Assembly (NCBI RefSeq): GCF_052425735.1 | Contig: NC_135759.1 | Span: 33,852,001 to 33,916,000, forward strand | Direction: 5' to 3' | DNA from: Oculina patagonica | Lineage: Eukaryota | DNA length: 64,000 nt | Shown here: one piece after another, positions 1 through 64,000 of the stretch | How the letters are laid out: each line of letters starts with the position of its first letter | Numbering within the stretch: position 1 is the first letter of the stretch | Position numbers and translations under genes: made by a program | Notes under the pieces: generated by a model | Databases searched by the model: none | What the model saw: the letters and a program-made list of their open reading frames with translations, nothing else | Told to the model about the DNA's origin: nothing

Positions 1-593
1 GCGAGCGAACGAACGAACGAACGAACGACCAAAATTAACGAACGAACGAAGGCTAGAACATTGAAATAGCGCGGGGACAGTTGAGCAGGTCAACTGTCCT
101 GCTAGTTGATGTATCTGATTGGCTGAGGGGTAGCAGTGTTTCCACTCGGGAGAGCACATTGTGCAAATTATTTTGTCAGTGAAAAATTGAAAAAGTTCTG
201 TCAGTATAAGTAATAATACATATAAACTGACTTTCTTTTTGAAATGAACAAACGTAAAACCACAGCAGTCAAAAGTAGTTTAGCAAACAGAAATCTTTAG
301 TTGTAAAGAACTATAGCAATCTGCTCTGTTATAAATTATGCACGATCATCAAGGTTGATCATTTAACTCCACTTACCTTCCTTTCCCCACGAGATCTGTG
401 CGATCACCAGTAGGGATGTGATGACAGTCAACCTTAAAAGTGAAAGAATATAATGCGACAAGTTTCCTAACACTCCAGGTTCAGTTTTTATCATTTTAAC
501 ATATATAAGTATGTACTCGACCGCCCTATGGCTTCTTGTCACGCGCGCGATCGCTGGTTTCGCTTACGTACGTGGGTGGAGCTAGCCACCACT

Positions 594-882
594 CATTCTC
601 GTCCCCAGAGCCACTAGTCTCTCTTAGCCGGCGGAGCCTGGGGCACGAGGAACAAAAGGCTTTGGACGGAGACGCATGATTTGATTGGCCAGACATTTTA
701 CAAAGACAATATAAATGTAGCCAATCGAATCAACCGTAGTAAAATCCCTTACAACAAAGGGATTTTAAAAACGGTTGATTCGATTCGCCATCCAATCAAA
801 TCATGTGTCCCCAGAGCCACTTGTTCCTCGTGCCCCAGGCTCAGGCGGCTAAGAGGGACAAGCGGCTCTAGAGACGAGAATG
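594..882. mobile_element. MITE-like element with ~100-bp imperfect terminal inverted repeats
   Basis: Left arm CATTCTCGTCCCCAGAGCCAC...GGGGCACGAGGAACAA is mirrored by TTGTTCCTCGTGCCCC...GGCTCTAGAGACGAGAATG; no coding capacity. Confidence 0.8.
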
Positions 883-2774
883 GTCACAACTCCTTTAACC
901 TTCCCATACTCTCCCCAGTTTCTCTTAGCTTCTTAGCTTTCTTCGTTCGACACAAGCAAACGAACGAGGGAAATAGCGACTCGCTCGTCAAAAGGCGTTT
1001 GCTTGCAATGCAATTGAAAATGGACACAGGACCGGAGCAGTACTCAATTAATTACCGTCAAGACATGGTTCCTTAATAAATAAGTCTAGCGGACAAGCAA
1101 TGTCCGAATATCAAATACAGTCGAACTTCGCGCCTTCTCAAGGCAAGAGTCCCCTTATGGGAGGTGTCCTCTTATTGAATGTTCAATGAAGTGTTTGACT
1201 TAATCCCGTTGGTAAACTGATACGGCAAATCTTGAATGGCCTGATTATTCCAATGGCAATTAAGAACGTGTTACCTTGGTAATTAAAGTTTAAATATCAT
1301 TTAGTTTGAATTTCTGTGAAGAAACCTTAGTGCTTCATCTAGCCTCTTTGTTCGACTACAAATTATTCGAGAAAAATAAATATTGTTGTTGTATTATTGT
1401 ATGTAGTCCGCCATTTTGTAACTTTCTATGGCTGTACTTTGCATCAGTTTCAGTTCGAAAAGGACACTGGTCGATAATGCCTAGACATCGATCGATTCCT
1501 TTCTGATAAATAAAGGACAACAAATCGAAGATAGCTCGGCACCACATCGCAGTAAAGATGGACGATATAGTCGTGTGTTTGAAACACACGATATCCATAA
1601 TCGTAAATACTTTTGCCATTCTATTGTGGATTCAGCTCTTTTACAGAATTAATGATATTCAAAGTATTCAAGTTAATTCAGTTTGTATGAGGCATCACTA
1701 AATTGACGAACTACTAGACAACAAAAAACCGTGAACTATAACTTAGTGCTTATGAAAAGGAAATACGAACGACACCAGCGTAAGCAGAGAAAAATAAACA
1801 AAGTTCAATGTTGAATTAATTTGATCACTTTTTAGGTGTACAAAAAATCCAATACTTTGAATTAAGCCCCCTTAAAAACTTTCTTTACTTCTGTTAATCA
1901 AACCGAAAGGTCACTACTGTAGATACATGGCCAGGTTTGAAATTGAAATCGGATTAAAAAGAAAACGAACACATGGTAAATTAACAGGTTGGAAAAGAGA
2001 AATATTTTGATAACCCCTTGCGGACCCGTTCTACTCTACCTTGTCCACCATGATCGCCTGTGTTATTGAAATTATTTTTTTTACGCGCACCGATTCGGCT
2101 GAAATAACCGACAGTCTGAGGCAGCAAATTCTGCAAATTGATGTTACTTACTTCATTCTCCCGCCGTGGTACTTAACGTTCACATTACCCAAGTAAAGAG
2201 AATGGCCAGATCCACTAAAATATCACATCTAACTTAAAGAACTGCGCCGGGAAAACACGAACTGAGACTCGAAGGTTTTTCTGTGTTTTCCATGCAAAGT
2301 AATGGTTAAGGCATTCAAAACAATAATAGCAATAGCTTGTGGCAAGGAAAACAACAAGGCCCTCTCTTATAAATACAGACTCTCTATATAACACACGGTG
2401 ACCATTACAAGAAAACGAAATATATTTCACTAGCACAGATCAATTCGCCCAAGCTTCCGCCATTTTGCCGGAAGAAAAACACATGCCTCGAAGCGAAGCG
2501 TTCAAACAACGACGTCAAATAATTTTCCTTTAGACAACGACGTCAAATAATTTTCGTAAAGTGTGATTTTTGACATATTCACAGTCTTTTTAAACTTAGG
2601 ATACCTGGAAGAGACATTACACGGATGTAGCTATATATGCTACTGAGGAAGAGTGCCGACGCGTTAATTTTCAGTTTCTTTACATTTGTGTCATTACACC
2701 GAAAAATACATGGTCGTGTGTGGATAACAGAACACGTGACCTAGCATACAGTCTATTCTCTTCTATAATATCAA

Positions 2775-3198
2775 CCCGGGGGGGGGGGGGGTACTCCCTA
2801 TAATAGCCTATACGGGGAGGCTCCGCCCGAAAGGAGTACCTTTTTCAGGCTCCAGGGATATAAAAGGGTAGGGATTTCAGAAGTTTAGGTATATGAAAGG
2901 GTAGGGAAATCTGCCAAATGACATTTTAAAAGGCTTTTACATTAAATATTTCGAGCAGACGCAACTTTTGGCGGTATCGTCTTAATTTATTTAGCGCTAC
3001 AATAAAATGACAAGAAAAGTTCCCGTTTTGGGTAAATGTGATGTCGTGTAGGTATATGAAAGACGTGCCTTTTAGCAATAAAAGGTATACAAAATGGGTA
3101 CCTTTTCTATCAAAATTGTATATAAAAGGTAAGGGGTTAGATCTCCGGGCGGAGCCTTCCCGTACAAAACTTTTTCGAGTACCCCCCCCCCCCCCGGG
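2775..3198. mobile_element. Non-autonomous hAT-like MITE with CCCGGG(G)nTACTC termini
   Basis: Inverted termini CCCGGGG..GTACTC / GAGTACCCC..CCGGG; flanks AATATCAA / CATATCAA (7/8 match, 8-bp TSD-like). Confidence 0.7.
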
Positions 3199-3565
3199 CA
3201 TATCAAATAGCAAAGATGAGCGAATTCTCTCGCTCAATATAGTGGCTCTAGTACTGTCGTTAGCTTTCTATTCGTCAATACCTTTCCCTCTATTAAATCA
3301 GTGCAATTGCAGTTTGATTTTAATCTTTTAAAATGGTTCTGACAAGTACACCACGGTCGAATTTCACTTTTTTGTCTGTATAAGTTGAACTCTCTCTAAA
3401 GTGGCACAGCTGGAGTTGGTCGTGAGGGTGTCCGCTTTAGAGACAGTTGACCGACTTGATCTATGCTAGAGGTGCTAGAGGATAACAGAGAACCGCTTCC
3501 TCCCCCTCCTCCCTGTGAAATTTGATCTCGTTCGCAGCATGTGGTCTGAATGGCCAGCAGGAAGC

Positions 3566-4005
3566 TTTTTTTTTTTTTTTTTTTTTTCGTGAAAAGACTT
3601 ACACCGAATTAACACCAATCAATTTTTTTTTAAAACCGAAGAAATTTTGAATTTTGAATTAATTCAAAAATGCGAAGTCGAACTTGCATTCTTTTAATTA
3701 AAAAAATTAAAGGACGTTTAAAGATTCTTGTTAATGACAGAATACAGGGGGGATCCAGGATTTTTCAAGGGGGGTGTTTTTTTGCCTATTTTTTTTTTTT
3801 TTTTTTTTTTCCTGGTTTTTTTTTTGGGGGGGGGGGGAAGGGGGGTATGGGTTTTTTAAAGGTTTTTTTTTTTAAGGGGGGGGAAATTTTTGGCGGACTT
3901 TGGGGGGGGCCCCCGGGGGGGGGGGGCCCTTTTTTTTTATAAATAAAAAAAAAAAAAATATGGAAAGGGGGGGGGGGGGGGAAAAAAAAAAAAAAAAAAG
4001 GAGGG

Positions 4006-4040
<35 letters not shown>
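3566..4040. other. Low-quality homopolymer-rich stretch (probable assembly/sequencing artefact)
   Basis: Runs of T, G, C and A with no information content; ORFs here are poly-F/K/P/G. Confidence 0.7.
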
Positions 4041-4042
<2 letters not shown>

Positions 4043-4183
4043 AATCGAATATCATGTAAATCTAAGTATACAATAGTTTCCTTGAATTTATACGAGGGCA
4101 TCAAGTCTCTTTCTCCAACTCATGATCAGGTCCGATGGTCCAAAGTCCACCGTTCCAGATAGTTAGTTGAAAGCCGATACGTG

Positions 4184-4225
4184 ATTGGTCAATTTTGTTG
4201 CAGAGCCCGCGATTTCCCGCCAAAA
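4184..4225 (+). promoter_or_regulatory. Putative GAS2 promoter: inverted CCAAT box plus overlapping E2F-type site TTTCCCGCCAAAA
   Basis: ATTGG at 4184-4188 and TTTCCCGCCAAAA at 4213-4225, ~350 bp upstream of the ATG. Confidence 0.45.
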
Positions 4226-4569
4226 GCATGACGTTGCTCGGCGAATCAAGCGAATCTGCTCTCATCAGCGAAAGTAAAATTTTTACTGCAAAAAATTTAC
4301 ATTTTCCAATTACGATTCAGCATTATGCAAGAGGACAGTTTTGGCAACGGAAGTTGAAAAATTTCACCTGCTATTACTTTTTTAATTTCAGTTTTAAGGA
4401 CTCATTACGTGATGCAACGGAAGTGCCACTACAGTTAAACACTGGAACAGATCAGTCCATCTGTTTACATCCGACCTGTACTGGCGGTGTAAATTGTGAT
4501 TAATATAAATAATCCTACCCACCTTTTTGATAACAAGGATATTTGAACAGTTTATTGCCTGGAGTAAAC

Positions 4570-7500
4570 ATGGAAGCAGAAGGAAAAGATCAACTGGATT
4601 TCACAACGAAAATTCACGAGCGCTCGGAACAGGAGTTGCTGCCGATGAAGGAAGATGTAGCAGAATGGCTGTCGAGGGTTCTACACGAAGAAATTACAGC
4701 AGAAAATATCCTGGACTGTTTAGAAAACGGTGTCCTGGTTTGTAAACTTGCCCAGATTGTGCAAACAGCAGCCCAGGATTGCATAAAAGCGGGGAAATCC
4801 GTGAAACCCTTAGCCCCGTTCTCATCGAAATTTCACCAGAATGCGAAAGCTGGGACTTTCTTTGCACGGGACAACGCAGCTCATTTCTTGCAGTGGTGTC
4901 GGCAGATCGAGGTGGAAGATTCTGTCCTGTTTGAATCGGACGGATTGGTTCTTCAAAAGCAGCCAAGAGAAGTGATTTTGTGTTTACTTGGTGTGGCAAG
5001 AGTCGCTGCAGACTACGGAATAGAGCCACCTAAACTGATTAAGCTAGAGAAAGAAATTGACGACGAGATCGCTGCTGAAGAGAAGAAACCAGATTTAAAA
5101 CCAGCTAAAAAGGAAAAGAAAGTATCGAAAGCAACAAGTATTGACGCGGAGGTAAAGAATCAATATTTTACTTTCTATCTTAATATCAATCGAGGTGTGT
5201 AAATATTTCTTCCCTGACAATTAAGTAGCTAGTAACTGCACATTTAATAGGTTTCGTGTTACAATGTTTACACAGATTAATTATGAAACATCACCTGCGG
5301 TTAACGACTGATTTCCAACTGTTTACATTTTTTTGTATAGCTCATTTCAGTTATAAAGCGAGGACATTTTTGCTGGCGTGGGTATTGTTCTTACAAATAT
5401 TGAAGGAATGCAGCCCACTTAGATTTTAATGGCTTACACAAGTGCCAATTTTAGCTGTCAGTTAGTTACTGTTGGAGATTAAAGCTGTTTACAAAGTATT
5501 TCAGACTAGATATTGCAATGTTATATCTGATGTTGTTTATGGACATAAAATTAATTTAGATCTTTAATTGAAAAAAATTGGTAAATTTATGTAAAACTCA
5601 TGCTGTTCATAGCTCCAATCCAATGCACCATATGGTTAAGTTGCTAATTAAATTACAGCATACATACAGGTGACTGCAGTCATCTGCCATGAATTGAATC
5701 ATTGCTGTAACTGGACAGTACACCTTAATGGCTTCCTGCTTGCTGTTTTGTGCTTGTAGCTCTTACCAATTTGAAAGAAAAAAGAATTTATTACAATTCA
5801 GGTGTAATTGAGGGTGATAAAGTTTTTGTGAACAGTGAATGTACTGTCCCTTTCCCCTGTGAATGTGAAATGGCTATTTTTTCTGACATGTACTAACACC
5901 CTGAAACAACGAAACGAAACCACCGAAATGAAACGACCTAAACGACCGAAACGAAACCGCCGAACAGCCGAAATGAGCAAAACAAAACGAAATCACTGAA
6001 ACAAGCAAAACCCATTACAATAAAGAGCTAATTGTAAACAGGCTAACCGGAGTGCATAGTAGGCTAACCTAAGTGATAATAATAATAATAAAGATATTTT
6101 AGAGGGAGCCCTAAANNNNNNNNNNNNNNNNNNNNNNNNNNNNNNNNNNNNNNNNNNNNNNNNNNNNNNNNNNNNNNNNNNNNNNNNNNNNNNNNNNNNN
6201 NNNNNNNNNNNNNNNNNNNNNNNNNNNNNNNNNNNNNNNNNNNNNNNNNNNNNNNNNNNNNNNNNNNNNNNNTAAAAAAAAAAAAAATAATAGGCTAACC
6301 AGAGTGTATAGTAGGCTAACCAGGGTGTATAGTAGGCTAACCGGAGTGTATGGTGGGCTAAACGGAGTGTATAGTACGATAAGTGGCTAAAATCTTGAAG
6401 TTTTGCTTGTTTCGGGGAATTTGTTTCGTTTCGCTCGTTTTGGCCATTTCAGTTGTTTCTGCGGTTTCCTTTCGGTCGTTTCGGCAGTTTCCGTCGTTTT
6501 GTTTCGGTGGTTTTGTTTCGTTGTTTCGGGTTTTAGTACTTGCCATTTTTTCTCATGAAATATGATTTTGTTTCAAGCTGTGGACCGTGAATCAACTTTT
6601 TTTTCCACGAGAATTGTGAAATGACTTCTTTTTTCTCATGAAATGTGACTGTAAACCACGATTTACATTTATTTGGTTTCAGTATTTTCAGTTATACATT
6701 TACCGGTAGCTGTTGCCAATTTGTTTTCAGGTTGCCAGGCTTGCTGCTAAGTACAATGTAAGGATTGAGAGAATAAAAGAGGGAAGGTACATTGTGGATG
6801 GAAAAATCAACATATTTGTCAGGGTAAGAAATAATGTATGTCTGGCTCTGGTGCTCTATTATTTCATGACAAAAAAATTACTCAAGATTACTCTTTATAG
6901 GGTCTTAAGCTAGGGAGGGGGAGGGGGTGGCTGGTTTACACAAGTGGTGCAAACGCAATCACTGATATACAAGCACAAACACAAGGAAAATCACTATTAT
7001 CTAGCACAATGCAAACACAAAATTAATGCATGGGCAAGGAATGGAGAATTGTCCATTTTTTTGAACCTGGCTTCCGTTTGCATTTACACTTGCTTCTCAT
7101 TATGCAAGCAGAAGTGCAAGCAAATGAATTATAAGCATGACCTGTCCTCCATCTTGGAAAAAGACGTCAACTGTATCTACATATCTTATGTTCCTTCTGT
7201 TTGCATTATATGTGTACACGTCTCTTGCATTTGTGTCACACAGGTGAACCAGGCTTATGTGTTGTCTGTTCATTTTCCTTGTGTCTACAGATTTTAAGGA
7301 ACCATGTGATGGTGAGAGTTGGTGGTGGATGGGATACATTGGAGCACTTTATCAGTAGGCACGACCCTAATAAGATTGGAAGAATTTTGACTTGTAAGTA
7401 AAGCTGAAAATATATTTATTTCCTCAGCCTTTGACTTTGGTTATTTTTTATTTAACTTTTCATTGCATTGATTATTCTGATTGGATCTTGGCATACTGGA

Positions 7501-8353
7501 TTTGTTACGAGCTTGTGGAGCACACTCAGCATATACACTGGTGTCCAAATACAAGTGCAGTTGGTAAACTATTACTCATATTGGATATAGGCCTTACTCT
7601 TTACACTCAGTAATTTTGAAATGGCTGACTGGCCAATTAAACACCTAGAATATGCTTTTTACAAAAGAGGGATTGACCTTTGGCTATTCCTTTTCTGGGT
7701 GAAAGTGAAGAACAGCTCCCAGAATAACCTGTCGGCCGACTGTTGGCTGTCTGTCGGCCCACAGAATTTGCACACATGACATAAACTTTTGGCTGACTGT
7801 CACTTGACAGTTGATTGTCTCAGCAATCTGTTGGTAAGCTGTTAGTAAGCTGTCGCTGGAATTATTGTAAACAAAGTTTTTAGGAAAAAAAAATTGGAAG
7901 CAAAATTAAGCTATGAAGGATACTTCACAGATTTAGCGATTTTACCACCACAAGGTAACTGTGGGCTACCTGTCGCTGACCTGTTGGTAGACTGTTGGTA
8001 ATGTGTTGGCCAACAGGTTATTCTGGGAGCTATTCTTCACTCAACCCCCTTTTTTGAGTCCTGATGGGCCAGGGTCATTCTTTTATATGTTCTTGGGCAA
8101 TGGCGCTGCCTTTGTCGCAGTTCCTCCAGGTCAGCCCAAGAGTATAATTAAGTAACGAAGCAGCATGATCCAATTGGAGTAGTAATAATCCTAGTTTTTG
8201 TTCCTTGTTTCATGCACAGAATTCCCCAGAATTCATTTGTAGTTACTTTTTTACTTTTGTTTTATTTTCACAGCAACACCCCAGTCTTGTGACCATCATC
8301 ACCATCATCATCAACAACAACTCACACAACTAACAGAACTGTCTTCAACATAA
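4570..8353 (+). CDS. GAS2: Growth arrest-specific protein 2-like (CH domain + GAR domain), ~285 aa
   Basis: Exons 4570-5151, 6731-6823, 7291-7393, 8274-8353, all GT-AG and in phase. CH domain ([34 protein letters not shown]) and GAR signature [13 protein letters not shown]...RHDP. The last exon is the least certain. Confidence 0.9.
5889..6540. mobile_element. Foldback/MITE-like element with CGAAA-rich inverted arms and an internal ~21-bp minisatellite (TAGGCTAACCGGAGTGTATAG), spanning an N gap
   Basis: GTACTAA..CCCTGAAACAACGAAACGAAACCACCGAAA is mirrored by TTTCGGTGGTTTTGTTTCGTTGTTTCGGGTTTTAGTAC. Confidence 0.7.
7705..8040. mobile_element. MITE in GAS2 intron 3
   Basis: TIR GTGAAGAACAGCTCCCAGAATAACCTGT / ACAGGTTATTCTGGGAGCTATTCTTCAC. 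Confidence 0.75.
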
Positions 8354-10466
8354 ACAAGGGTTTTATCCTGAATGAATTTTGATACTTTTTTGGAAAGAGA
8401 ACTTATGATACAAATGTGATTACACCTTATAAAAAGATTTACTTGCTTTAAGATTTAATGTTGCATTTTCTATGTAGTGTGTACCTTCAGTCATCATGCC
8501 AATAACAATAATTTTTTAATCTGATTGGTTCTCAGTACACCTTCTTTGTATTGGTAACAGATTAACTGAGTGGAATATTATGGTATATTGATAAACAATC
8601 ACAATTATCAGCTCATCAAAGCAATACACAATTTTTTGATATGCAATAAAAATGAAAATTAGTGTCCTGAATTTTCCTGAATTTTGTGCCCTCGTCATTT
8701 TTTGCTTGTGAAGGGTTGATTTAGGTGGTACAACTTTCTCCCATGCGACTTTTGCAGGGTAGTCATTATGTGCGTGCAAATATATAACATTGTCTGTGGC
8801 TATGATTTTCATAGGGTTTTAAAACATGTTTCAAACTATTACAACACTTTTTTGTTGTACCCAACACTGGGAAGCAAGTTGTAGGCTATTTACATTTCAT
8901 GTCATAGACTTGTTGTAAGCTGGTTGCATTTGACGAAGTTGTACTGTCCAAATCAGCCCTAAGAAATCCAGCAGTTGAATACTCTTATGCACTGGTGCAT
9001 AAGCACCTATAGTTGTGGGTATAATGGGTACATACAGTAGTTCCAGAACCCATAAGGGGAAACGGTACGCGCGCCAGCGATTTATTGCTAAGTACAATGA
9101 AAAGAAAATTGATGCGAATGCTTTATACACGTAATGACACACGCAACATTTTTTTTTTGCGGTAAGTTGCCAATCGACCTAAACGCGTATCACAGAAACT
9201 AAAGAAATACATAAGTGTATCGAAGCGAAGTTCCAGACTACTTCAAGATGATGAAACAGGAGATAACCAATTCTGTATTCAACCAAGCTTGTTCAAAAAC
9301 AAGATCGCCTCGAGCGCGAGCTAGGCGCGTGAATTAATTCAAATATAGTAATTTTGATTGGTTAAATGTTTCTTGTTTTTTTCTAAAATATGGTACTTAG
9401 TGTAAACGAAGTGCAAACGCTTTGTACAATGCGAATCATAGGGAGTTACACGTCAACCCTTACGGGTTTCTGGTAGTTCCCAACATTTTCCAAATAATTT
9501 GGGACGATGTATTTAATGAAAAAATCTGGTACCATAATGAGATTTTAAGTTCTTGAAATGGTGCTCTAAAAAATTATTTGATACTTGGCATATTTTGATG
9601 ACAATAATTTAGTTTAATCACTGCTTTACTATTAATACAAATTTGAAAACATATTTGAAAGTGGTATCTTCGATATACTTATCGCCAAACAAAATGAATT
9701 TTTTTAAAACCAAAATTTGAAACCCTTAGCAAGGTATATATTATTATAAAATTGTGCAAATTTGCTTGAGAGGTTTTTGTGTTACTTGGTTGCATTGCAT
9801 TTATTAATGTTTTATTATTAAATTATAAGTTAGTTTTTTGTGGCTATATTTAACTTATAAGCAACAACATGTACTAAATTAATAGTTGCAATATTATTAC
9901 AGACACAGAGTGCATTTAATAATGTTTTGTATAAAATTTTTAAATGAAGTTTACTTCAGTGAATGGGTTGTAATATTTTATAGAGTAAAAGAAATAAAAG
10001 AGTTTTGCAGTTACTAACGAGAGACTGGAACAGGCTAAGTTTGTCTTTTAGTAACCAACAGATAAAAATATTCCATCTGAACATAGATGAACGTGAAAAT
10101 ATTTTGCTTAAGGTCATGGCATGTGGACTGAACATAGTGCAGTCTAAGGAAAATGACTGACAGCAAAATATTTTCCGCAAAGTAAAGTAACACTTTATAG
10201 TAAAGTAGACTGAAACAAAATGGATGTCAAATGAAGTTTAATTCCTCCTTAGTCAACACTTAACTTGCTCTTACAGACTCTTTGAAGTGAAATTACTTAT
10301 AAACTAAATGGCTTCATTTAATTAACCTTACTCTTACCTATAGCTAACACTACCTCTATTGTAATGTCTTTGTTAGACCTTATATACTAAGCAAATATTT
10401 CACTGACTCAAGCAGTTAACATACCATTGCTGTGCAGGCTATGTACAGAATTTCAGCCTGTTTGTA

Positions 10467-10720
10467 TGGAGGGGGACAGAGGGTCTGAACCTCTGGGTTA
10501 CCGTAGCCTTTACTCCTGCTTCCCGTACCTTTTACTCCTGCCCCTTTCCGTAGCGGTTCTCTCCTCTCTATCCCATATCTATTGCGAAATATAATGAAAT
10601 GTTGCACAATTTTACTTGTTTTCTCCCGGTTCACGCCACCTTAGCAATTCCTCTTCCCCCCTCCCTTCTCCCGGTTTCTGACCCTTTTCTCCCGGGGTCC
10701 CACCCCCATGCACCCCTCCA
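10467..10720. mobile_element. Degraded short non-autonomous DNA element
   Basis: TGGAGGGG...CCCCTCCA termini with internal CTCCCG/CTTCTCCC-type repeats. Confidence 0.45.
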
Positions 10721-11212
10721 CGTTTGTCTGTGCAAACACTTGCATAATTGTGACAGTGAGTGACAAAATTTCTCACATCATTCCAGCGAAATTTCAAGAA
10801 ATACTTGGTAAATTTACAACATCTGAAGTTCTGTACTACAGCAACATTAATTTTTGTCATTTACTCAAAAGATAGCTGTTAAGGAGAGACAAGATCATTT
10901 TTTTCTCTGCCTAACATCAAAAGATGAAATGTTTGCATCCAAAATAATTCTGCAAAGATTTAATTGTTAAAGCAAACATTAAACAATCGTATATTCTTTT
11001 ACTAACAACTATTTGTAGAATTCTACTAGTGTTCTTATGCAATGCTGCAATCTGATTGGCTGAGCTATCATATGCTTCTGCAAAATACTCAACAGTGATG
11101 TTTTCGTGTTCTCTGAAAGTTCATAGGATATTTAGAAACATAACTGAATAGTTCAATTCCTGAGAAGACTAATAGAAGGGCAGTCACTGTTACGCAACTT
11201 TAAAAAGTCACT

Positions 11213-11618
11213 TTAAGACGGATTCCGCTGAAAGTTCGAGCAATGAGTGCGAAAATTAAGTACCAAAAATCTACTCATAGCACGGTAACATTTTGTATAC
11301 TATTTAAAAGATCTTATCGAAATTCATTTGTCTTAGTGACCCCGTAATTAAATGCGAAACCATTCTCGAGAAAATTAAAGTCAAACCTCGTAAAAATGTT
11401 TAAAACACGCGCCATTTTGTTTTGAACTGGCGTGAAACGTCCGTTTTAACTGAAATATTGTCAATTTTAAATCCATTTTTCTCTCGCGGGGTCAGCTTGA
11501 GTGCTAAAGTTTTGGCAGGATTTTTTAGCTGTACTTAAACTGCTACCATGCTAAGAGGTCTTTTTGGTAACTTTATTTTTGCCTGTATTGCTCGAATGTT
11601 GGGCGAAAACCATCTTAA
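11213..11618. mobile_element. TTAA-flanked non-autonomous DNA transposon (Kolobok-like)
   Basis: TTAA|GACGGATTCCGC ... GCGAAAACCATC|TTAA: short imperfect TIRs with TTAA on both sides. Confidence 0.55.
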
Positions 11619-11620
11619 AA

Positions 11621-13465
11621 ATAGGGCCCCAATGGGTCCATGTGTTTTGCTGCTAGAGCAAAGTCTTAGGGAACATGTTGATGAAAGACAAGTGAGTCGA
11701 GATTGAAATCCAACGTCTTTTATTGTCTGTCACTTGTGTGCAGGTTAATAATTGCACTATATTGTAGTCACTTTGTGTTAATTCAATCCTGATAATTTTA
11801 CTGATCAATGTTATGTTGAAATCAAAGACAGCAAACATAATTTAATTACTAGTAAGTTAACGTAATGTCTGACATGATTGTCTCTTTGATAAAAAACAGT
11901 AACTCTTAACATTATAAAAAAATCTCAATGAACTCAATGTGATTCTTTTAGTGGCGTTATCTCACTGGTTACCGTTAGTTGTATTTGGAATCATTGTCAC
12001 AATGGTAGCGTTTTAACAACAACGAAAAAGACAGAATCTATTGACCTTATAAGAACTCAATGTGATATATTTATTAGTGACAAGACAGTGGTTCTTTAAC
12101 CACTTTCACCCAAATTAAACACTGGAACAACTAACTCTTGAGTTAAATATGCAAAATTCAGAAATTATAAATAATCGCACGCGCACCGGCGTACAACAAC
12201 AGAAAGACGGCGTTGAACGTAACGCAAAGTTCATTTTGAAAGCGAAAGTTTACAAATAATTATTATCATTCGTCAGTCATCCCTTCACGCATGAACACTC
12301 GTCGAATTTCAGTGTCTTCACAACAAGATCGGAAGATCGATAAGGACCAATTTTTGATTCTGCGAAAGTTCGTTTTCTTAAAGTTTTAGAAATTTGTGAA
12401 GTTGGAGGATTCACTGAGGACTGCGTAGCCGAAGATGCAGTGGCTCGCTGGACATCAAATTCTATTTTTCACGGCGTTTAATTAATCTTCACAAAATAAA
12501 CATGTGGCGCCAGCGCGTCTGGCAGTCAAAAATTCATTTTTCAAAAAACTTTCCCTTTCCAGCTATTTTAGCGGGGCTTATACTATAGTACCTACCTGTC
12601 AGTTGTAGAAAAGCTGAAATTTAAGGATGAACTGTTTATTAAATGAAGACCGTATTATTTTTTAATAACTAGTAAACAAACTGGTCGCCACGCATTTAAA
12701 CACGAACTGACGAATGTTGCATCTGATGCAGTGAATCTGGTGAATGAGAACTTCCTTTAATATTTCTTTGTTTTCGACGGTGTGAACCACTGAATAAGTT
12801 TCTTTCCCATTGTGATGTTACTAGTATTAATTCGTTTCTAGCTGTCTTTTATATAGCTCGAATACAGCTACAATTAGCGGTGCAGCCTACCAGCATGGTA
12901 TATTCCTTTCCAGCTGTCTTTGCGTGACAAGTTACACGTTCATACATTTTATTTTAAAATATGAAGTTCAGAGTTAATACAGTACTAGTATGCTGTAGAC
13001 AGTGTAGACAAGGTGAGGGTAAGTTTATTTTCAAAGCGAAAGTTTACAAACTGTGCACTAACCGGTCCTTTGGAGAAAATATTTATGACCTTCGGCGAGG
13101 TTCCAAGTCTTCGCTCTTTTCGTAAATGATGAAAACTGCAGAATAATTTTCTCATAAAACTGGAGTGGTCGCGCCACAGTTTGTTTTCTTTCCCAATGCG
13201 ATATACTTTTAAATCGGTTTTCTGTTTTCCAACGTGTCCAACGTGGTTTGCGTTCGAATACTTTGGCCCGTAACTTCGAATGCGATCAGCGCTACAGTTC
13301 ATTGGTTTCGATTTTGTTTGTTCATGGATTTGATTGACATCGGTAGTTCAGATTTCTCCTCTGTTACGGCACTTACACCTTACGGCACTTACCACCTTAC
13401 GGCACAAACTTCAGCTCTCAATGTGTTTTGCTTGCAGCCATTGCGGCTGCAGCAAAACACAAAAA
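11621..13465 (-). mobile_element. Probable non-autonomous Helentron (HINE/DINE-1-like)
   Basis: On the minus strand: 5' subTIR GTGTTTTGCTGC with an adjacent inverted repeat (13423-13460), short tandem repeat (TTACGGCAC, 13364-13405), 3' subTIR GCAGCAAAACAC (11642-11653), then hairpin GGACCCATTGGGGCCC and T-rich flanks. Confidence 0.55.
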
Positions 13466-14057
13466 CTCAAAATTGTTGAATAAACTGAAGAGCACATATT
13501 TATATATGCCTGAAAGTTTCAAATGGCAACTCAGTCTGTCAAAGCCTGAAGTTTTATACTACTCAAAATGTAGATAAATAATATTATTGGAATTTTTTAT
13601 ATTTGGAGGAAAACTAGACTATTTGTTCTCTATCTTTGGTGTGATAGTTGTCAGATTCTGCCTTCAGCCTTAACGAATATCACCCTTCAGAAATTTCAAG
13701 CTCATAATCTAACAATAATTATTAATGTTAAATAGTTAATACTTGTTTGACTGTTAAATTACAAACTCATACTTGATGCTAATCAAGAAATGCTAATAAA
13801 AATAAATAAATTCATGTAACCAGTAACTACACAGTTCCACCCTGAGCTATGCTCACTGACACATTTACCTTAATATAATAAAGTCAATATTATAATTTGT
13901 CTTGATATACCTGAGGAAAATAGCTAAGGAAAAATAAAATTGGTAGTTAATGCTTTTGGCGGTATTCATGAAAACTTCAAATTTAAATACCCCTAGGTCA
14001 GTTATTTCCTTATAAAAGTCTTGTTGGAGATTTTGTTTGTCACAACAACAGCCTTCC

Positions 14058-16601
14058 TCATCCAACAGTCCACTGCAGATAAAGAAAAACAAACATGTGA
14101 AAAAAATGTGTAACTTGTACACATATATACTAAATAGCTGAGATTCTCACGTTATTTTTCCTTGTGGAAAAAACTGTTCTTTATCAGAGTTTAGAAAACA
14201 CAAAAAACTATATCTCGATGGAAATACAAAACTAGCATGAGCTGTTAACATAATGATGGCACAATCAAAGAGAATTTAATTTTGATAATCAAAACAAACA
14301 TGTGATTTTCCTTTATTTTATTTGCAGTTTTTTTTTTAAAAAGAAACTGCAGAAAACATTTTCTCCATGTTTCTAAGGCTATAAAAACATGGGTTTCTTC
14401 TATAATTAATGTAGATTAACATGGAAAGCGTTTTCTATTTCTATATTGTAAATTGACATAAACTAATGTTTTGAATGCTTACTGCTTATCTTCATCAGAC
14501 AAAACGGTTGAAAGGTTTATGCATCACTATGTGTAATGCAATGTTCTGCAGTGATTAATGGATTTCATAAAAAAAGTTATTGTGATTTATATACCTTTAA
14601 TCCTCCTTCTGAAGGTCCCTGCTTTAAAGCTTCTTTCTCGGCATCCTCTCGTCGTTTCTGCTGTCTCTTAAGTCTCTCAGGATCCTTAACTCCACGACCT
14701 TCAGCCTGACAAAAACACAAGGGCCTCTTAGTCAAAGCGCGAAAGTTTATATGGTTACTATTTTTATACTTTTATGGTTACTTTTGTAAGCGGACAACTC
14801 TACTTATGGTCACTTTATTTGACAAAACCCAGACCTCTCAAGTCTCACGATTTTGCCGTGAGACTCACAACTTTTAGTTCAATCTCACGGTCTCACAACA
14901 AGACACAAAAATCTCACAATAAACAGAGTCACAAGCTATAAGGATACAATTTCTTGTATAATGTCATTTTTGGCTTACTAAGGCGATTGTCTTGCGCCAA
15001 TTCTGTGTAAATCCGTAGCCAGCAAAGGTATTTAATTAGTTTGTTCGCTAGACACACAATCGAAACCCATATATTAATATAGAAGACACAAGCCGTGAAA
15101 AGAACGTTAATTTTTGTGTTGCTAAAACAGGAAAAAAACTCCTTCTCTTGATTAGCACCTGGTTTTAGTTTTTTTTTTGTCCGTCAGTTGATTAATCTCC
15201 CGCTTTTTTTACCTCGATCTTCAGATTTCCGGTTCTTTGAGGTTGAGAGGTCTGAAAACCCGTTTGTTGAACTCACTTAGAAATTCTGTACAGTTGAACC
15301 TATCATAAGCTGACACCTTTGGACCTGAAAATAAAGTGTCCACTTTGGAGGGTGTGTGCTTATAAAGGTTAAAAATATAGGGTTTGCATGTGGCAGGGTG
15401 TAGGACCATGCTTTGTGTCCACTTATGGAAAGTGTCAACCTACAGGCTTAACATTTCCCATAATTGGCCATTTCCACAAGCAACTGTAGACACTGTCAAA
15501 AGTGTCGGCTTACGGGAGCTTCAACTGTATGTACATGTTGTACTTCATAGACAAAACAGTCGATTATAAGCTGACATACATTTAAACCAATATGTTGACC
15601 AACTATTGGCCGATTATCATACATTAACCTACATATTGGACAAGACTACTTAAGTAAACATGATCCAAAAATTTCCATGCTGAGCAAACAAGTTTCAAAT
15701 AACTGAAATCAGAAGTCTTACTTGCTGCTGTCGTTTCAGTGCAGCCTCCTCTTGTTGCCGCCTTCTAGCTTCCTATTAAAGATGCAAAAGTTTTAGCATT
15801 TTGATACCCCAAGTACAGGAAACAGGACTTTTTCATAGTTTTAGGAGTTTTACCATATGACATCCTCCAAACTCGCTCATCTTTTATTAAAAAATTTTCC
15901 TGTTACTGTACTAACCTTCAAATTTTCTGACTAGTTGTGTTACTTGTGAATGACATAAATGAATACATGAATCATATATAAACAATTAATAAACAGTCAG
16001 CGGCACTACAGAGTACATATACAATATACAATATAGCTACAAGAAATAGCCCAGCAAAAAGAAACACTACGTTAGAAATTTAGTTTTCCTGCTCTGCTCC
16101 CCCCCCCCCCCACTAGGTATGGCCCTGGGAGGGAGGGGTTACTTCGAAATCACACAGTCATTAAATTTCATTTTATACCAATCCCTGACAAAATGCATAC
16201 CAATCCCATGACAGCCATAAATCCCAGTTCATGTCTAGTTAAAAACAGGATCTGTTTTTCATGTTATTATTTGTATAGCATAAAATAACAGCCAGCTCAT
16301 TCCAGTTTTGTAGATTATATGTTTCATGAGAGAACAAAACTACTAATTAATTTTATACCAAACGTATGTCAAAACACGTACTTAATTTCCCTTTGCTCTT
16401 TTTGTTGTCAGTGTAAAATATTTGGCTTGGCTTGAATCGCAGAAATCCTGTAAGCTTGTTGTGAAATGAAAGTTTGGTTTTATTTCTAGCTATTTCTCAA
16501 GCTAAATGCATAGCTCTGCCTGGGAACTTTCAGCATTTACTCACCGGATCAGGAGTCTCAACTTCTGGTTGTGGGCTTAAGCAATCGAGGCAGTTCCCCA
16601 T
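14058..16601 (-). CDS. SVIP: Small VCP/p97-interacting protein, 77 aa
   Basis: Exons 16601-16545, 15772-15722, 14705-14595, 14072-14058 (phase 0, GT-AG) give MGNCLDCLSPQPEVETPDPEARRRQQEEAALKRQQQAEGRGVKDPERLKRQQKRREDAEKEALKQGPSEGGLKWTVG. Features: MGxC acylation start, VIM motif Rx5AAx2R, and C-terminal EGGLKWTV like vertebrate SVIP. Absent from the ORF track. Confidence 0.92.
14830..15254. mobile_element. Non-autonomous TIR element with 6-bp TSD in SVIP intron 2
   Basis: TIR CAGACCTCTCAA / TTGAGAGGTCTG; perfect direct repeat AAAACC at 14824-14829 and 15255-15260. Confidence 0.75.
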
Positions 16602-16790
16602 TACTTTTGTTTAAATTGCAAGTCCCTACATTTCAGAGAACAGTGTCGAGACAAGTGTCGAGGTGGTCGTCGAGGTGTCGAGAAGAGTTGACGGTCTTGC
16701 CTTTTTACCAGCGGAGGATCACAATAATAACTTCGTGTAAATCTAATGAAGTGTCTTTCAACCTAGGAGGGGAACGGTTGGACATAATAT

Positions 16791-17223
16791 CCCAGGGGGG
16801 GTACTCCGGCTTGTAAATGACGGGGATGATCGAAGGATTTTTTTGGGTTTGAAATTTTCGATTACGGGATTTTTTTGGGTTGGAAAATCTGGCAAGTATT
16901 TTTTTGGGTGACTTGATTAATATAGGGGATTTTTTTGGTTATTAAAAACGAACTAAAATGCCCTGGCACGGCCTTGGCGTTTTGATGGTATGATGAATAA
17001 ACAAACACGAGCGTTCAATTTTTATGGTTTTCTTTGCGTTAGATTACTGCCCCTCCTGGCAATTTAGGGGTAATTTGACAAGGGATTTTTTGGGGGGGTT
17101 ATTTTTTGGCAAGGGATTTTTTGGGTAATGTCGCAAGACTCAGGGATTTTTTTGGGTCCTGAGTTTTGCCTCCATTCGATCATCCCCGTCATTTACAAGC
17201 CGGAGTACCCCCCCCCCCCTGGG
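16791..17223. mobile_element. Young hAT-like MITE ~190 bp upstream of the SVIP ATG
   Basis: ~40-bp near-perfect TIR CCCAGGGG..GTACTCCGGCTTGTAAATGACGGGGATGATCGAA; perfect 8-bp TSD CATAATAT. Confidence 0.85.
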
Positions 17224-18492
17224 CATAATATACACCGCATTTATCTTTTTTTTTTTTTTTTTGGGGGGGGGGGTGCTTTTGTTATGTATCTTAAATATCT
17301 CTTGCATTTATTCTCATACATGTACGGTTTGAAATATGCACTCCTCCATTTTATGCCCCTTCCTGCGACCACCCTAGAAGCAGGGACTACATAGAGCTGT
17401 AAATACCCAGGGCTCCGGGGCCAAAGAAGGTCAGGCCCGAGGGCTCTAAGCCCCAAAACGACAAACGTTATCAGGACTCAACACTCCGCAGCAGTTATAT
17501 CAGGACTCCAAGTCACAAATTGACTGGGCTCCAGGGTCCATGGCAAAAACTTTTAGGTATTAAACAGGCTTTCGGTTTCATTTGGCAGGGTGGGAAACCT
17601 TGACCGATTTGTTTTTTTGGTGCATACAAGAATGCTACACAGTTAAACTCTCAAAACATAACAATATGAAACCCAACGCAAAAAACAACAACAAACAAGT
17701 GCTATAATATATTAAAGCCCATGAGCTTATATTTGGGAGTGCTTATATTCGGATGGATTTTTGCGTCTGAGATTTGAGGAGGGCTTCAGTGTTTTCGGGG
17801 AGGGGGAGGGGGACCGACTTATTTTCAAAATTTTAGGTTAATGTAGTTCTACCCAAAGAAAAATTTTCACTCAGACAGTAAACCAGATGTTAAAAGATTT
17901 TAATTAGACAATTAAGTGACAACACTTTACAATAACATTTCTACAAATAGAGTGACCTTCCCTCAACAGACACCTTATCAAATTGGAAAAACAGTCAGTC
18001 AGCAAAATACATTTCAATTAAATAAACCCTCAAGGCAGACATTAGGGTGTCAAGGCGGGCAGAAACCTGTCGAAGGCAGAAACCTTTTGGAGGTGACACC
18101 CCTCAAATACTAGGATGGTCTCTCAAAGACAATTCACAGAAGGACTAGTCCAAGGTGTCTGCATTGGAGGGAGTTCACTACATACACTGTACACTCCATT
18201 CCATTTGTGACAGCCAAGTACCTTGGTTTCTTATCATCTTGATGAAATCAAAGTTAGGAAGCAAAACCAAGGCACTAAGCTTATGAACACTACCAAAACT
18301 TAGGTTAGGCTGGAGCTGAAAGAAATGAATCATCAACCATTTTACTGAATTTACAATGACCCACTTAGCATTTGGTTTTAAATTACCGGTAAACAAATTT
18401 TAGCCAGAAATGATTAACCATCTCAAAACAATCCTTTTAGATAGATACAATGTACCTATTAATAAACTTAGTGCTAATATGCTACAATAATA

Positions 18493-19125
18493 CAGTCCGA
18501 CCTCTATTAAGCGGCCACCCTCGGGACTTCGAAAAGTGGCCGCTTAATAGAGGTTGGCCCAATAGAGGTACAATATAAATTGGAAAGGAATGGCCGTAAA
18601 CATGGTTTTATTCACTCTATATAGCAAAATGTTTTAAAAAGTGAATATATTTAAGAATAAATCCAAAATTCATTGTAACAAAACAACAAGTGCATTTTCA
18701 CCCCATAGCTCTGACACAGAGGGCACGGCGGTTGAAATTTACAGTATTTCTTCGGGTTGATAATGATGTATAATGTATAGAAAAATATGCAAAACATTGT
18801 TGACAAAATTCTTCAGCCTTTGCTTCAACAGTTAGTATGTAAAAACAACAAAAAAATTAGCTCAAGATATTTCACGGACAATATTTATCATATATCACCA
18901 TTTCGTTGGAAAGATATTTTGCTGGCCGCTTAATGGAGGTAAAAAACCATATAAATAATACACTTGCGACAGCAAAAAGGTGGCCGCGGCTGCTTACTAG
19001 AGGTGGCCGTTGAATAGAGGTATCAAATACAGCAGTTAAGTGACAAATAAATCGGGACTTTGGAAAGTGGCCGCTTAATGGAGGGTGGCCGCTTAATAGG
19101 TGGCCGCTTAATAGAGGTCGGACTG
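18493..19125. mobile_element. Tc1/mariner-pogo type MITE
   Basis: TA|CAGTCCGACCTCTATTAAGCGGCCACC ... GGTGGCCGCTTAATAGAGGTCGGACTG|TA; repeated GGCCGCTTAAT subterminal motifs. Confidence 0.85.
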
Positions 19126-21072
19126 TATATCATATTGCATGTGAAACAAAATTATTATGTTTTCAACATGCACTTTAAATCTGCATTCCCAACATAAAAT
19201 TACATGATTTGAAAAAAAAATAAGATATGGAGTCAGCATACCAATATGGAAGTCATGTAAAAATTCCATCTTTGCTGGGCGAGAACAATTCAATATAAGG
19301 TTTATCTGAATAAAGGGCACCAGTCAAATTTGTAACTAAAGACAAATCATTTTATGGGTGTTCATAACATTGTGGTTTTATTCAATATATAGTGGACAAG
19401 CATTGCTGGAAGTTTAAAAGGTAAATGTTAAAATAAACAATTTTTTCCATTCTAACAGAACATCTTTGGATTTTAAAAATATTCCATTTATTCTACTTTT
19501 GCCAAACACTAAGTTAAACATTGTTCACACTACAAATAGATTTACATTGCACTAAAATTGAACCCAATATGCAGATAGCTCTTTGCATTATACAATAATA
19601 ATTATTGAGTTATCTACACCTTGTACATCTGTCGGTATTACAAATTCCCACTCCCCTGTGAAGTAAACTTGTTTGTTAAAATTAAGGATATGAGATCAAC
19701 ACTTGTTCAAGGCAGTGCTACTTAACATGGTTTGACGTTGTTTGGTGCATGCATGTCACATACTGTTTAAGATTACTGATTTTAAAATTTACATGATGGA
19801 ACCACAAGTAAGAGCCTGTGTGCTGCAAATATAATAGGCATTTAGTTTATTCTAATCATATATGTGGTAAATTAGTATGAAGAGTATACAAGTTAGCAAA
19901 ACATTCAGGAAAACAGTGAAACTTGATTTAAAAGATGATTTATTTTGACAATTAAACAATAAATAAGACAAAAATGATCAAGGGCTGTGACGTATAAGGA
20001 TTCTGGAGATTTGAAGCTTTTTTGCACAGCTGAGGTTCCCTAAAACTAAACATTCAAAAAGTTTTCATAATTTCACTCATTTTTTCCCCTTTGTTGATAT
20101 TTCCATTAATGATTTAAACTACATTCCCTAAGAAATGGCCTGTTTTTGAAGAACATGAGTTTTGTGGAATTATCTTCAAAGCTTTCTCTTCTAATAATTC
20201 ATTTCATTTCTTTCTTTTACACCTTTCTTTTTGAAACAGTTAAGTGTTTTTTTGCTTATTATTAATAAATTCTAAAAAGAATTACCTGTGCATAACATAG
20301 GCAATTACAATCATTATTTTTTTTATTATTGCCTGAAAGATCTTTTCAAACTCTTTCCTTTTTTCCACATTTGAAGAGCCAATTTTTGGTTCACTGAGAG
20401 TATTTCACATTGATTTAAACTGCACACACAACTGAAGTGACTTAGTAAATCCTGTTCCTTTCAAAAAGTCAATATTTTGGACTGCATCTTTCTCAGTATG
20501 AGAGGAAATTTATATACTCGATCATCTCTCGTTCTACAAACCAACTCCCCCAAAACAAAAACAAAACAATAAATTGGAATAAATAGCTGGTTAGTGAGAT
20601 AAGACCTTGCCTTGATGTGTTGTTCCCATTTGTCAACAAAACATTAACTTGTATGTACTTTAATATACTGTTAATTAAAATGACAAATTCTCCTAGTTGT
20701 AAACTGCTAAGGCTTTGGCAATCTTCAACTGGACCCACTGTAACGATTCTGCAGAAAAAGAACGAAAAGGTTCTAAGAAACCTCTTTTTACTAAATAAAT
20801 TCAATTCAAGATACCCCTTCCAGGGATCATACCTATTTTGTGTACACATTAAAAAAAACAACCAAGGCATTTTTCAAACCATTCTCTCTCATTTAATTTT
20901 TCCAGAGTCAACAATAAGATGGCTGACATTTACAGCTTGGTTCAGATGTTAAATTTCTTTGAACAATGGTTTAACAAACTGTAATGAAGTCTCATTTGTA
21001 TGCAGTGACTTAATTAAACACCCATACATTCTAGTCAGTCTCCATAATTGAACAATGTAATAATAAAGACAA

Positions 21073-21336
21073 GGGGTGGGGCGCAGTGGTGAGAGCGCTC
21101 CCCTCCCACCATGTGGCCCGGATTCGATCGCCTGGTGCCATATGTGGGTTGAGTTTGTTGTTGGTTCTCGTTCCTGCTCTAAGTGTTTTTCTCCGGGTTC
21201 TCCGGTTTTCCTCCCTCCACAAAAACCAACACTCCAAATGCCAATTCGATCTTGGATGCACGTACACGTCTTTACGAGCTCCTGAGCTCTTCCGTGTCAC
21301 GTGGGTAAACAAAATACATTTACATTTACATTTACC
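21073..21336 (+). mobile_element. tRNA-derived SINE with V-domain-like core
   Basis: A/B-box head (GGCGCAGTGG...GGATTCGATC), core TTTTCTCCGGGTTCTCCGGTTTTCCTCCC, (CATTTA)n tail; similar copies at 40651-40915 and 55694-55976. Confidence 0.8.
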
Positions 21337-21510
21337 TGTAACGTTCCTATAACCCCTGAAGCCATACTTGACAACTGTAACCAAAAATAATGATAAGCAT
21401 GAGTAAACATAAACTCACATTTTAATTTTGTAGTTAGTTGATGGCCACTTAACTGCTATCTGCCATGTTTGAAATTACAAGTGATATACTGTTAACCAAT
21501 CAAAAATGAG

Positions 21511-24500
21511 TCAGGTTCTGCCTTGACTTGGCCTTGGATTTGACTACACAGAAAAATAATTATTTACGTTAAGGAGGTAAGGTGGACTGATCCTTGATTA
21601 GAAAATACCTTGTGAGTATGTACATGCTAAAAGTCTGTTTCCATAGCTTTAACTTCATAGATTACTTTTGTTTTTTAAGGCTTTGATTGGTTTGTTTGTT
21701 GGGTTTTTTTTTTTTTTTTTTTTATAAAATTTTTTTTTTTTTTTTTCTTGGGGAAATATTTTTGCTTTCTCCCCTGGGGCCGCCTTTTTTTATTACTCCT
21801 TNNNNNNNNNNNNNNNNNNNNNNNNNNNNNNNNNNNNNNNNNNNNNNNNNNNNNNNNNNNNNNNNNNNNNNNNNNNNNNNNNNNNNNNNNNNNNNNNNNN
21901 NNNNNNNNNNNNNNNNNNNNNNNNNNNNNNNNNNNNNNNNNNNNNNNNNNNNNNNNNNNNNNNNNNNNNNNNNNNNNNNNNNNNNNNNNNNNNNNNNGGG
22001 CTCCCCCCCAAATATTTTTTATTATTTAATAGAATTTGCTATATATGTTGATGCTTAATTTGATAATGATATATCTTTCAATGGCTTTTCTCATTGTCCC
22101 ATTTATGTTTTAACTATAACACAGAAAATCAAACGAAAAGACCAATTCTGACCTTTCCAGTCATTCTAGCCATTCCTTCTTTAAGTTGTGAGAGATCTGC
22201 TGATGAAAAACTACCAGAAGCACCTAAAGAAAATACAGATGTAATGTAAATATATTATTAACCATTCACTCTTTCTGAACATTACAGTAGTTCTTCATTG
22301 TCTTCAGTAAACATGCTTGAAGTTAATATACTGAAATAAATTCTGCCAAATAGTAATTTGTTTTATTTTGTCACATAAATGCATTACCGGTAATAGTGTA
22401 CGTCATTAGAGATTTCTTACCTGACCGGGAAGGTCTATCATCATCATTGCCAAAGAGGTCTGCACTAGAAAGACTGTTAGATCCTTGAAAGCGATCCAGC
22501 CGAGACTTGATGGCATACTCCTCCTAACATAACAAAAAATACAATGTCAGTCAAGTGTTTTATGGCACTGTAGTTGTAATCTGTAAGTCCCAGGTTCAAG
22601 CCCTTTATCCTGCCACTAGCTGGGAACATTAATTTTATTCTTCTAATTCAGTTTCTAAGTTCAACTCCTTAGCCAAGCCACATCATGTTGCTTATTACTA
22701 ACTGGTCAGCCTTTTGCTGGTTGGGTTTCTTATCTATGCGAGGTTTGTTTGAAATATTGCTTCACATGCCACACCAGTCACTCAGCTGTAATTACTCAAG
22801 TGTTTTTTTTAAACTATGGTAAAACCCTTAAAGTGGGAAGACCACATTCAGTACTTAGTTTACTATACCTGATCTTGATTTCCATAAAACTGAGCTGAGG
22901 AAATACTCTTGGCATTTCCAAACTTTTTTTGAGCTTCACCTGCACAAAAAGGCACATGTTTGTAACTTAGAGAGAATTGGTGTTGTTGTGACATCCTTAA
23001 AAATTTATGAAAATAAGCCCTCCCACACCAAAAAAACAAGCCGACAAATTAAGCCCCCCAGAATCTCAGTTGCAAAATCCTTCCAATATAAAACAGACTT
23101 TGCAAGCCACCCAAATATAAGCCCATGGATGTATTTTTAGATTTACCCCTTAAAGGACTATACCACCTTTGTATTTTATGATGTTAAGTTGCTCTCAGAG
23201 ACTTGAAATGCTCAATTAAGATCTTTGGAACTTGTTTCAAGTTTTACTGTCTATAAGCAGTTTTATGACTTGCAAACACTGAGTTTTTCAGAAGCAACAC
23301 TCTTTCCAAAAATAAAGTAAAACAGCCCAGGTTTTATTGCCTCAATTTTTCTACGGTCTGATCATAGATTAGTAATCAAAAGAAAAGCTGAAGAACAAAT
23401 TTATCTTTTACCTGAAGATGACAAATCTACAGGTTCTGGTTCTCTTCTTCTGTCAAACCTTAAAACAGAAAAAAAAAAACAGTGAAGCTTAATTATAATA
23501 GCAACTTGGTGCAAGTATGACAAGAAATGGCAATTTTAAATGTGGGCAGCACATGCATAGAACTCAGAAATGTTAAAGGAAAGCACCATGGTGTAGTGGT
23601 TGGTGCATCGTACTCTGGCTTAAGAGGTCTTTAGGCCTGGCTAAACTAGGAAACATTGTGTGGTTCCAGAAAATATCCATACCCACCACACAAAGGGATT
23701 TGCCCTATGACCCCCCCCCCCCCTCTGGAAATTCCAATTTAGCTTTATACATTGCCTTAAAGTTTTGGGTCTTTGTGTAAAAAGATTAATATTTGGAAGA
23801 AGAAAAAAAACAAGGAAAAGGAAACTGGAAAGGAAAAGTGGTTCTACAGTAATGGACAACACCAATAGCACCAAAAAAATTTTTTTTTACCTGTCTTCAC
23901 GGCTGGATCGCCTTTCATTAGAGAAAGATGAGCTTATTTCATCCCTACACAGCAAAATATAAAAGATTGGTTATAAAAGTGGTCCAAATATTTAAACCCT
24001 ATTCAATAACAAACAACTCTAATGATCACAGACAAAACAGTTTTATTAATCTATTGTACATTTGCAATTAATTTCCATTTCGCCAAACTCTAAACTAAGG
24101 TAAAGGTAGTTAAAAGTCTTTATGGGGCCAAGTGGCACAATTCTTGCCAGAGCTAGTTTCCTGGTTCCTGGAGCATTACACAACTAGAAGTATTTAGTAA
24201 GATTGTTGTTTTTTATGTATGTTTTTAGAAAAAAGTGGGTAAAATGTTATGTAAATGGTTGGAAAGGAAAGGGGGAGGGTAAAAAAAGAAAAAAAAAATA
24301 GAAGTATTTCTATTCCCCCCCACCCCACCCCCCTAAATGGGATACTAGTCCACTACAGGGTTGCTCCCCAGCATTTTAGTTCAGTACCCATTTATACACA
24401 TGGGTGGACAAACCCGAAAATCTCTCAATCATTTCTTATACAAAATCTCAATGCTATACCTATCTCTATCTCTGTCCCAGGAGCTTGATCCAAATGGACT

Positions 24501-26005
24501 ATCATACCTACACAGAATTAAAAAGAAAAACGCAATCAAACAATCATGAAGAGGAAACAAATCATCTTGATTTTGTTTTTCACAGGAATACTCAGTCGGG
24601 GAAACAAGTGCCAGTAAATGGCGACATCACTTCTTCGAGAAGTACAAAATAATGTAACTGAACATGTGGTTTTCGTCCCAGAAGTTGCTAAGCAACATTA
24701 CACACATTCCCAATTGTGTTCGGAGTACTCGTAAGCATTCACACTAATGTTAGATTGGTTGACATAATTCAGATATTCTTCGAGTGCTTCAACAAAGATT
24801 TGTCAAAACCGGCTCTTATTCCCCCAACTGTACTTATCACTAGACATTTGGCCTTGTAACTGATAGGTTGCAAGTGAGGGCAATTCATGATAAACGTTAT
24901 AGTATGAATACTTACATGGGAGGTGGTTCAGTAAAACTTGTCCCATCCATTCCATAGCTGAAAAGAAAAAAATACACAAAGCCTAAGATTAGTATGGATG
25001 AATCTGAATGTTGAGCACTCCTATATGCTTGTGCTATTACTGACCAGTGTGAGCTCTGTGGTACCTTAAGTACCTCTAAACAAAATAAATGTGTGGAAAT
25101 GCCGCTGTTGGCAGACAAAACAGTTTTTTTATTGCATGCATACAGCAACTGAAAGATTTCATTTTATTTCTGACCTGTCATTACCTGTCAAAAAAATCCA
25201 TATTGGAGTTTGAGGACACTCTGAGCTTGTCAGCCAAAGTTGGCTGTGTCTTTGTAGGCCTCAATTGTTCAACGGTCTCCATGGAAGCTGATGCAGAGTG
25301 ACCTCTGCCAGAAGGGTTTGAGGTCCCCTTCCTGCTGGCCCCACCAAAACCCATTCCCAGACGCTCCAGCTGCGCAGCCTTTTTGGGATCAGAGTGTCGC
25401 AGCTTCTCCTCTTCTTTCTTGAAGGTGGCTGGGTTGTATGCAAGGTTGGGAGAAATGAGTTCTGCTTCAGCTTCTTTGGCATTCATAAGCGCTGCCTTTT
25501 CCCTGTCTTTGTCCTGCTGTTGGGCTTTTGACTCCAGCTCAGTAAAGTTTGTATTTACCTTGAGAGCAAATTCAGGATGTTTTAGTTCAGGCCCTAGTTG
25601 CTCAAAAGCGGATAACACTATCCACCAGATAAATCACTAACCGGCAGATAGCGAAGTACTAGGTTTTGTACGATAGTTATCCACTGGATGGCGATTTATC
25701 TGGTGGATAGCATTATCCACCCGTTGAACAACTGGCGCCAGGAAAAGAAGGGCATTGCGACTTGCTTCAGATTTTAAAAGTCATACAAAGAAATCCATAT
25801 AGAAAATTAACATTTTGAAACACACCTTGGTTGCTCCCAGTCCACCTTTCTTTGCTCCAAGCTACAAAACAGAAAAAAATTGGTGTCAGAGCAACAAGTA
25901 ATGTTTTTCCGTATGTACACAATTAAATTGTAACTACAGGCTATTTAAAAAACTAAGAAAAAATCCATGTACACTGTATAAATATCTTAAAACATTATTA
26001 TTATA

Positions 26006-26041
<36 letters not shown>

Positions 26042-27106
26042 TATTATTATTATTAAAAATACACTTTACTGGTAATTAAGTTTCCAAGAGGACTCAGATT
26101 AATTTGAAAAGGTGAGATAACAGTAGTAAACATTTAACACATTAGATGTCAGGGCCATAACTAGCAACAGGCAAGACAAGGCACTTGCCTTGTTTAGATT
26201 TTAACCCAAAATGAAAAACAAAATATGTTTAGCTGGGGAAAATAATCCCCAGTTGAATGGGATTTATTTGTCTCAAGAAATACCTCAAGAAAAATGTTGA
26301 AAAAAAAGTTTCAGAACTTCTAGATTTCTGGGGGCATGACCCAAGACTCCCTTAGCAAGATCTTGCCTCGTCTATGCCTTAAGCCTGGTTACGGCCCTGC
26401 ATGTACATGGACAACAAGTAGCATGTTTAACCTACATCAATAATGATCACTCTTTTAACTCGGATACTCTTTAAGAGACTACAGCCAACCCACATTATAA
26501 ATTATTATTTATAACTAAAATGATAAAAAATGAAGAAAACTCACCCCTTTCTTCTTAGCAGCAGCAGGCTTTCTCGTTCCTATTGTGGGTACACGGACCT
26601 CTGAAAGAGAACAATATGTTAACTACCGGCGCGGAGGGGGGAGGGGACGACGCCAGCCACAGAGAAGGGAAGGAGAGTGAAGACGGAAAGGGAAGGGGAC
26701 CACCGGACGACCGGAGGGAGGGCGAAGGCGCCCACCGGAGACCAGGACGGAACCCGAAGCGGCGGCACGGCACGCAGAGCAAGCGACGGTACATTGTACC
26801 TTTTTGAGTTAGCAGCAAAGGGGTGTGATTTTCATTTTGGCAAATCAAGGAAGTCATATAGTGAAACCAGAATAATCTCCTACAACCCTTTTTACGCAAG
26901 GCTATTTTCACGTCATTGTCCAGCTACATCCATCACCTACGGGAGCTACCTACATGTACAAGCCATTATTTCAGCTACCTGCATTAATAACAAAATCTGT
27001 TATAATGCATCACAAGAACAAGGCACCTCACCATCATGTACATGTTCTTGTACAAGGGAAAACACTGACTTAAACAATAATGTGCCAATGCATCGGTATC
27101 GGTACC

Positions 27107-27140
<34 letters not shown>

Positions 27141-30100
27141 TTTTTTTTTTTCTTTTTTTTTTTTCCTATTTTTTAAATTTTAAATTTTCCCCACCATTCT
27201 TTCCCCCCCAATGTGCCAATGTGTTAAAAACAGTGTGGAAATTTTCTGATGTTAACCACGATGCTGAAACTACCAACAGAACAAAGACACTGCTACTTAT
27301 CATATGAACACTAGCATTAAGAGAACTGGTGCACATAGAGGGTCAGGTCGAAGACTGCGTGCTGGTGCGTCCACGCAAGTGAGGAAGCGCCACCTCGGCC
27401 GGAGCCCGGCGGACGACCGCGCCGTGCCAGCATGGCCCGAGTGAGGTACTGGAGTGTCTGTGATGGCAGAGTTTACTTGGTGGTGGTGTTAGGACACTCA
27501 GTTGAAAACTGCCTACAAGCTGAGTACAAGTGGAAAAAAAGCAGCAATCTGCATGTTCATACTGTATAATAATTACGTTGTGGTCCAATTTTACCCTTGG
27601 TACAATTCGGTTTTTTCCTTTGTTTTGGTTTATGGTAATATATAAGAATGAATATAAAGCAAAGGGAAGTAGAAAATTGTACCAAGGGTAAAATAGAACC
27701 ACAACATATCTACAAGTGAATACTAACCTTGATGCTTTGGAGGTGAAACACTAAGATCTTCCATGTTTTTGCTAAGATCATTGCCTGTAGAGAAAAAGAA
27801 ACACTCTTGGCATTCTTAAATGCATAAAGGAAGGGCTTAATGCAAAATCAAAGGTAAAAGGGGGAGTTGACAGAGCTGCTATTATAAAGATAGGTACAAT
27901 GGGAGAAATAAAAAATGTAACAAAAACAAAAGCTCAATCTTCTTGATGGTCATGCAACAATGTCAAAAAGGCAACAATAAATGTACTGAGTCAATACAAA
28001 AACAAAGTGATAGAACCAGGGGTTGTAAGTTCACATATCTACCTCAGTTTTCTCCCCATTAAAACACATCTGAAATTTAATCCAAAAACTTCCATACTAA
28101 TGGCTTAGTTAGCTCTACTTAAAACCACACAGCATCTCACACTTGTTGTTATTTCTATTCAGATTCTATTTATTCACATTACACATACCAGGGTTGTTTC
28201 CATTCTTTCCATTTCCATTTGTTGGTATCACAACAGTCTGCTGAAAAGACTGGCTCTCTACCTCCTTGAAGAAGTCATGATCTTTGCGATCAGGAGAGTT
28301 TGGTGACTGCGGACCATGGTGAGTATCCAAATGAAGCTGAAAAAATTAGAGAAAATAAAGTTAACTGCATAGTCTGTGGCAAGTGATCCTAGATAAAAGA
28401 TATGAATAATACAATAAATATAAAATAGTAATTCTGCATACATGTACATTTGAATGTGTACAAAAATTCAAAGCTGGGCTTTGGCAGAGCCCAGGTGCCA
28501 CAGCTGACTTACTTTTGTTTTGGGCAACTTGTATAATTTTGCTATCATGAAAGCTTTAGAGCTGGACACTAAAGATTTCTTACATAAGAGACTTCAGGCC
28601 CCTGCAATTATTCTGTTTTTTTTGTGTTTGGTGTTGTTGGGTTGGGGAGTTTTTTATCCCATTTTAGATATGGCTGAGTAGAATAAAGATTTGGAATGAA
28701 ACATGCCCAACTAGTTCATGAACACTCTATCCAGCTCTTACCTGGGTTCCATATTGTTGGAAAGCTCTTGCTGCTAGTGTCGCAAGCTTCTCTCTGTACA
28801 TCTGAGCCACACGGCTAAAAAAAATAATTAAAGGAAAAGTCAATAGTTCACCCAAAGAAAATATAAAAAAAATACATTGAAAAGATACATCACCACATCA
28901 CTTTTCATTACAAATGTTTTGCAATCCTAACAAATTAAAAGCTCGATCCTTGCTGATATATTTTTTTTCTTGAAAAAAAAATGTAGTCTACTCAATAACA
29001 AACAAGGCATTTAATTTTTTTTATTTACCCTTTATATTTCGCACTTGTGTCCTCAGTTGAGAGACCATGCTGTCTAAAGAAGGCATTCTGAATAAAGAAT
29101 AAAGGAAAAATACAATAGTTGCTATGGAGCAATATAAAACAAGATTCTATGATTCTTGAAACCTGAAAACTCTAATCTGATTGGCAAATAAGAAAAACAG
29201 GGACAAAAATATCTCAAGGAATTATTGTGGTATAAAATAATACTGCTTAGAGCATGGCTGAAAGCTACATGTACAGTAACACTCATTTTACAGCACTAAG
29301 ATGCTAATTACGACATAATTAAGAGAAAGTTACAAAGTACACACACAAAAAAAAAATAACATTACTCTTTTCTTTTATAAAATTTCCTTAATGTCTAGCA
29401 AAACAGAATGAAAAAAAAAATGCAAAATGAAAAGTATTGACTCAGATGTTGAGACATATACAGTAATTGCTGTTTGATTCTTGGATGTTGAAAATATTGA
29501 GTCTCACTTAAACCAGAATGGTATTGCAAAAAAATTATTTCACATTTATGTCCAAGATAACAACTTCAAATATCCTTCTACCTCTTAAAGTCTTGATTTG
29601 AATAATACCACAGTTTATTTCAAGGTGTTGTGGTTACCAAGTAAAATCTTGACAATCTGAAATTGTCTGCAAAATACCTTTAATGATTTGTATTGTTTAG
29701 CCTTCAAACAAGTTACCGGTAAGTTAGCAAACTACTTGATCACATAACAGATTTTGGAAAATTATTTCTAGCAAATATTAATATTTAAAAATTTTCACTG
29801 GTCAACAGGTCATTTGGAAAATGAATAATCTTATTTCCATGTAGAAATGAAATTGAACTCAAACAGCTGGCTTAACAAAACTGGTCAAACGAAATGATGG
29901 CTACAGATGTGCTTTAAGTCATTTCCCCGCGAAAACAACAGTGGTTTTAGAAAAACAAAACCTTGGATACAGAACCACTGAATGAAACAAAGCAATCAAC
30001 ACTGCCCGAAATAAGCATCACGAAATTATAGTCTAAAGTGGATTCCCTCGAAAGAATTGTTCAGTAGCACGAAATAAAAAACAATAAAACCCATAATCAA

Positions 30101-30788
30101 CGTTTGAGGTTCCATAAAGCATGTAAAGGCCCGCTGGAAGGTTAAAAGAAGAAATGACTCCACTTATAAATTCAATTAGAAGGGTACATTATTTTTTTCG
30201 AGAACTGAAACTTTTAGTGTCTTACCGCTTTCGCGTTACCACCAACTTGCATTGCTCTCAGCTGTAGCCATGTCCAATTTGTATCCAGTTGCGTCGATCT
30301 TTAACAAATGAATGAAACGTTGAAGGAAAGTAAGTATCATTTAATTTGTTGCGTGCGGTACCAAAAGAACAAATGATTCGAAACAAAATTCGACCGGGAA
30401 ATCGTCATGGACATCTACACCACTCGACCACAATTTTTTTGTGTTTTCATGTTAGAATTACTCTTTAAATAAGACAAATATTCCGACAGTACATATGGGA
30501 TATTGTTCTTTACCTAATGAAAGTTAAGTGAACACCAAGAGATCGGTGAACAGCCGAGCAATCAATACATAGAAAAACTCCATAAGTTACTGATGCCCAC
30601 GTTGGATTGTTATGTCCGCAATCAAAGCAAGTCTGAAAACAAAAGAGGACTTATAAAGTTAGACAGCAGTTGATTAAGAACAGAGGAAAATGGTTTTCAT
30701 CAAAAATCTTTACCTTATTATCAGGGAGGGATTTCAAGCGCTTGAAAATAATGGCGATGTCTTTCGGGTTCACCACCGCATCCGCCAT
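21511..30788 (-). CDS. ARFGAP2: ADP-ribosylation factor GTPase-activating protein 2/3 (Glo3 type); 3' end uncertain because of the N gap
   Basis: Exons 30788-30714, 30632-30514, 30298-30226, 29087-29029, 28814-28742, 28336-28189, 27784-27728, 26600-26545, 25861-25826, 25558-25185, 24957-24916, 24507-24460, 23944-23891, 23458-23412, 22939-22869, 22523-22421, 22223-22153. ArfGAP zinc finger CFDC...[33 protein letters not shown], and Glo3 repeats [11 protein letters not shown] / [11 protein letters not shown]. The last exon 21543-21511 is speculative. ARFGAP2 and ARFGAP3 cannot be distinguished (probable co-ortholog). Confidence 0.9.
25994..26054. repeat. (ATT)n microsatellite
   Basis: Direct reading. 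Confidence 0.9.
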
Positions 30789-31056
30789 TTTCTTCTTCCG
30801 AGAGAAGTTTGGAAACGTCATCACTAAACTGTGTCACGTGGTTAGTGTAAGTGTGCGTGAGAAACTGGACTCAAGTTATCTGCATGATAACGAGGCAATG
30901 GTACCCGCCAAAAGTGGCGGGAAAAAGGATTTTAAAAAAATTTGCAAAAATTTTATCCGAGGAGGAAACAAGACTGGTTAATTTTTTGTTGCCATTGCAA
31001 GTTTACTTTCAAGACCATGCTAGTTCTTCTTCGCCAAGAGCGGTGACATTGACGAG
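30789..31056. promoter_or_regulatory. Compact bidirectional promoter between ARFGAP2/3 and SYCP1
   Basis: Start codons diverge with 268 bp between them. E-box TCACGTG at 30834-30840; inverted pair CCCGCCAAAA / GGCGGGAAA at 30904-30924; YY1-like CCGCCATTTT over the ARFGAP ATG. Confidence 0.65.
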
Positions 31057-32840
31057 ATGCAATCCCATGCTCACAGTCAACTGAAGCACCACATTCAGCA
31101 GCCATTATTCAAGCTGACTACAAGCTCAGTTTCTCAATCTCCACAAACATCAGGCTCGTATTTTGCGAGTCCAAATGTCAACAAATCTGCCCATCATGGA
31201 CATCAGTTGAATATCAGACCTGTAAACTCACCCTCGAATGCCTACTTTCGTCCAAACACTCCAAGGCAGAAAGAAAAAGGTAGCTGATAAACTTTATTTT
31301 ATTTCTACATGCTGCTCAGAAGTTTTTTAGACCAGAGTAGACAGAAGAAATCCGGGCGTTTGTTTTGAAAATTTTCTCAAAAACTAAACGCCAATGAGGC
31401 TTGATTACACTGAACCATTGACATCCTTCGCAAGTTACTACAACAAATTATGAGGTCTAAGAAAGTAAACTTAACTACGGTAATTATACTTGCAGAAGCA
31501 GAGAAAGTGGAAAAAGACAGAGCGCAATCAACAGAACGAATACATTCCTTACATACTCGCCTTCATCAAGAAGCAGAGAAAATAAGAAAATGGAAAACGT
31601 CAACAGAGATAGAAATAAAAGAAAAGGTAAAATATTTAGAATTTTGTTTTTTTGTAATTTAAACACAAGTTATGTTTTGTTATGTTATCTTTTTTAACAG
31701 ATTTTTTATTTGCTCTTAACTGGCTTTCTTACGGCTAAATCCTTTCATGTGATTTCTTAACTTTTTTCTTTTCCCAATTTTACAGGAGAAAAAGCTACAA
31801 GAAGCTGTGCAAACAATAGATTCTCAGAGAAAGTCAATTCTTGATTTACAGGTATAAACAGCTTTGTTTTAAAAAATTGCAATTTTCTAGTGAAAGTGCA
31901 GAGATCACAGTATAAATCTTTATATAAAACATCAAGTGCAGAACTTATAAGCTTGAAGACTGGTATTGAGTATCACTTTATATGTCCTGTAGATATCTGT
32001 TGGCTGATAATACAAAGAGACATTCTATATCCTACGATCGGAAAACAGCAACTCACCAGTTTTGCCAAGAAGCCAAAGCGATTTTTATCACAAAAAGTCC
32101 AAGAAAATCAAATACGGAAAACAATACTGAATTAATTACCAGAGGTAACAATTCTTCTTAGTAGTGTATAAACTGGTCGTGTTTTTTATTCTCAGTTTCA
32201 GAATGAAAGTCTCAGCTCAAAACTTCAAGAAGAGCTTGCAAGTAGGGAGGAGGTTGAACACAAGTAAATTAATACATCTTGCAGTTTGCTCAGTTTGTCA
32301 AGTAAATTAATACATCTTGCAGTTTGCTCAGTTTGTCTAGTTATCTCCTTTACAACTATTTCACATTCAAAGCCAATGAAATAACATTTATATTGTTCAT
32401 CAATTTTTTTTTATTAATTTTCAATCGGGTCCACATTGCTAACAGTTAAATCACTGATATGTCTACCCTGTATAAATATTTCCAGTTATTATTGTACTTT
32501 CTAGAATCGTTGCTACCCGAGACATGTGCAACGCACTGAAAGATCATGTTGCAAAGGTGGAGGAAAATATACATAAAGGCAAGTTTTAAGCTGAAATCGT
32601 AGGCGGATTTAAGGGGGAGCTAGAGCCGACGGAGGTCGCAGCCCTTCTCAAGTGCTTCCAGAGGGCAGGGAATAGCATCTCACAGAACCAAGATTTTTAA
32701 GTTTTCCTGAGGGATACCCCCGGTCCCCTAAATTGTCGCAACCCCCTGTTCCTGAATTTCCTGGATCTGCCGTGCTAGTTAAAAACTGTATTGTTATCGT
32801 CGCCGTCGTCGTCATTGTTATCGTTATCATCATCATCATT

Positions 32841-32877
<37 letters not shown>

Positions 32878-35800
32878 GATTGTTATTATTACTTTAATTA
32901 GTTCCAACCATAATTGACTGTAAAGTGTTTCTACACTTTAATTGTAAAAAAGATTTACGCATTGGAACTTAGCTATAAAGCACATTTTAAGAAACTGCAC
33001 ACAAAAAATGTGCTACGGTTCTGTCACCGCTGCATTTTCATGAACGTTGGGCCTGGCCAGTACATAAGTGTATTAAAGTAAATGTGGAAGTAGGTCTCAG
33101 TGGTTGAATAAAGAGTTAACCTTGAAAACAACATACCTTTTTCTTTTTATACTTGCAGGGGAAGAAGATCGAGACGAACTCCGATTTCAAGAGAAAAGTC
33201 GTATTGAACAGTTTCAGGTGAGAATATTTATATCTTTTTTCATTTGAAGTCTTCCCACTAGTGGTAGCATGCTATAAAAGAGGTGTCATCTCTCTTGGCT
33301 CTCTGCTACGTTTCCAACAGATTGTAAAATACTTCACTGCAGGCGCGTAGGGGGGGGGGGGAGGGAGGGGGGGGGGGGGGCCCCCCCCCCCCCACTTGGA
33401 GAGTACATAAAATTAAACAAATTATAGCTGGATTTCTTTTCAACAGGAATTGGTAGTTAAATTTCAAGATCTTCAGATTGAACACACAGCAAAGTGCAGT
33501 GAAATGAAGAATAAACGTGAGTCATGTCTTTTTCTGTTTTCAAATGTACCAAAGACCTGGCTTCCATTTTATTTAATTTTTCACAGCTTAAAATACTTTT
33601 GTTTCAGTTGACGAACACAGACAGAAGCACGAGGAATTCATCGTGGAGTATACAGAGAAACTTGATAAAGCAGGGAGTCAGGTATTAAGATTATTTTTTG
33701 GTCGAGTCACTTCGTACTGTATAGTGCAATGACGCGATGTGATAATGCAAGAAAAAAAAATAATTAAAAACAGAGTCGTTTTCACATGACCTTTTACTTT
33801 GTTTCTTGGCACAAGAGGCCCGCCCTCTTATCTCATAATTTCTTGGAATTTGCACAGGTTCAACTTCTTGAGAATGACAGGAAAACAAAGGAGAACCAAA
33901 TTTCCACCATGGAAGCAGCTTTGGAGAAAAGCAAAGAAGAGTCTACTTCGTTAGAGCACGAGCTAGGTAATTTGACTACTTTTTTTATCTTGCACTGATT
34001 CAGTTTTAACTGGCAAAGACAACTATTCTGCGATATTCTGCGTTTAGTAAGCTGTGATTTGTGTTGAGAAAGTTTAAGCAACCAATGGTCCAGTCGAATT
34101 CATAATGACGCAAAGTTGAGTTCCTCTCTTTTATTTCACAGCCTTGTTACAAAATAAATTGAAGAAATTTGAAAGTATCATCACCTCGCAGCAGGTTCAA
34201 ATACAAAATACAGAGGAAATGTTGACTTTTAATAAGGTGAGAACAAAACTGAAGGATCCTCCTCGAAAACAAAAACAAAGCAAAGTACAATCGCATAGAG
34301 AAAGAAAAAAGTCTGAAACGTTTATTTAGTTCAGAGAACTAGCAAAGAAAATAAACCTTTTTTTCGTAACTTTTTCAGGAGGAGTGCAAGAGGATCGAAG
34401 AGGAGCGCAAAGTCATCCAATTGCAGGTTGAAGAGGCACAACAAGTGAACCAGACATTAAAAGATAATAATCTCGAGATGAAACAGGAGCAAAGAAAAGT
34501 TCTGGATGAGCTGGAGAAACAGCTTTCTTCTTTGATAAGTGAAAAAGAGAAACTGGAAGAGAGGCAAGTGAATAGCAGCGCGGTAAAACCAAACTCACGC
34601 GGAGAAACAAACCAAAGAAACTCAATACAGTCACTAGTTTATCCCGTAATTTATCCCGTTTCTTTTCTTTTTTTCCAAACTCCGTTATGACATATCGCAG
34701 GGTACAGTATCGTTTCACTTTCGTGACAAGCTGTTTCTTATGGTTTTATCCTATCTAATTCAGCCATGTATTTTTTTTCCTTTCTAAAGCCTGCTAAATC
34801 TTACCAAAGTGAACGAAACTACAACAGAAGAACTGAAAACTTTGCAGATTAAGTTTGGTAAGTTTACAAAGATTGCAAGCGAAAAGTCCGTTTATAATAC
34901 CGACAATCTGATCTTTTCTTTCATCCGGCCAGCAGTGAACCGCCTATAGTCTAATAATTTGAAATATTTTATTTTTTCATAGAGTCTCTGACAAGAGAGA
35001 AGGAAAAAGCAGACACTTTAAACGATCATATTCTGAAAGAAAAGGTAAGCACTCTCAAAGCTCTTCAATTCCAGATCACAGTTTTTAAGAAGGAAACGGC
35101 AAATATTTTATCCTCCTCGTTACTTTATCTTTATTTTGCACACGTGTTCTAGGATGAATTGATGAAAGCTTGTGCAGATCTACAGACCAACCTTTCCAAA
35201 GAGGAGGAGAGAGCATTATCTAAAGGAGAAATGTTGCGGCAATCAAAAGAAAAGCAGGCTCAATTACAGGTAATTAGTACGTTGCAAGTCTTGTGCTTGA
35301 ACCGATGACTGCCCGGGTAGCTCGTTTCGGTATAAATTCACGCTTTCTTTTTTTTATCGTTATTTCTTAAAACTAATGAATTGCTTGCTGTTTTAGGAAA
35401 CAAACTCTTCTTTAATGAATGAACTCGATCAGGTCAACAAAAAGAAAGATGAGTTAGAGGAAAAGATCCGACTTTTAACGCTTGCCTCCGAAGAAAAACA
35501 GGTGAAGGCAATTGTCAATTTTATTATACATCAACGCGAAGATCACTATTTGAAAGTCCAGAATTTCATAACTAAATTAACCATACTGACTTTTTCTTCA
35601 ACTCTTCAGAGAACTATAAGTGATCTTGAGGGGAAGATCTACAATGCAAATTACAATCAGAAATACCTGACAGAGAACGTACAAGATCTTCAAACAAAAC
35701 TTGAGGATGAAAGGTACCATAGTTGTATCACTATTTTATCACTATTTTGAACTGTATATACTGAGAAAATTTACAAAACGATGAGCTATGTAATTCAAAT

Positions 35801-38800
35801 TTAATTACAGCTCAGATTCTTGTGACGATCGTGTTGTTACAAGTTGTTGCTTTAGAAATAATGTTCTCTAACTGGAGAAATACAACGTGGAACTGAAATA
35901 TAGCTCAATATAGAAAATACAGTTACTGTGATAGTCTAGAACTAAGGTGGGCGTGTGGGAATTTATTTTATACTGTTTGGAGGGAAAGGGAATGGAAATA
36001 GTGACTGAACGGCGTAAAGTTGACATTTCTACTGTTAAAGGAGATTTCATTTTGCTCAGAGTGAGTTAAGCACAATGTTGTCTTGTTATAGAAAGGAAAA
36101 AGAAGAGCTCCAGAAGTCAATTGAAGACTTTAAGGTATGTTCCCAATTTCTGCTGGATAGTGATATGAATAATTACTAACTCTAAATATCATGTTGCACT
36201 AACTTTTACTGTCGAAGGGCGTTCTCGGTTTCTGAATACTTCCAAGCCTTGCATGAGGTGAAAGGCAATGTTTTCCGTTCATATTCTTGTTTTATTGGTT
36301 TCGAATATTTTTTTAATTTTCTTCTTTTCAAGGCCTCCGAAAGAAAACTAAGGGATGAAATAGCTGCCTTGGAAGAAAAATCTATAGTTCTAGAAAAGAG
36401 CTTGACGGTACATAACTTTCTATCAGACTGTTATTTCATGCTTTCATCATGCAAAGTATTAAACGCTTTAAGGGACAGTATTATATTTATATCTTTATCA
36501 TCAGGGTGCTTCAGAAAGCGGAAAAGAGTCAAATAAGCTCATTAAGAAACTTCAGGAAGATTATGGAAAACTGCAGTAAGTTTTGGCAGAGAACAACGCT
36601 GCTCAACTTCCTAAGTATTAAAGAGAGGGGGTTTTTTTTTTGTATCCGAAAAAATGAGTTTTATGCTGCCGCCAAGTAAATATCGACTTACCTTATTTAG
36701 CTTTCTTTTTAATTTAAAGGGAAAAGTTCGAAAAAATGAAGAATGATGTAACGGTACAAGACGAAGAGAGGACAATGATATTAGAAAAAGAAAAAGACAG
36801 CGTAAGAACAATTTATAACTATCACTGCATGTGACATTTATGTTTAATAGTTGTACGTAGGTCATGAACTCAAGTACGGTTTATCGTCTTTGCATGAGAC
36901 GACCACACAGATGTGTTCTATGGATGTGGAGATAAATGAGCTATTTTTGTCTTTCTGACAGACCCGAACGTTAAAAGACGATCTCAAAGAGAAGACCAAG
37001 AAATTGGAAGGTCTCGAAGCTAAGGTATGCAACATGACACTTACAATATTAAATATACATTGATTTTTCTACTAACTACGTTTTCGACCGCTTTTGTTCC
37101 TTCTTGAGATAATGTAAACTTCGTAAGTTTACGAAAAAGAGTTAAGATTTTCCTAGAGTTTCTGCTTAAATACACGTCACAGAGGAAACTAAAGCAATCG
37201 TAATTTTCATGTGCTGTACATGTTCTTCCGGTAGACAAAAAATCTTCAGGAACAGCTCGCAGCCAAAACAAAGCAAACTAAAGAAGTACAACAAGAGGTG
37301 AGTTCGACAAAACTTTTGTTGGGCCTTTTCTTTTGCTTAATGAATACTACCTCAATCTCTGCATTGATCCCCATCTAACAAGTCTGACTTAATTATCATT
37401 GCCCTTTTGCTTATTACAGAACAAGACGTTAAAAAGCAAGGTTACCTCTCAAACAAAGCAGGTGGACAAGTTAGAAAATCAGGTAATTCGTGCCTATTTT
37501 TGTTTCACCCTACAAAGATAACACCTATATCTGATGGGTGGATACTTTCTACATTGTAGAAATCAAAGTTGTCCAACGAACTTGTTTCCTCGAAGGATCA
37601 GATTAAAGATATATCAGATAAGGTAGGAAGCATAATTTTGATATCACGCGCGTTATTTACTGTAGGTAATTGTAAACACATTGACAATTTCATACAATTT
37701 ATTACATTCATACTTTCACTTTACTGACATTTCGTTTGGTTCTAATTGTAAGTTGAAGCAAAGTAGCGAGGATTTACAAAAGGAAAGAAGTCATTGCGAG
37801 GACTTGGACGGACAGGTATTATTACATCCGGGAAGCATATCCGATTCTCTAGAGCGACCAAGCTCTATCTATGCAAAGATATGGCTATCGTAGTGATAGC
37901 CATTATGTACTCGCTAGCTAAGACGTTTAATTTCCTTTTCTAAATTACGTTTTTGCTATTCAGCTCTATTCCTTCGCTGCGAAGGACTAACGCCTAAACT
38001 CACTGGACCTATTTTCCTTTTTAATTCAACAACAAACTGGGGATAAGAGCATAGCGGATAATTCGTTTAGTTTGGTAGCCCAGGTAAGGGTAGTCCTGAA
38101 AAGGACTGTTGTTGGTGACTAGCGTCCGGTTTCGACAACCTGAGCGGAAACCATCATAAAAGTCAAGTAAAATGTTGTATAGTTAAGCCAATAGCAAGCT
38201 ATTTTTAAAATGCCTTTACGGACTGATGCTGGCTAGAATGCATTTGTTTGTTACATTACAGTTGGAAATTATGAAGAAGGAAATGACAAAGAAATCAAAA
38301 GCACTGGAAAAAGCTGAAGAAGAAGTAAGACCAAGTTTCCTTGTTAGTTAACCTAGTTTCCTAGTTTCGTTTTTCAGCGAGTGGCTTTTGCTACACAGTT
38401 TTTGTAGAATTTTACTGCATGATTACTACATTATCAGTATCTATAATAGTGATTTTGCTCTAATTTTAGTTGTTTCTTTTTGTTGCAATTGTCGTTATCC
38501 GTGATATCGAAATACCTTATTCGTTTAATAGGTTCAAAAATTTAAAGAAGAAAAAGAAAAGGCCATACAAGATAAGGAAAACGTCCAAAAGGAGTCTGAA
38601 AAGCAGATGAATGAGCTGTGCGCAACACTGGAAAAATACAAGGTAGATTTATTATGCCACACGTTGTTAAGAGAATTCGAAATGTACTTTTATTCTCTAT
38701 CGGCCTTAAGCCAGAGTCTACCAGTAGGTTACCGGTTAACGGATCAAAACTCGTCAGGTTTTGGGAGAAAATTGGTTTTTCAGCCGCATCAAGCTTAGAT

Positions 38801-41532
38801 CATAATTTTCAGTTACTCCAGGGAGCCGGATTGAAATTCATATTAATACTGTAATGTGCATCTTATCACGTTTTCTTGATAGTTGGAAAATGAAAAAATT
38901 GTAGCCCAAAAGGAGCGAGAGCTGGAACTCTTGCGTGCTAAAGCAGAGAAAGAAACTCAGGAGCAACACGTAAGTACCAAATAAGTGAGAAGAATTGTTT
39001 AACATCCGGCAATCTGATACGGATTATTGGTATAGTAACTTAGATGTAAATAATTTTCTCCTTTAATAACGGTAGTTGATTTTCTTACAGGAGAAGCGAC
39101 TTATGGAAGCCAAGGAGCAAATCGAAAAACTTGAGAGGGACGCGAACCGTCTAAAGAAAAATCAGGTAAACTTCTCATTGTAGTTAATCTACGTAAAGGT
39201 TACACGATGCCATAGTTAATATGCTTCCATCAAGTTAGAGAAACACTGGTGGAAATTCAGTTTGGAGAACTCGACGCACTTATGGGACCTGACTCAACTG
39301 CAGCTCGTGTTTCCTCAGTTCTTGTTTTCCCAAACATCTACTCCTTCTACCATAACTCTATGGAACCCTAAAAATATTGTTAATTTTTGTGTTGGCTCAC
39401 CGCAGGAAAAGGATAAAGAGAGACTAGAGCGTGAAAAATCCGAAGCCGTTAATACACTGACAAGGCAGCTGGAGGCTAAGGTAGGGCACAGAAGTGTTTT
39501 ATAGAGGTATTATCAGCAACATGCTCGCGTGCAATATTGTGAATCCCATTTCTTTCTTCGTGATAAAACGGGCATTTTATGCATATATGTAATATTTCAT
39601 CCGTAGAATAAAGAGATCATGCTTCTGCAAGAGAAGATTGCCGAGAAGGAGCTCAAGGTATGAGGAGTTACCTTTTGATTTGAGTGTTTCTTATTCGCAG
39701 TCATTTGACAAGATTTTTGTTGTACATTCTAAATACATCTCATGCAACTATGTGTAATAAAAATGTCATCAATCTCATAATCTGCTGAGCGCCCTTTATA
39801 TCAGCAATATTTAGTATGCTTTAAACCTGAAATTGATCAAGAAAATTCTTCCAAAAAAGGTAGAAATTGGCATAAGCTTTTTTATGAGAAGCTTATTTGC
39901 ATGAACTCGGAAATCCCCATCAGGAGGATTAAAACATAAAATTTTCATTGATCCGTGATTCTATTCTTTTCATCTAAAGCCTCTAAAAAGCCCGAGAAAG
40001 CCATCTTCTGAAGTGCAAATAACGATACCAAAACCAATGCATCAAAACATGATGGAAGCGACTCCTGAAGATTCCGCAGTTGTTCCCGAAACTCCAAAAC
40101 AGCCTCGTGGTATACTCAAGCAAAACGACGTCTATCAGAAAAAGAGAAGAGTAGCTTTTGCAGGCTCAGACGAGCAACGTACATCATCAGAAGATGAAGG
40201 GGACGAAAAACAAACGTTAAAGGTTACTAAGATTTTTACTTTAATTCTTATTTTTCGCCTCTGTCAATCTCATTTTGTTTTTTCTAATTTACTACTGATA
40301 CATGGCATATGAACTGCGGTTTATCATACATAGCTTGAAACAAAGGGTACTAAATCCGAAAGGAAAAGAGGCAGCGAAAAGGAGAACCAAAAGAGCACAC
40401 CAAGAGCAAATGTTCGATTTTCTCCAAAGCCAACTTCTTGGAACAGTGAACCCTCACTCGAAAAGAAATCCCCATTTACAGAAGTACAGAAATTGAAACA
40501 AATTCCAAGAGGCAAGCCTATGGTTCCACAGAAACAGAAGAAGGTACTGAAAAATAGTTTTACAACAGCAGTAGTTTTCTTTACGAGAGGTATTAAAATC
40601 TTTTTGACTTGCCTTCATCTGGATTGAAAATAAGTTAATTTGCATGTAATTTGTAAATGTAATTTATTTACCCACGTGACACGGAAGAGCTCAGGAGCTC
40701 GTAAAGACGTGTACTACGTGCATCCAAGATCGAATTGGAATTTGGAGTGTTGGTTTTTGTGGAGGGAGGAAAACCGGAGAACCCGGAGAAAAACCCTCGG
40801 AGCCGGAACAAGAACCAACAACAAACTCAACCCACATATGGCACCGGGCCGGAATCGAACCCGGGCCACATTGGTGGGAGGCGAGCGCTCTCACCACTGC
40901 GCCATCCCTGCTCCCACCATGTATGAACCTTCACCAGTTTTTACTCTTTAGTATATGTTTCAGTTTCAACTCTTTCTTTCTCATACAGATAAAAATCCAA
41001 AGTGATGATTCTGAGGAAATGGCGAAGTTCAAGGAATTGTTCCCTGATATGAAAAGTCCGGATTCCCTCTACGATAAATCTCCGGTAGGTTAAGAAGACT
41101 TGGTGTCGAGTTCAGTTATTCAATGTACAAAATCGCAGCTTTCAATTGATCACCAACACACTGATACGTTGCCTCTCATCCTTAATTTTACATGTTTTTG
41201 AAAGTAACTCCCTGTGCTGAATTAGTACTTCAGTGATGGGTTCAAGTTAGTATAGTTCCGGCTTATTTTAAGTAATGCCCACTACCGATGAACCGGTGGT
41301 GTATCTGAGCAACATCGCTAAAATTACTTCGAACTCGTGATTAAACAAAATTGAGTTTGATGTTTCCTTTTTTTAGGGCAAAGCACGTGGCTTGCACGAA
41401 ACGATGAAGCCTCCATTCAAGAGCAAAATAACTAAAATTAAACCACTTTCGCGTAGGAAGAAAGACAAGCAAGAAAGTACTGCTTGGTTTGACTCTGATA
41501 CACTCTTTGGGTTCGCAATGGATGATGAATAA
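31057..41532 (+). CDS. SYCP1: Synaptonemal complex protein 1 (transverse filament), ~1104 aa, 35 exons
   Basis: Exons 31057-31279, 31496-31626, 31786-31851, 32196-32263, 32505-32578, 33159-33217, 33447-33516, 33608-33681, 33858-33966, 34142-34236, 34379-34563, 34790-34857, 34983-35044, 35153-35269, 35397-35501, 35610-35713, 36092-36134, 36333-36407, 36505-36575, 36720-36753, 36962-37024, 37235-37297, 37420-37482, 37560-37622, 37753-37815, 38262-38324, 38532-38642, 38883-38969, 39091-39165, 39406-39480, 39607-39657, 39980-40222, 40334-40543, 40989-41084, 41377-41532 join into one open frame. LHQEAEKIRKWKTSTEIEIKEKEKKLQE...QRKSILDLQFQNESLSSKL...ATRDMCNALK matches the conserved N-terminal SYCP1 motif. 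LEKYKLENEKIVAQKEREL matches the C-terminal coiled-coil motif. The tail is basic and S/TP-rich. Confidence 0.9.
32793..32876. repeat. (ATC)n microsatellite
   Basis: Direct reading; explains the spurious poly-Met ORF. Confidence 0.9.
38047..38170 (-). mobile_element. Degraded Penelope-like terminal fragment with a mutated hammerhead-ribozyme core
   Basis: The minus strand reads ..TTTATGATGGTTTCCGCTCAGGTTGTCGAAAC.., resembling the CTGATGA..GAAAC minimal hammerhead with the CUGA core lost. Confidence 0.4.
40651..40915 (-). mobile_element. tRNA-derived V-SINE-like copy in a SYCP1 intron
   Basis: Closely similar reverse complement of 21073-21336, including the 3' tail. Confidence 0.8.
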
Positions 41533-42899
41533 ATAATGCCTGAGGTTGAGAATAATTTTTATAAAGACAATCTTTGCCATAATTTATCGTGGTCAATTAC
41601 GATAATCATTAGCAATCGTCATGACATTTGTAAAATTAATAATTAGATTGATCTTTTTAGTTTCAAGGGCCAAAATTGTGGCATTTGTGAAAATTAAACC
41701 ATGAGAAAATAAATGTTAATGGTATAAGTTATGTTTTGTGTCAAATCGAGAAGCTATCCTGGTCGTTAAGAAACCAATTTTTGCCCTTCTGTACAATTAT
41801 CTATTTTGTATTATATTCAGATAATGACTTTTTAGTGGACTTGCTATAACCGCAGTAGTTAAAGGTGATATAATGAAAAAGAGCCAGACACAAATATTCG
41901 TCAAACGACGTGCAACTGTCCGGACCACGCCTAAAGGAAGATGACGCTGAATAGCAACGCAACGCACGTTTAATAACATTTTCTGATCAAATCTCAAGCA
42001 AAAAAAATGCATTTTACAAAAGTTGTCACTACAAAACGTAGTGCAGGATATATGATTATTATTATTATAAAATGTAGCGCAGGATATATAATGCAACAAA
42101 CATTTGGTTAGCATTCTCCAAAGAATGTACTGCTATCTTAGCCCCTGACTTGACTTATTGGATATATTGACAGAGAGAGGCGTTACAAGCGAACTGTCTA
42201 AGGTTTAACATCAAAAACTGTGATTATTATAAATGAGGATAAACTAGTGAGGACAGCAGCAACATAAGCCATACGAAGAAAATACAAAATATTTTTTTTT
42301 TTACAAGTCAGTGTAAGTATATATAGCACAACACTGGCCGTCCTCGTTAGCCGATTTGCTCGCCATTTTGTTTCTTAATGATGTCAGGTAGTTATGACAA
42401 AAACTACTGAGCCCGTCAGCAATCACGCTCATCTCGAAGCTGTCTTCGTTACATTCGCTTGCACTTGTGCTCCCTTGATACGACGTTTGAAAAACAAGAG
42501 TAAATATTGACAACGGTTGAGAATTCGTTTGAGATACAACTAATATATGAAAGTTAAATGACACTTTTCACGGAAGCGGCTCTGAAATTATCATTGCGGA
42601 AATGTTTCTGGCTGACTCCTAAAGACTTACTTAGTTCGATCTCAAGACGTTAGATGTAGTTTTGGGTCTACAATTATTTGATTGCTGTTATATCTCCAGT
42701 ACCTACATAGCGTCAAAGATTCTCCCAAAAAAGACTATAGTTCTCTTGGAACAGTTACACTTTAAGCCCTCTAAATATGAGGTAATCACGTAAGATTACT
42801 CCTTAATGCTCTGCCTGATTAAACGTTTTAGTTCCGGATGAAAACTACCTCAATCTATACACCACCGTTTAACTGGGTGTTCTGAAATATTCTCACGGA

Positions 42900-45800
42900 T
42901 CACTCAATAGGCGAGAGCTTGAGTACTTGTGCAGCTGAATTTATGCCATATGCCACAATCGAAACTTGTTTTTTGATTTCCTCCCCGGTAACTAATCCCT
43001 TCCGTGCACGATAAATGGCATCCACCACTCCACCGTACCAGTTGTAGGAAATGGTCGGGCTGTGTGTCAAAACCACGTGCCTAAAAATGGAAAATGCTTT
43101 CATTAGTCTTCTAAGACGAACTGGCCAGGAAGTAGTTTAATTTGAGGTCGCAATGTGACCCTGAATGAAAATCAAAAATGAAACGAAAGATGAAGCTTCT
43201 CGACTGATTATCATAAGTACAACAAGCAAAGCAAATCAATAAGAAGACCACTCAATAGTCAAGGAAAAAATATTCAAGATCTTTTACCACTTAAAAATCA
43301 TTTCACAAGAGGTGAAGACTGAGCTTCCTTCTAATAACTTTGATCTGCACATTATTTGTATTACGTCTCACCTCTGTAATGGGTTGGCCTGTAGAATTGG
43401 CTGAAGGTTGATAAAAGCCCGCTCTACGTTAATTAATCGGGTGTTGATTCTGCGCACAACTGCATCACTGAAAAAAGAAAATCGAATATTTCAAGACCTT
43501 TCAATAGAGGAATTTTTCAATTACTGCTCGCTTGGAGATTAAATCACAGAGACATGCAGCAATGAGCCAATAAGGTCTCAAAGTGAAACATGCAATCGGC
43601 GTAAACAAAACTGTCTTCACTTGATTTTTTTGCTAACACGCTAGTATATGATATTGGCAAAAGCAGTCCAAACGGTTCGGTAAACACCTTAACTGCAATT
43701 CAGTGTCTAAACTGGAGCATACAAGGAAGTCAGTATTGTATTATTTTAGCTATAGACCAGACGTTCAGCAAACGGAACTGTTTCTTCATAAAAGCAAAAG
43801 AGGATGATATGTAATGATTCTCTCAGACTCGTGTAGTGTAAATTACAGTACAAAGTACTGTACAAAATATGCTTTCTTACTCTTCTTTGTCTGCTTTTTC
43901 CACGAAAGCATCGAACACTTTAGCAGTGTCTTGGAAGTTTTTTACGGCCTCTTCAAGGTAGTCTGCAGGATGGACAAATTAAAGCGTTAAGTAAACAGTT
44001 TTAAATAAAACACAACGCATTGTGGTGCTATCCCAAAAAACCATTTTGGTGCAGTTGCTATGTCAGTTTAATAAACAAAAATAATGGCATATAAATAGTT
44101 GCTTTAAAACTTATTCTACTTATATTATTCCTGGTGCTTATCAAAACTTTCCTCGAGTACCAGTTTAGAAATTAACTCTAGTAGGTCAATGATGTTTTCT
44201 CGTCTTTTTATTCCCCTGTTTTCCTAACTGATTCTCAGTTTCTGACACAGACTAGCACTCGTTTAAATGGAGAACTCGGGTTTGTGTATTTTAGGCGGAA
44301 ACTGGTCATAAACCTGGGCAGAAACGGCTAGACTGTTCATAGCCTTTCTATTTTATAGCGCAAAAGAACGTGAGAGAAATAGAGCGAACGAGCGCAAGCG
44401 CGAAGCTCGAGGAGACGAGTGATGTTAACTGCTGCAAACTCGCAAGCGCCATGGTGCACTCATGATCGGCTGTTGTCAACGTAATGACCTTTTTGTTGCC
44501 TTTCAACCAATGGTTATTTTTTGTTTTAATTAGAGAAACAGGGAATTCACACTTCTCTCTAAAGATGGTTACAATCCATCTATTATTTTAACTAATTATA
44601 ACTGCGTCCAGATCTCGATTCTTTTCCCGTTTTTTAACGATCGAAGAAAAAATACGAGAAAATGGAGAGCTGTGAACAGTCTAGAAACAGGCGAAAACTT
44701 AAACGAAGTGGAAAGACCTACATACCCAATTCTTTTTTCACAGCGTAAGTGTTAAAATCATCTTTGAACTTTTCCTTTATTTTTGTAGTGAACACCTTCA
44801 TGTTAGCGCCATAGTGGGTCACGTTTAATGGCAGAATAACGGCATCAGCCAAGGTCATGGTTATTTGGGTCCAAATTCTTGTGGTCACTTGATGGTATTT
44901 AAAATCAGGGTCAATAAGGTGCGACATCCACCAAAAATTGTCGTGAACTGTGTGGTATAACGGATTACCGGCGACTTTCTGTTGGAAAAACGAAATTTAT
45001 GATTAAAAATGGCCTGTGACCTCCAGATCGGAGTACGAATACGACTTTTCAAAGCTGTTGCTTTTATGCTTTCAGGGGCGGATAATGAGGCCAGGGGATG
45101 TCATCTTTTCTGTACGTTACCCTTATTTACAGTTCGTTTCCAGATCAGAATTTTACAACCTGAACTGCAAAAAAAACTTACATTGTTGTATGTGTAACGA
45201 ATATCCACAATAGGAATTCCAAGCCGCTGGATGAAATTGACATAATCACTACCTGCTCGTGGTTGCTGAAGTCTGCCGATAAAAGTAATAATAAACATAT
45301 AAGGTAAACTGACAAGAATGCGGACTGTAAAGCCCCCATAACTGCAAACAATTAAAACCAACTCTGCTAGTTGTATAGTACAGACGTTTATAAGCAATCC
45401 TTTATTTACCGCAATAATTTATGCTTTCTCCTTTAATTTCGCAGTTTAGCTTACATGTAAATACAATAAACAAGTATGCTTTTGATTAGTTACTACCTTG
45501 GTAAATAGTTGAACCCCATTGTGTTTGGAATTTTCCTGAGCCATTCATCAAAGGCAGTCTCGTCTCCTTGAGGGCTTTGTACCTAACAAAATAAAAGCAA
45601 TTATATGATTGTTTGATTGAGTGATGAACCGTTCTGTGTGTTTATATTGTATGCAATCCCATTGAAAGACCTTAGAATGTCGTTGAATAAATCTGAGAGA
45701 GGTAAATGGGCTTGTGTCCTACCAACCTTCATCGCTCCTCTGGCCAAAACCCAGTCAAGAAGAGGTGCAGACTTGGCTCGGAAAGAATAATTTCCTTTGG

Positions 45801-48800
45801 AAGTAACAAAAATAATATTATAAATGCAAGACGACTATTGTAACTAAACATTAGAGTGATTTTCAGTTGACTGTCGCAAAACCAAAGTGATGATTTTCCG
45901 TGTTTCAATAAAGTTTTACATTACGTTATTAAAAGTAATAACTCTGTTCAATCACAAAGGAAACAAACAATCCATAAAACCAATCAAAACTAGAAGCAGA
46001 TACATGTAGACGGCGCTTTCGCGGGAAAACGCGTGCCGGTGACTCACGATCAGTAATGGCGCGCGTTTTTTAAATCAATCACTAAGCGTTGTAATGTAAA
46101 ACCAAAGCAAGGCAAGTATGCTTTCCACACTCAAGTGAAAACCACTCTAAACTATTTGATACTGATTCTGAATCTAAAGAAACTCGAAAAAGAGTTAACA
46201 GTTCTTTTAATGAAATATGGTAGAAGCTCGATCTACTGATATAGTTTATGTTGTATCTTACCGTCAACAGCCATGTCTACGTTGAGATATGCCACAGCAC
46301 GGGCGGACAATAACCGCGAATATTCCTTCAAAGAATAAAACAGAACAGTTGCACTTAGTTTCCGTAATGGCCTTCTCGTAAAATGAAATAGTGTTTATTA
46401 AGTCCTTCTTTGCGATGTATAAACTACTTTCAAATCAAATATTAAAAAGCTAATAATAGTTTGCTAGTAAAGTAGGGAAAAACGACAGATGGATGCGTTT
46501 TTAACATGAACCCCTCGCTCGGGAGATTGGGCAACCACTCCCAACATCTACGACTTTAAATAAATACCATACCATGATAAACTAGAAAGGCACAAAGATA
46601 GTCACGATCGCGCAAGATTTAGACGGATTCCGAGGTGAAACTTGAAATATCTATAGGCTACGTTTTTCAAGCTGAATGTACATTTCTGTGTAAGGAAGTG
46701 AAACATTTTGAAACTGCAAGTTCAGTGCTATACTCATTTTTTTTATTAGACTAATGGATCCATTTACTGTACCTCCAACCATTCCACTGATCCCATGTAC
46801 TGGGGTTCCTCAGCTCCCCAGCTTAACAGCACTATGGTGCGTTTTGGCTTCCATCCTTAGGTTAAACAACATCGGTGTCAACTGTGGTTAATAGCGTTTT
46901 CCAAGCTGAAAATTGTAAGTCAGTACAAGTGGCCTACGAACAGCACCCAACATTTTGCCGGCTTGTTGACGTCCGAGTGACAAAACCTGGCTTGCGAGGA
47001 TTCTACATCTCTTGGATGTTTTTACTGAATGACACAAAACTTACGCTAGTAAAACCCATAGACAGAAACATTTATCGGACAATTTCTTAAATCTCTACCT
47101 CAGTTGGGTTTAAACTATTTGCTTGCTAGTTCGCGAGAAAGATATTGCTCATGTTAGCCTGCGTAGCAGGCGCCGTAGTTTCAGACGCCTGCTACGCAGG
47201 CTATGCTCATGTTGGTTATTAAAATTTACCTTTGTTCAGCTGCTCTCCAAGAACTCTGGACAATTCCATCATGGCAGCAGTGCCGCTAGACGCATCCGCC
47301 GCACCAAATACCCAAGCATCTCGATGATTACCAAGCAACACGAGCTCATCTGCAAAGGATACCAAGAAAGAGGATTTGCATATACGAGAGTACTAAATTA
47401 TTGCCTGCTGGTAGACTTCAAATTTCATTTCTGAATACAGTTTTCCAACGTAACGCAGAAAGCAAAAGGGACATCTGCACTGACCACTGAGCTACTGCAG
47501 TTCACTTGCCGCATTTGAACATCTTTCTTTTTTTTCCAACAACAGCAGTTTTTGGCTAAGGCTGCATCATCTACTTGTTATTTTAAAAATTTATTCCCGT
47601 CCCACAACATCTTTTTTTACACAAATTGCCCCAGTCTGACCTTAAAAGCGTAGTCGGTAGGACAACTGCGATTTAATCTAGAATTCGTGGCTCTCACTTA
47701 TATCAAAGATTTTTCCTGTTTCATCTGATTCCATTTCTTACTTGGTTTACAAAAAGAATAGAAGAAATATCGAGGGCTAACACTCATTCAATAACAATTT
47801 ACTAATGTATAATATCTTTATTATCACGAGTGTTCATAATTATCATTCTCCCGTACAGTTGGAAAGCTTACCAGGATGGGTGGATCCTTTGATTACTCCC
47901 ATCACGTTGTACACATCGGCCTCGAACAGTTCATTAGTAACGTTCAAAAGGACCTCTCTGGGTGGAAAATACAACAGTACAAAAGACATCATGATTTTAG
48001 AAACGTAGAACTGAATCAATAAAAGTTTTATATCGGGGAATAATAACAACGTCTTTCACGTTTTAGTGTGTGGTACCATCGCTGGATATTTATAAAAGTT
48101 TAGTTGGAGATTAGTCGACGTTAAAACTGGAGGACCGAAAAAATGTACAGAAAACTTGACTAAAAGATAAAAATACTGAAATAAAAAATCATGCAAATCC
48201 TGGATAAGTTTAAACGTACTTTGAACAACCCGGCTCCGCAATTAAATTTCAGATTTAGATTCAGATGTAAAATGAACCTCCTCTTAGCGAAAGATCAACG
48301 TTTACATCAAAACTGAATTCACCTTTCTATTCATAGAAATTATCAAAAGTGAAAATGCAAAAAGGCCGATTTCTCAAAACAATTACCGAAGTAGACTCTC
48401 TATGGTAGCTGTGCTATATGTCGTTAGAATTGCGTATCACTTCACCAGTACTCGTGTAGACAAGCTCTGCGAACACTTCTTCGAAAGTTGTCATGCTAAT
48501 TTACCGCAAATGAAGGAAAACGGCATCTATAACTAGGACCGTACTTCCGTTTTTCTTGACAAAAACCACGGTAATGAGTTCTAAACAGAAATAAAACGAT
48601 GACCAAGCAACATCCTATCAATATACATGGTCGCATTACTATCGTGCAAGACTAAGTGCAAACTGAGCTAATTTGGGACAGTGCTAGTGCCCAGTGTCGA
48701 CTCATCTCTGGTTACTCACCTGGCATCATTTTCTGCCATCTGTATTCCATATGGGAAGTTCAGACCTCCTTGGAAGGACGAATTTGCCAGAACCACATTA

Positions 48801-51800
48801 CGAACCAAAGTTCTAAATTACATACAAAGCTGAATCACTGATTCATTAAATAATTAATAGAAAAACACAGGGATTATCTCAACCCCTTCCCCCGCTTGAA
48901 GTGATAAAGTATAAAGCTCTCAGTCAGTTTGGCCAATATTATTAACTTAAGCAGTATAAGCAATTTTAGTACTTTTACACTTAACTTCTCAAGAAACGTA
49001 AATAAAAACTCTACTTAGGCTGTATAACAAGGAATATATTGCTTAAGTTCGTGTAGCAATCGCCCTTCGAAACGGGGGTCTGAAGAGAGCATAGCCTGCT
49101 GTTCGGATTTCGCGCCCCGAGTGCGGAGCCTTCTCCGCCGAAACAAAGCAATCACGTGCAAAATATCGCCAGCTACACAATAACAAGCTATAGAGAGCGT
49201 GAATACGTGGAGTGGGAGTTGGGAGAGGTGCTTTGCGCTTCCCGCAAGCTTCCCCTTTCAAATATGAGAGAAGATGGGGAGACTTTGAACAAAATATCCA
49301 GATCGAATAACCCAGGGAACCCTTTTCTAAACACACACCCATACTGATACTGCTATGAATCTCCTCAAACTCAGATAAAATTCATGGCAAAAATAATAAT
49401 TGAAGGTTTAGTTTATGTTCGTGACTATGTTCCACTGTTCCTTTGTCAAGTACCTGCCAATCTCAGGCGCGTAGCTGGGGTTTTTGGAAGGGTGTTCGTA
49501 TTGACCAGAAATATTTATAAGGGGGTTACTAAATACGAGCGCCGAAGGCGCGAGCCTCCAGGGGGTCTGGTAGCATGTCCCCCCAGAAGATTTTGAAATC
49601 TAGAGGCCCGGAAATGCTATTTTCAGCATTGTGCACGTCAATATTTCAAACTCGATGGAGTGTAAAATAACAGGTCGTCTATTGATATTCCATTTATCAA
49701 ATCCCGAACGCTTGTTAAGAAAATATTTTTCAACGACGGGATTATTTTGACTAGGTCACTAGGATATTTGAGGCCACTTACTTACTCATTCACTACAGGA
49801 CTATTCGTAAAGCAAACTTGACAATTGCATCATCCTCCGGTGGAGGCCTTGAAATAGATTGACAATTTCGTCCAGATCGACAGGTGTATCATACTTAATA
49901 TGCTTGAGAAAGATGGGAGAGCCCATTCTCTTAACAATGTAATACTTTCCCGATACTTTTACCGGTTTCGTGCAGGTTAATTTAAAAGCTGCAACATTCA
50001 AAGTTTGTTTTTCATTCCCCCACTATTTGCCAAAAGCTGAAAATCAACAATTGTGTTTTCATTCCTCCATTATTGACCTCCAAAGGGGGTTCGTTCGAAC
50101 CCCTCGAACCCCCCCTCCTACGCGCCTGTAATCTTTAAGGAGTGTTTGTTTACCTGAGTAGTGGCTCAGCGTCCTTGTATGATATGGGATGTACAGGGAT
50201 CTGAGGGAGAAGCTTCTTAGCTTCCTCTTTAGGCAAGCGGTACATTCCCTCTAAATTAAAAACAGACAAGATTCTTGTTTCAACAAACACTATTTAGGAA
50301 AGAAATTTCTTCCTAGAGAAACACATTTGTTTTTAAAACAGCTTTCTGAAGTAGATCAGCCTTGGAATATCAGCTACCATTTATGTCTTACAAAACAATA
50401 TCACTCTTGGAAGAAAATACAAGATCATTATTGAGAGCACATGGCATTTTACGTGCACTTTTTCGAATAACCTTTTCTATTGCACAGTCGTGCCGTAAAT
50501 GCCCCGCAGCACTTAACTTAGAGCGACAGGGCAGTGGCACAGATTGGCTAATTGGCCTCAACTTTATTATCAACTCATCTGAGTAGTTTTCCTACCAACT
50601 GAAGGGTAGCCAGGAGTCTGTGGGTCTCCTCGTATTGGAGATGACTTTATGTTGCCACGCTGCACTCCAGTGCTAGGCATCCAGTTATAGTCTGGATACA
50701 CCTTATTAACTCCTTGCTTTGCATAATCCTCAGGATCCATATAATAGATTGCTCCAATAGCTCCTGCTTTGTGGGCTCGTTTGTTCTATGAGAAAATCAG
50801 GCCAAGGAAATAAAATTATAAGGAACAAAGCGAGAAGGGAATGGAACGGTATTGCGGAGCTCCTACTCTGCACTAACAAAAGTGATCGAGATCCAGATGG
50901 AGGTCCTTGTCATACGGACTGCTACAGGAACATTAGAGGTGCGGGATAGAGCGGTTTTTACTTGAGTGTCGAAAGTAATTCGAATTTGCTTTCGTTTTCC
51001 ATTACAACGATTAATGGTTGGTTTAAAACCTGGTCCGCCACTTTCACACTGCTTTCACATCCAATCAGAAGTAAAGCCAAAACCACACGTGACTCACGCG
51101 TACGTTTTCCCGCTCTTCGCACAGGCTACGTGTATTTTCTTCGAGTTTTGATTGGTTCACTGGATTTTCTGTGTCCCTTAATTATGATCGGCCAGAGTTA
51201 TTACTTTGGTTTGGGTCTTACAACACTGAATTGAAAACTGCTCTATTACATTGTAATAACCAATATATAGCGTTTCTTGCTTGCATAAGAAAAGGCATTG
51301 CTTACAGTCTACACCGTTCTGTTTTGCCCATCTTGGCCTCTACCTTTACACTAACCTTAGTAGATCGTCCAACCTTTCCGTATCGCATGATGACGATTTT
51401 ACCAGTGCAGTTAACTTTAAGTCTTTTGAGTTCATCAAAGTCTTGTTCTCGTCCATAATTAGCGTACACAAGTTTACCCTGCAACGTTTAAAGCAAAGAG
51501 GAAGTAATAAATAGAGATAAATACTTTGCTTTTCAATTTTTGTGAGGCAAGTGATTAAGAAAAAAGGGGGCAAATAAAATAATAATAATAAAAAAAATAA
51601 ATATGTGTTTATAGTGGTCATGCACTTAGCTTCATATCTCAACGAGATAGCTAGTTTACAGGCATGCCACTGAAACAGAGGAAACAAATAATTTATAAAT
51701 GAACATAACAGGATTAAAAATCCCAACTGGCAGGAGGCAGACCAGTTGGCTATATACAAAGCGTGGTCGAGGATTTGAACTCGGGACAACCGAGAAACAA

Positions 51801-54800
51801 ATCCAGCTAGTGGCAAGGGCAGGCCTCGAACCGGTGACCTCCGGATTACAACACCAGCGCCCTAAACCACTCGGCCACGCTTGCCTCCGGCAAATGGACT
51901 ACAGACAACTCTCTCTTAACGGACACCTTTATAAGACGGACACCTCCATAAGACGGACACCTGGTTATGGTCTCTGCCGTTTTTCAGTCATTTTGCTGTA
52001 AGAAAACTCTCTGTAAGACGGACACCTCTCTAAGACGGACAACGGACATTTTTTCTAACCGCCAACGGACAGGCACTAAAAGTTATTTTTTCGTGAATAA
52101 TACTTCAAAACTTGTTATCGACATATAGCATAGCAGGTCAGCGCCTTTAGAATACCAAATTTACCAAAAACAATCCGCTAAAACGCATTACTTCTCTGCT
52201 TAAACTTGTAGATTTAGTTTTCTACTTACAGTATCACCGTTTGTTATTAACAAACAAGTCGAATCTCTGATATTATTTTTGTTCCACTTTATAGGTTTTG
52301 CTAACGTACGCGACTAAAACAGACGTGTATTCGTTGTGCATAGCCGTTTAGCTTTATCGTCTCAAAGTTTCTGGTGTCACGTTACCTCGACTCTCTATAA
52401 GGCGGACACCTCTATAAGACGGACAGTTGGGGACGGTCCCGACGGTGTCCGTCTTAGAGAGAGTTGACTGTATAGTGGAAGTAGTCAATACTCAGATTGC
52501 AAGTACTTCGATACTGTTTTAAAACATATGCAGAACGAGCCAGATATGACCAGTTTTAATTAAAACTCAGAAATTTAACTGTCCGGGAGTCGATGAAAAA
52601 TAGTTCGAGAAGTGCTACGTTTCAAAAAAGGCAACAACTTGCAAAAAGGAAGAAAACCTAGTGAAAGTTGTAAGACTGACAATTCTGAGTACACGGACGT
52701 GTAAGTGTAAGAGTTTCTGGAAACTTGAATGCAAGAAAAATTAAGAGAGCTTGTATGGGAATAAACTCTACTCCGCAGAGGCCTCGTTTAATATAACCCA
52801 CTCTCTTTGTTTGTAATTTTCAACAAGCTTGATCTTCCTGATACAAAAGTTGTTGATCGATATAAATATACACTCACTCGCACGGATCCAGATGGTGCAT
52901 ATGCGTTAAACGGCGGAACTACAAGGCTGTTGTTCTCAGAAGGAATTAGAAATGCCTCCTGAGGTGCTGATCGGTTAATCTCTTCAGATCCATTGTACAA
53001 AACTACAACACCAGGCTTCTTTGGCCGAGACAGCATGATTATGTATTTCTTCATCGTCACGTCGATACCATAGTCCTTCCATTTTTCTTGCATGTGCTTT
53101 GCCAACTCGTAGCTTTCATTAGAACCAGGAAAGTGGGGCTTTTTGGTGAAAAACCTGCAACAACGGTAAGCTGTTAGATTTTGTTCGTGTTTTGTAAAAC
53201 AGGAGAGGGCCAATCAAATCTCGCGCGCGCAACGAATTTAGTTTTAATATAACCCTGCCGCAAGAGGGGGGAAGGGGAAACACAGCTATTGTAGTGACGG
53301 GGAAGTCCGAAGTTTTAATGTTTTTAATCTTTGAACCTTTAGGGGTTAAAAATCTTGTGTTGTCTTTTTGGCGTGTTTTAGTAAGGACCTTTTCGGGGGT
53401 TGACCAAGCAGAGTTCCGGGTTGTCTGAAATATCCTATCTTCAGAAACTAGCGATGGAAAACGTTGAGTCAAATCAGAGACACTTTTGGGAACTTCTTAC
53501 AAATTTATTGTATCTCCTCGTAAACAAAATACGACCTACAGAAATAGCCCTTATGCATGTTTACGTCAGACTGGCTAGTTTCGCCACCAAGCCTCGTTTC
53601 TGAAGTGCAAACTTGTAAATTCTATCATGAACGAATTCCCAAAGCAGTGGAGATGAAAAGATACCACGTGAAAACTGCATGAAGGTTAAGAATAATTCGC
53701 GCAAACGAGGCTTGGTGGTGAATTTTGAGCATATGGCGTTATCGCGCTTAAGTCGCTTAAGGCTCTGAAAAAAAGATGAACAATTTAAATAATTAATGTA
53801 CACTCGAATCGTGCTGCCTTGGCGCCTTTCCTTTGAAACGATCAAAGCCGCCCACACTTTGGAGTTTGACAGCAAAGAACAAAGAACTGACGTCAGTGAC
53901 ATGCAAGCCAATTTTCCTTTTGCTTAATCTCGTAAGTCGTATGCACTGTGATATTCGCTGTTGCGTGACTAACCTCACGCGAACCATCAAACTGTAGAAA
54001 ACTACTGATTACGGAGTTAAACGACAGCCGGAAATACGTCTGCGTTCGCAGGCCACCAATTTACTAGACATGTATTTTAAACACGTTTGACAACGCTTAC
54101 ATATAAAAGCAATTTATTTGTCGACGTTAAAAGTCTTCTTCACGCTATGTAAAGAGCAGTTCCAAAGTTGTCAACCAAGGGTCAACTTAGAATGCAAATG
54201 AGATTTGATTTTTTTCCCAAATGGACCAAATGGTCGCATCGTCATTCCCCTGTGGCAGTGAAACTGTTGTGTACTCTTGTAACCATCCGCGCAGTGACTT
54301 CTTCCATTCACGAGATTTTTTAATTATTGTTATTCGCCTTGTACCTTAGATAGCGCACGCTTGACCGGAGTAAAAATCCCTTTTCTGAAGAAAAAAAATC
54401 GATAAACTTCAACTTATCTCGTCATTAAACGTGCGCTTGCGAGTGTCACCCTAGTAACCTCAGAACAACTACACATGTTAACATTTTGCACTGTGCTCAC
54501 TATGCATCCGTTTCGATTTCGCTTCGTACAAGTTGAATCGATAGTTTTACAGGTTTTATTACTGTGCGAGCTTGTGCGTGAATGTCCGGCTCAAGTTAGC
54601 AAGGTCAAAAGTTTCTCATCTTTCGAGTAATGATTTGTGGGCTTTCAGTTCTCACCTCCACTCGGCCTTCAGAAAATCAATTTAAACTTTTCGCTGTGAA
54701 ACTTCCTTTCTTATAATATTGCTTCGGCTTTCCTTTATTTTATATGCGCAAACGAGTTTACCATTACCAGTGCGTTTCCGGGGTTTCAACGCCCACAGGA

Positions 54801-55275
54801 AACATTGTCGCTCTCGCAAATACACACCCTTTCAGTGCTAGTTTCTGTCGGCTGTCAATGCTCTTGAACAAGATTGTCGCTACATTTTTAGCTATTTTGG
54901 AGCAATGTCGCCTGTCGCCAAAACCCCTTGGAAGGCGCAGGCTATGACCCTCAGTGACTAATTCTTAAGTCACTTAGCAGCGAAACGCGCAAAGGGTTCT
55001 ACTTACTCCAAGTTTTCTCTCAGCTCCTCCGTGGAGACCATCTCAACTGCATTTTTGTATATCTTATCAAGCTGTTCCTGGCTTTGTTTTCCCTTTGGAG
55101 TTGTACTTTTGCCATTATCATCACAGTTCTTTGCAGAATTCCGTCCGATAAAATAACCAGCAACAATACCGATCCCGGCGAATGCAAGGAGACCAAGCAC
55201 GATCAACACGATAATGCAGCAACGGCGCTTAGGAGAGGTATAACCCCCTGATCCTTTCTCTTCTACCGTCAACAT
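42900..55275 (-). CDS. M28B peptidase, glutamate carboxypeptidase II / NAALADase-like type II membrane protein (~752 aa with proximal first exon)
   Basis: Exons 55275-55007, 53154-52878, 51478-51356, 50785-50596, 50250-50154, 48812-48720, 47957-47872, 47349-47230, 46855-46773, 46325-46262, 45794-45727, 45582-45497, 45272-45182, 44978-44726, 43962-43881, 43467-43372, 43080-42900, all in phase. Signal anchor; PA domain ([29 protein letters not shown]); Zn/catalytic motifs [29 protein letters not shown]; TfR-like dimerisation domain. FOLH1/NAALAD2/NAALADL1 family, exact orthology unresolved. Confidence 0.92.
49464..50128 (-). mobile_element. Internally deleted hAT element retaining a transposase C-terminal remnant
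   Basis: TIR CAGGCGCGTAG / CTACGCGCCTG. The minus-strand [27 protein letters not shown] resembles the end of the hAT dimerisation region. Flanks CAATCT / TAATCT. Confidence 0.65.
51640..51889 (-). mobile_element. tRNA-derived SINE (second family)
   Basis: Minus-strand head GGAGGCAAGCGTGGCCGAGTGGTTTAGGGCGCTGG...GGTTCGAGGCC with A/B boxes; a degraded relative lies at ~22560-22740. Confidence 0.7.
51902..52470. mobile_element. Tc1/mariner-pogo type MITE
   Basis: TA|CAGACAACTCTCTCTTAACGGACACC ... GGTGTCCGTCTTAGAGAGAGTTGACTG|TA; repeated TAAGACGGACACC. Confidence 0.8.
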
Positions 55276-55693
55276 GTTGAAAGGATTCTTTGAGGAGATT
55301 GAATTTTGCCGTTTCGGCTTGATCTATTTATTAATCGATCTGGGTTTTTTACACAATGATGTTTGTTGCTGCTAACCAATCATTGTAACAACAAACAATT
55401 GTAAAATCTTAGGTGCGGTCAGGTTTCAGACAGCAACGTGAAAGTGTCACTTGTCATTTGCTGTCAAAACACGAGCTGTCTACATTCTTCATTGCGTGAC
55501 CAGCCATCGTGACGTCTATGTTGAGAAATTAACTCGGATTCAGTCACGCTATCGCCAGATCCCCATATCCGCTATGGTGGTGGTTAGATTTACCTTTTTC
55601 GAATTTTTAAAAACTTATAACTGTCGACTTACTCTTTCAGCCATGCTAGTCACACTTACGTACAAGCGGTTCGAGTGGGAAATACGCTTGACT

Positions 55694-55976
55694 GGGGAGC
55701 AGGGATGGCGCAGTGGTGAGAGCGCTCGCTTCCCACCAATGTGGTCCGGGTTTGATTCCGGCCAGGTACCATATGTGGGTTGAGTTTGTTGTTGGTTCTC
55801 GTCCTTGCTCCGAGGGTTTTTCTCCGGGTTCTCCGGTTTTCCTCCCTCCACAAAAACCAACACTTTTAAATTCCAATTCGATCGGGAATCCGAGGGCCAC
55901 AGGTTTGTCAGTCGAAGACTGTTACGTGCAACCCTCGTAAAACAAAGTTGATTTTATTTTATTATTTTTTTTTTTA
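55694..55976 (+). mobile_element. tRNA-derived V-SINE-like copy with a different 3' tail
   Basis: Same head and core as 21073-21336; diverges after CCAATTCGATC. Confidence 0.8.
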
Positions 55977-56316
55977 AGGACGCACAGAAACCATGTGTAA
56001 AAACCCTGTACTTATAAGTAAAGGCTACCGGCTAGCATTAATTACGGATACTGATCTGCGTCAGAGTCAGTTACTGAGACTAAGAGCATCAACCAGTGTA
56101 ACCATTCCAAGAGAAATGAGCCCGCAGTCAAACCCCGACTGGACAGTGTCTCAGCCCAAGCCATCTACAGGGCTGCGAACGGGACCGTGTTTTAATTCGG
56201 TCAGTTGAATTGGTTGAGCTTTATCGTGCTCTATTAGGAAAATCTGTTTTCGGTTGTTAGGATTGTAGAACTCGGTCGATCAATAGGAAATAGTTGTGAA
56301 ATGTTGTATTGGGAAA

Positions 56317-57219
56317 CATAGGCGTACGAGGCGGGGGGGCGAGGGGGGCTGCAGCCCCCCCAGCGCCGAAATTTTTCGGGCAAAATGCTCAGAATTCGGG
56401 CAATAAGCCAGAGAAAAAAGTGAAAATAAGCCGACAAATCTCAAAGTTATGTTCAAAACGAATTACATCAGCAGAAAAGTATTGAAAATATACCAAACTT
56501 TGTGGTTCAGAAGTCTAAATTTCTCATACCGCATACCATATCTTGTCTGCTTTCGTTTCCTCTCGCAAATTGCTATAATGATGTTCGATTTTTCTCGAAA
56601 ATTCTGCCTGACCCCTCAGTTTTATTCAGTTGTAATCATTTTTAAGTGAGTGGGAAATTGACGAGGGCGACCAGAAGTTAGGATTTTCCATAGCTTGAGA
56701 GTTTGCGCATGGTGGATCCAGTGTAAGACTTTGAAACAAAGCTGTTACAGATGTGATGAAGCTAATGCTCTGATAATGCTTTTGACCCAAACGTTTAGTT
56801 AGTTCTAATGGCTAGCTTAAAACTTTCAACGAAATGTTTTAACCCATTTACGCCTGAATGTTTCAACCACTTTTCTATAACTTTCAAGTAGGCGAAAACA
56901 ATGTAAATTGGCTCCCCAAAAATACTTTAATTTTTTTCTGAACTAAAGTGAAAAAATAAAATATTTCCGAAGAAAAAGGATTCAGTGCATTGGGGGAGGG
57001 AAGATGAGAGACGCTGGGAACGAGGTTGTGCATTGACATCTACGGACAACGCCACGAAATTAATTAGAGAACTTTAAGAAGGCAGGGTGCACAACTATTT
57101 CAATGCACGTTTTGTTGTCCATTCTATATGCCTCTCTAATTCGCTTTCAACGCATGTCATTTTTTTTCGGGCAATAAGGTGTCCGCCCCCCCAGGTCCGA
57201 AGGTGCCCGTACGCCTATG
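56317..57219. mobile_element. Non-autonomous hAT-like element
   Basis: TIR CATAGGCGTACG / CGTACGCCTATG; perfect 8-bp TSD TTGGGAAA. Confidence 0.85.
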
Positions 57220-57650
57220 TTGGGAAACTTAAACCAAATTGACCGTTTTAATTAAAGTTGATCAACCAAACCAACCAATTTTTTTTTTCAATAGAACACG
57301 AAAAAACCCCAACTAACTTAAAACGGTTGATCTCAATAGCCGAACAAGGCCTAGGTGTATAAATGGATACGTAAACCAGCACTTGATGGTGGGAATGTTT
57401 GGCTTAATGCGAATAGCGAAAACCGGCAGACTGAAAGGAGCACTCAAGCCTGGATTTTAGCTGTCTAGATCTCCTAGTCTCCGGCTCCGGTCTGATTACA
57501 AGAAATGGAGCTGATTTTCCTGTACAGTACAGTATAAATGCACCTTTAGCTTACAAAATCAGATTGTAAGGTAAGGTGAAGTCTTCGTTTGAGCCTTGTG
57601 TCCTATGAGACTGGAGCTTATCAGATTGTAGACAATTTTAAATGACTTAC

Positions 57651-57934
57651 TTCAGAAAGTCTCTGAGTTGTTTCGTGGAGACCATCTCGACAGCATCCTT
57701 GTGGATTTTTGCTAAATCTAAGTGGCTGCTTTGAGAAGGTGTTGGCTGAACCCTGGCGTCGCAATCAGTACTTGCAGTCTTTCTTCCAATGAAGTACCCG
57801 ATGACAATTCCAAGAACTAAGAACAGGACAAGACAAAGTATGGCTGCTACTAGCAAACGACGTCTGCCCTGGCGATGCTTTGGAGAAAACCTTTCGGTCA
57901 GCATGGTCTGCTTTTCAGGCTCTTCCATCATCAT
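57651..57934 (-). CDS. Distal alternative first coding exon of the GCPII/NAALADase-like gene (cytoplasmic tail + TM + stalk)
   Basis: MMMEEPEKQTML...LLVAAILCLVLFLVLGIVIGYFIGRK...IHKDAVEMVSTKQLRDFL is paralogous to exon 55275-55007. It ends in a phase-2 GTAAGT donor compatible with the acceptor at 53154. Confidence 0.85.
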
Positions 57935-60591
57935 TTTACCAGAACTGGACTTCTATCACGCAGGGAAAATTAAGACGATCAGCAACAGCATGTCAATAAA
58001 AGTTACTACTTAAAAAATATTTGTGTTATTGCAGAGAAATTGTTCGAGCTACACTACTATTCAGTTCAGACGGACTTTGCAATAACGTACAGACTGCCTG
58101 TTACTTACGTCGATCAACTCGTTACCAAACTGCTGCAAAAATCATTACCAAGTTCTTGAAGACAAAAGCTCAATTCAACTGCAAGGTGCAAAAAGTTGCT
58201 GTCTTTATAAACAAACAATCTTTGAGAAGTTAATTATTTCAGTTAAGTACACAGAATGACAGGGCCACTTATTTGCATCAAAGAATTGTCCGTGTCGGTT
58301 GGTGCCTTATTGTTTTTATGCTTCAGTGACACATGCAAATATATAAACTAAGATGAACAAAACATTGTCACTCACCATGTGTCTTCTGTGCACGGAATGA
58401 TTTCGTGAATTATCACTGTCCGGTGTATGCCTGAAATAACTCACTTTTCGCTATAAACAAAGATCTCGGTGTTGTATCATTTCTTAGCCTACGCACGCCA
58501 GAAGCAACTGCACGAGAGAACGTGAAAACATGTCTGACAAATTGCAATGGACAGAACAAAGATCGGAGAGGTTGAGTTTGGCTAAGGGTGTTTATTTCCG
58601 GCAGTCTAGCTCAACACTTGGATGTTTTGTAGGAAATAGCTTGCTTTAGTGCTTTTGAAACAACAGGATTTCAAAGCATTTATTACCATTGTTTGCAAAG
58701 AATAGAATATACCTTAATGAAACAAGGCAAAAAACCACGGGGAACAAAACTGAAACGGGAAATGTCGAACTTGTCTAGAGTTCTACTGGAGCTGGTTTTA
58801 ATTAATGAACTGGAATAAAAAACAAATTAAATATATTGATCAGGAGCTCCCTCCTGATATTGGCCATGTAAGACATGTAAGGTTTAATGGCTGCATGCGT
58901 CATGTGAGTTGAGTGAGTATAAATTTCAATCATTTTAGGAACCATGAACCAATCAACCTGACAGTCAATTATTTAACACTACACAATGTTTGATTTACTG
59001 TCAGAATCAGTGAAAGGAAAAACAAACACACAAAAAAATGTAAGAAGTAAACCAAGGGAGGTGGCTTGGCTGGGAGCGTGAGAAAAACCGCATGATATTT
59101 GTAAGATGATGATGTCAACTAAACCTGATCAACAAAAACACCTATTGCTTTTCAATCAAACATGTTGGCCAATCGCACTTAAAATTTTTCGGAGCGTGAA
59201 GGCATTGTACTGTATTGTCTAAGATCCCTGTCGCGAGTCACGCTAACCTGAGATCATGTCTTCCCTCCCTACTCATCAACATTAAACAAACAAAAAAACC
59301 CCAGATAGATTGCAAGGCTGGTACAATGGCAGGAGGGCAAGATTTTTTGGCCAATATTTCAACTAGCAGAGCTAGTCTTCTTCAGGGCCAGTACTGTAAT
59401 CTAAGGAAAATAGCGGCTCTAAAATATGAATTACCCGATCGCAGGTAAGTAAGGTTATTATGATGTGCAACTTGGGTGAATGCCTAGGTAGTTTGACTCG
59501 TGAAAATTTACTCTATATATTTTTCTTTTTTTTTGGGGGGGGGGGGGGGGGGGGGGGGGGGACCTGCTTATTCAGGGCTCTTTCCCCAGACCCCGAAACG
59601 GCTTGTACTGGACAACTTGGAGCACTTTTCTTTTGTTTACTTTTCTTTTCTTTACCTTTAGAGCTATCCTTCTTTTCTCGTTTTTGACTCTCTAAATATC
59701 ACTTTTCGCACCGTTGCCATGCTCCTCGATGAAATACGCGGCTATTCCGGTGGGAAATGACATGGAACGGCCCTTTTTACCAGAAAGTTTTCAAATGGTC
59801 ACACTTATCCCGTACCAGTATGTTTGTTGAAATAATTGTACTGTTCCATTTGCCGGAAAATCTTCATCGGTTTTCCTGGAAAGCACCCTAGACAAAATCG
59901 ACTGTAATGTACCAACCTAATCCTTGATCCCTCATTGTATTGTCCCTGAGTCAATATGCCAATAATGACTCCGGCTACCTATCCTTCACCTGCGATCAGC
60001 CCGACGTTACTAATCGAACAGTTCGGTAATCGAACTTGATCGAACTGAATCGAACTTAATCGAACGATTCGGTTCGATTAGTTCGATAATCGAACAGAAT
60101 CGAACCCAAAACTTTGTGTGAGAGAGTTCGATTCCGTTCGATTTCCGAACTAATCGAACCAAATCGAACTTAATCGAACACAAAAGACAAATCTTAAATT
60201 CACCCTCATACAACCAGATAATTGAACAGTCTGTCTAAGTAACAGTAATAAATGAATAAATTTTTTATTTATGGACTTTCGGCAAAAAAACCCGAAACGC
60301 AAACTTCAACAGACAATAGAAAATAAATCCTCCTTCACTCTAGTTCTATTTCATGTTATCAACCTATGGAGTCCCAAGTAGTCTGCGTAGCTGGCGATTT
60401 CGTCGGAAAGCACGCGTGGGAGATTACTGCGAAGACTCGCCTTCTTTCACTTTGCCGATTGTTTCTAGCGACCTTGCCGCTCACTCGCTCCCCAACAAAA
60501 CCGTCAGCTGCGCACACTATAACCCAAGCAAAATATTATAAACTGAAACAATGCTAAAAAACTGTTTTCAAGTTATTTGACATAAGTTAAC

Positions 60592-61275
60592 CTAACTGCA
60601 AAAAACCCGTCCTTGAAAGCGGAATTCGTTACTTAAGATTATGAGATCTAGATAACGTGCGATAAATGAAACCGCCATATTTGCAAGGAAAGCAATTAAA
60701 ATTAGCAACAGAGTCGTTAACAGTATGGCAATCTCTAAAAAAAATTCAGCGATTTCAGCACATAAAAGGTCGCTCAACAGCTTAACACATGCAAAAAATC
60801 CTTCAATGAACTTAAACATGTTCACATCTACAGAGGTGGCTAGAAAAAACAATATAATGATCAATATCTTTAGCAAGCGATGCCGTCTAGAATCAAAATA
60901 AATAACTTGAAAACGGCATTCTGTTCTAAGGACACTGTTGGGCAACTTCTCTGAGCCATCAGCTAGGTCGTTTCCTAGTCTGTCTTCTTCGCTCAATGTT
61001 TGCTGTTCTGTGAATTCCTGTGTTATGGTCGCTTGCAAGCAAACGTCGACTTCTGTAGATTCAGTACGATTTTGTCGTTTATTTCTTTGCTCGCGGACTT
61101 TGTTTATAAGAACTTGTTTTTTATCAGATGTTTTGAAGGGTACTCCTGATTCGGTTAAGATTTCGCGAAGAATAGCAACAGTCATATCTTCAGGATCACC
61201 CGCCTTTTTTTGCTGGAGCCTGCTTTCTTTTTCTTTTTTCTCTTCAATCTGCCTTTTTTTCTCAATTTCTCTCAT
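60592..61275 (-). CDS. Element-borne protein: charged N-terminus, HeH/SAP/LEM-like helix-extension-helix motif, hydrophobic C-terminal segments (227 aa)
   Basis: Uninterrupted ORF. DPEDMTVAILREILTESGVPFKTSDKKQVLINKV fits the HeH/SAP pattern; LLKILIIILFFLA and FFLEIAILLTTLLLILIAFLANMAVSFIA are hydrophobic. Confidence 0.6.
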   Translation of the reverse strand: MREIEKKRQIEEKKEKESRLQQKKAGDPEDMTVAILREILTESGVPFKTSDKKQVLINKVREQRNKRQNRTESTEVDVCLQATITQEFTEQQTLSEEDRLGNDLADGSEKLPNSVLRTECRFQVIYFDSRRHRLLKILIIILFFLATSVDVNMFKFIEGFFACVKLLSDLLCAEIAEFFLEIAILLTTLLLILIAFLANMAVSFIARYLDLIILSNEFRFQGRVFCS

Positions 61276-61430
61276 TTGGGGAAACTACTTAAATAATTCC
61301 TATTCACGATACCCTACTGTGTAGAATTTCCTGGAGAATTTAAACCACAATTACGTACGTGACGTCTCGTCAGTAACTCCCGCAGTAACTAAACATCAAG
61401 GTCAGATCACGCGTGGGAGAAGTTTTGAAG

Positions 61431-61973
61431 ATGTCGGAAAGCCAAGAGCACGAGAAAAATCAAATAGTTCGAGTTGAAATTCGGTGTGTTGCCAAAGGTT
61501 ATCAAGAATGCCCTTTTGTTGTAAATGAAGGTGAAGAGTTTGTGGCACAAAGGAAACATGGGGCAAGAGGAAGAGCGTTCAAAGTAACAAATGCACGTGG
61601 TCAACTGGGGCATCTCGAACGTGTGCTTGTTGCACCTTTCTGGCCAATTCGGGAGGAACTAAAATGGTAAGCAGTTTGTTGTAAGTTTGACATTTGACAC
61701 AAAGCTTCTCGGCCGAACAATTATTTTCTAGGAGGTAAATCCTAGAGTTAATCACTGTTTTAATACCGTACATTTTAAATTTTTAGTGTGGTTACTGGAC
61801 AACCATTTGACGATCCCAGAGGACGCTGGCGGGTTGGCGGGGGAATAAATGTTCCACTCAAGGTCCAAGTGCAGATGACGAGAACTAAAGCCAGAAACCT
61901 ATCGAGAGCCTTGAATCAAATTGGAGTACAAAACACGTTGAAAGAATGTGAAGAAATAAGCGACAAACAGTAA
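61431..61973 (+). CDS. Element-borne stand-alone HIRAN-like domain protein (140 aa, 2 exons)
   Basis: Exons 61431-61666 and 61787-61973 with a GT-AG phase-2 intron; AATAAA overlaps the stop. Motif order CVAKGY..GEEF..AFKV..GQLGHLER..CVVTG..GGGINVP follows the HIRAN pattern as I recall it. Confidence 0.65.
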
Positions 61974-62739
61974 TAAAATTGACATCAATTTCCTTTCTGT
62001 TTATTTATTCGTTGTTCTGGGCTAAACAACCGCGCCTGTGACACTCGTATTCACACCCGTTTATTGGGAACATACCGCCATTTGCAGCCAAATGTAATTA
62101 GACCGTGAATTTTACGACCGTTGTTTTTTAATCAACATCCATTTTCCATGATTTTCAAATCGAACCCAGTCGAACTTAATCGAGCCTAATCGAACTTAAT
62201 CGAACGTTCGATTTAGTTCGATTACTCAAAATTTTTTGTGAGAGTTCGATTCTGTTCGATTACCGAACTTAATCGAACCTAATCGCGTGATTACAGTTCG
62301 ATTCAGTTCGAGTAAGTTCGATTAATCGAACGTTCGATTTGGTTCGATTAGTAACGTCGGGGATCAGGCGTTCTTTTTTTTTTTGCGGCGGGCGCGGGAG
62401 GAAGGAGAAAAAAAAAAGCCCGGAGAAAAAGAACGTCTGATCCGGCGCAGGTTAACTGATCATAGCCAATGATTCAAATATATTTTTTTGCTATTACATT
62501 AGTCATGTACAAAAGCATGTGTTTACATTTATCTTATCCCTCTCTTATCTCGAAGTTCCCAGTCCGCTCCTTCCAGGTTGTAAAAGTGTCCCCCCTGCTT
62601 TTAGGACTGGGCACGATAGGCGACGACGATCACGAGAATCAGCGTTCTTCTTCTTCGCTATAAATTTCCATTTTCCGGTCTATTTCGTGCAAGAATTCTT
62701 TCATTTTAAACAGTGTAAATTTTCTTAAAGTTAGAAATA

Positions 62740-62848
62740 ATGGCAAGACAAATACCTCTAACATGTAGCGGACACACAAGACCAGTGGTTCATCTCTCGT
62801 TTTCTGATATAACCCCGTACGGATATTTCCTAATTAGCGCGTGTAAAG
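62740..62848 (+). CDS. STRAP: Serine-threonine kinase receptor-associated protein (WD40), first coding exon; gene continues beyond the window
   Basis: MARQIPLTCSGHTRPVVHLSFSDITPYGYFLISACK followed by a G|GTAAG donor; nearly identical to the N-terminus of STRAP/UNRIP. Confidence 0.92.
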
Positions 62849-64000
62849 GTAAGATATTAGTTGGTGTTTTAGGTTTACGTCATTTGTCTTCAAGCTGTTT
62901 CGATTTCATATCCAGTCTGATCATCACGGGCTTTTTTATGTGATTTTGACAGAGAAGTAGCGTACTATATGCCAGACGTGTTGAGAATGTATTTGATTTT
63001 TAGAGAGGAATACCGAATTTGTGACAGTCATGCGTTCTAATTCACGTGTGAGCTTTAATATTACCGGTGAATTGCCGCCAGAAATTAAAACGTTAGATTA
63101 CGAAAGAAATTCTTGACTTGTAGTGTTTTTACACCTTGTTCGCGAACAACAATCAAGAACAGAATCTTTGTAGTAAATACCACATAATTTTTTTTCTCGA
63201 ATTATGCCGGGGATTCGGAAAAACGCCGGTTGTTTGACAGGCCGGTATTTAATGTTGATAACCATTTCATAATTCGAAGTATTAATTCGCTTTACTTATT
63301 ACCCCGGCGTGGGGGGGGGGGGGGGGGGGGGGGGGGGTACTCCCATATATGGGCTATATATGGGCTATGTATGTGCCGGGGTATAGTGTATGGGTTTTGA
63401 GGTTCTTGGTCTTTACTAAAATAGAGTATCATTTTCGCTCCTTTTGGCATTGTGTTCCTGGTGTGATCCTTAGGTGGGGTACCTAAATTCTATCAGCTAG
63501 AAAAACACCCCGCTAAAGGTAAAGAAAAAAAGGTATCTTAAAACTGAACTATATCTGTTCAAGTATTAGTAAAGTGATTTATAATGATTTGTGTTTTGCG
63601 TGGTTAGCCGTTATTTGCGTCGTCACGAAAGGGAGAGGGAGGTGGGTTTGTAGGTACAGCTCTTTATAAGCTATATAGGTGTATGTGTCTCAGAGGGTTT
63701 GTTTTTATGCAACTTTGGTCTTAAATTAGACATTGAAGTGGTGGTTCAATTTTACCCTCTGTGCAAAGTGGTATTGCTCTTTGTTCTGGTGCATGGTTAT
63801 ATAGATGATAATGAATATAAAACAGGGGAAAATGCCAAATTGTAATAGCACATTTTTATTTTTTTACTTGATTTTTTGTATAAAGAGAAAGAGAAGTTTC
63901 CAAAAGCTATCATGTGATGAGAAAAAGTGCAATTCCATGCTTTACATTTCATAGGTGACCAAATCTAACATGGCTATAGATTTTAGATGCCCGGTCTAAA

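Follow-up and report, generated by a model that had tools for sequence, protein, structure and literature searches.

The SILK and RVxF motifs of PP1-binding proteins are textbook elements. At the N-terminus of KNL1 a SILK motif is followed by RVSF, in that order, within a disordered region of a chromosome-bound scaffold, and the PP1 recruited there opposes Aurora B. The two KNL1 motifs are ~30 residues apart, and each contains a serine whose phosphorylation by Aurora B leads to the release of PP1. In RIF1 the order and position of the motifs vary between lineages. PP1 is also at work on meiotic chromosome axes and in pachytene exit, as known for Red1-Glc7 in yeast and LAB-1-GSP-2 in C. elegans. 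The control of synapsis by PP1 in yeast is mentioned in a 2025 review (PMC12706140), and RIF1 is described as a chromatin protein with a conserved SILK/RVxF pair that brings PP1 to DNA (PMC4448129).

Another bipartite partner is Inhibitor-3 (PPP1R11), whose crystal structure with PP1 shows SLTIK (residues 27-31) in the SILK pocket and KVEW (residues 40-43) in the RVxF pocket (PMC10066265). The linker between them, LRKRKP (residues 32-37), is the nuclear localization signal (NLS) of Inhibitor-3 and lies loosely over acidic patch 2 of PP1 (E54, E56, D166, E167, D242 and E287) (PMC10066265). The SILK-type motif and the RVxF motif, ~9 residues apart and joined by this basic NLS linker, bind one PP1 molecule, and the non-canonical SILK motif adds almost nothing to the affinity (PMC10066265).

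What is known of how the synaptonemal complex (SC) is stabilized and disassembled concerns mostly kinases; which phosphatase opposes them, and what anchors it, is unclear. The 2025 review states that specific protein partners of the C-terminal domain of SYCP1 have yet to be identified (PMC12706140). Our full-text literature searches returned no paper joining SYCP1 with PP1, RVxF or PPP1CC and no SILK-RVxF pair in any transverse filament protein; phosphatases are not mentioned in a SYCP1 interactome preprint. Here we report on a window of 64,000 nucleotides from the coral Oculina patagonica (NC_135759.1, 33,852,001 to 33,916,000), in which a first-pass annotation had placed a tandem SILK + RVxF motif at 40109-40159 in the tail of SYCP1 and had proposed that this transverse filament may recruit PP1 directly to the chromosome axis. 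All positions below are those of the window.

Gene identity and exon structure

Judged by its coiled-coil matches and layout, the multi-exon gene on the + strand is SYCP1. The exon at 31414-31638 matches Pfam SCP-1 (PF05483) at the CM1 motif with 23.3 bits (E 2e-5; cut-off 23) as well as the structures of the human SYCP1 N-terminal coiled coil, 6F5X/6F62 (E 8.5e-5), and CM1 lies near the start of the coiled coil, as expected of the SYCP1 family. The CM1 exon of a homologous contig, L090, is 64% identical to that of the window and scores 27.6 bits against SCP-1. CM1 and the tail are connected by ~8 kb of small exons rich in K, E, Q and L (about 31.4 to 39.7 kb). Past the coiled coil there is a tail of 234 amino acids in which P, S, K and E abound and which contains basic clusters and several SP/TP sites. 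The gene has the layout of SYCP1, in which a long coiled coil in the centre precedes an unstructured tail that is basic and S/TP-rich. The spliced model was built from 38.8 kb downstream, and the coiled-coil part upstream of this point was read from individual exons. The features of the gene are as follows.

31507-31629, + strand: CM1 motif of SYCP1, which identifies the gene
38883-38969, 39091-39165, 39406-39480 and 39607-39657, + strand: last four coiled-coil exons, in continuous frame, with GT..AG joints in runs X1/X2
39980-40222, + strand: tail exon with both motifs, 81 codons, phase 0, AG/GT boundaries; joint 39654>39977 (cut +3) in X1 and X2
40334-40543, + strand: next tail exon, basic and SP-rich, homologous to P0012 and P0022-25; joint 40541>40987 in X1 and X2
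40989-41084, + strand: tail exon with the FKELFPDMK region, matching L090; joints 40541>40987 and 41083>41376
41377-41532, + strand: last coding exon (coding 41377-41529 plus stop), ending in WFDSDTLFGFAMDDE; joint 41083>41376

The acceptor side of the motif exon is proven by GT..AG joints in spliced contigs of the public runs X1 and X2, and the exon itself is covered by contigs of both (X1 record 3 and X2 record 12). Of the other junctions at the tail end, four of seven were found directly in X1 and X2 as GT..AG joints, and two more in one run only. The donor junction 40222/40334 lies outside the listed joints, and we infer it from the GT/AG signals, the reading frame and the Acropora digitifera model P0012. 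All eight tail-end exons are phase 0 and give a single open frame when concatenated. The exon at 39607-39657 has a length of 51 nt and is missed by ORF scanning. In the 529-Mb genome the motif exon is present in a single copy. A search of the tail exon against the PDB and the ESM Atlas returned no match, and the repeat in the intron has no match in Rfam.

The motif block in the SYCP1 tail

The in-frame translation of 40109-40159 on the + strand is GILKQNDVYQKKRRVAF, which lies inside PRGILKQNDVYQKKRRVAFAGSDE; it consists of GILK, a linker of six residues and KKRRVAF. The tandem motif of the first-pass annotation is borne out by this translation, by the spliced exon and by the CM1 identity of the gene. 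The block and its parts are listed below, with residues numbered within the exon.

40082-40159, + strand: whole conserved block V35-F60 (VPETPKQPR, GILK, linker and KKRRVAF), including the conserved T38-P39 and the invariant columns of alignments A1/A2
40109-40120, + strand: SILK-type motif GILK, residues 44-47, seen in the translation, the homologues and the complex model
40121-40138, + strand: variable linker QNDVYQ, in which the commonest residue reaches only 35-80% per column
40139-40150, + strand: basic cluster KKRR, residues 54-57, both the basic front of the RVxF motif and NLS-like, 98-100% conserved
40145-40159, + strand: RVxF motif RRVAF, residues 56-60
40160-40207, + strand: acidic Ser-rich run after the RVxF motif, AGSDEQRTSSEDEGDE, conserved in character in all homologues and variable in sequence

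GILK fits the pattern [GS]IL[KR] and stands N-terminal to the RVxF motif, 10 residues before its valine. RRVAF fits the consensus [KRL][KRSTAMVHNQ][VI]{FIMYDP}[FW], with KKRR before it and AGSDE..SSEDEGDE after it, in a disordered setting. The order of the motifs, the preceding basic residues, the following acidic Ser-rich run and the disordered setting all fit known PP1 docking sites. KKRR also fits, as a pattern match, the classical monopartite NLS K-K/R-x-K/R. At 5-8 positions past RVAF, where AGSDEQRTSSEDE follows, there is no hydrophobic pair of the RVxF-PhiPhi type. The TP/SP sites that the first-pass annotation had seen flanking the motifs were found at S4-P5, T28-P29 and T38-P39 of the exon, with several further SP sites in later exons. 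The conserved TP just upstream of the motifs and the Ser/acidic run just downstream are candidate regulatory sites. A second RVxF candidate, NVRF in the exon at 40334-40543, was rejected, as it is outside the consensus and the orthologue L090 has NIRQ at this place.

Conservation of the motif pair

An exhaustive HMMER search with the motif exon identified 15 sequences as true relatives, almost all being ORFs of exon size on coral-like contigs, and two profile searches extended the set to >60 sequences, of which 51 distinct ones were used for the column statistics. Matches were limited to 0.55-1.75x the query length, and they comprise exon-sized ORF fragments and one partial model, P0012 from Acropora digitifera, which is the best named relative (60-65% identical over the exon). 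Since identities range from 30 to 95%, the homologues are not near-identical strains.

The PP1 proposal of the first-pass annotation had been made to depend on conservation of the motifs in related species. Among the 51 distinct homologous exon sequences the motif pair is the most conserved part of the tail, and it is present in every homologue recovered with the single exception of P0051, in which G replaces V. The invariant columns in alignments A1/A2 are V35, P36, K40, P42, R43, I45, L46, K47, K55, R56, R57, V58 and F60. Across the 51 sequences I, L, the K-R-R triplet and F are 100% conserved, and for the V and the leading K of KKRR the figure is 98%. Position 1 of the SILK motif is G in 63%, S in 35% and R in 2%, and position 4 is K in 94% and R in 6%. 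The x position of the RVxF motif is taken by A, V, I or M, and in no sequence by S or T; the few homologues with I or M at this position are outside the strict consensus.

The conservation is not confined to close relatives. As far as the recovered sequences reach at present, the pair appears to extend over scleractinians and several much more divergent lineages. In anthozoans the conservation continues upstream of the SILK motif as VVPxTPKxPR. The distant group instead reads KTPQRSILK, followed by 8-10 variable residues (compared to 6 in corals), KKRRV[VAI]FA and the acidic Ser-rich run. The exons of L090 (9.7 kb) are colinear with those of the window gene one by one, over the whole stretch between the first coding exon and the tail, CM1 included. 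On the contigs L091 and L092 (30% GC) there are coiled-coil exons, the motif exon and a last exon whose product ends in W-F-E-M-D-S-I-F-G-F-E-D, which matches W-F-D-S-D-T-L-F-G-F in the window, and L097 and L098 share the tail and last exon with L091/L092. The window gene shares a conserved C-terminal W[FM].xD.xFGF with P0012, L091, L092 and L097. By these shared features the distant motif-bearing sequences are SYCP1 as well and not other PP1 partners.

Model of the complex with PP1

Because the PP1 genes of the coral are split into small exons, the complex was modelled with a stand-in, a complete PP1 of 328 amino acids from a metatranscriptome (L017:65-1048), which is 97.5% identical to the coral's own central exon. 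The model scored 0.83 compared to 0.04 for the best of three controls, a value that may reflect memory of solved PP1-peptide complexes and that speaks for likeness and steric feasibility rather than for binding. Of 78 solved complexes 51 attained the score mark used, and of 108 mismatched pairs 2 did so. Runs agreed in at least 77% of the contacts, and the pLDDT of the partner was at least 54.

In the model both motifs occupy canonical PP1 pockets, in agreement with the first-pass proposal. Exon residues 42-47 (PRGILK) touch PP1 residues 49, 53-59, 86 and 114-119, which form the SILK pocket. Exon residues 56-62 (RRVAFAG) touch PP1 residues 168-169, 242-243, 261 and 288-292, with R56 and R57 touching 168-169 and 242. 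The predicted contacts on PP1 are therefore those of the SILK pocket, of acidic patch 2 on the surface between the pockets, and of the RVxF groove. K54 and K55 have no confident contact with PP1.

Discussion

We consider it probable, and well short of certain, that the exon at 39980-40222 encodes a bipartite dock for the PP1 catalytic subunit in the disordered C-terminal tail of SYCP1, which would make SYCP1 a PP1-targeting subunit. This reading is built on the sequence, on expression and splicing, on strict conservation and on the docking model; that PP1 binds, which substrates it acts on and how it affects the complex are inferred from these. Recruitment of PP1 by a transverse filament, as the first-pass annotation had suggested, gains support from the conservation, the flanking residues and the predicted complex, and SYCP1 is likely a new PP1-targeting protein.

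The first-pass annotation had compared the site with KNL1 and RIF1. The comparison is a fair one, yet by its architecture Inhibitor-3 is the nearer match. The SYCP1 tail has the same layout as Inhibitor-3, with 10 residues from the lysine of the SILK motif to the valine of the RVxF motif compared to ~9 in Inhibitor-3. The two differ in that the SILK motif of SYCP1 is canonical (the isoleucine is present), whereas that of Inhibitor-3 is not, and in that Inhibitor-3 goes on to inhibit PP1 by blocking the active site with a CCC motif, whereas the SYCP1 tail has an acidic Ser-rich run in place of such an element. Lacking both an inhibitory element and a PhiPhi pair, SYCP1 looks like a targeting subunit rather than an inhibitor. 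With KNL1 the SYCP1 tail shares the order of SILK then RVxF in a disordered region. Unlike KNL1, SYCP1 has neither S nor T at x in any homologue, and in most corals its SILK motif begins with G instead of S, which suggests that the Aurora switch of the KNL1 type is missing in SYCP1. RIF1 differs in host protein and process (replication timing, telomeres). The meiotic recruiters Red1 and LAB-1, of the Red1-Glc7 and LAB-1-GSP-2 pairs, are axis or arm proteins, whereas SYCP1 is the transverse filament.

Two short degenerate patterns could meet by accident in a tail rich in K, R, S and P, the more so as the first-pass annotation surveyed much sequence and as strings like RVxF often prove to be false positives. 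When the 234-residue tail was shuffled 200,000 times, a SILK-like string arose in 1.1% and an RVxF-like string in 7.8% of the shuffled tails, but the ordered pair [GS]IL[KR]..RVxF within 40 residues in only 1.55e-4. In the six-frame ORFs of the window (62,764 residues) there is one ordered pair, which is this site, and it is the best-conserved part of the tail across the 51 distinct sequences. On these statistics the SILK + RVxF pair is not a product of chance, and we regard a chance match as exceedingly improbable. A different question is whether the block is there for PP1. It might mainly be a classical NLS, with the tail binding importin-alpha and not PP1 and the likeness to SILK and RVxF being incidental. 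KKRR fits the NLS pattern and is conserved at 98-100%, above what an RVxF motif needs; K54 and K55 have no confident PP1 contact in the model; and in Inhibitor-3 the corresponding basic linker serves as the NLS (PMC10066265). What an NLS leaves unexplained is why I, L, V and F are invariant within a stretch that is charged and disordered, and why the motifs have a fixed order and a short spacing, and other basic clusters in the tail could do the job of import. As NLS and PP1 docking coexist in Inhibitor-3, an NLS is likelier to be an added function than a replacement, and we think it improbable that nuclear import is the main role of the block. In this Inhibitor-3-like layout KKRR can serve both the acidic patch of PP1 and nuclear import, which is how it can be invariant.

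To a similar degree we doubt that the block docks another axis partner, such as SYCP2/SYCP3, a HORMA protein or cohesin, or belongs to the DNA-binding surface of the tail. In favour of this reading, the C-terminal end of SYCP1 has to attach to the axis, shows DNA binding in vitro and has, by the account of the 2025 review, no known protein partner (PMC12706140), and anthozoan conservation goes upstream past the PP1 motifs into VVPxTPKxPR. The block, however, has the form of no known axis-binding motif, and every conserved hydrophobic residue occupies a position of a PP1 motif and is placed in a PP1 pocket with low expected error in the model. Distant relatives, moreover, change the upstream flank to KTPQR but keep SILK and KKRRVxF. 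The conservation of K54, K55 and the upstream VPxTPKxPR beyond the needs of PP1 docking nonetheless indicates that another function overlaps with the PP1 dock.

If the exon encodes a PP1 dock, its mechanism could be as follows. The C-termini of SYCP1 lie in the lateral elements, at the chromosome axis, where GILK would occupy the SILK pocket of PP1 and RRVAF the RVxF groove, with KKRR lying across the acidic surface that separates these pockets and probably doubling as a nuclear import signal. As the SC assembles, SYCP1 would place PP1 at the axis and the chromatin, concentrated on synapsed axes. PP1 could keep the S/TP and acidic-Ser sites of the tail, and nearby axis proteins, dephosphorylated, a state that would favour DNA binding and a stable complex. 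It could in this way work against the kinases behind disassembly (CDK, PLK, Aurora and CK2-type), until rising kinase activity outcompetes it. Inhibitors of PP1/PP2A drive premature desynapsis, which is consistent with this mechanism, as is the precedent of PP1 at the meiotic axes of yeast. Such a conserved dock for PP1, at the end of the transverse filament that faces the axis, would provide both a partner for the SYCP1 C-terminus and a mechanism, and through it the small set of PP1 scaffolds with SILK plus RVxF (KNL1, RIF1, Inhibitor-2/-3) would gain a meiosis-specific member.

A more far-reaching and, in our estimate, rather unlikely extension is that SYCP1 is an ancient PP1-targeting subunit whose dock is ancestral in animals and has been reduced, in the vertebrate tail, to a weakened remnant that resembles RVxF. 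The vertebrate part of this proposal draws on a KKxRK[VM]AF-like string that the mammalian SYCP1 tail may carry. Were the extension true, it would offer a direct mechanism for the synapsis-dependent dephosphorylation of axis and tail sites and would account for premature desynapsis under PP1/PP2A inhibitors.

Two minor observations concern the sequence material. In runs X4 and X6 (organism C) the same region is present as unspliced DNA of a relative, and the window contains runs of N at 6116-6272 and 21802-21997.

The SYCP1 tail

Features of the gene (window positions):

39607-39657, + strand, 51-nt exon, phase 0, encoding NKEIMLLQEKIAEKELK, placed from spliced contigs
40640-40950, dispersed repeat of ~265 bp in the intron between exons 40334-40543 and 40989-41084
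41485-41529, + strand, conserved extreme C-terminus at the end of the last exon

The extreme C-terminus has counterparts in three contigs carrying a distant SYCP1 tail (L091 2612-2791, L092 1750-1929 and L097 14506-14667). The protein ends here in W-F-D-S-D-T-L-F-G-F followed by acidic residues, and conservation reaches as far as the most distant relatives, in which this end takes the form W[FM]ExDxIFGF[ED]. It is a candidate for a second short docking motif. Further upstream in the tail, exon 40334-40543 carries a conserved block, SPKP..W and then KLKQIPRGKP..QKQKK, which is common to the window, Acropora and L090, a distant orthologous SYCP1 contig. The same exon contains the string NVRF, which we considered as a conserved RVxF motif and rejected because L090 reads NIRQ at that place.

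The intron repeat looks like a young insertion of SINE/MITE type. Its first-look candidates in the genome number more than 3,300, scored copies are 92-97% identical, and contig depth across it reaches into the thousands. The intron of a relative (organism C) is without the repeat, its unspliced DNA in two runs (X4 and X6) skipping 40642-40918; Rfam gave no match for the repeat.

The small exon was detected by the spliced contigs only, having been overlooked in ORF scanning.

Upstream sequence and PP1-type genes

Similarity to L090 is also found upstream of SYCP1 (L090 149-250 and 1275-1418 against window 29008-29085 and 30540-30638), a likeness that suggests a conserved neighbour or a shared promoter region. 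By STPPase_N matches, the O. patagonica genome holds three PP1-type genes (L007, L008 and L009), each broken into small exons, the most divergent being L009.

Follow-up and report, generated by a model that had tools for sequence, protein, structure and literature searches.

One gene of the coral Oculina patagonica joins a single peptidase body to either of two paralogous first coding exons, and the two resulting isoforms are, with high confidence, real, conserved and under selection. We propose that the first coding exon was duplicated and retained by selection and that trafficking of the distal isoform may depend on a dileucine-like signal in its cytosolic tail. Taken as a whole we regard this explanation as somewhat favoured, and the dileucine-dependent trafficking difference between the isoforms, which we read from the sequence, as a tentative component of it.

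The window, the entire 64-kb stretch of DNA that was analysed, contains a minus-strand GCPII/NAALADase-like M28 gene extending from ~58330 to 42900, with 17 coding exons per isoform. Two ATG exons, termed distal and proximal, share one exon 2 as their splice partner, which gives the following layout.

58109 to 58328, minus strand: noncoding leader exon of the distal transcript (5' end open, at least 58328), with donor AC/GTAAGT after 58109
57651 to 57952, minus strand: distal alternative coding exon, with acceptor AG/57952, ATG at 57934 and donor AA/GTAAGT after 57651
55007 to 55275, minus strand: proximal alternative coding exon (coding part), with ATG at 55275 and donor GA/GTAAGT after 55007
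52878 to 53154, minus strand: shared exon 2, start of the ectodomain, with ttgcag preceding 53154
42900 to 51478, minus strand: shared coding exons 3-17, encoding the PA, M28 and TFR_dimer domains

The distal exon contributes 284 nt of coding sequence (94 codons plus 2 nt) and the proximal exon 269 nt (89 codons plus 2 nt), both ending in phase 2. The distal product consists of a 26-aa cytosolic tail followed by a transmembrane helix and a stalk, and the proximal tail starts with MLTVEEKG and includes a stretch of ten further residues before its own helix and stalk. Identity between the two peptides is 44% by BLASTP (E 3e-19) and 46% in a MAFFT alignment, with GYFIGR, AVEMVST and LR common to both. 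An earlier first-pass annotation of this DNA had described two intact paralogous ATG exons with phase-2 GTAAGT donors and a single exon 2, all of which holds. It had also placed no second catalytic body between these exons, and a tblastn search with the full protein accordingly identified a single body in the 64-kb window, and no match between the exons other than the paralogous exon itself. The same annotation held that the exons encode different cytoplasmic tails; the tails do differ, but the exons also exchange the transmembrane helix and ~45 residues of the stalk. RefSeq lists isoform X1 (757 aa, P0034) and isoform X2 (752 aa, P0149) of O. patagonica, which map exactly to the window with the distal and the proximal exon, respectively, and differ only in this first coding exon. 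Both isoforms are already in RefSeq, and the mechanism is of a known kind and not a new class.

Pfam matches exon by exon, together with PF02225, PF04389 and PF04253 on P0034, gave a PA, Peptidase_M28 and TFR_dimer architecture, and the PDB match to GCPII covered residues 24-751 (E 1.3e-140). The best 19-residue hydropathy window lies at residues 27-45 in the distal and 20-38 in the proximal isoform, and the basic residues GRRR and KRR, respectively, lie on the cytosolic side of the helix, as in a type II membrane protein. In the alignment to 9hlw_A, the binuclear zinc ligands (H377, D387, E425, D453, H553) and the catalytic E424 are identical, in human GCPII numbering. The S1' residues R210, N257 and Y700 and the arginine-patch residues R463 and R536 are also retained. 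However, Ser is aligned to K699 and Asp to R534 (same numbering), so that the full S1' and arginine-patch set is not present, and because of these two substitutions the glutamate specificity of the coral enzyme appears doubtful. By its sequence the protein is a member of the GCPII/NAALADase (MEROPS M28B) family, for which hydrolysis of NAAG or folyl-gamma-glutamate should not be assumed.

To the first-pass annotation we also owe the two predicted junctions, from 57651 to 53154 and from 55007 to 53154. Both were present, with GT..AG ends, in assembled contigs of runs guessed to be RNA ("RNA-like"), with the short side of each joint spanning 27-28 letters aligned at 90% likeness. The proximal junction was found in contigs of the runs X1, X6 and X5 and the distal junction in contigs of the runs X6 and X5. 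The occurrence of both together in X6 and X5, where use of one junction only would have left a single form, indicates mutually exclusive 5' coding exons with a common downstream exon. X6 record 22 and X5 record 15 also join 58109/58111 to 57952, splicing the leader exon to the distal exon. The distal exon had been annotated as a first exon; this was wrong, because the acceptor at 57952 and the leader exon in two transcript contigs make the distal ATG exon the second exon of its own transcript. The leader exon holds a short uORF with an ATG near 58145, in-frame stops lie upstream of the distal ATG at 57934, and the identity to Orbicella over 58279-58104 is 69%, whereas intron sequences gave no alignment.

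Judged by the transcript contigs, the distal transcript would start within the leader exon, at or beyond 58328. For the proximal exon, no upstream acceptor was observed in the transcript contigs, and two short elements upstream of it, both kept in Orbicella, are candidates for a core promoter on the basis of their sequence.

55324 to 55380, minus strand: candidate core promoter of the proximal exon, with ATTGG (inverted CCAAT) at 55380-55376 and TAAATAG at 55330-55324

A scan for bacterial-type promoters and terminators, a type of scan unsuited to a eukaryote, found nothing.

Conservation in related species had been suggested as a check on the two-exon arrangement, and the order distal, proximal, exon 2 is indeed kept in Orbicella faveolata and in the ERZ25071802 contigs, which derive from a third coral with a body closer to that of Montipora. 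In another Montipora-like coral, a distal-type exon and the body are joined in a 3.1-kb transcript contig (P0038). Distal-type homologues were gathered by a whole-library profile search and an exon-length search; a search limited to P0034 residues 1-95 returned the query alone, which reflects a word-index limit and not absence. The distal-type exons form one clade (support 91/85), and 25 sequence clusters retain an intact distal ORF, ATG, phase-2 donor and tail. Contig L016 (ERZ25071792) carries a distal-type exon with exon 2 five kb further on and no proximal-type exon detected between them, so either the layout is not universal or the proximal copy of this contig has diverged past detection. 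Joining the TARA contigs L012/L013 (distal-type) by overlap to L021 (proximal-type) was unsuccessful. The comparison of Oculina with Orbicella, in which the introns do not align, gave a dN/dS of 0.47 (Fisher p 0.014) in the distal exon, 0.11 in the proximal exon and 0.10 in exon 2. Both alternative exons are under purifying selection, with the distal exon evolving ~4x faster than the proximal exon.

The first-pass annotation had noted EKQTML in the distal tail and GYTSPKR and CC in the proximal tail, and these are confirmed.

57899 to 57916, minus strand: E7-K-Q-T-M-L12 codons, acidic dileucine-like motif ~14 residues before the transmembrane helix

Its reading of EKQTML as an acidic dileucine-type signal stands in part. 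The pattern [DE]xxx[LMI][LI] occurs at the same aligned column in 21 of the 25 distal-type tails (consensus EKESML), and the proximal tail is without it. However, two Orbicella-type sequences have MP, P0199 has MQ and P0203 carries an insertion in the motif, and EKQTML departs from the strict [DE]XXXL[LI] consensus by a Met at the first Leu position, which fits the EQLPML-type variant. Signals of this class call for a distance of at least ~6 residues to the membrane, and the motif here is 14 residues from the helix. Across the 25 sequences conservation is higher in the tail (ESML..RFSPKHRQGR) than in the transmembrane helix, the least conserved segment of these exons. In the proximal isoform M1-L2-T3 aligns to distal M11-L12-T13, and the N-terminus ML[ST]VEE is kept across distant sequences. 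Its tail also has GYTSPKRR plus CC, with KRRCC kept in Oculina, Orbicella, P0033 and P0037, and CC absent in Montipora and P0001. SPK[RH]R, a polybasic stretch and a stalk Cys are retained in both tail types. A YXXphi signal requires a bulky hydrophobic residue at the phi position, for which Pro does not qualify, and GYTSP was rejected as such a signal. Support for a putative sorting function of the distal motif is comparative in kind, and Orbicella, among the closer relatives sampled, counts against it.

In the model suggested by these observations, a single-copy gene encodes a GCPII/NAALADase (M28B) family metallopeptidase with type II membrane topology, and its first coding exon would have undergone tandem duplication before the deep divergence within the stony corals. 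Use of the copies is mutually exclusive, and each probably has a promoter of its own: the distal form would be made via the noncoding leader exon and the proximal form from a start just upstream of its own ATG. The outcome is an identical ectodomain on a differing cytosolic tail, transmembrane helix and stalk. The distal copy may have gained an acidic N-terminal extension of ~10 residues, so that the Met-Leu of the ancestral N-terminus would now lie inside the tail as E-x-x-[ST]-M-L, like the invariant chain EQLPML. Such a motif is predicted to bind clathrin adaptors and to place the distal isoform in membranes of the endocytic or endolysosomal system, and the proximal isoform lacks this signal.

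The duplication could instead have led to regulatory subfunctionalisation only, with two promoters supplying the same enzyme across tissues, stages or conditions and the protein differences representing tolerated drift with no effect on trafficking. Alternative promoters commonly drive one product in this way, and the weaker constraint on the distal exon, the loss of the Leu of ML in Orbicella and the elements common to both tails would all be compatible with it. However, no part of the distal exon is better conserved in the 25 sequences than its cytosolic tail, which exceeds the helix; ML[ST]VEE persists in distant proximal sequences; and drift would not retain the acidic residue at -4 together with [ST]-M-L. 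We consider this explanation unlikely, although of real weight. A second possibility is that the functional difference resides in the helix or stalk and not in the dileucine, for example if the juxtamembrane Cys-Cys of the proximal form were palmitoylated, or if the two forms differed in lipid-domain partitioning, in dimer disulfides or in how readily they are shed. The exchange of helix and stalk between the exons and the retention of KRRCC in four sequences are in keeping with this, but the missing CC in Montipora and P0001 and the poor conservation of the distal helix argue against it, and we judge it distinctly improbable. The faster evolution of the distal exon might suggest that it is what remains of a partial duplication, now decaying and transcribed as noise. 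This is very improbable given the dN/dS below 1, the conserved leader exon, the spliced full-length transcript in another species (P0038) and the intact ORF, ATG, donor and tail in 25 clusters, where loss of the ORF in most relatives was not seen; the junction contigs of the distal and proximal forms are also of similar depth, a weak measure. Least probable of all is an assembly artefact collapsing two tandem genes to one body, for which no support was found (though the ~30 exon 2 letters of the junction contigs alone cannot separate identical bodies), and against which stand an independent haplotig, 99% identical with other indels and the same exon layout, the same order in Orbicella and the third coral, the absence of any further copy in the genome apart from this haplotig, and exon 1 copies only 46% identical where a collapse needs identical bodies.

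Other paralogues in the genome (the C2 cluster at 21.5 Mb, C7 and C13) have one exon-1-like match per exon 2, and among these genes the doubling is confined to the one described here. Weak exon-1-like matches on C14, which have no exon 2 nearby, were dismissed as chance. A repeat element lies between the two exons.

56315 to 57221, no strand assigned: 907-bp TIR element with perfect 14-nt terminal inverted repeats

It is missing from the other haplotype, and is thus polymorphic and no part of the function of the gene. A very abundant SINE-like repeat is also located in the inter-exon interval, and ARAGORN found no tRNA in it.

The duplication and selective retention of the first coding exon provide a clean, deeply conserved case in which one enzyme body can bear two interchangeable anchors and tails. 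If the distal tail acts in sorting, the substitutions ML->AA or E7A are predicted to alter the location of the enzyme. For coral biology, the isoform pair is nominated for a comparison of usage across tissues and between symbiotic and aposymbiotic colonies. One could go further and imagine a promoter-coupled switch, kept since before the deepest split of the stony corals, between an adaptor-binding acidic dileucine tail and a tail without it. Were the distal promoter active in gastrodermal or symbiont-hosting cells, this would send the enzyme to phagolysosomal or symbiosome membranes, where it could release amino acids at the boundary of host and alga or of host and prey. We think this extension highly improbable. 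The main text of an Aiptasia symbiosome-proteome preprint makes no mention of this enzyme family or of sorting motifs.

Human PSMA/glutamate carboxypeptidase II (FOLH1), NAALAD2 and NAALADL1 resemble the coral gene in family, type II topology and the combination of PA, M28 and TFR_dimer domains. Internalisation of PSMA depends on the N-terminal sequence MWNLL. PSMA differs from the coral gene in having one transmembrane-encoding first exon and this N-terminal motif in place of an acidic dileucine, and the coral enzyme differs from human GCPII by its Ser at K699 and Asp at R534. Control of PSMA internalisation by the short N-terminal tail has been ascribed to an MXXXL motif (PMC3686812). The MHC class II invariant chain (CD74) carries the internalisation signal EQLPML in its N-terminal tail, and Pro at -1 of this signal is reported to strengthen adaptor binding (PMC2882754). 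The distal form, with the putative signal of consensus EKESML, is like CD74 in its type II topology and in a Met-Leu with an acidic residue at -4, but has Ser or Thr instead of Pro at -1. Human B4GALNT2, likewise a type II membrane enzyme, has two alternative first exons from which a long and a short isoform with different cytoplasmic tails arise, and the long tail brings an additional location in post-Golgi vesicles (PMC9959560). However, the two B4GALNT2 isoforms have the same transmembrane and luminal domains and their first exons are no paralogues of each other, whereas the coral exons are duplicates, each with its own helix and stalk.

Two alternative ATG exons precede a single catalytic body in this gene for a membrane peptidase resembling human glutamate carboxypeptidase II (GCPII), and this two-exon feature is real and conserved. 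The features concerned are:

58109 to at least 58328, minus strand: noncoding leader exon, placed by run-contig joints
ATG 57934, end 57651, minus strand: distal ATG exon, with a phase-2 GTAAGT donor
56315-57221: 907-bp element with perfect 14-nt terminal inverted repeats (AACATAGGCGTACG)
ATG 55275, end 55007, minus strand: proximal ATG exon, with a phase-2 GTAAGT donor
start 53154, minus strand: exon 2, with a ttgcag acceptor directly before it

The peptides of the distal and proximal exons share 44% identity in BLASTP (E 3e-19) and 46% in a MAFFT alignment, have GYFIGR and AVEMVST in common, and each comprise a short tail with a basic end, then a strongly hydrophobic helix and about 45 stalk residues. 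Exon 2 matches residues 36-127 of a crystallised human GCPII construct (chain 2xef_A numbering; E 4e-11), and PA, Peptidase_M28 and TFR_dimer family matches lie in exons further downstream. A tblastn search with the full protein found a single peptidase body in all 64 kb, with the second exon 1 as the only additional match. The first-pass annotation, which reported two ATG exons with phase-2 GTAAGT donors, shared motifs and one body, therefore described the sequence accurately. Its structural reading was right overall, except that the distal exon is not a first exon: two run contigs (X6 record 22 and X5 record 15) splice 58109 to 57952, so the distal ATG exon is preceded by an acceptor and, further upstream, by a noncoding leader exon. 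The first in-frame ATG of the distal transcript is 57934, the frame being closed upstream in the spliced leader. The leader also holds a uORF at 58121-58145 (MIFAAVW then stop), which might reduce translation of the distal isoform.

For four runs, each from a different study, Logan contigs were placed on 52870-58850 at 90% likeness. Both junctions proposed for checking in the first-pass annotation were seen, 53154<-55007 in three runs (X1, X6 and X5) and 53154<-57651 in two (X6 and X5), in runs whose RNA nature is only guessed and whose contigs carry neither expression levels nor transcript ends. These joints omit precisely the predicted introns, with GT..AG ends on the gene's strand. Each joint has a short side of 27-28 letters and 2 ambiguous ones, fewer than the 31 letters required of a bridging record; a short side of this length is expected from a k=31 graph where two paths merge into a shared exon. 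Doubt over these joints is removed by independent support from isoform models, contigs of other corals and the lack of an extra genomic copy. The O. patagonica glutamate carboxypeptidase 2-like isoforms X1 (757 aa) and X2 (752 aa) match the window exactly, each with 17 coding exons and canonical splice sites, and differ solely in the first coding exon. In other corals, single 2.5-3.2 kb contigs hold a complete ORF with either a proximal-type (P0037, P0159) or a distal-type start (P0038, P0158). No retrocopy or further copy of the alternative exons was found in the Oculina genome, apart from one haplotig.

This haplotig, C1607, is a 9.7-kb unplaced contig aligning to 50130-59995 at 98.3-99.9% identity, and has the two exon 1 copies and exon 2 arranged as in the window, so that two haplotypes agree on exon order. 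An assembly artefact, including the collapsed duplication raised by the first-pass annotation, was rejected, as C1607 shows the identical exon layout with indels of its own. It lacks a 903-bp stretch between the alternative exons, corresponding to the 907-bp element, and the presence of this element in the window haplotype and its absence from C1607 point to a MITE-like insertion that was mobile recently. The run contigs contain many related copies. In the intron separating the proximal exon from exon 2, C1607 is also longer by about 773 bp (window 53513-53520 versus 3402-4176 of contig L011), giving the locus a second structural polymorphism. A SINE-like repeat at 55690-55900 looks tRNA-like on the plus strand and reaches an extremely high summed contig depth of 13,000-33,000 in all four runs; ARAGORN called no tRNA there.

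The arrangement is old and under selection. Orbicella faveolata has annotated isoforms X1 and X2 bearing both kinds of N-terminus, and its locus runs from the distal exon through 1.45 kb to the proximal exon and through 1.36 kb to exon 2. DNA alignment between Oculina and Orbicella is limited to the leader, exon 2 and both copies of exon 1, including some 60 nt 5' of the proximal ATG; the introns of the locus do not align. By the Nei-Gojobori method, the distal exon has a dN/dS between these corals of 0.47 (one-sided Fisher p 0.014), compared with 0.11 in the proximal exon and 0.10 in exon 2. Two long contigs of a third coral (ERZ25071802), whose body is 81% identical to that of Montipora versus 74% to that of Oculina, carry on one strand a distal-type exon, an LTR retrotransposon, a proximal-type exon and exons 2-4. 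The retrotransposon (RVT_1, RNase H, integrase; L017 3253-6393, L018 2417-6405) stretches the exon spacing to 8.2 kb; exon order is kept, so spacing is not constrained. The distal-type transcript P0038, from a fourth coral, has a body 85.5% identical to Montipora's versus 80% to Oculina's. Montipora and Oculina lie on opposite sides of the deepest stony-coral split. Since Oculina and the Montipora-like corals span this split, the exon duplication is probably older. On contig L016, from another assembly (ERZ25071792), a distal-type exon is followed by exon 2, and no proximal-type exon was detectable. In a tree of exon 1 peptides, six distal-type sequences formed one clade (support 91/85, present in all 200 bootstrap trees), proximal-type sequences lay on short branches close to an unresolved backbone, and more distant homologues start MLS[VL] as the proximal type does; the distal type thus looks like the derived copy.

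Separate promoters for the two exons are likely, because no upstream joint for the proximal exon was listed among the contigs of the four runs, and because TAAATAG about 50 nt and ATTGG about 105 nt upstream of the proximal ATG are kept in Orbicella amid diverged sequence. An in-frame stop precedes this ATG. The GenBank model KAL9984887.1 (P0150, 894 aa) joins an upstream-transposon ORF (61275-60907) to the distal exon via a mini-exon, QQFGNELID (58109-58133). This fusion is probably a prediction artefact, as RNA contigs read uninterrupted across the mini-exon acceptor; a transposon-derived upstream start is conceivable.

Proximal M1-L2-T3 aligns opposite distal M11-L12-T13; the distal tail thus looks like the ancestral form with an acidic addition of about 10 residues. 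An exon-only search added 19 distal-type exon ORFs, giving a motif set of 25 sequences. In 21 of these, [DE]xxx[LMI][LI] occupies one alignment column (consensus EKESML); the exceptions are two Orbicella-type sequences (MP), P0199 (MQ) and P0203 (one-residue insertion). Across the set, conservation is higher in the whole ESML..RFSPKHRQGR stretch than in the membrane helix. In the proximal tail, ML is itself the N-terminus, so no acidic residue precedes it; Y-x-S-P-[KR]-R-R is widely kept in proximal tails, and the juxtamembrane CC is kept only among the closer relatives of Oculina. The invariant chain, a type II protein, has an internalisation signal, EQLPML (PMC2882754), that shares its Met-Leu and its acidic residue at -4 with the coral distal motif, and PSMA is internalised via an N-terminal MXXXL (PMC3686812). 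Given these precedents, it is a reasonable hypothesis that the two tails would bind adaptors differentially. Putative isoform-specific trafficking is plausible, with comparative support, and a link of the isoforms to symbiosis is speculation.

Every zinc ligand, as well as the catalytic Glu, aligns with human GCPII. At the positions of human K699 and R534 the coral enzyme has Ser and Asp (window 43080-42900 and 45272-45182), and the substrate may therefore be other than C-terminal glutamate; these pocket substitutions also occur in anemone orthologues. The GCPII-like family is expanded in Oculina, with tandem arrays of more distant paralogues in genome G000 at C2:21519043-21565811 (five exon-2-like matches) and C7:9393211-9432411 (three). 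In another cnidarian, from TARA Pacific metagenome scaffolds (L022 352-14955, L023, L024), the gene is tandemly duplicated, with a proximal-type exon 1 about 1.1 kb past the final exon of the upstream copy. Exon 4 and the last exon of the downstream copy lie unusually close, only about 1.1 kb apart, and this copy may be truncated.

RefSeq already lists both isoforms for two corals, and a literature search found no description of the duplicated alternative-exon arrangement. Our additions are the leader exon, the motif statistics, and the evidence that the arrangement is conserved and under selection. A mechanism of this kind is already known from B4GALNT2, a type II enzyme in which alternative first exons alter the cytoplasmic tail and post-Golgi location (PMC9959560). 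In contrast to B4GALNT2, the alternative exons of the coral gene are paralogues, and also bear the helix and stalk.
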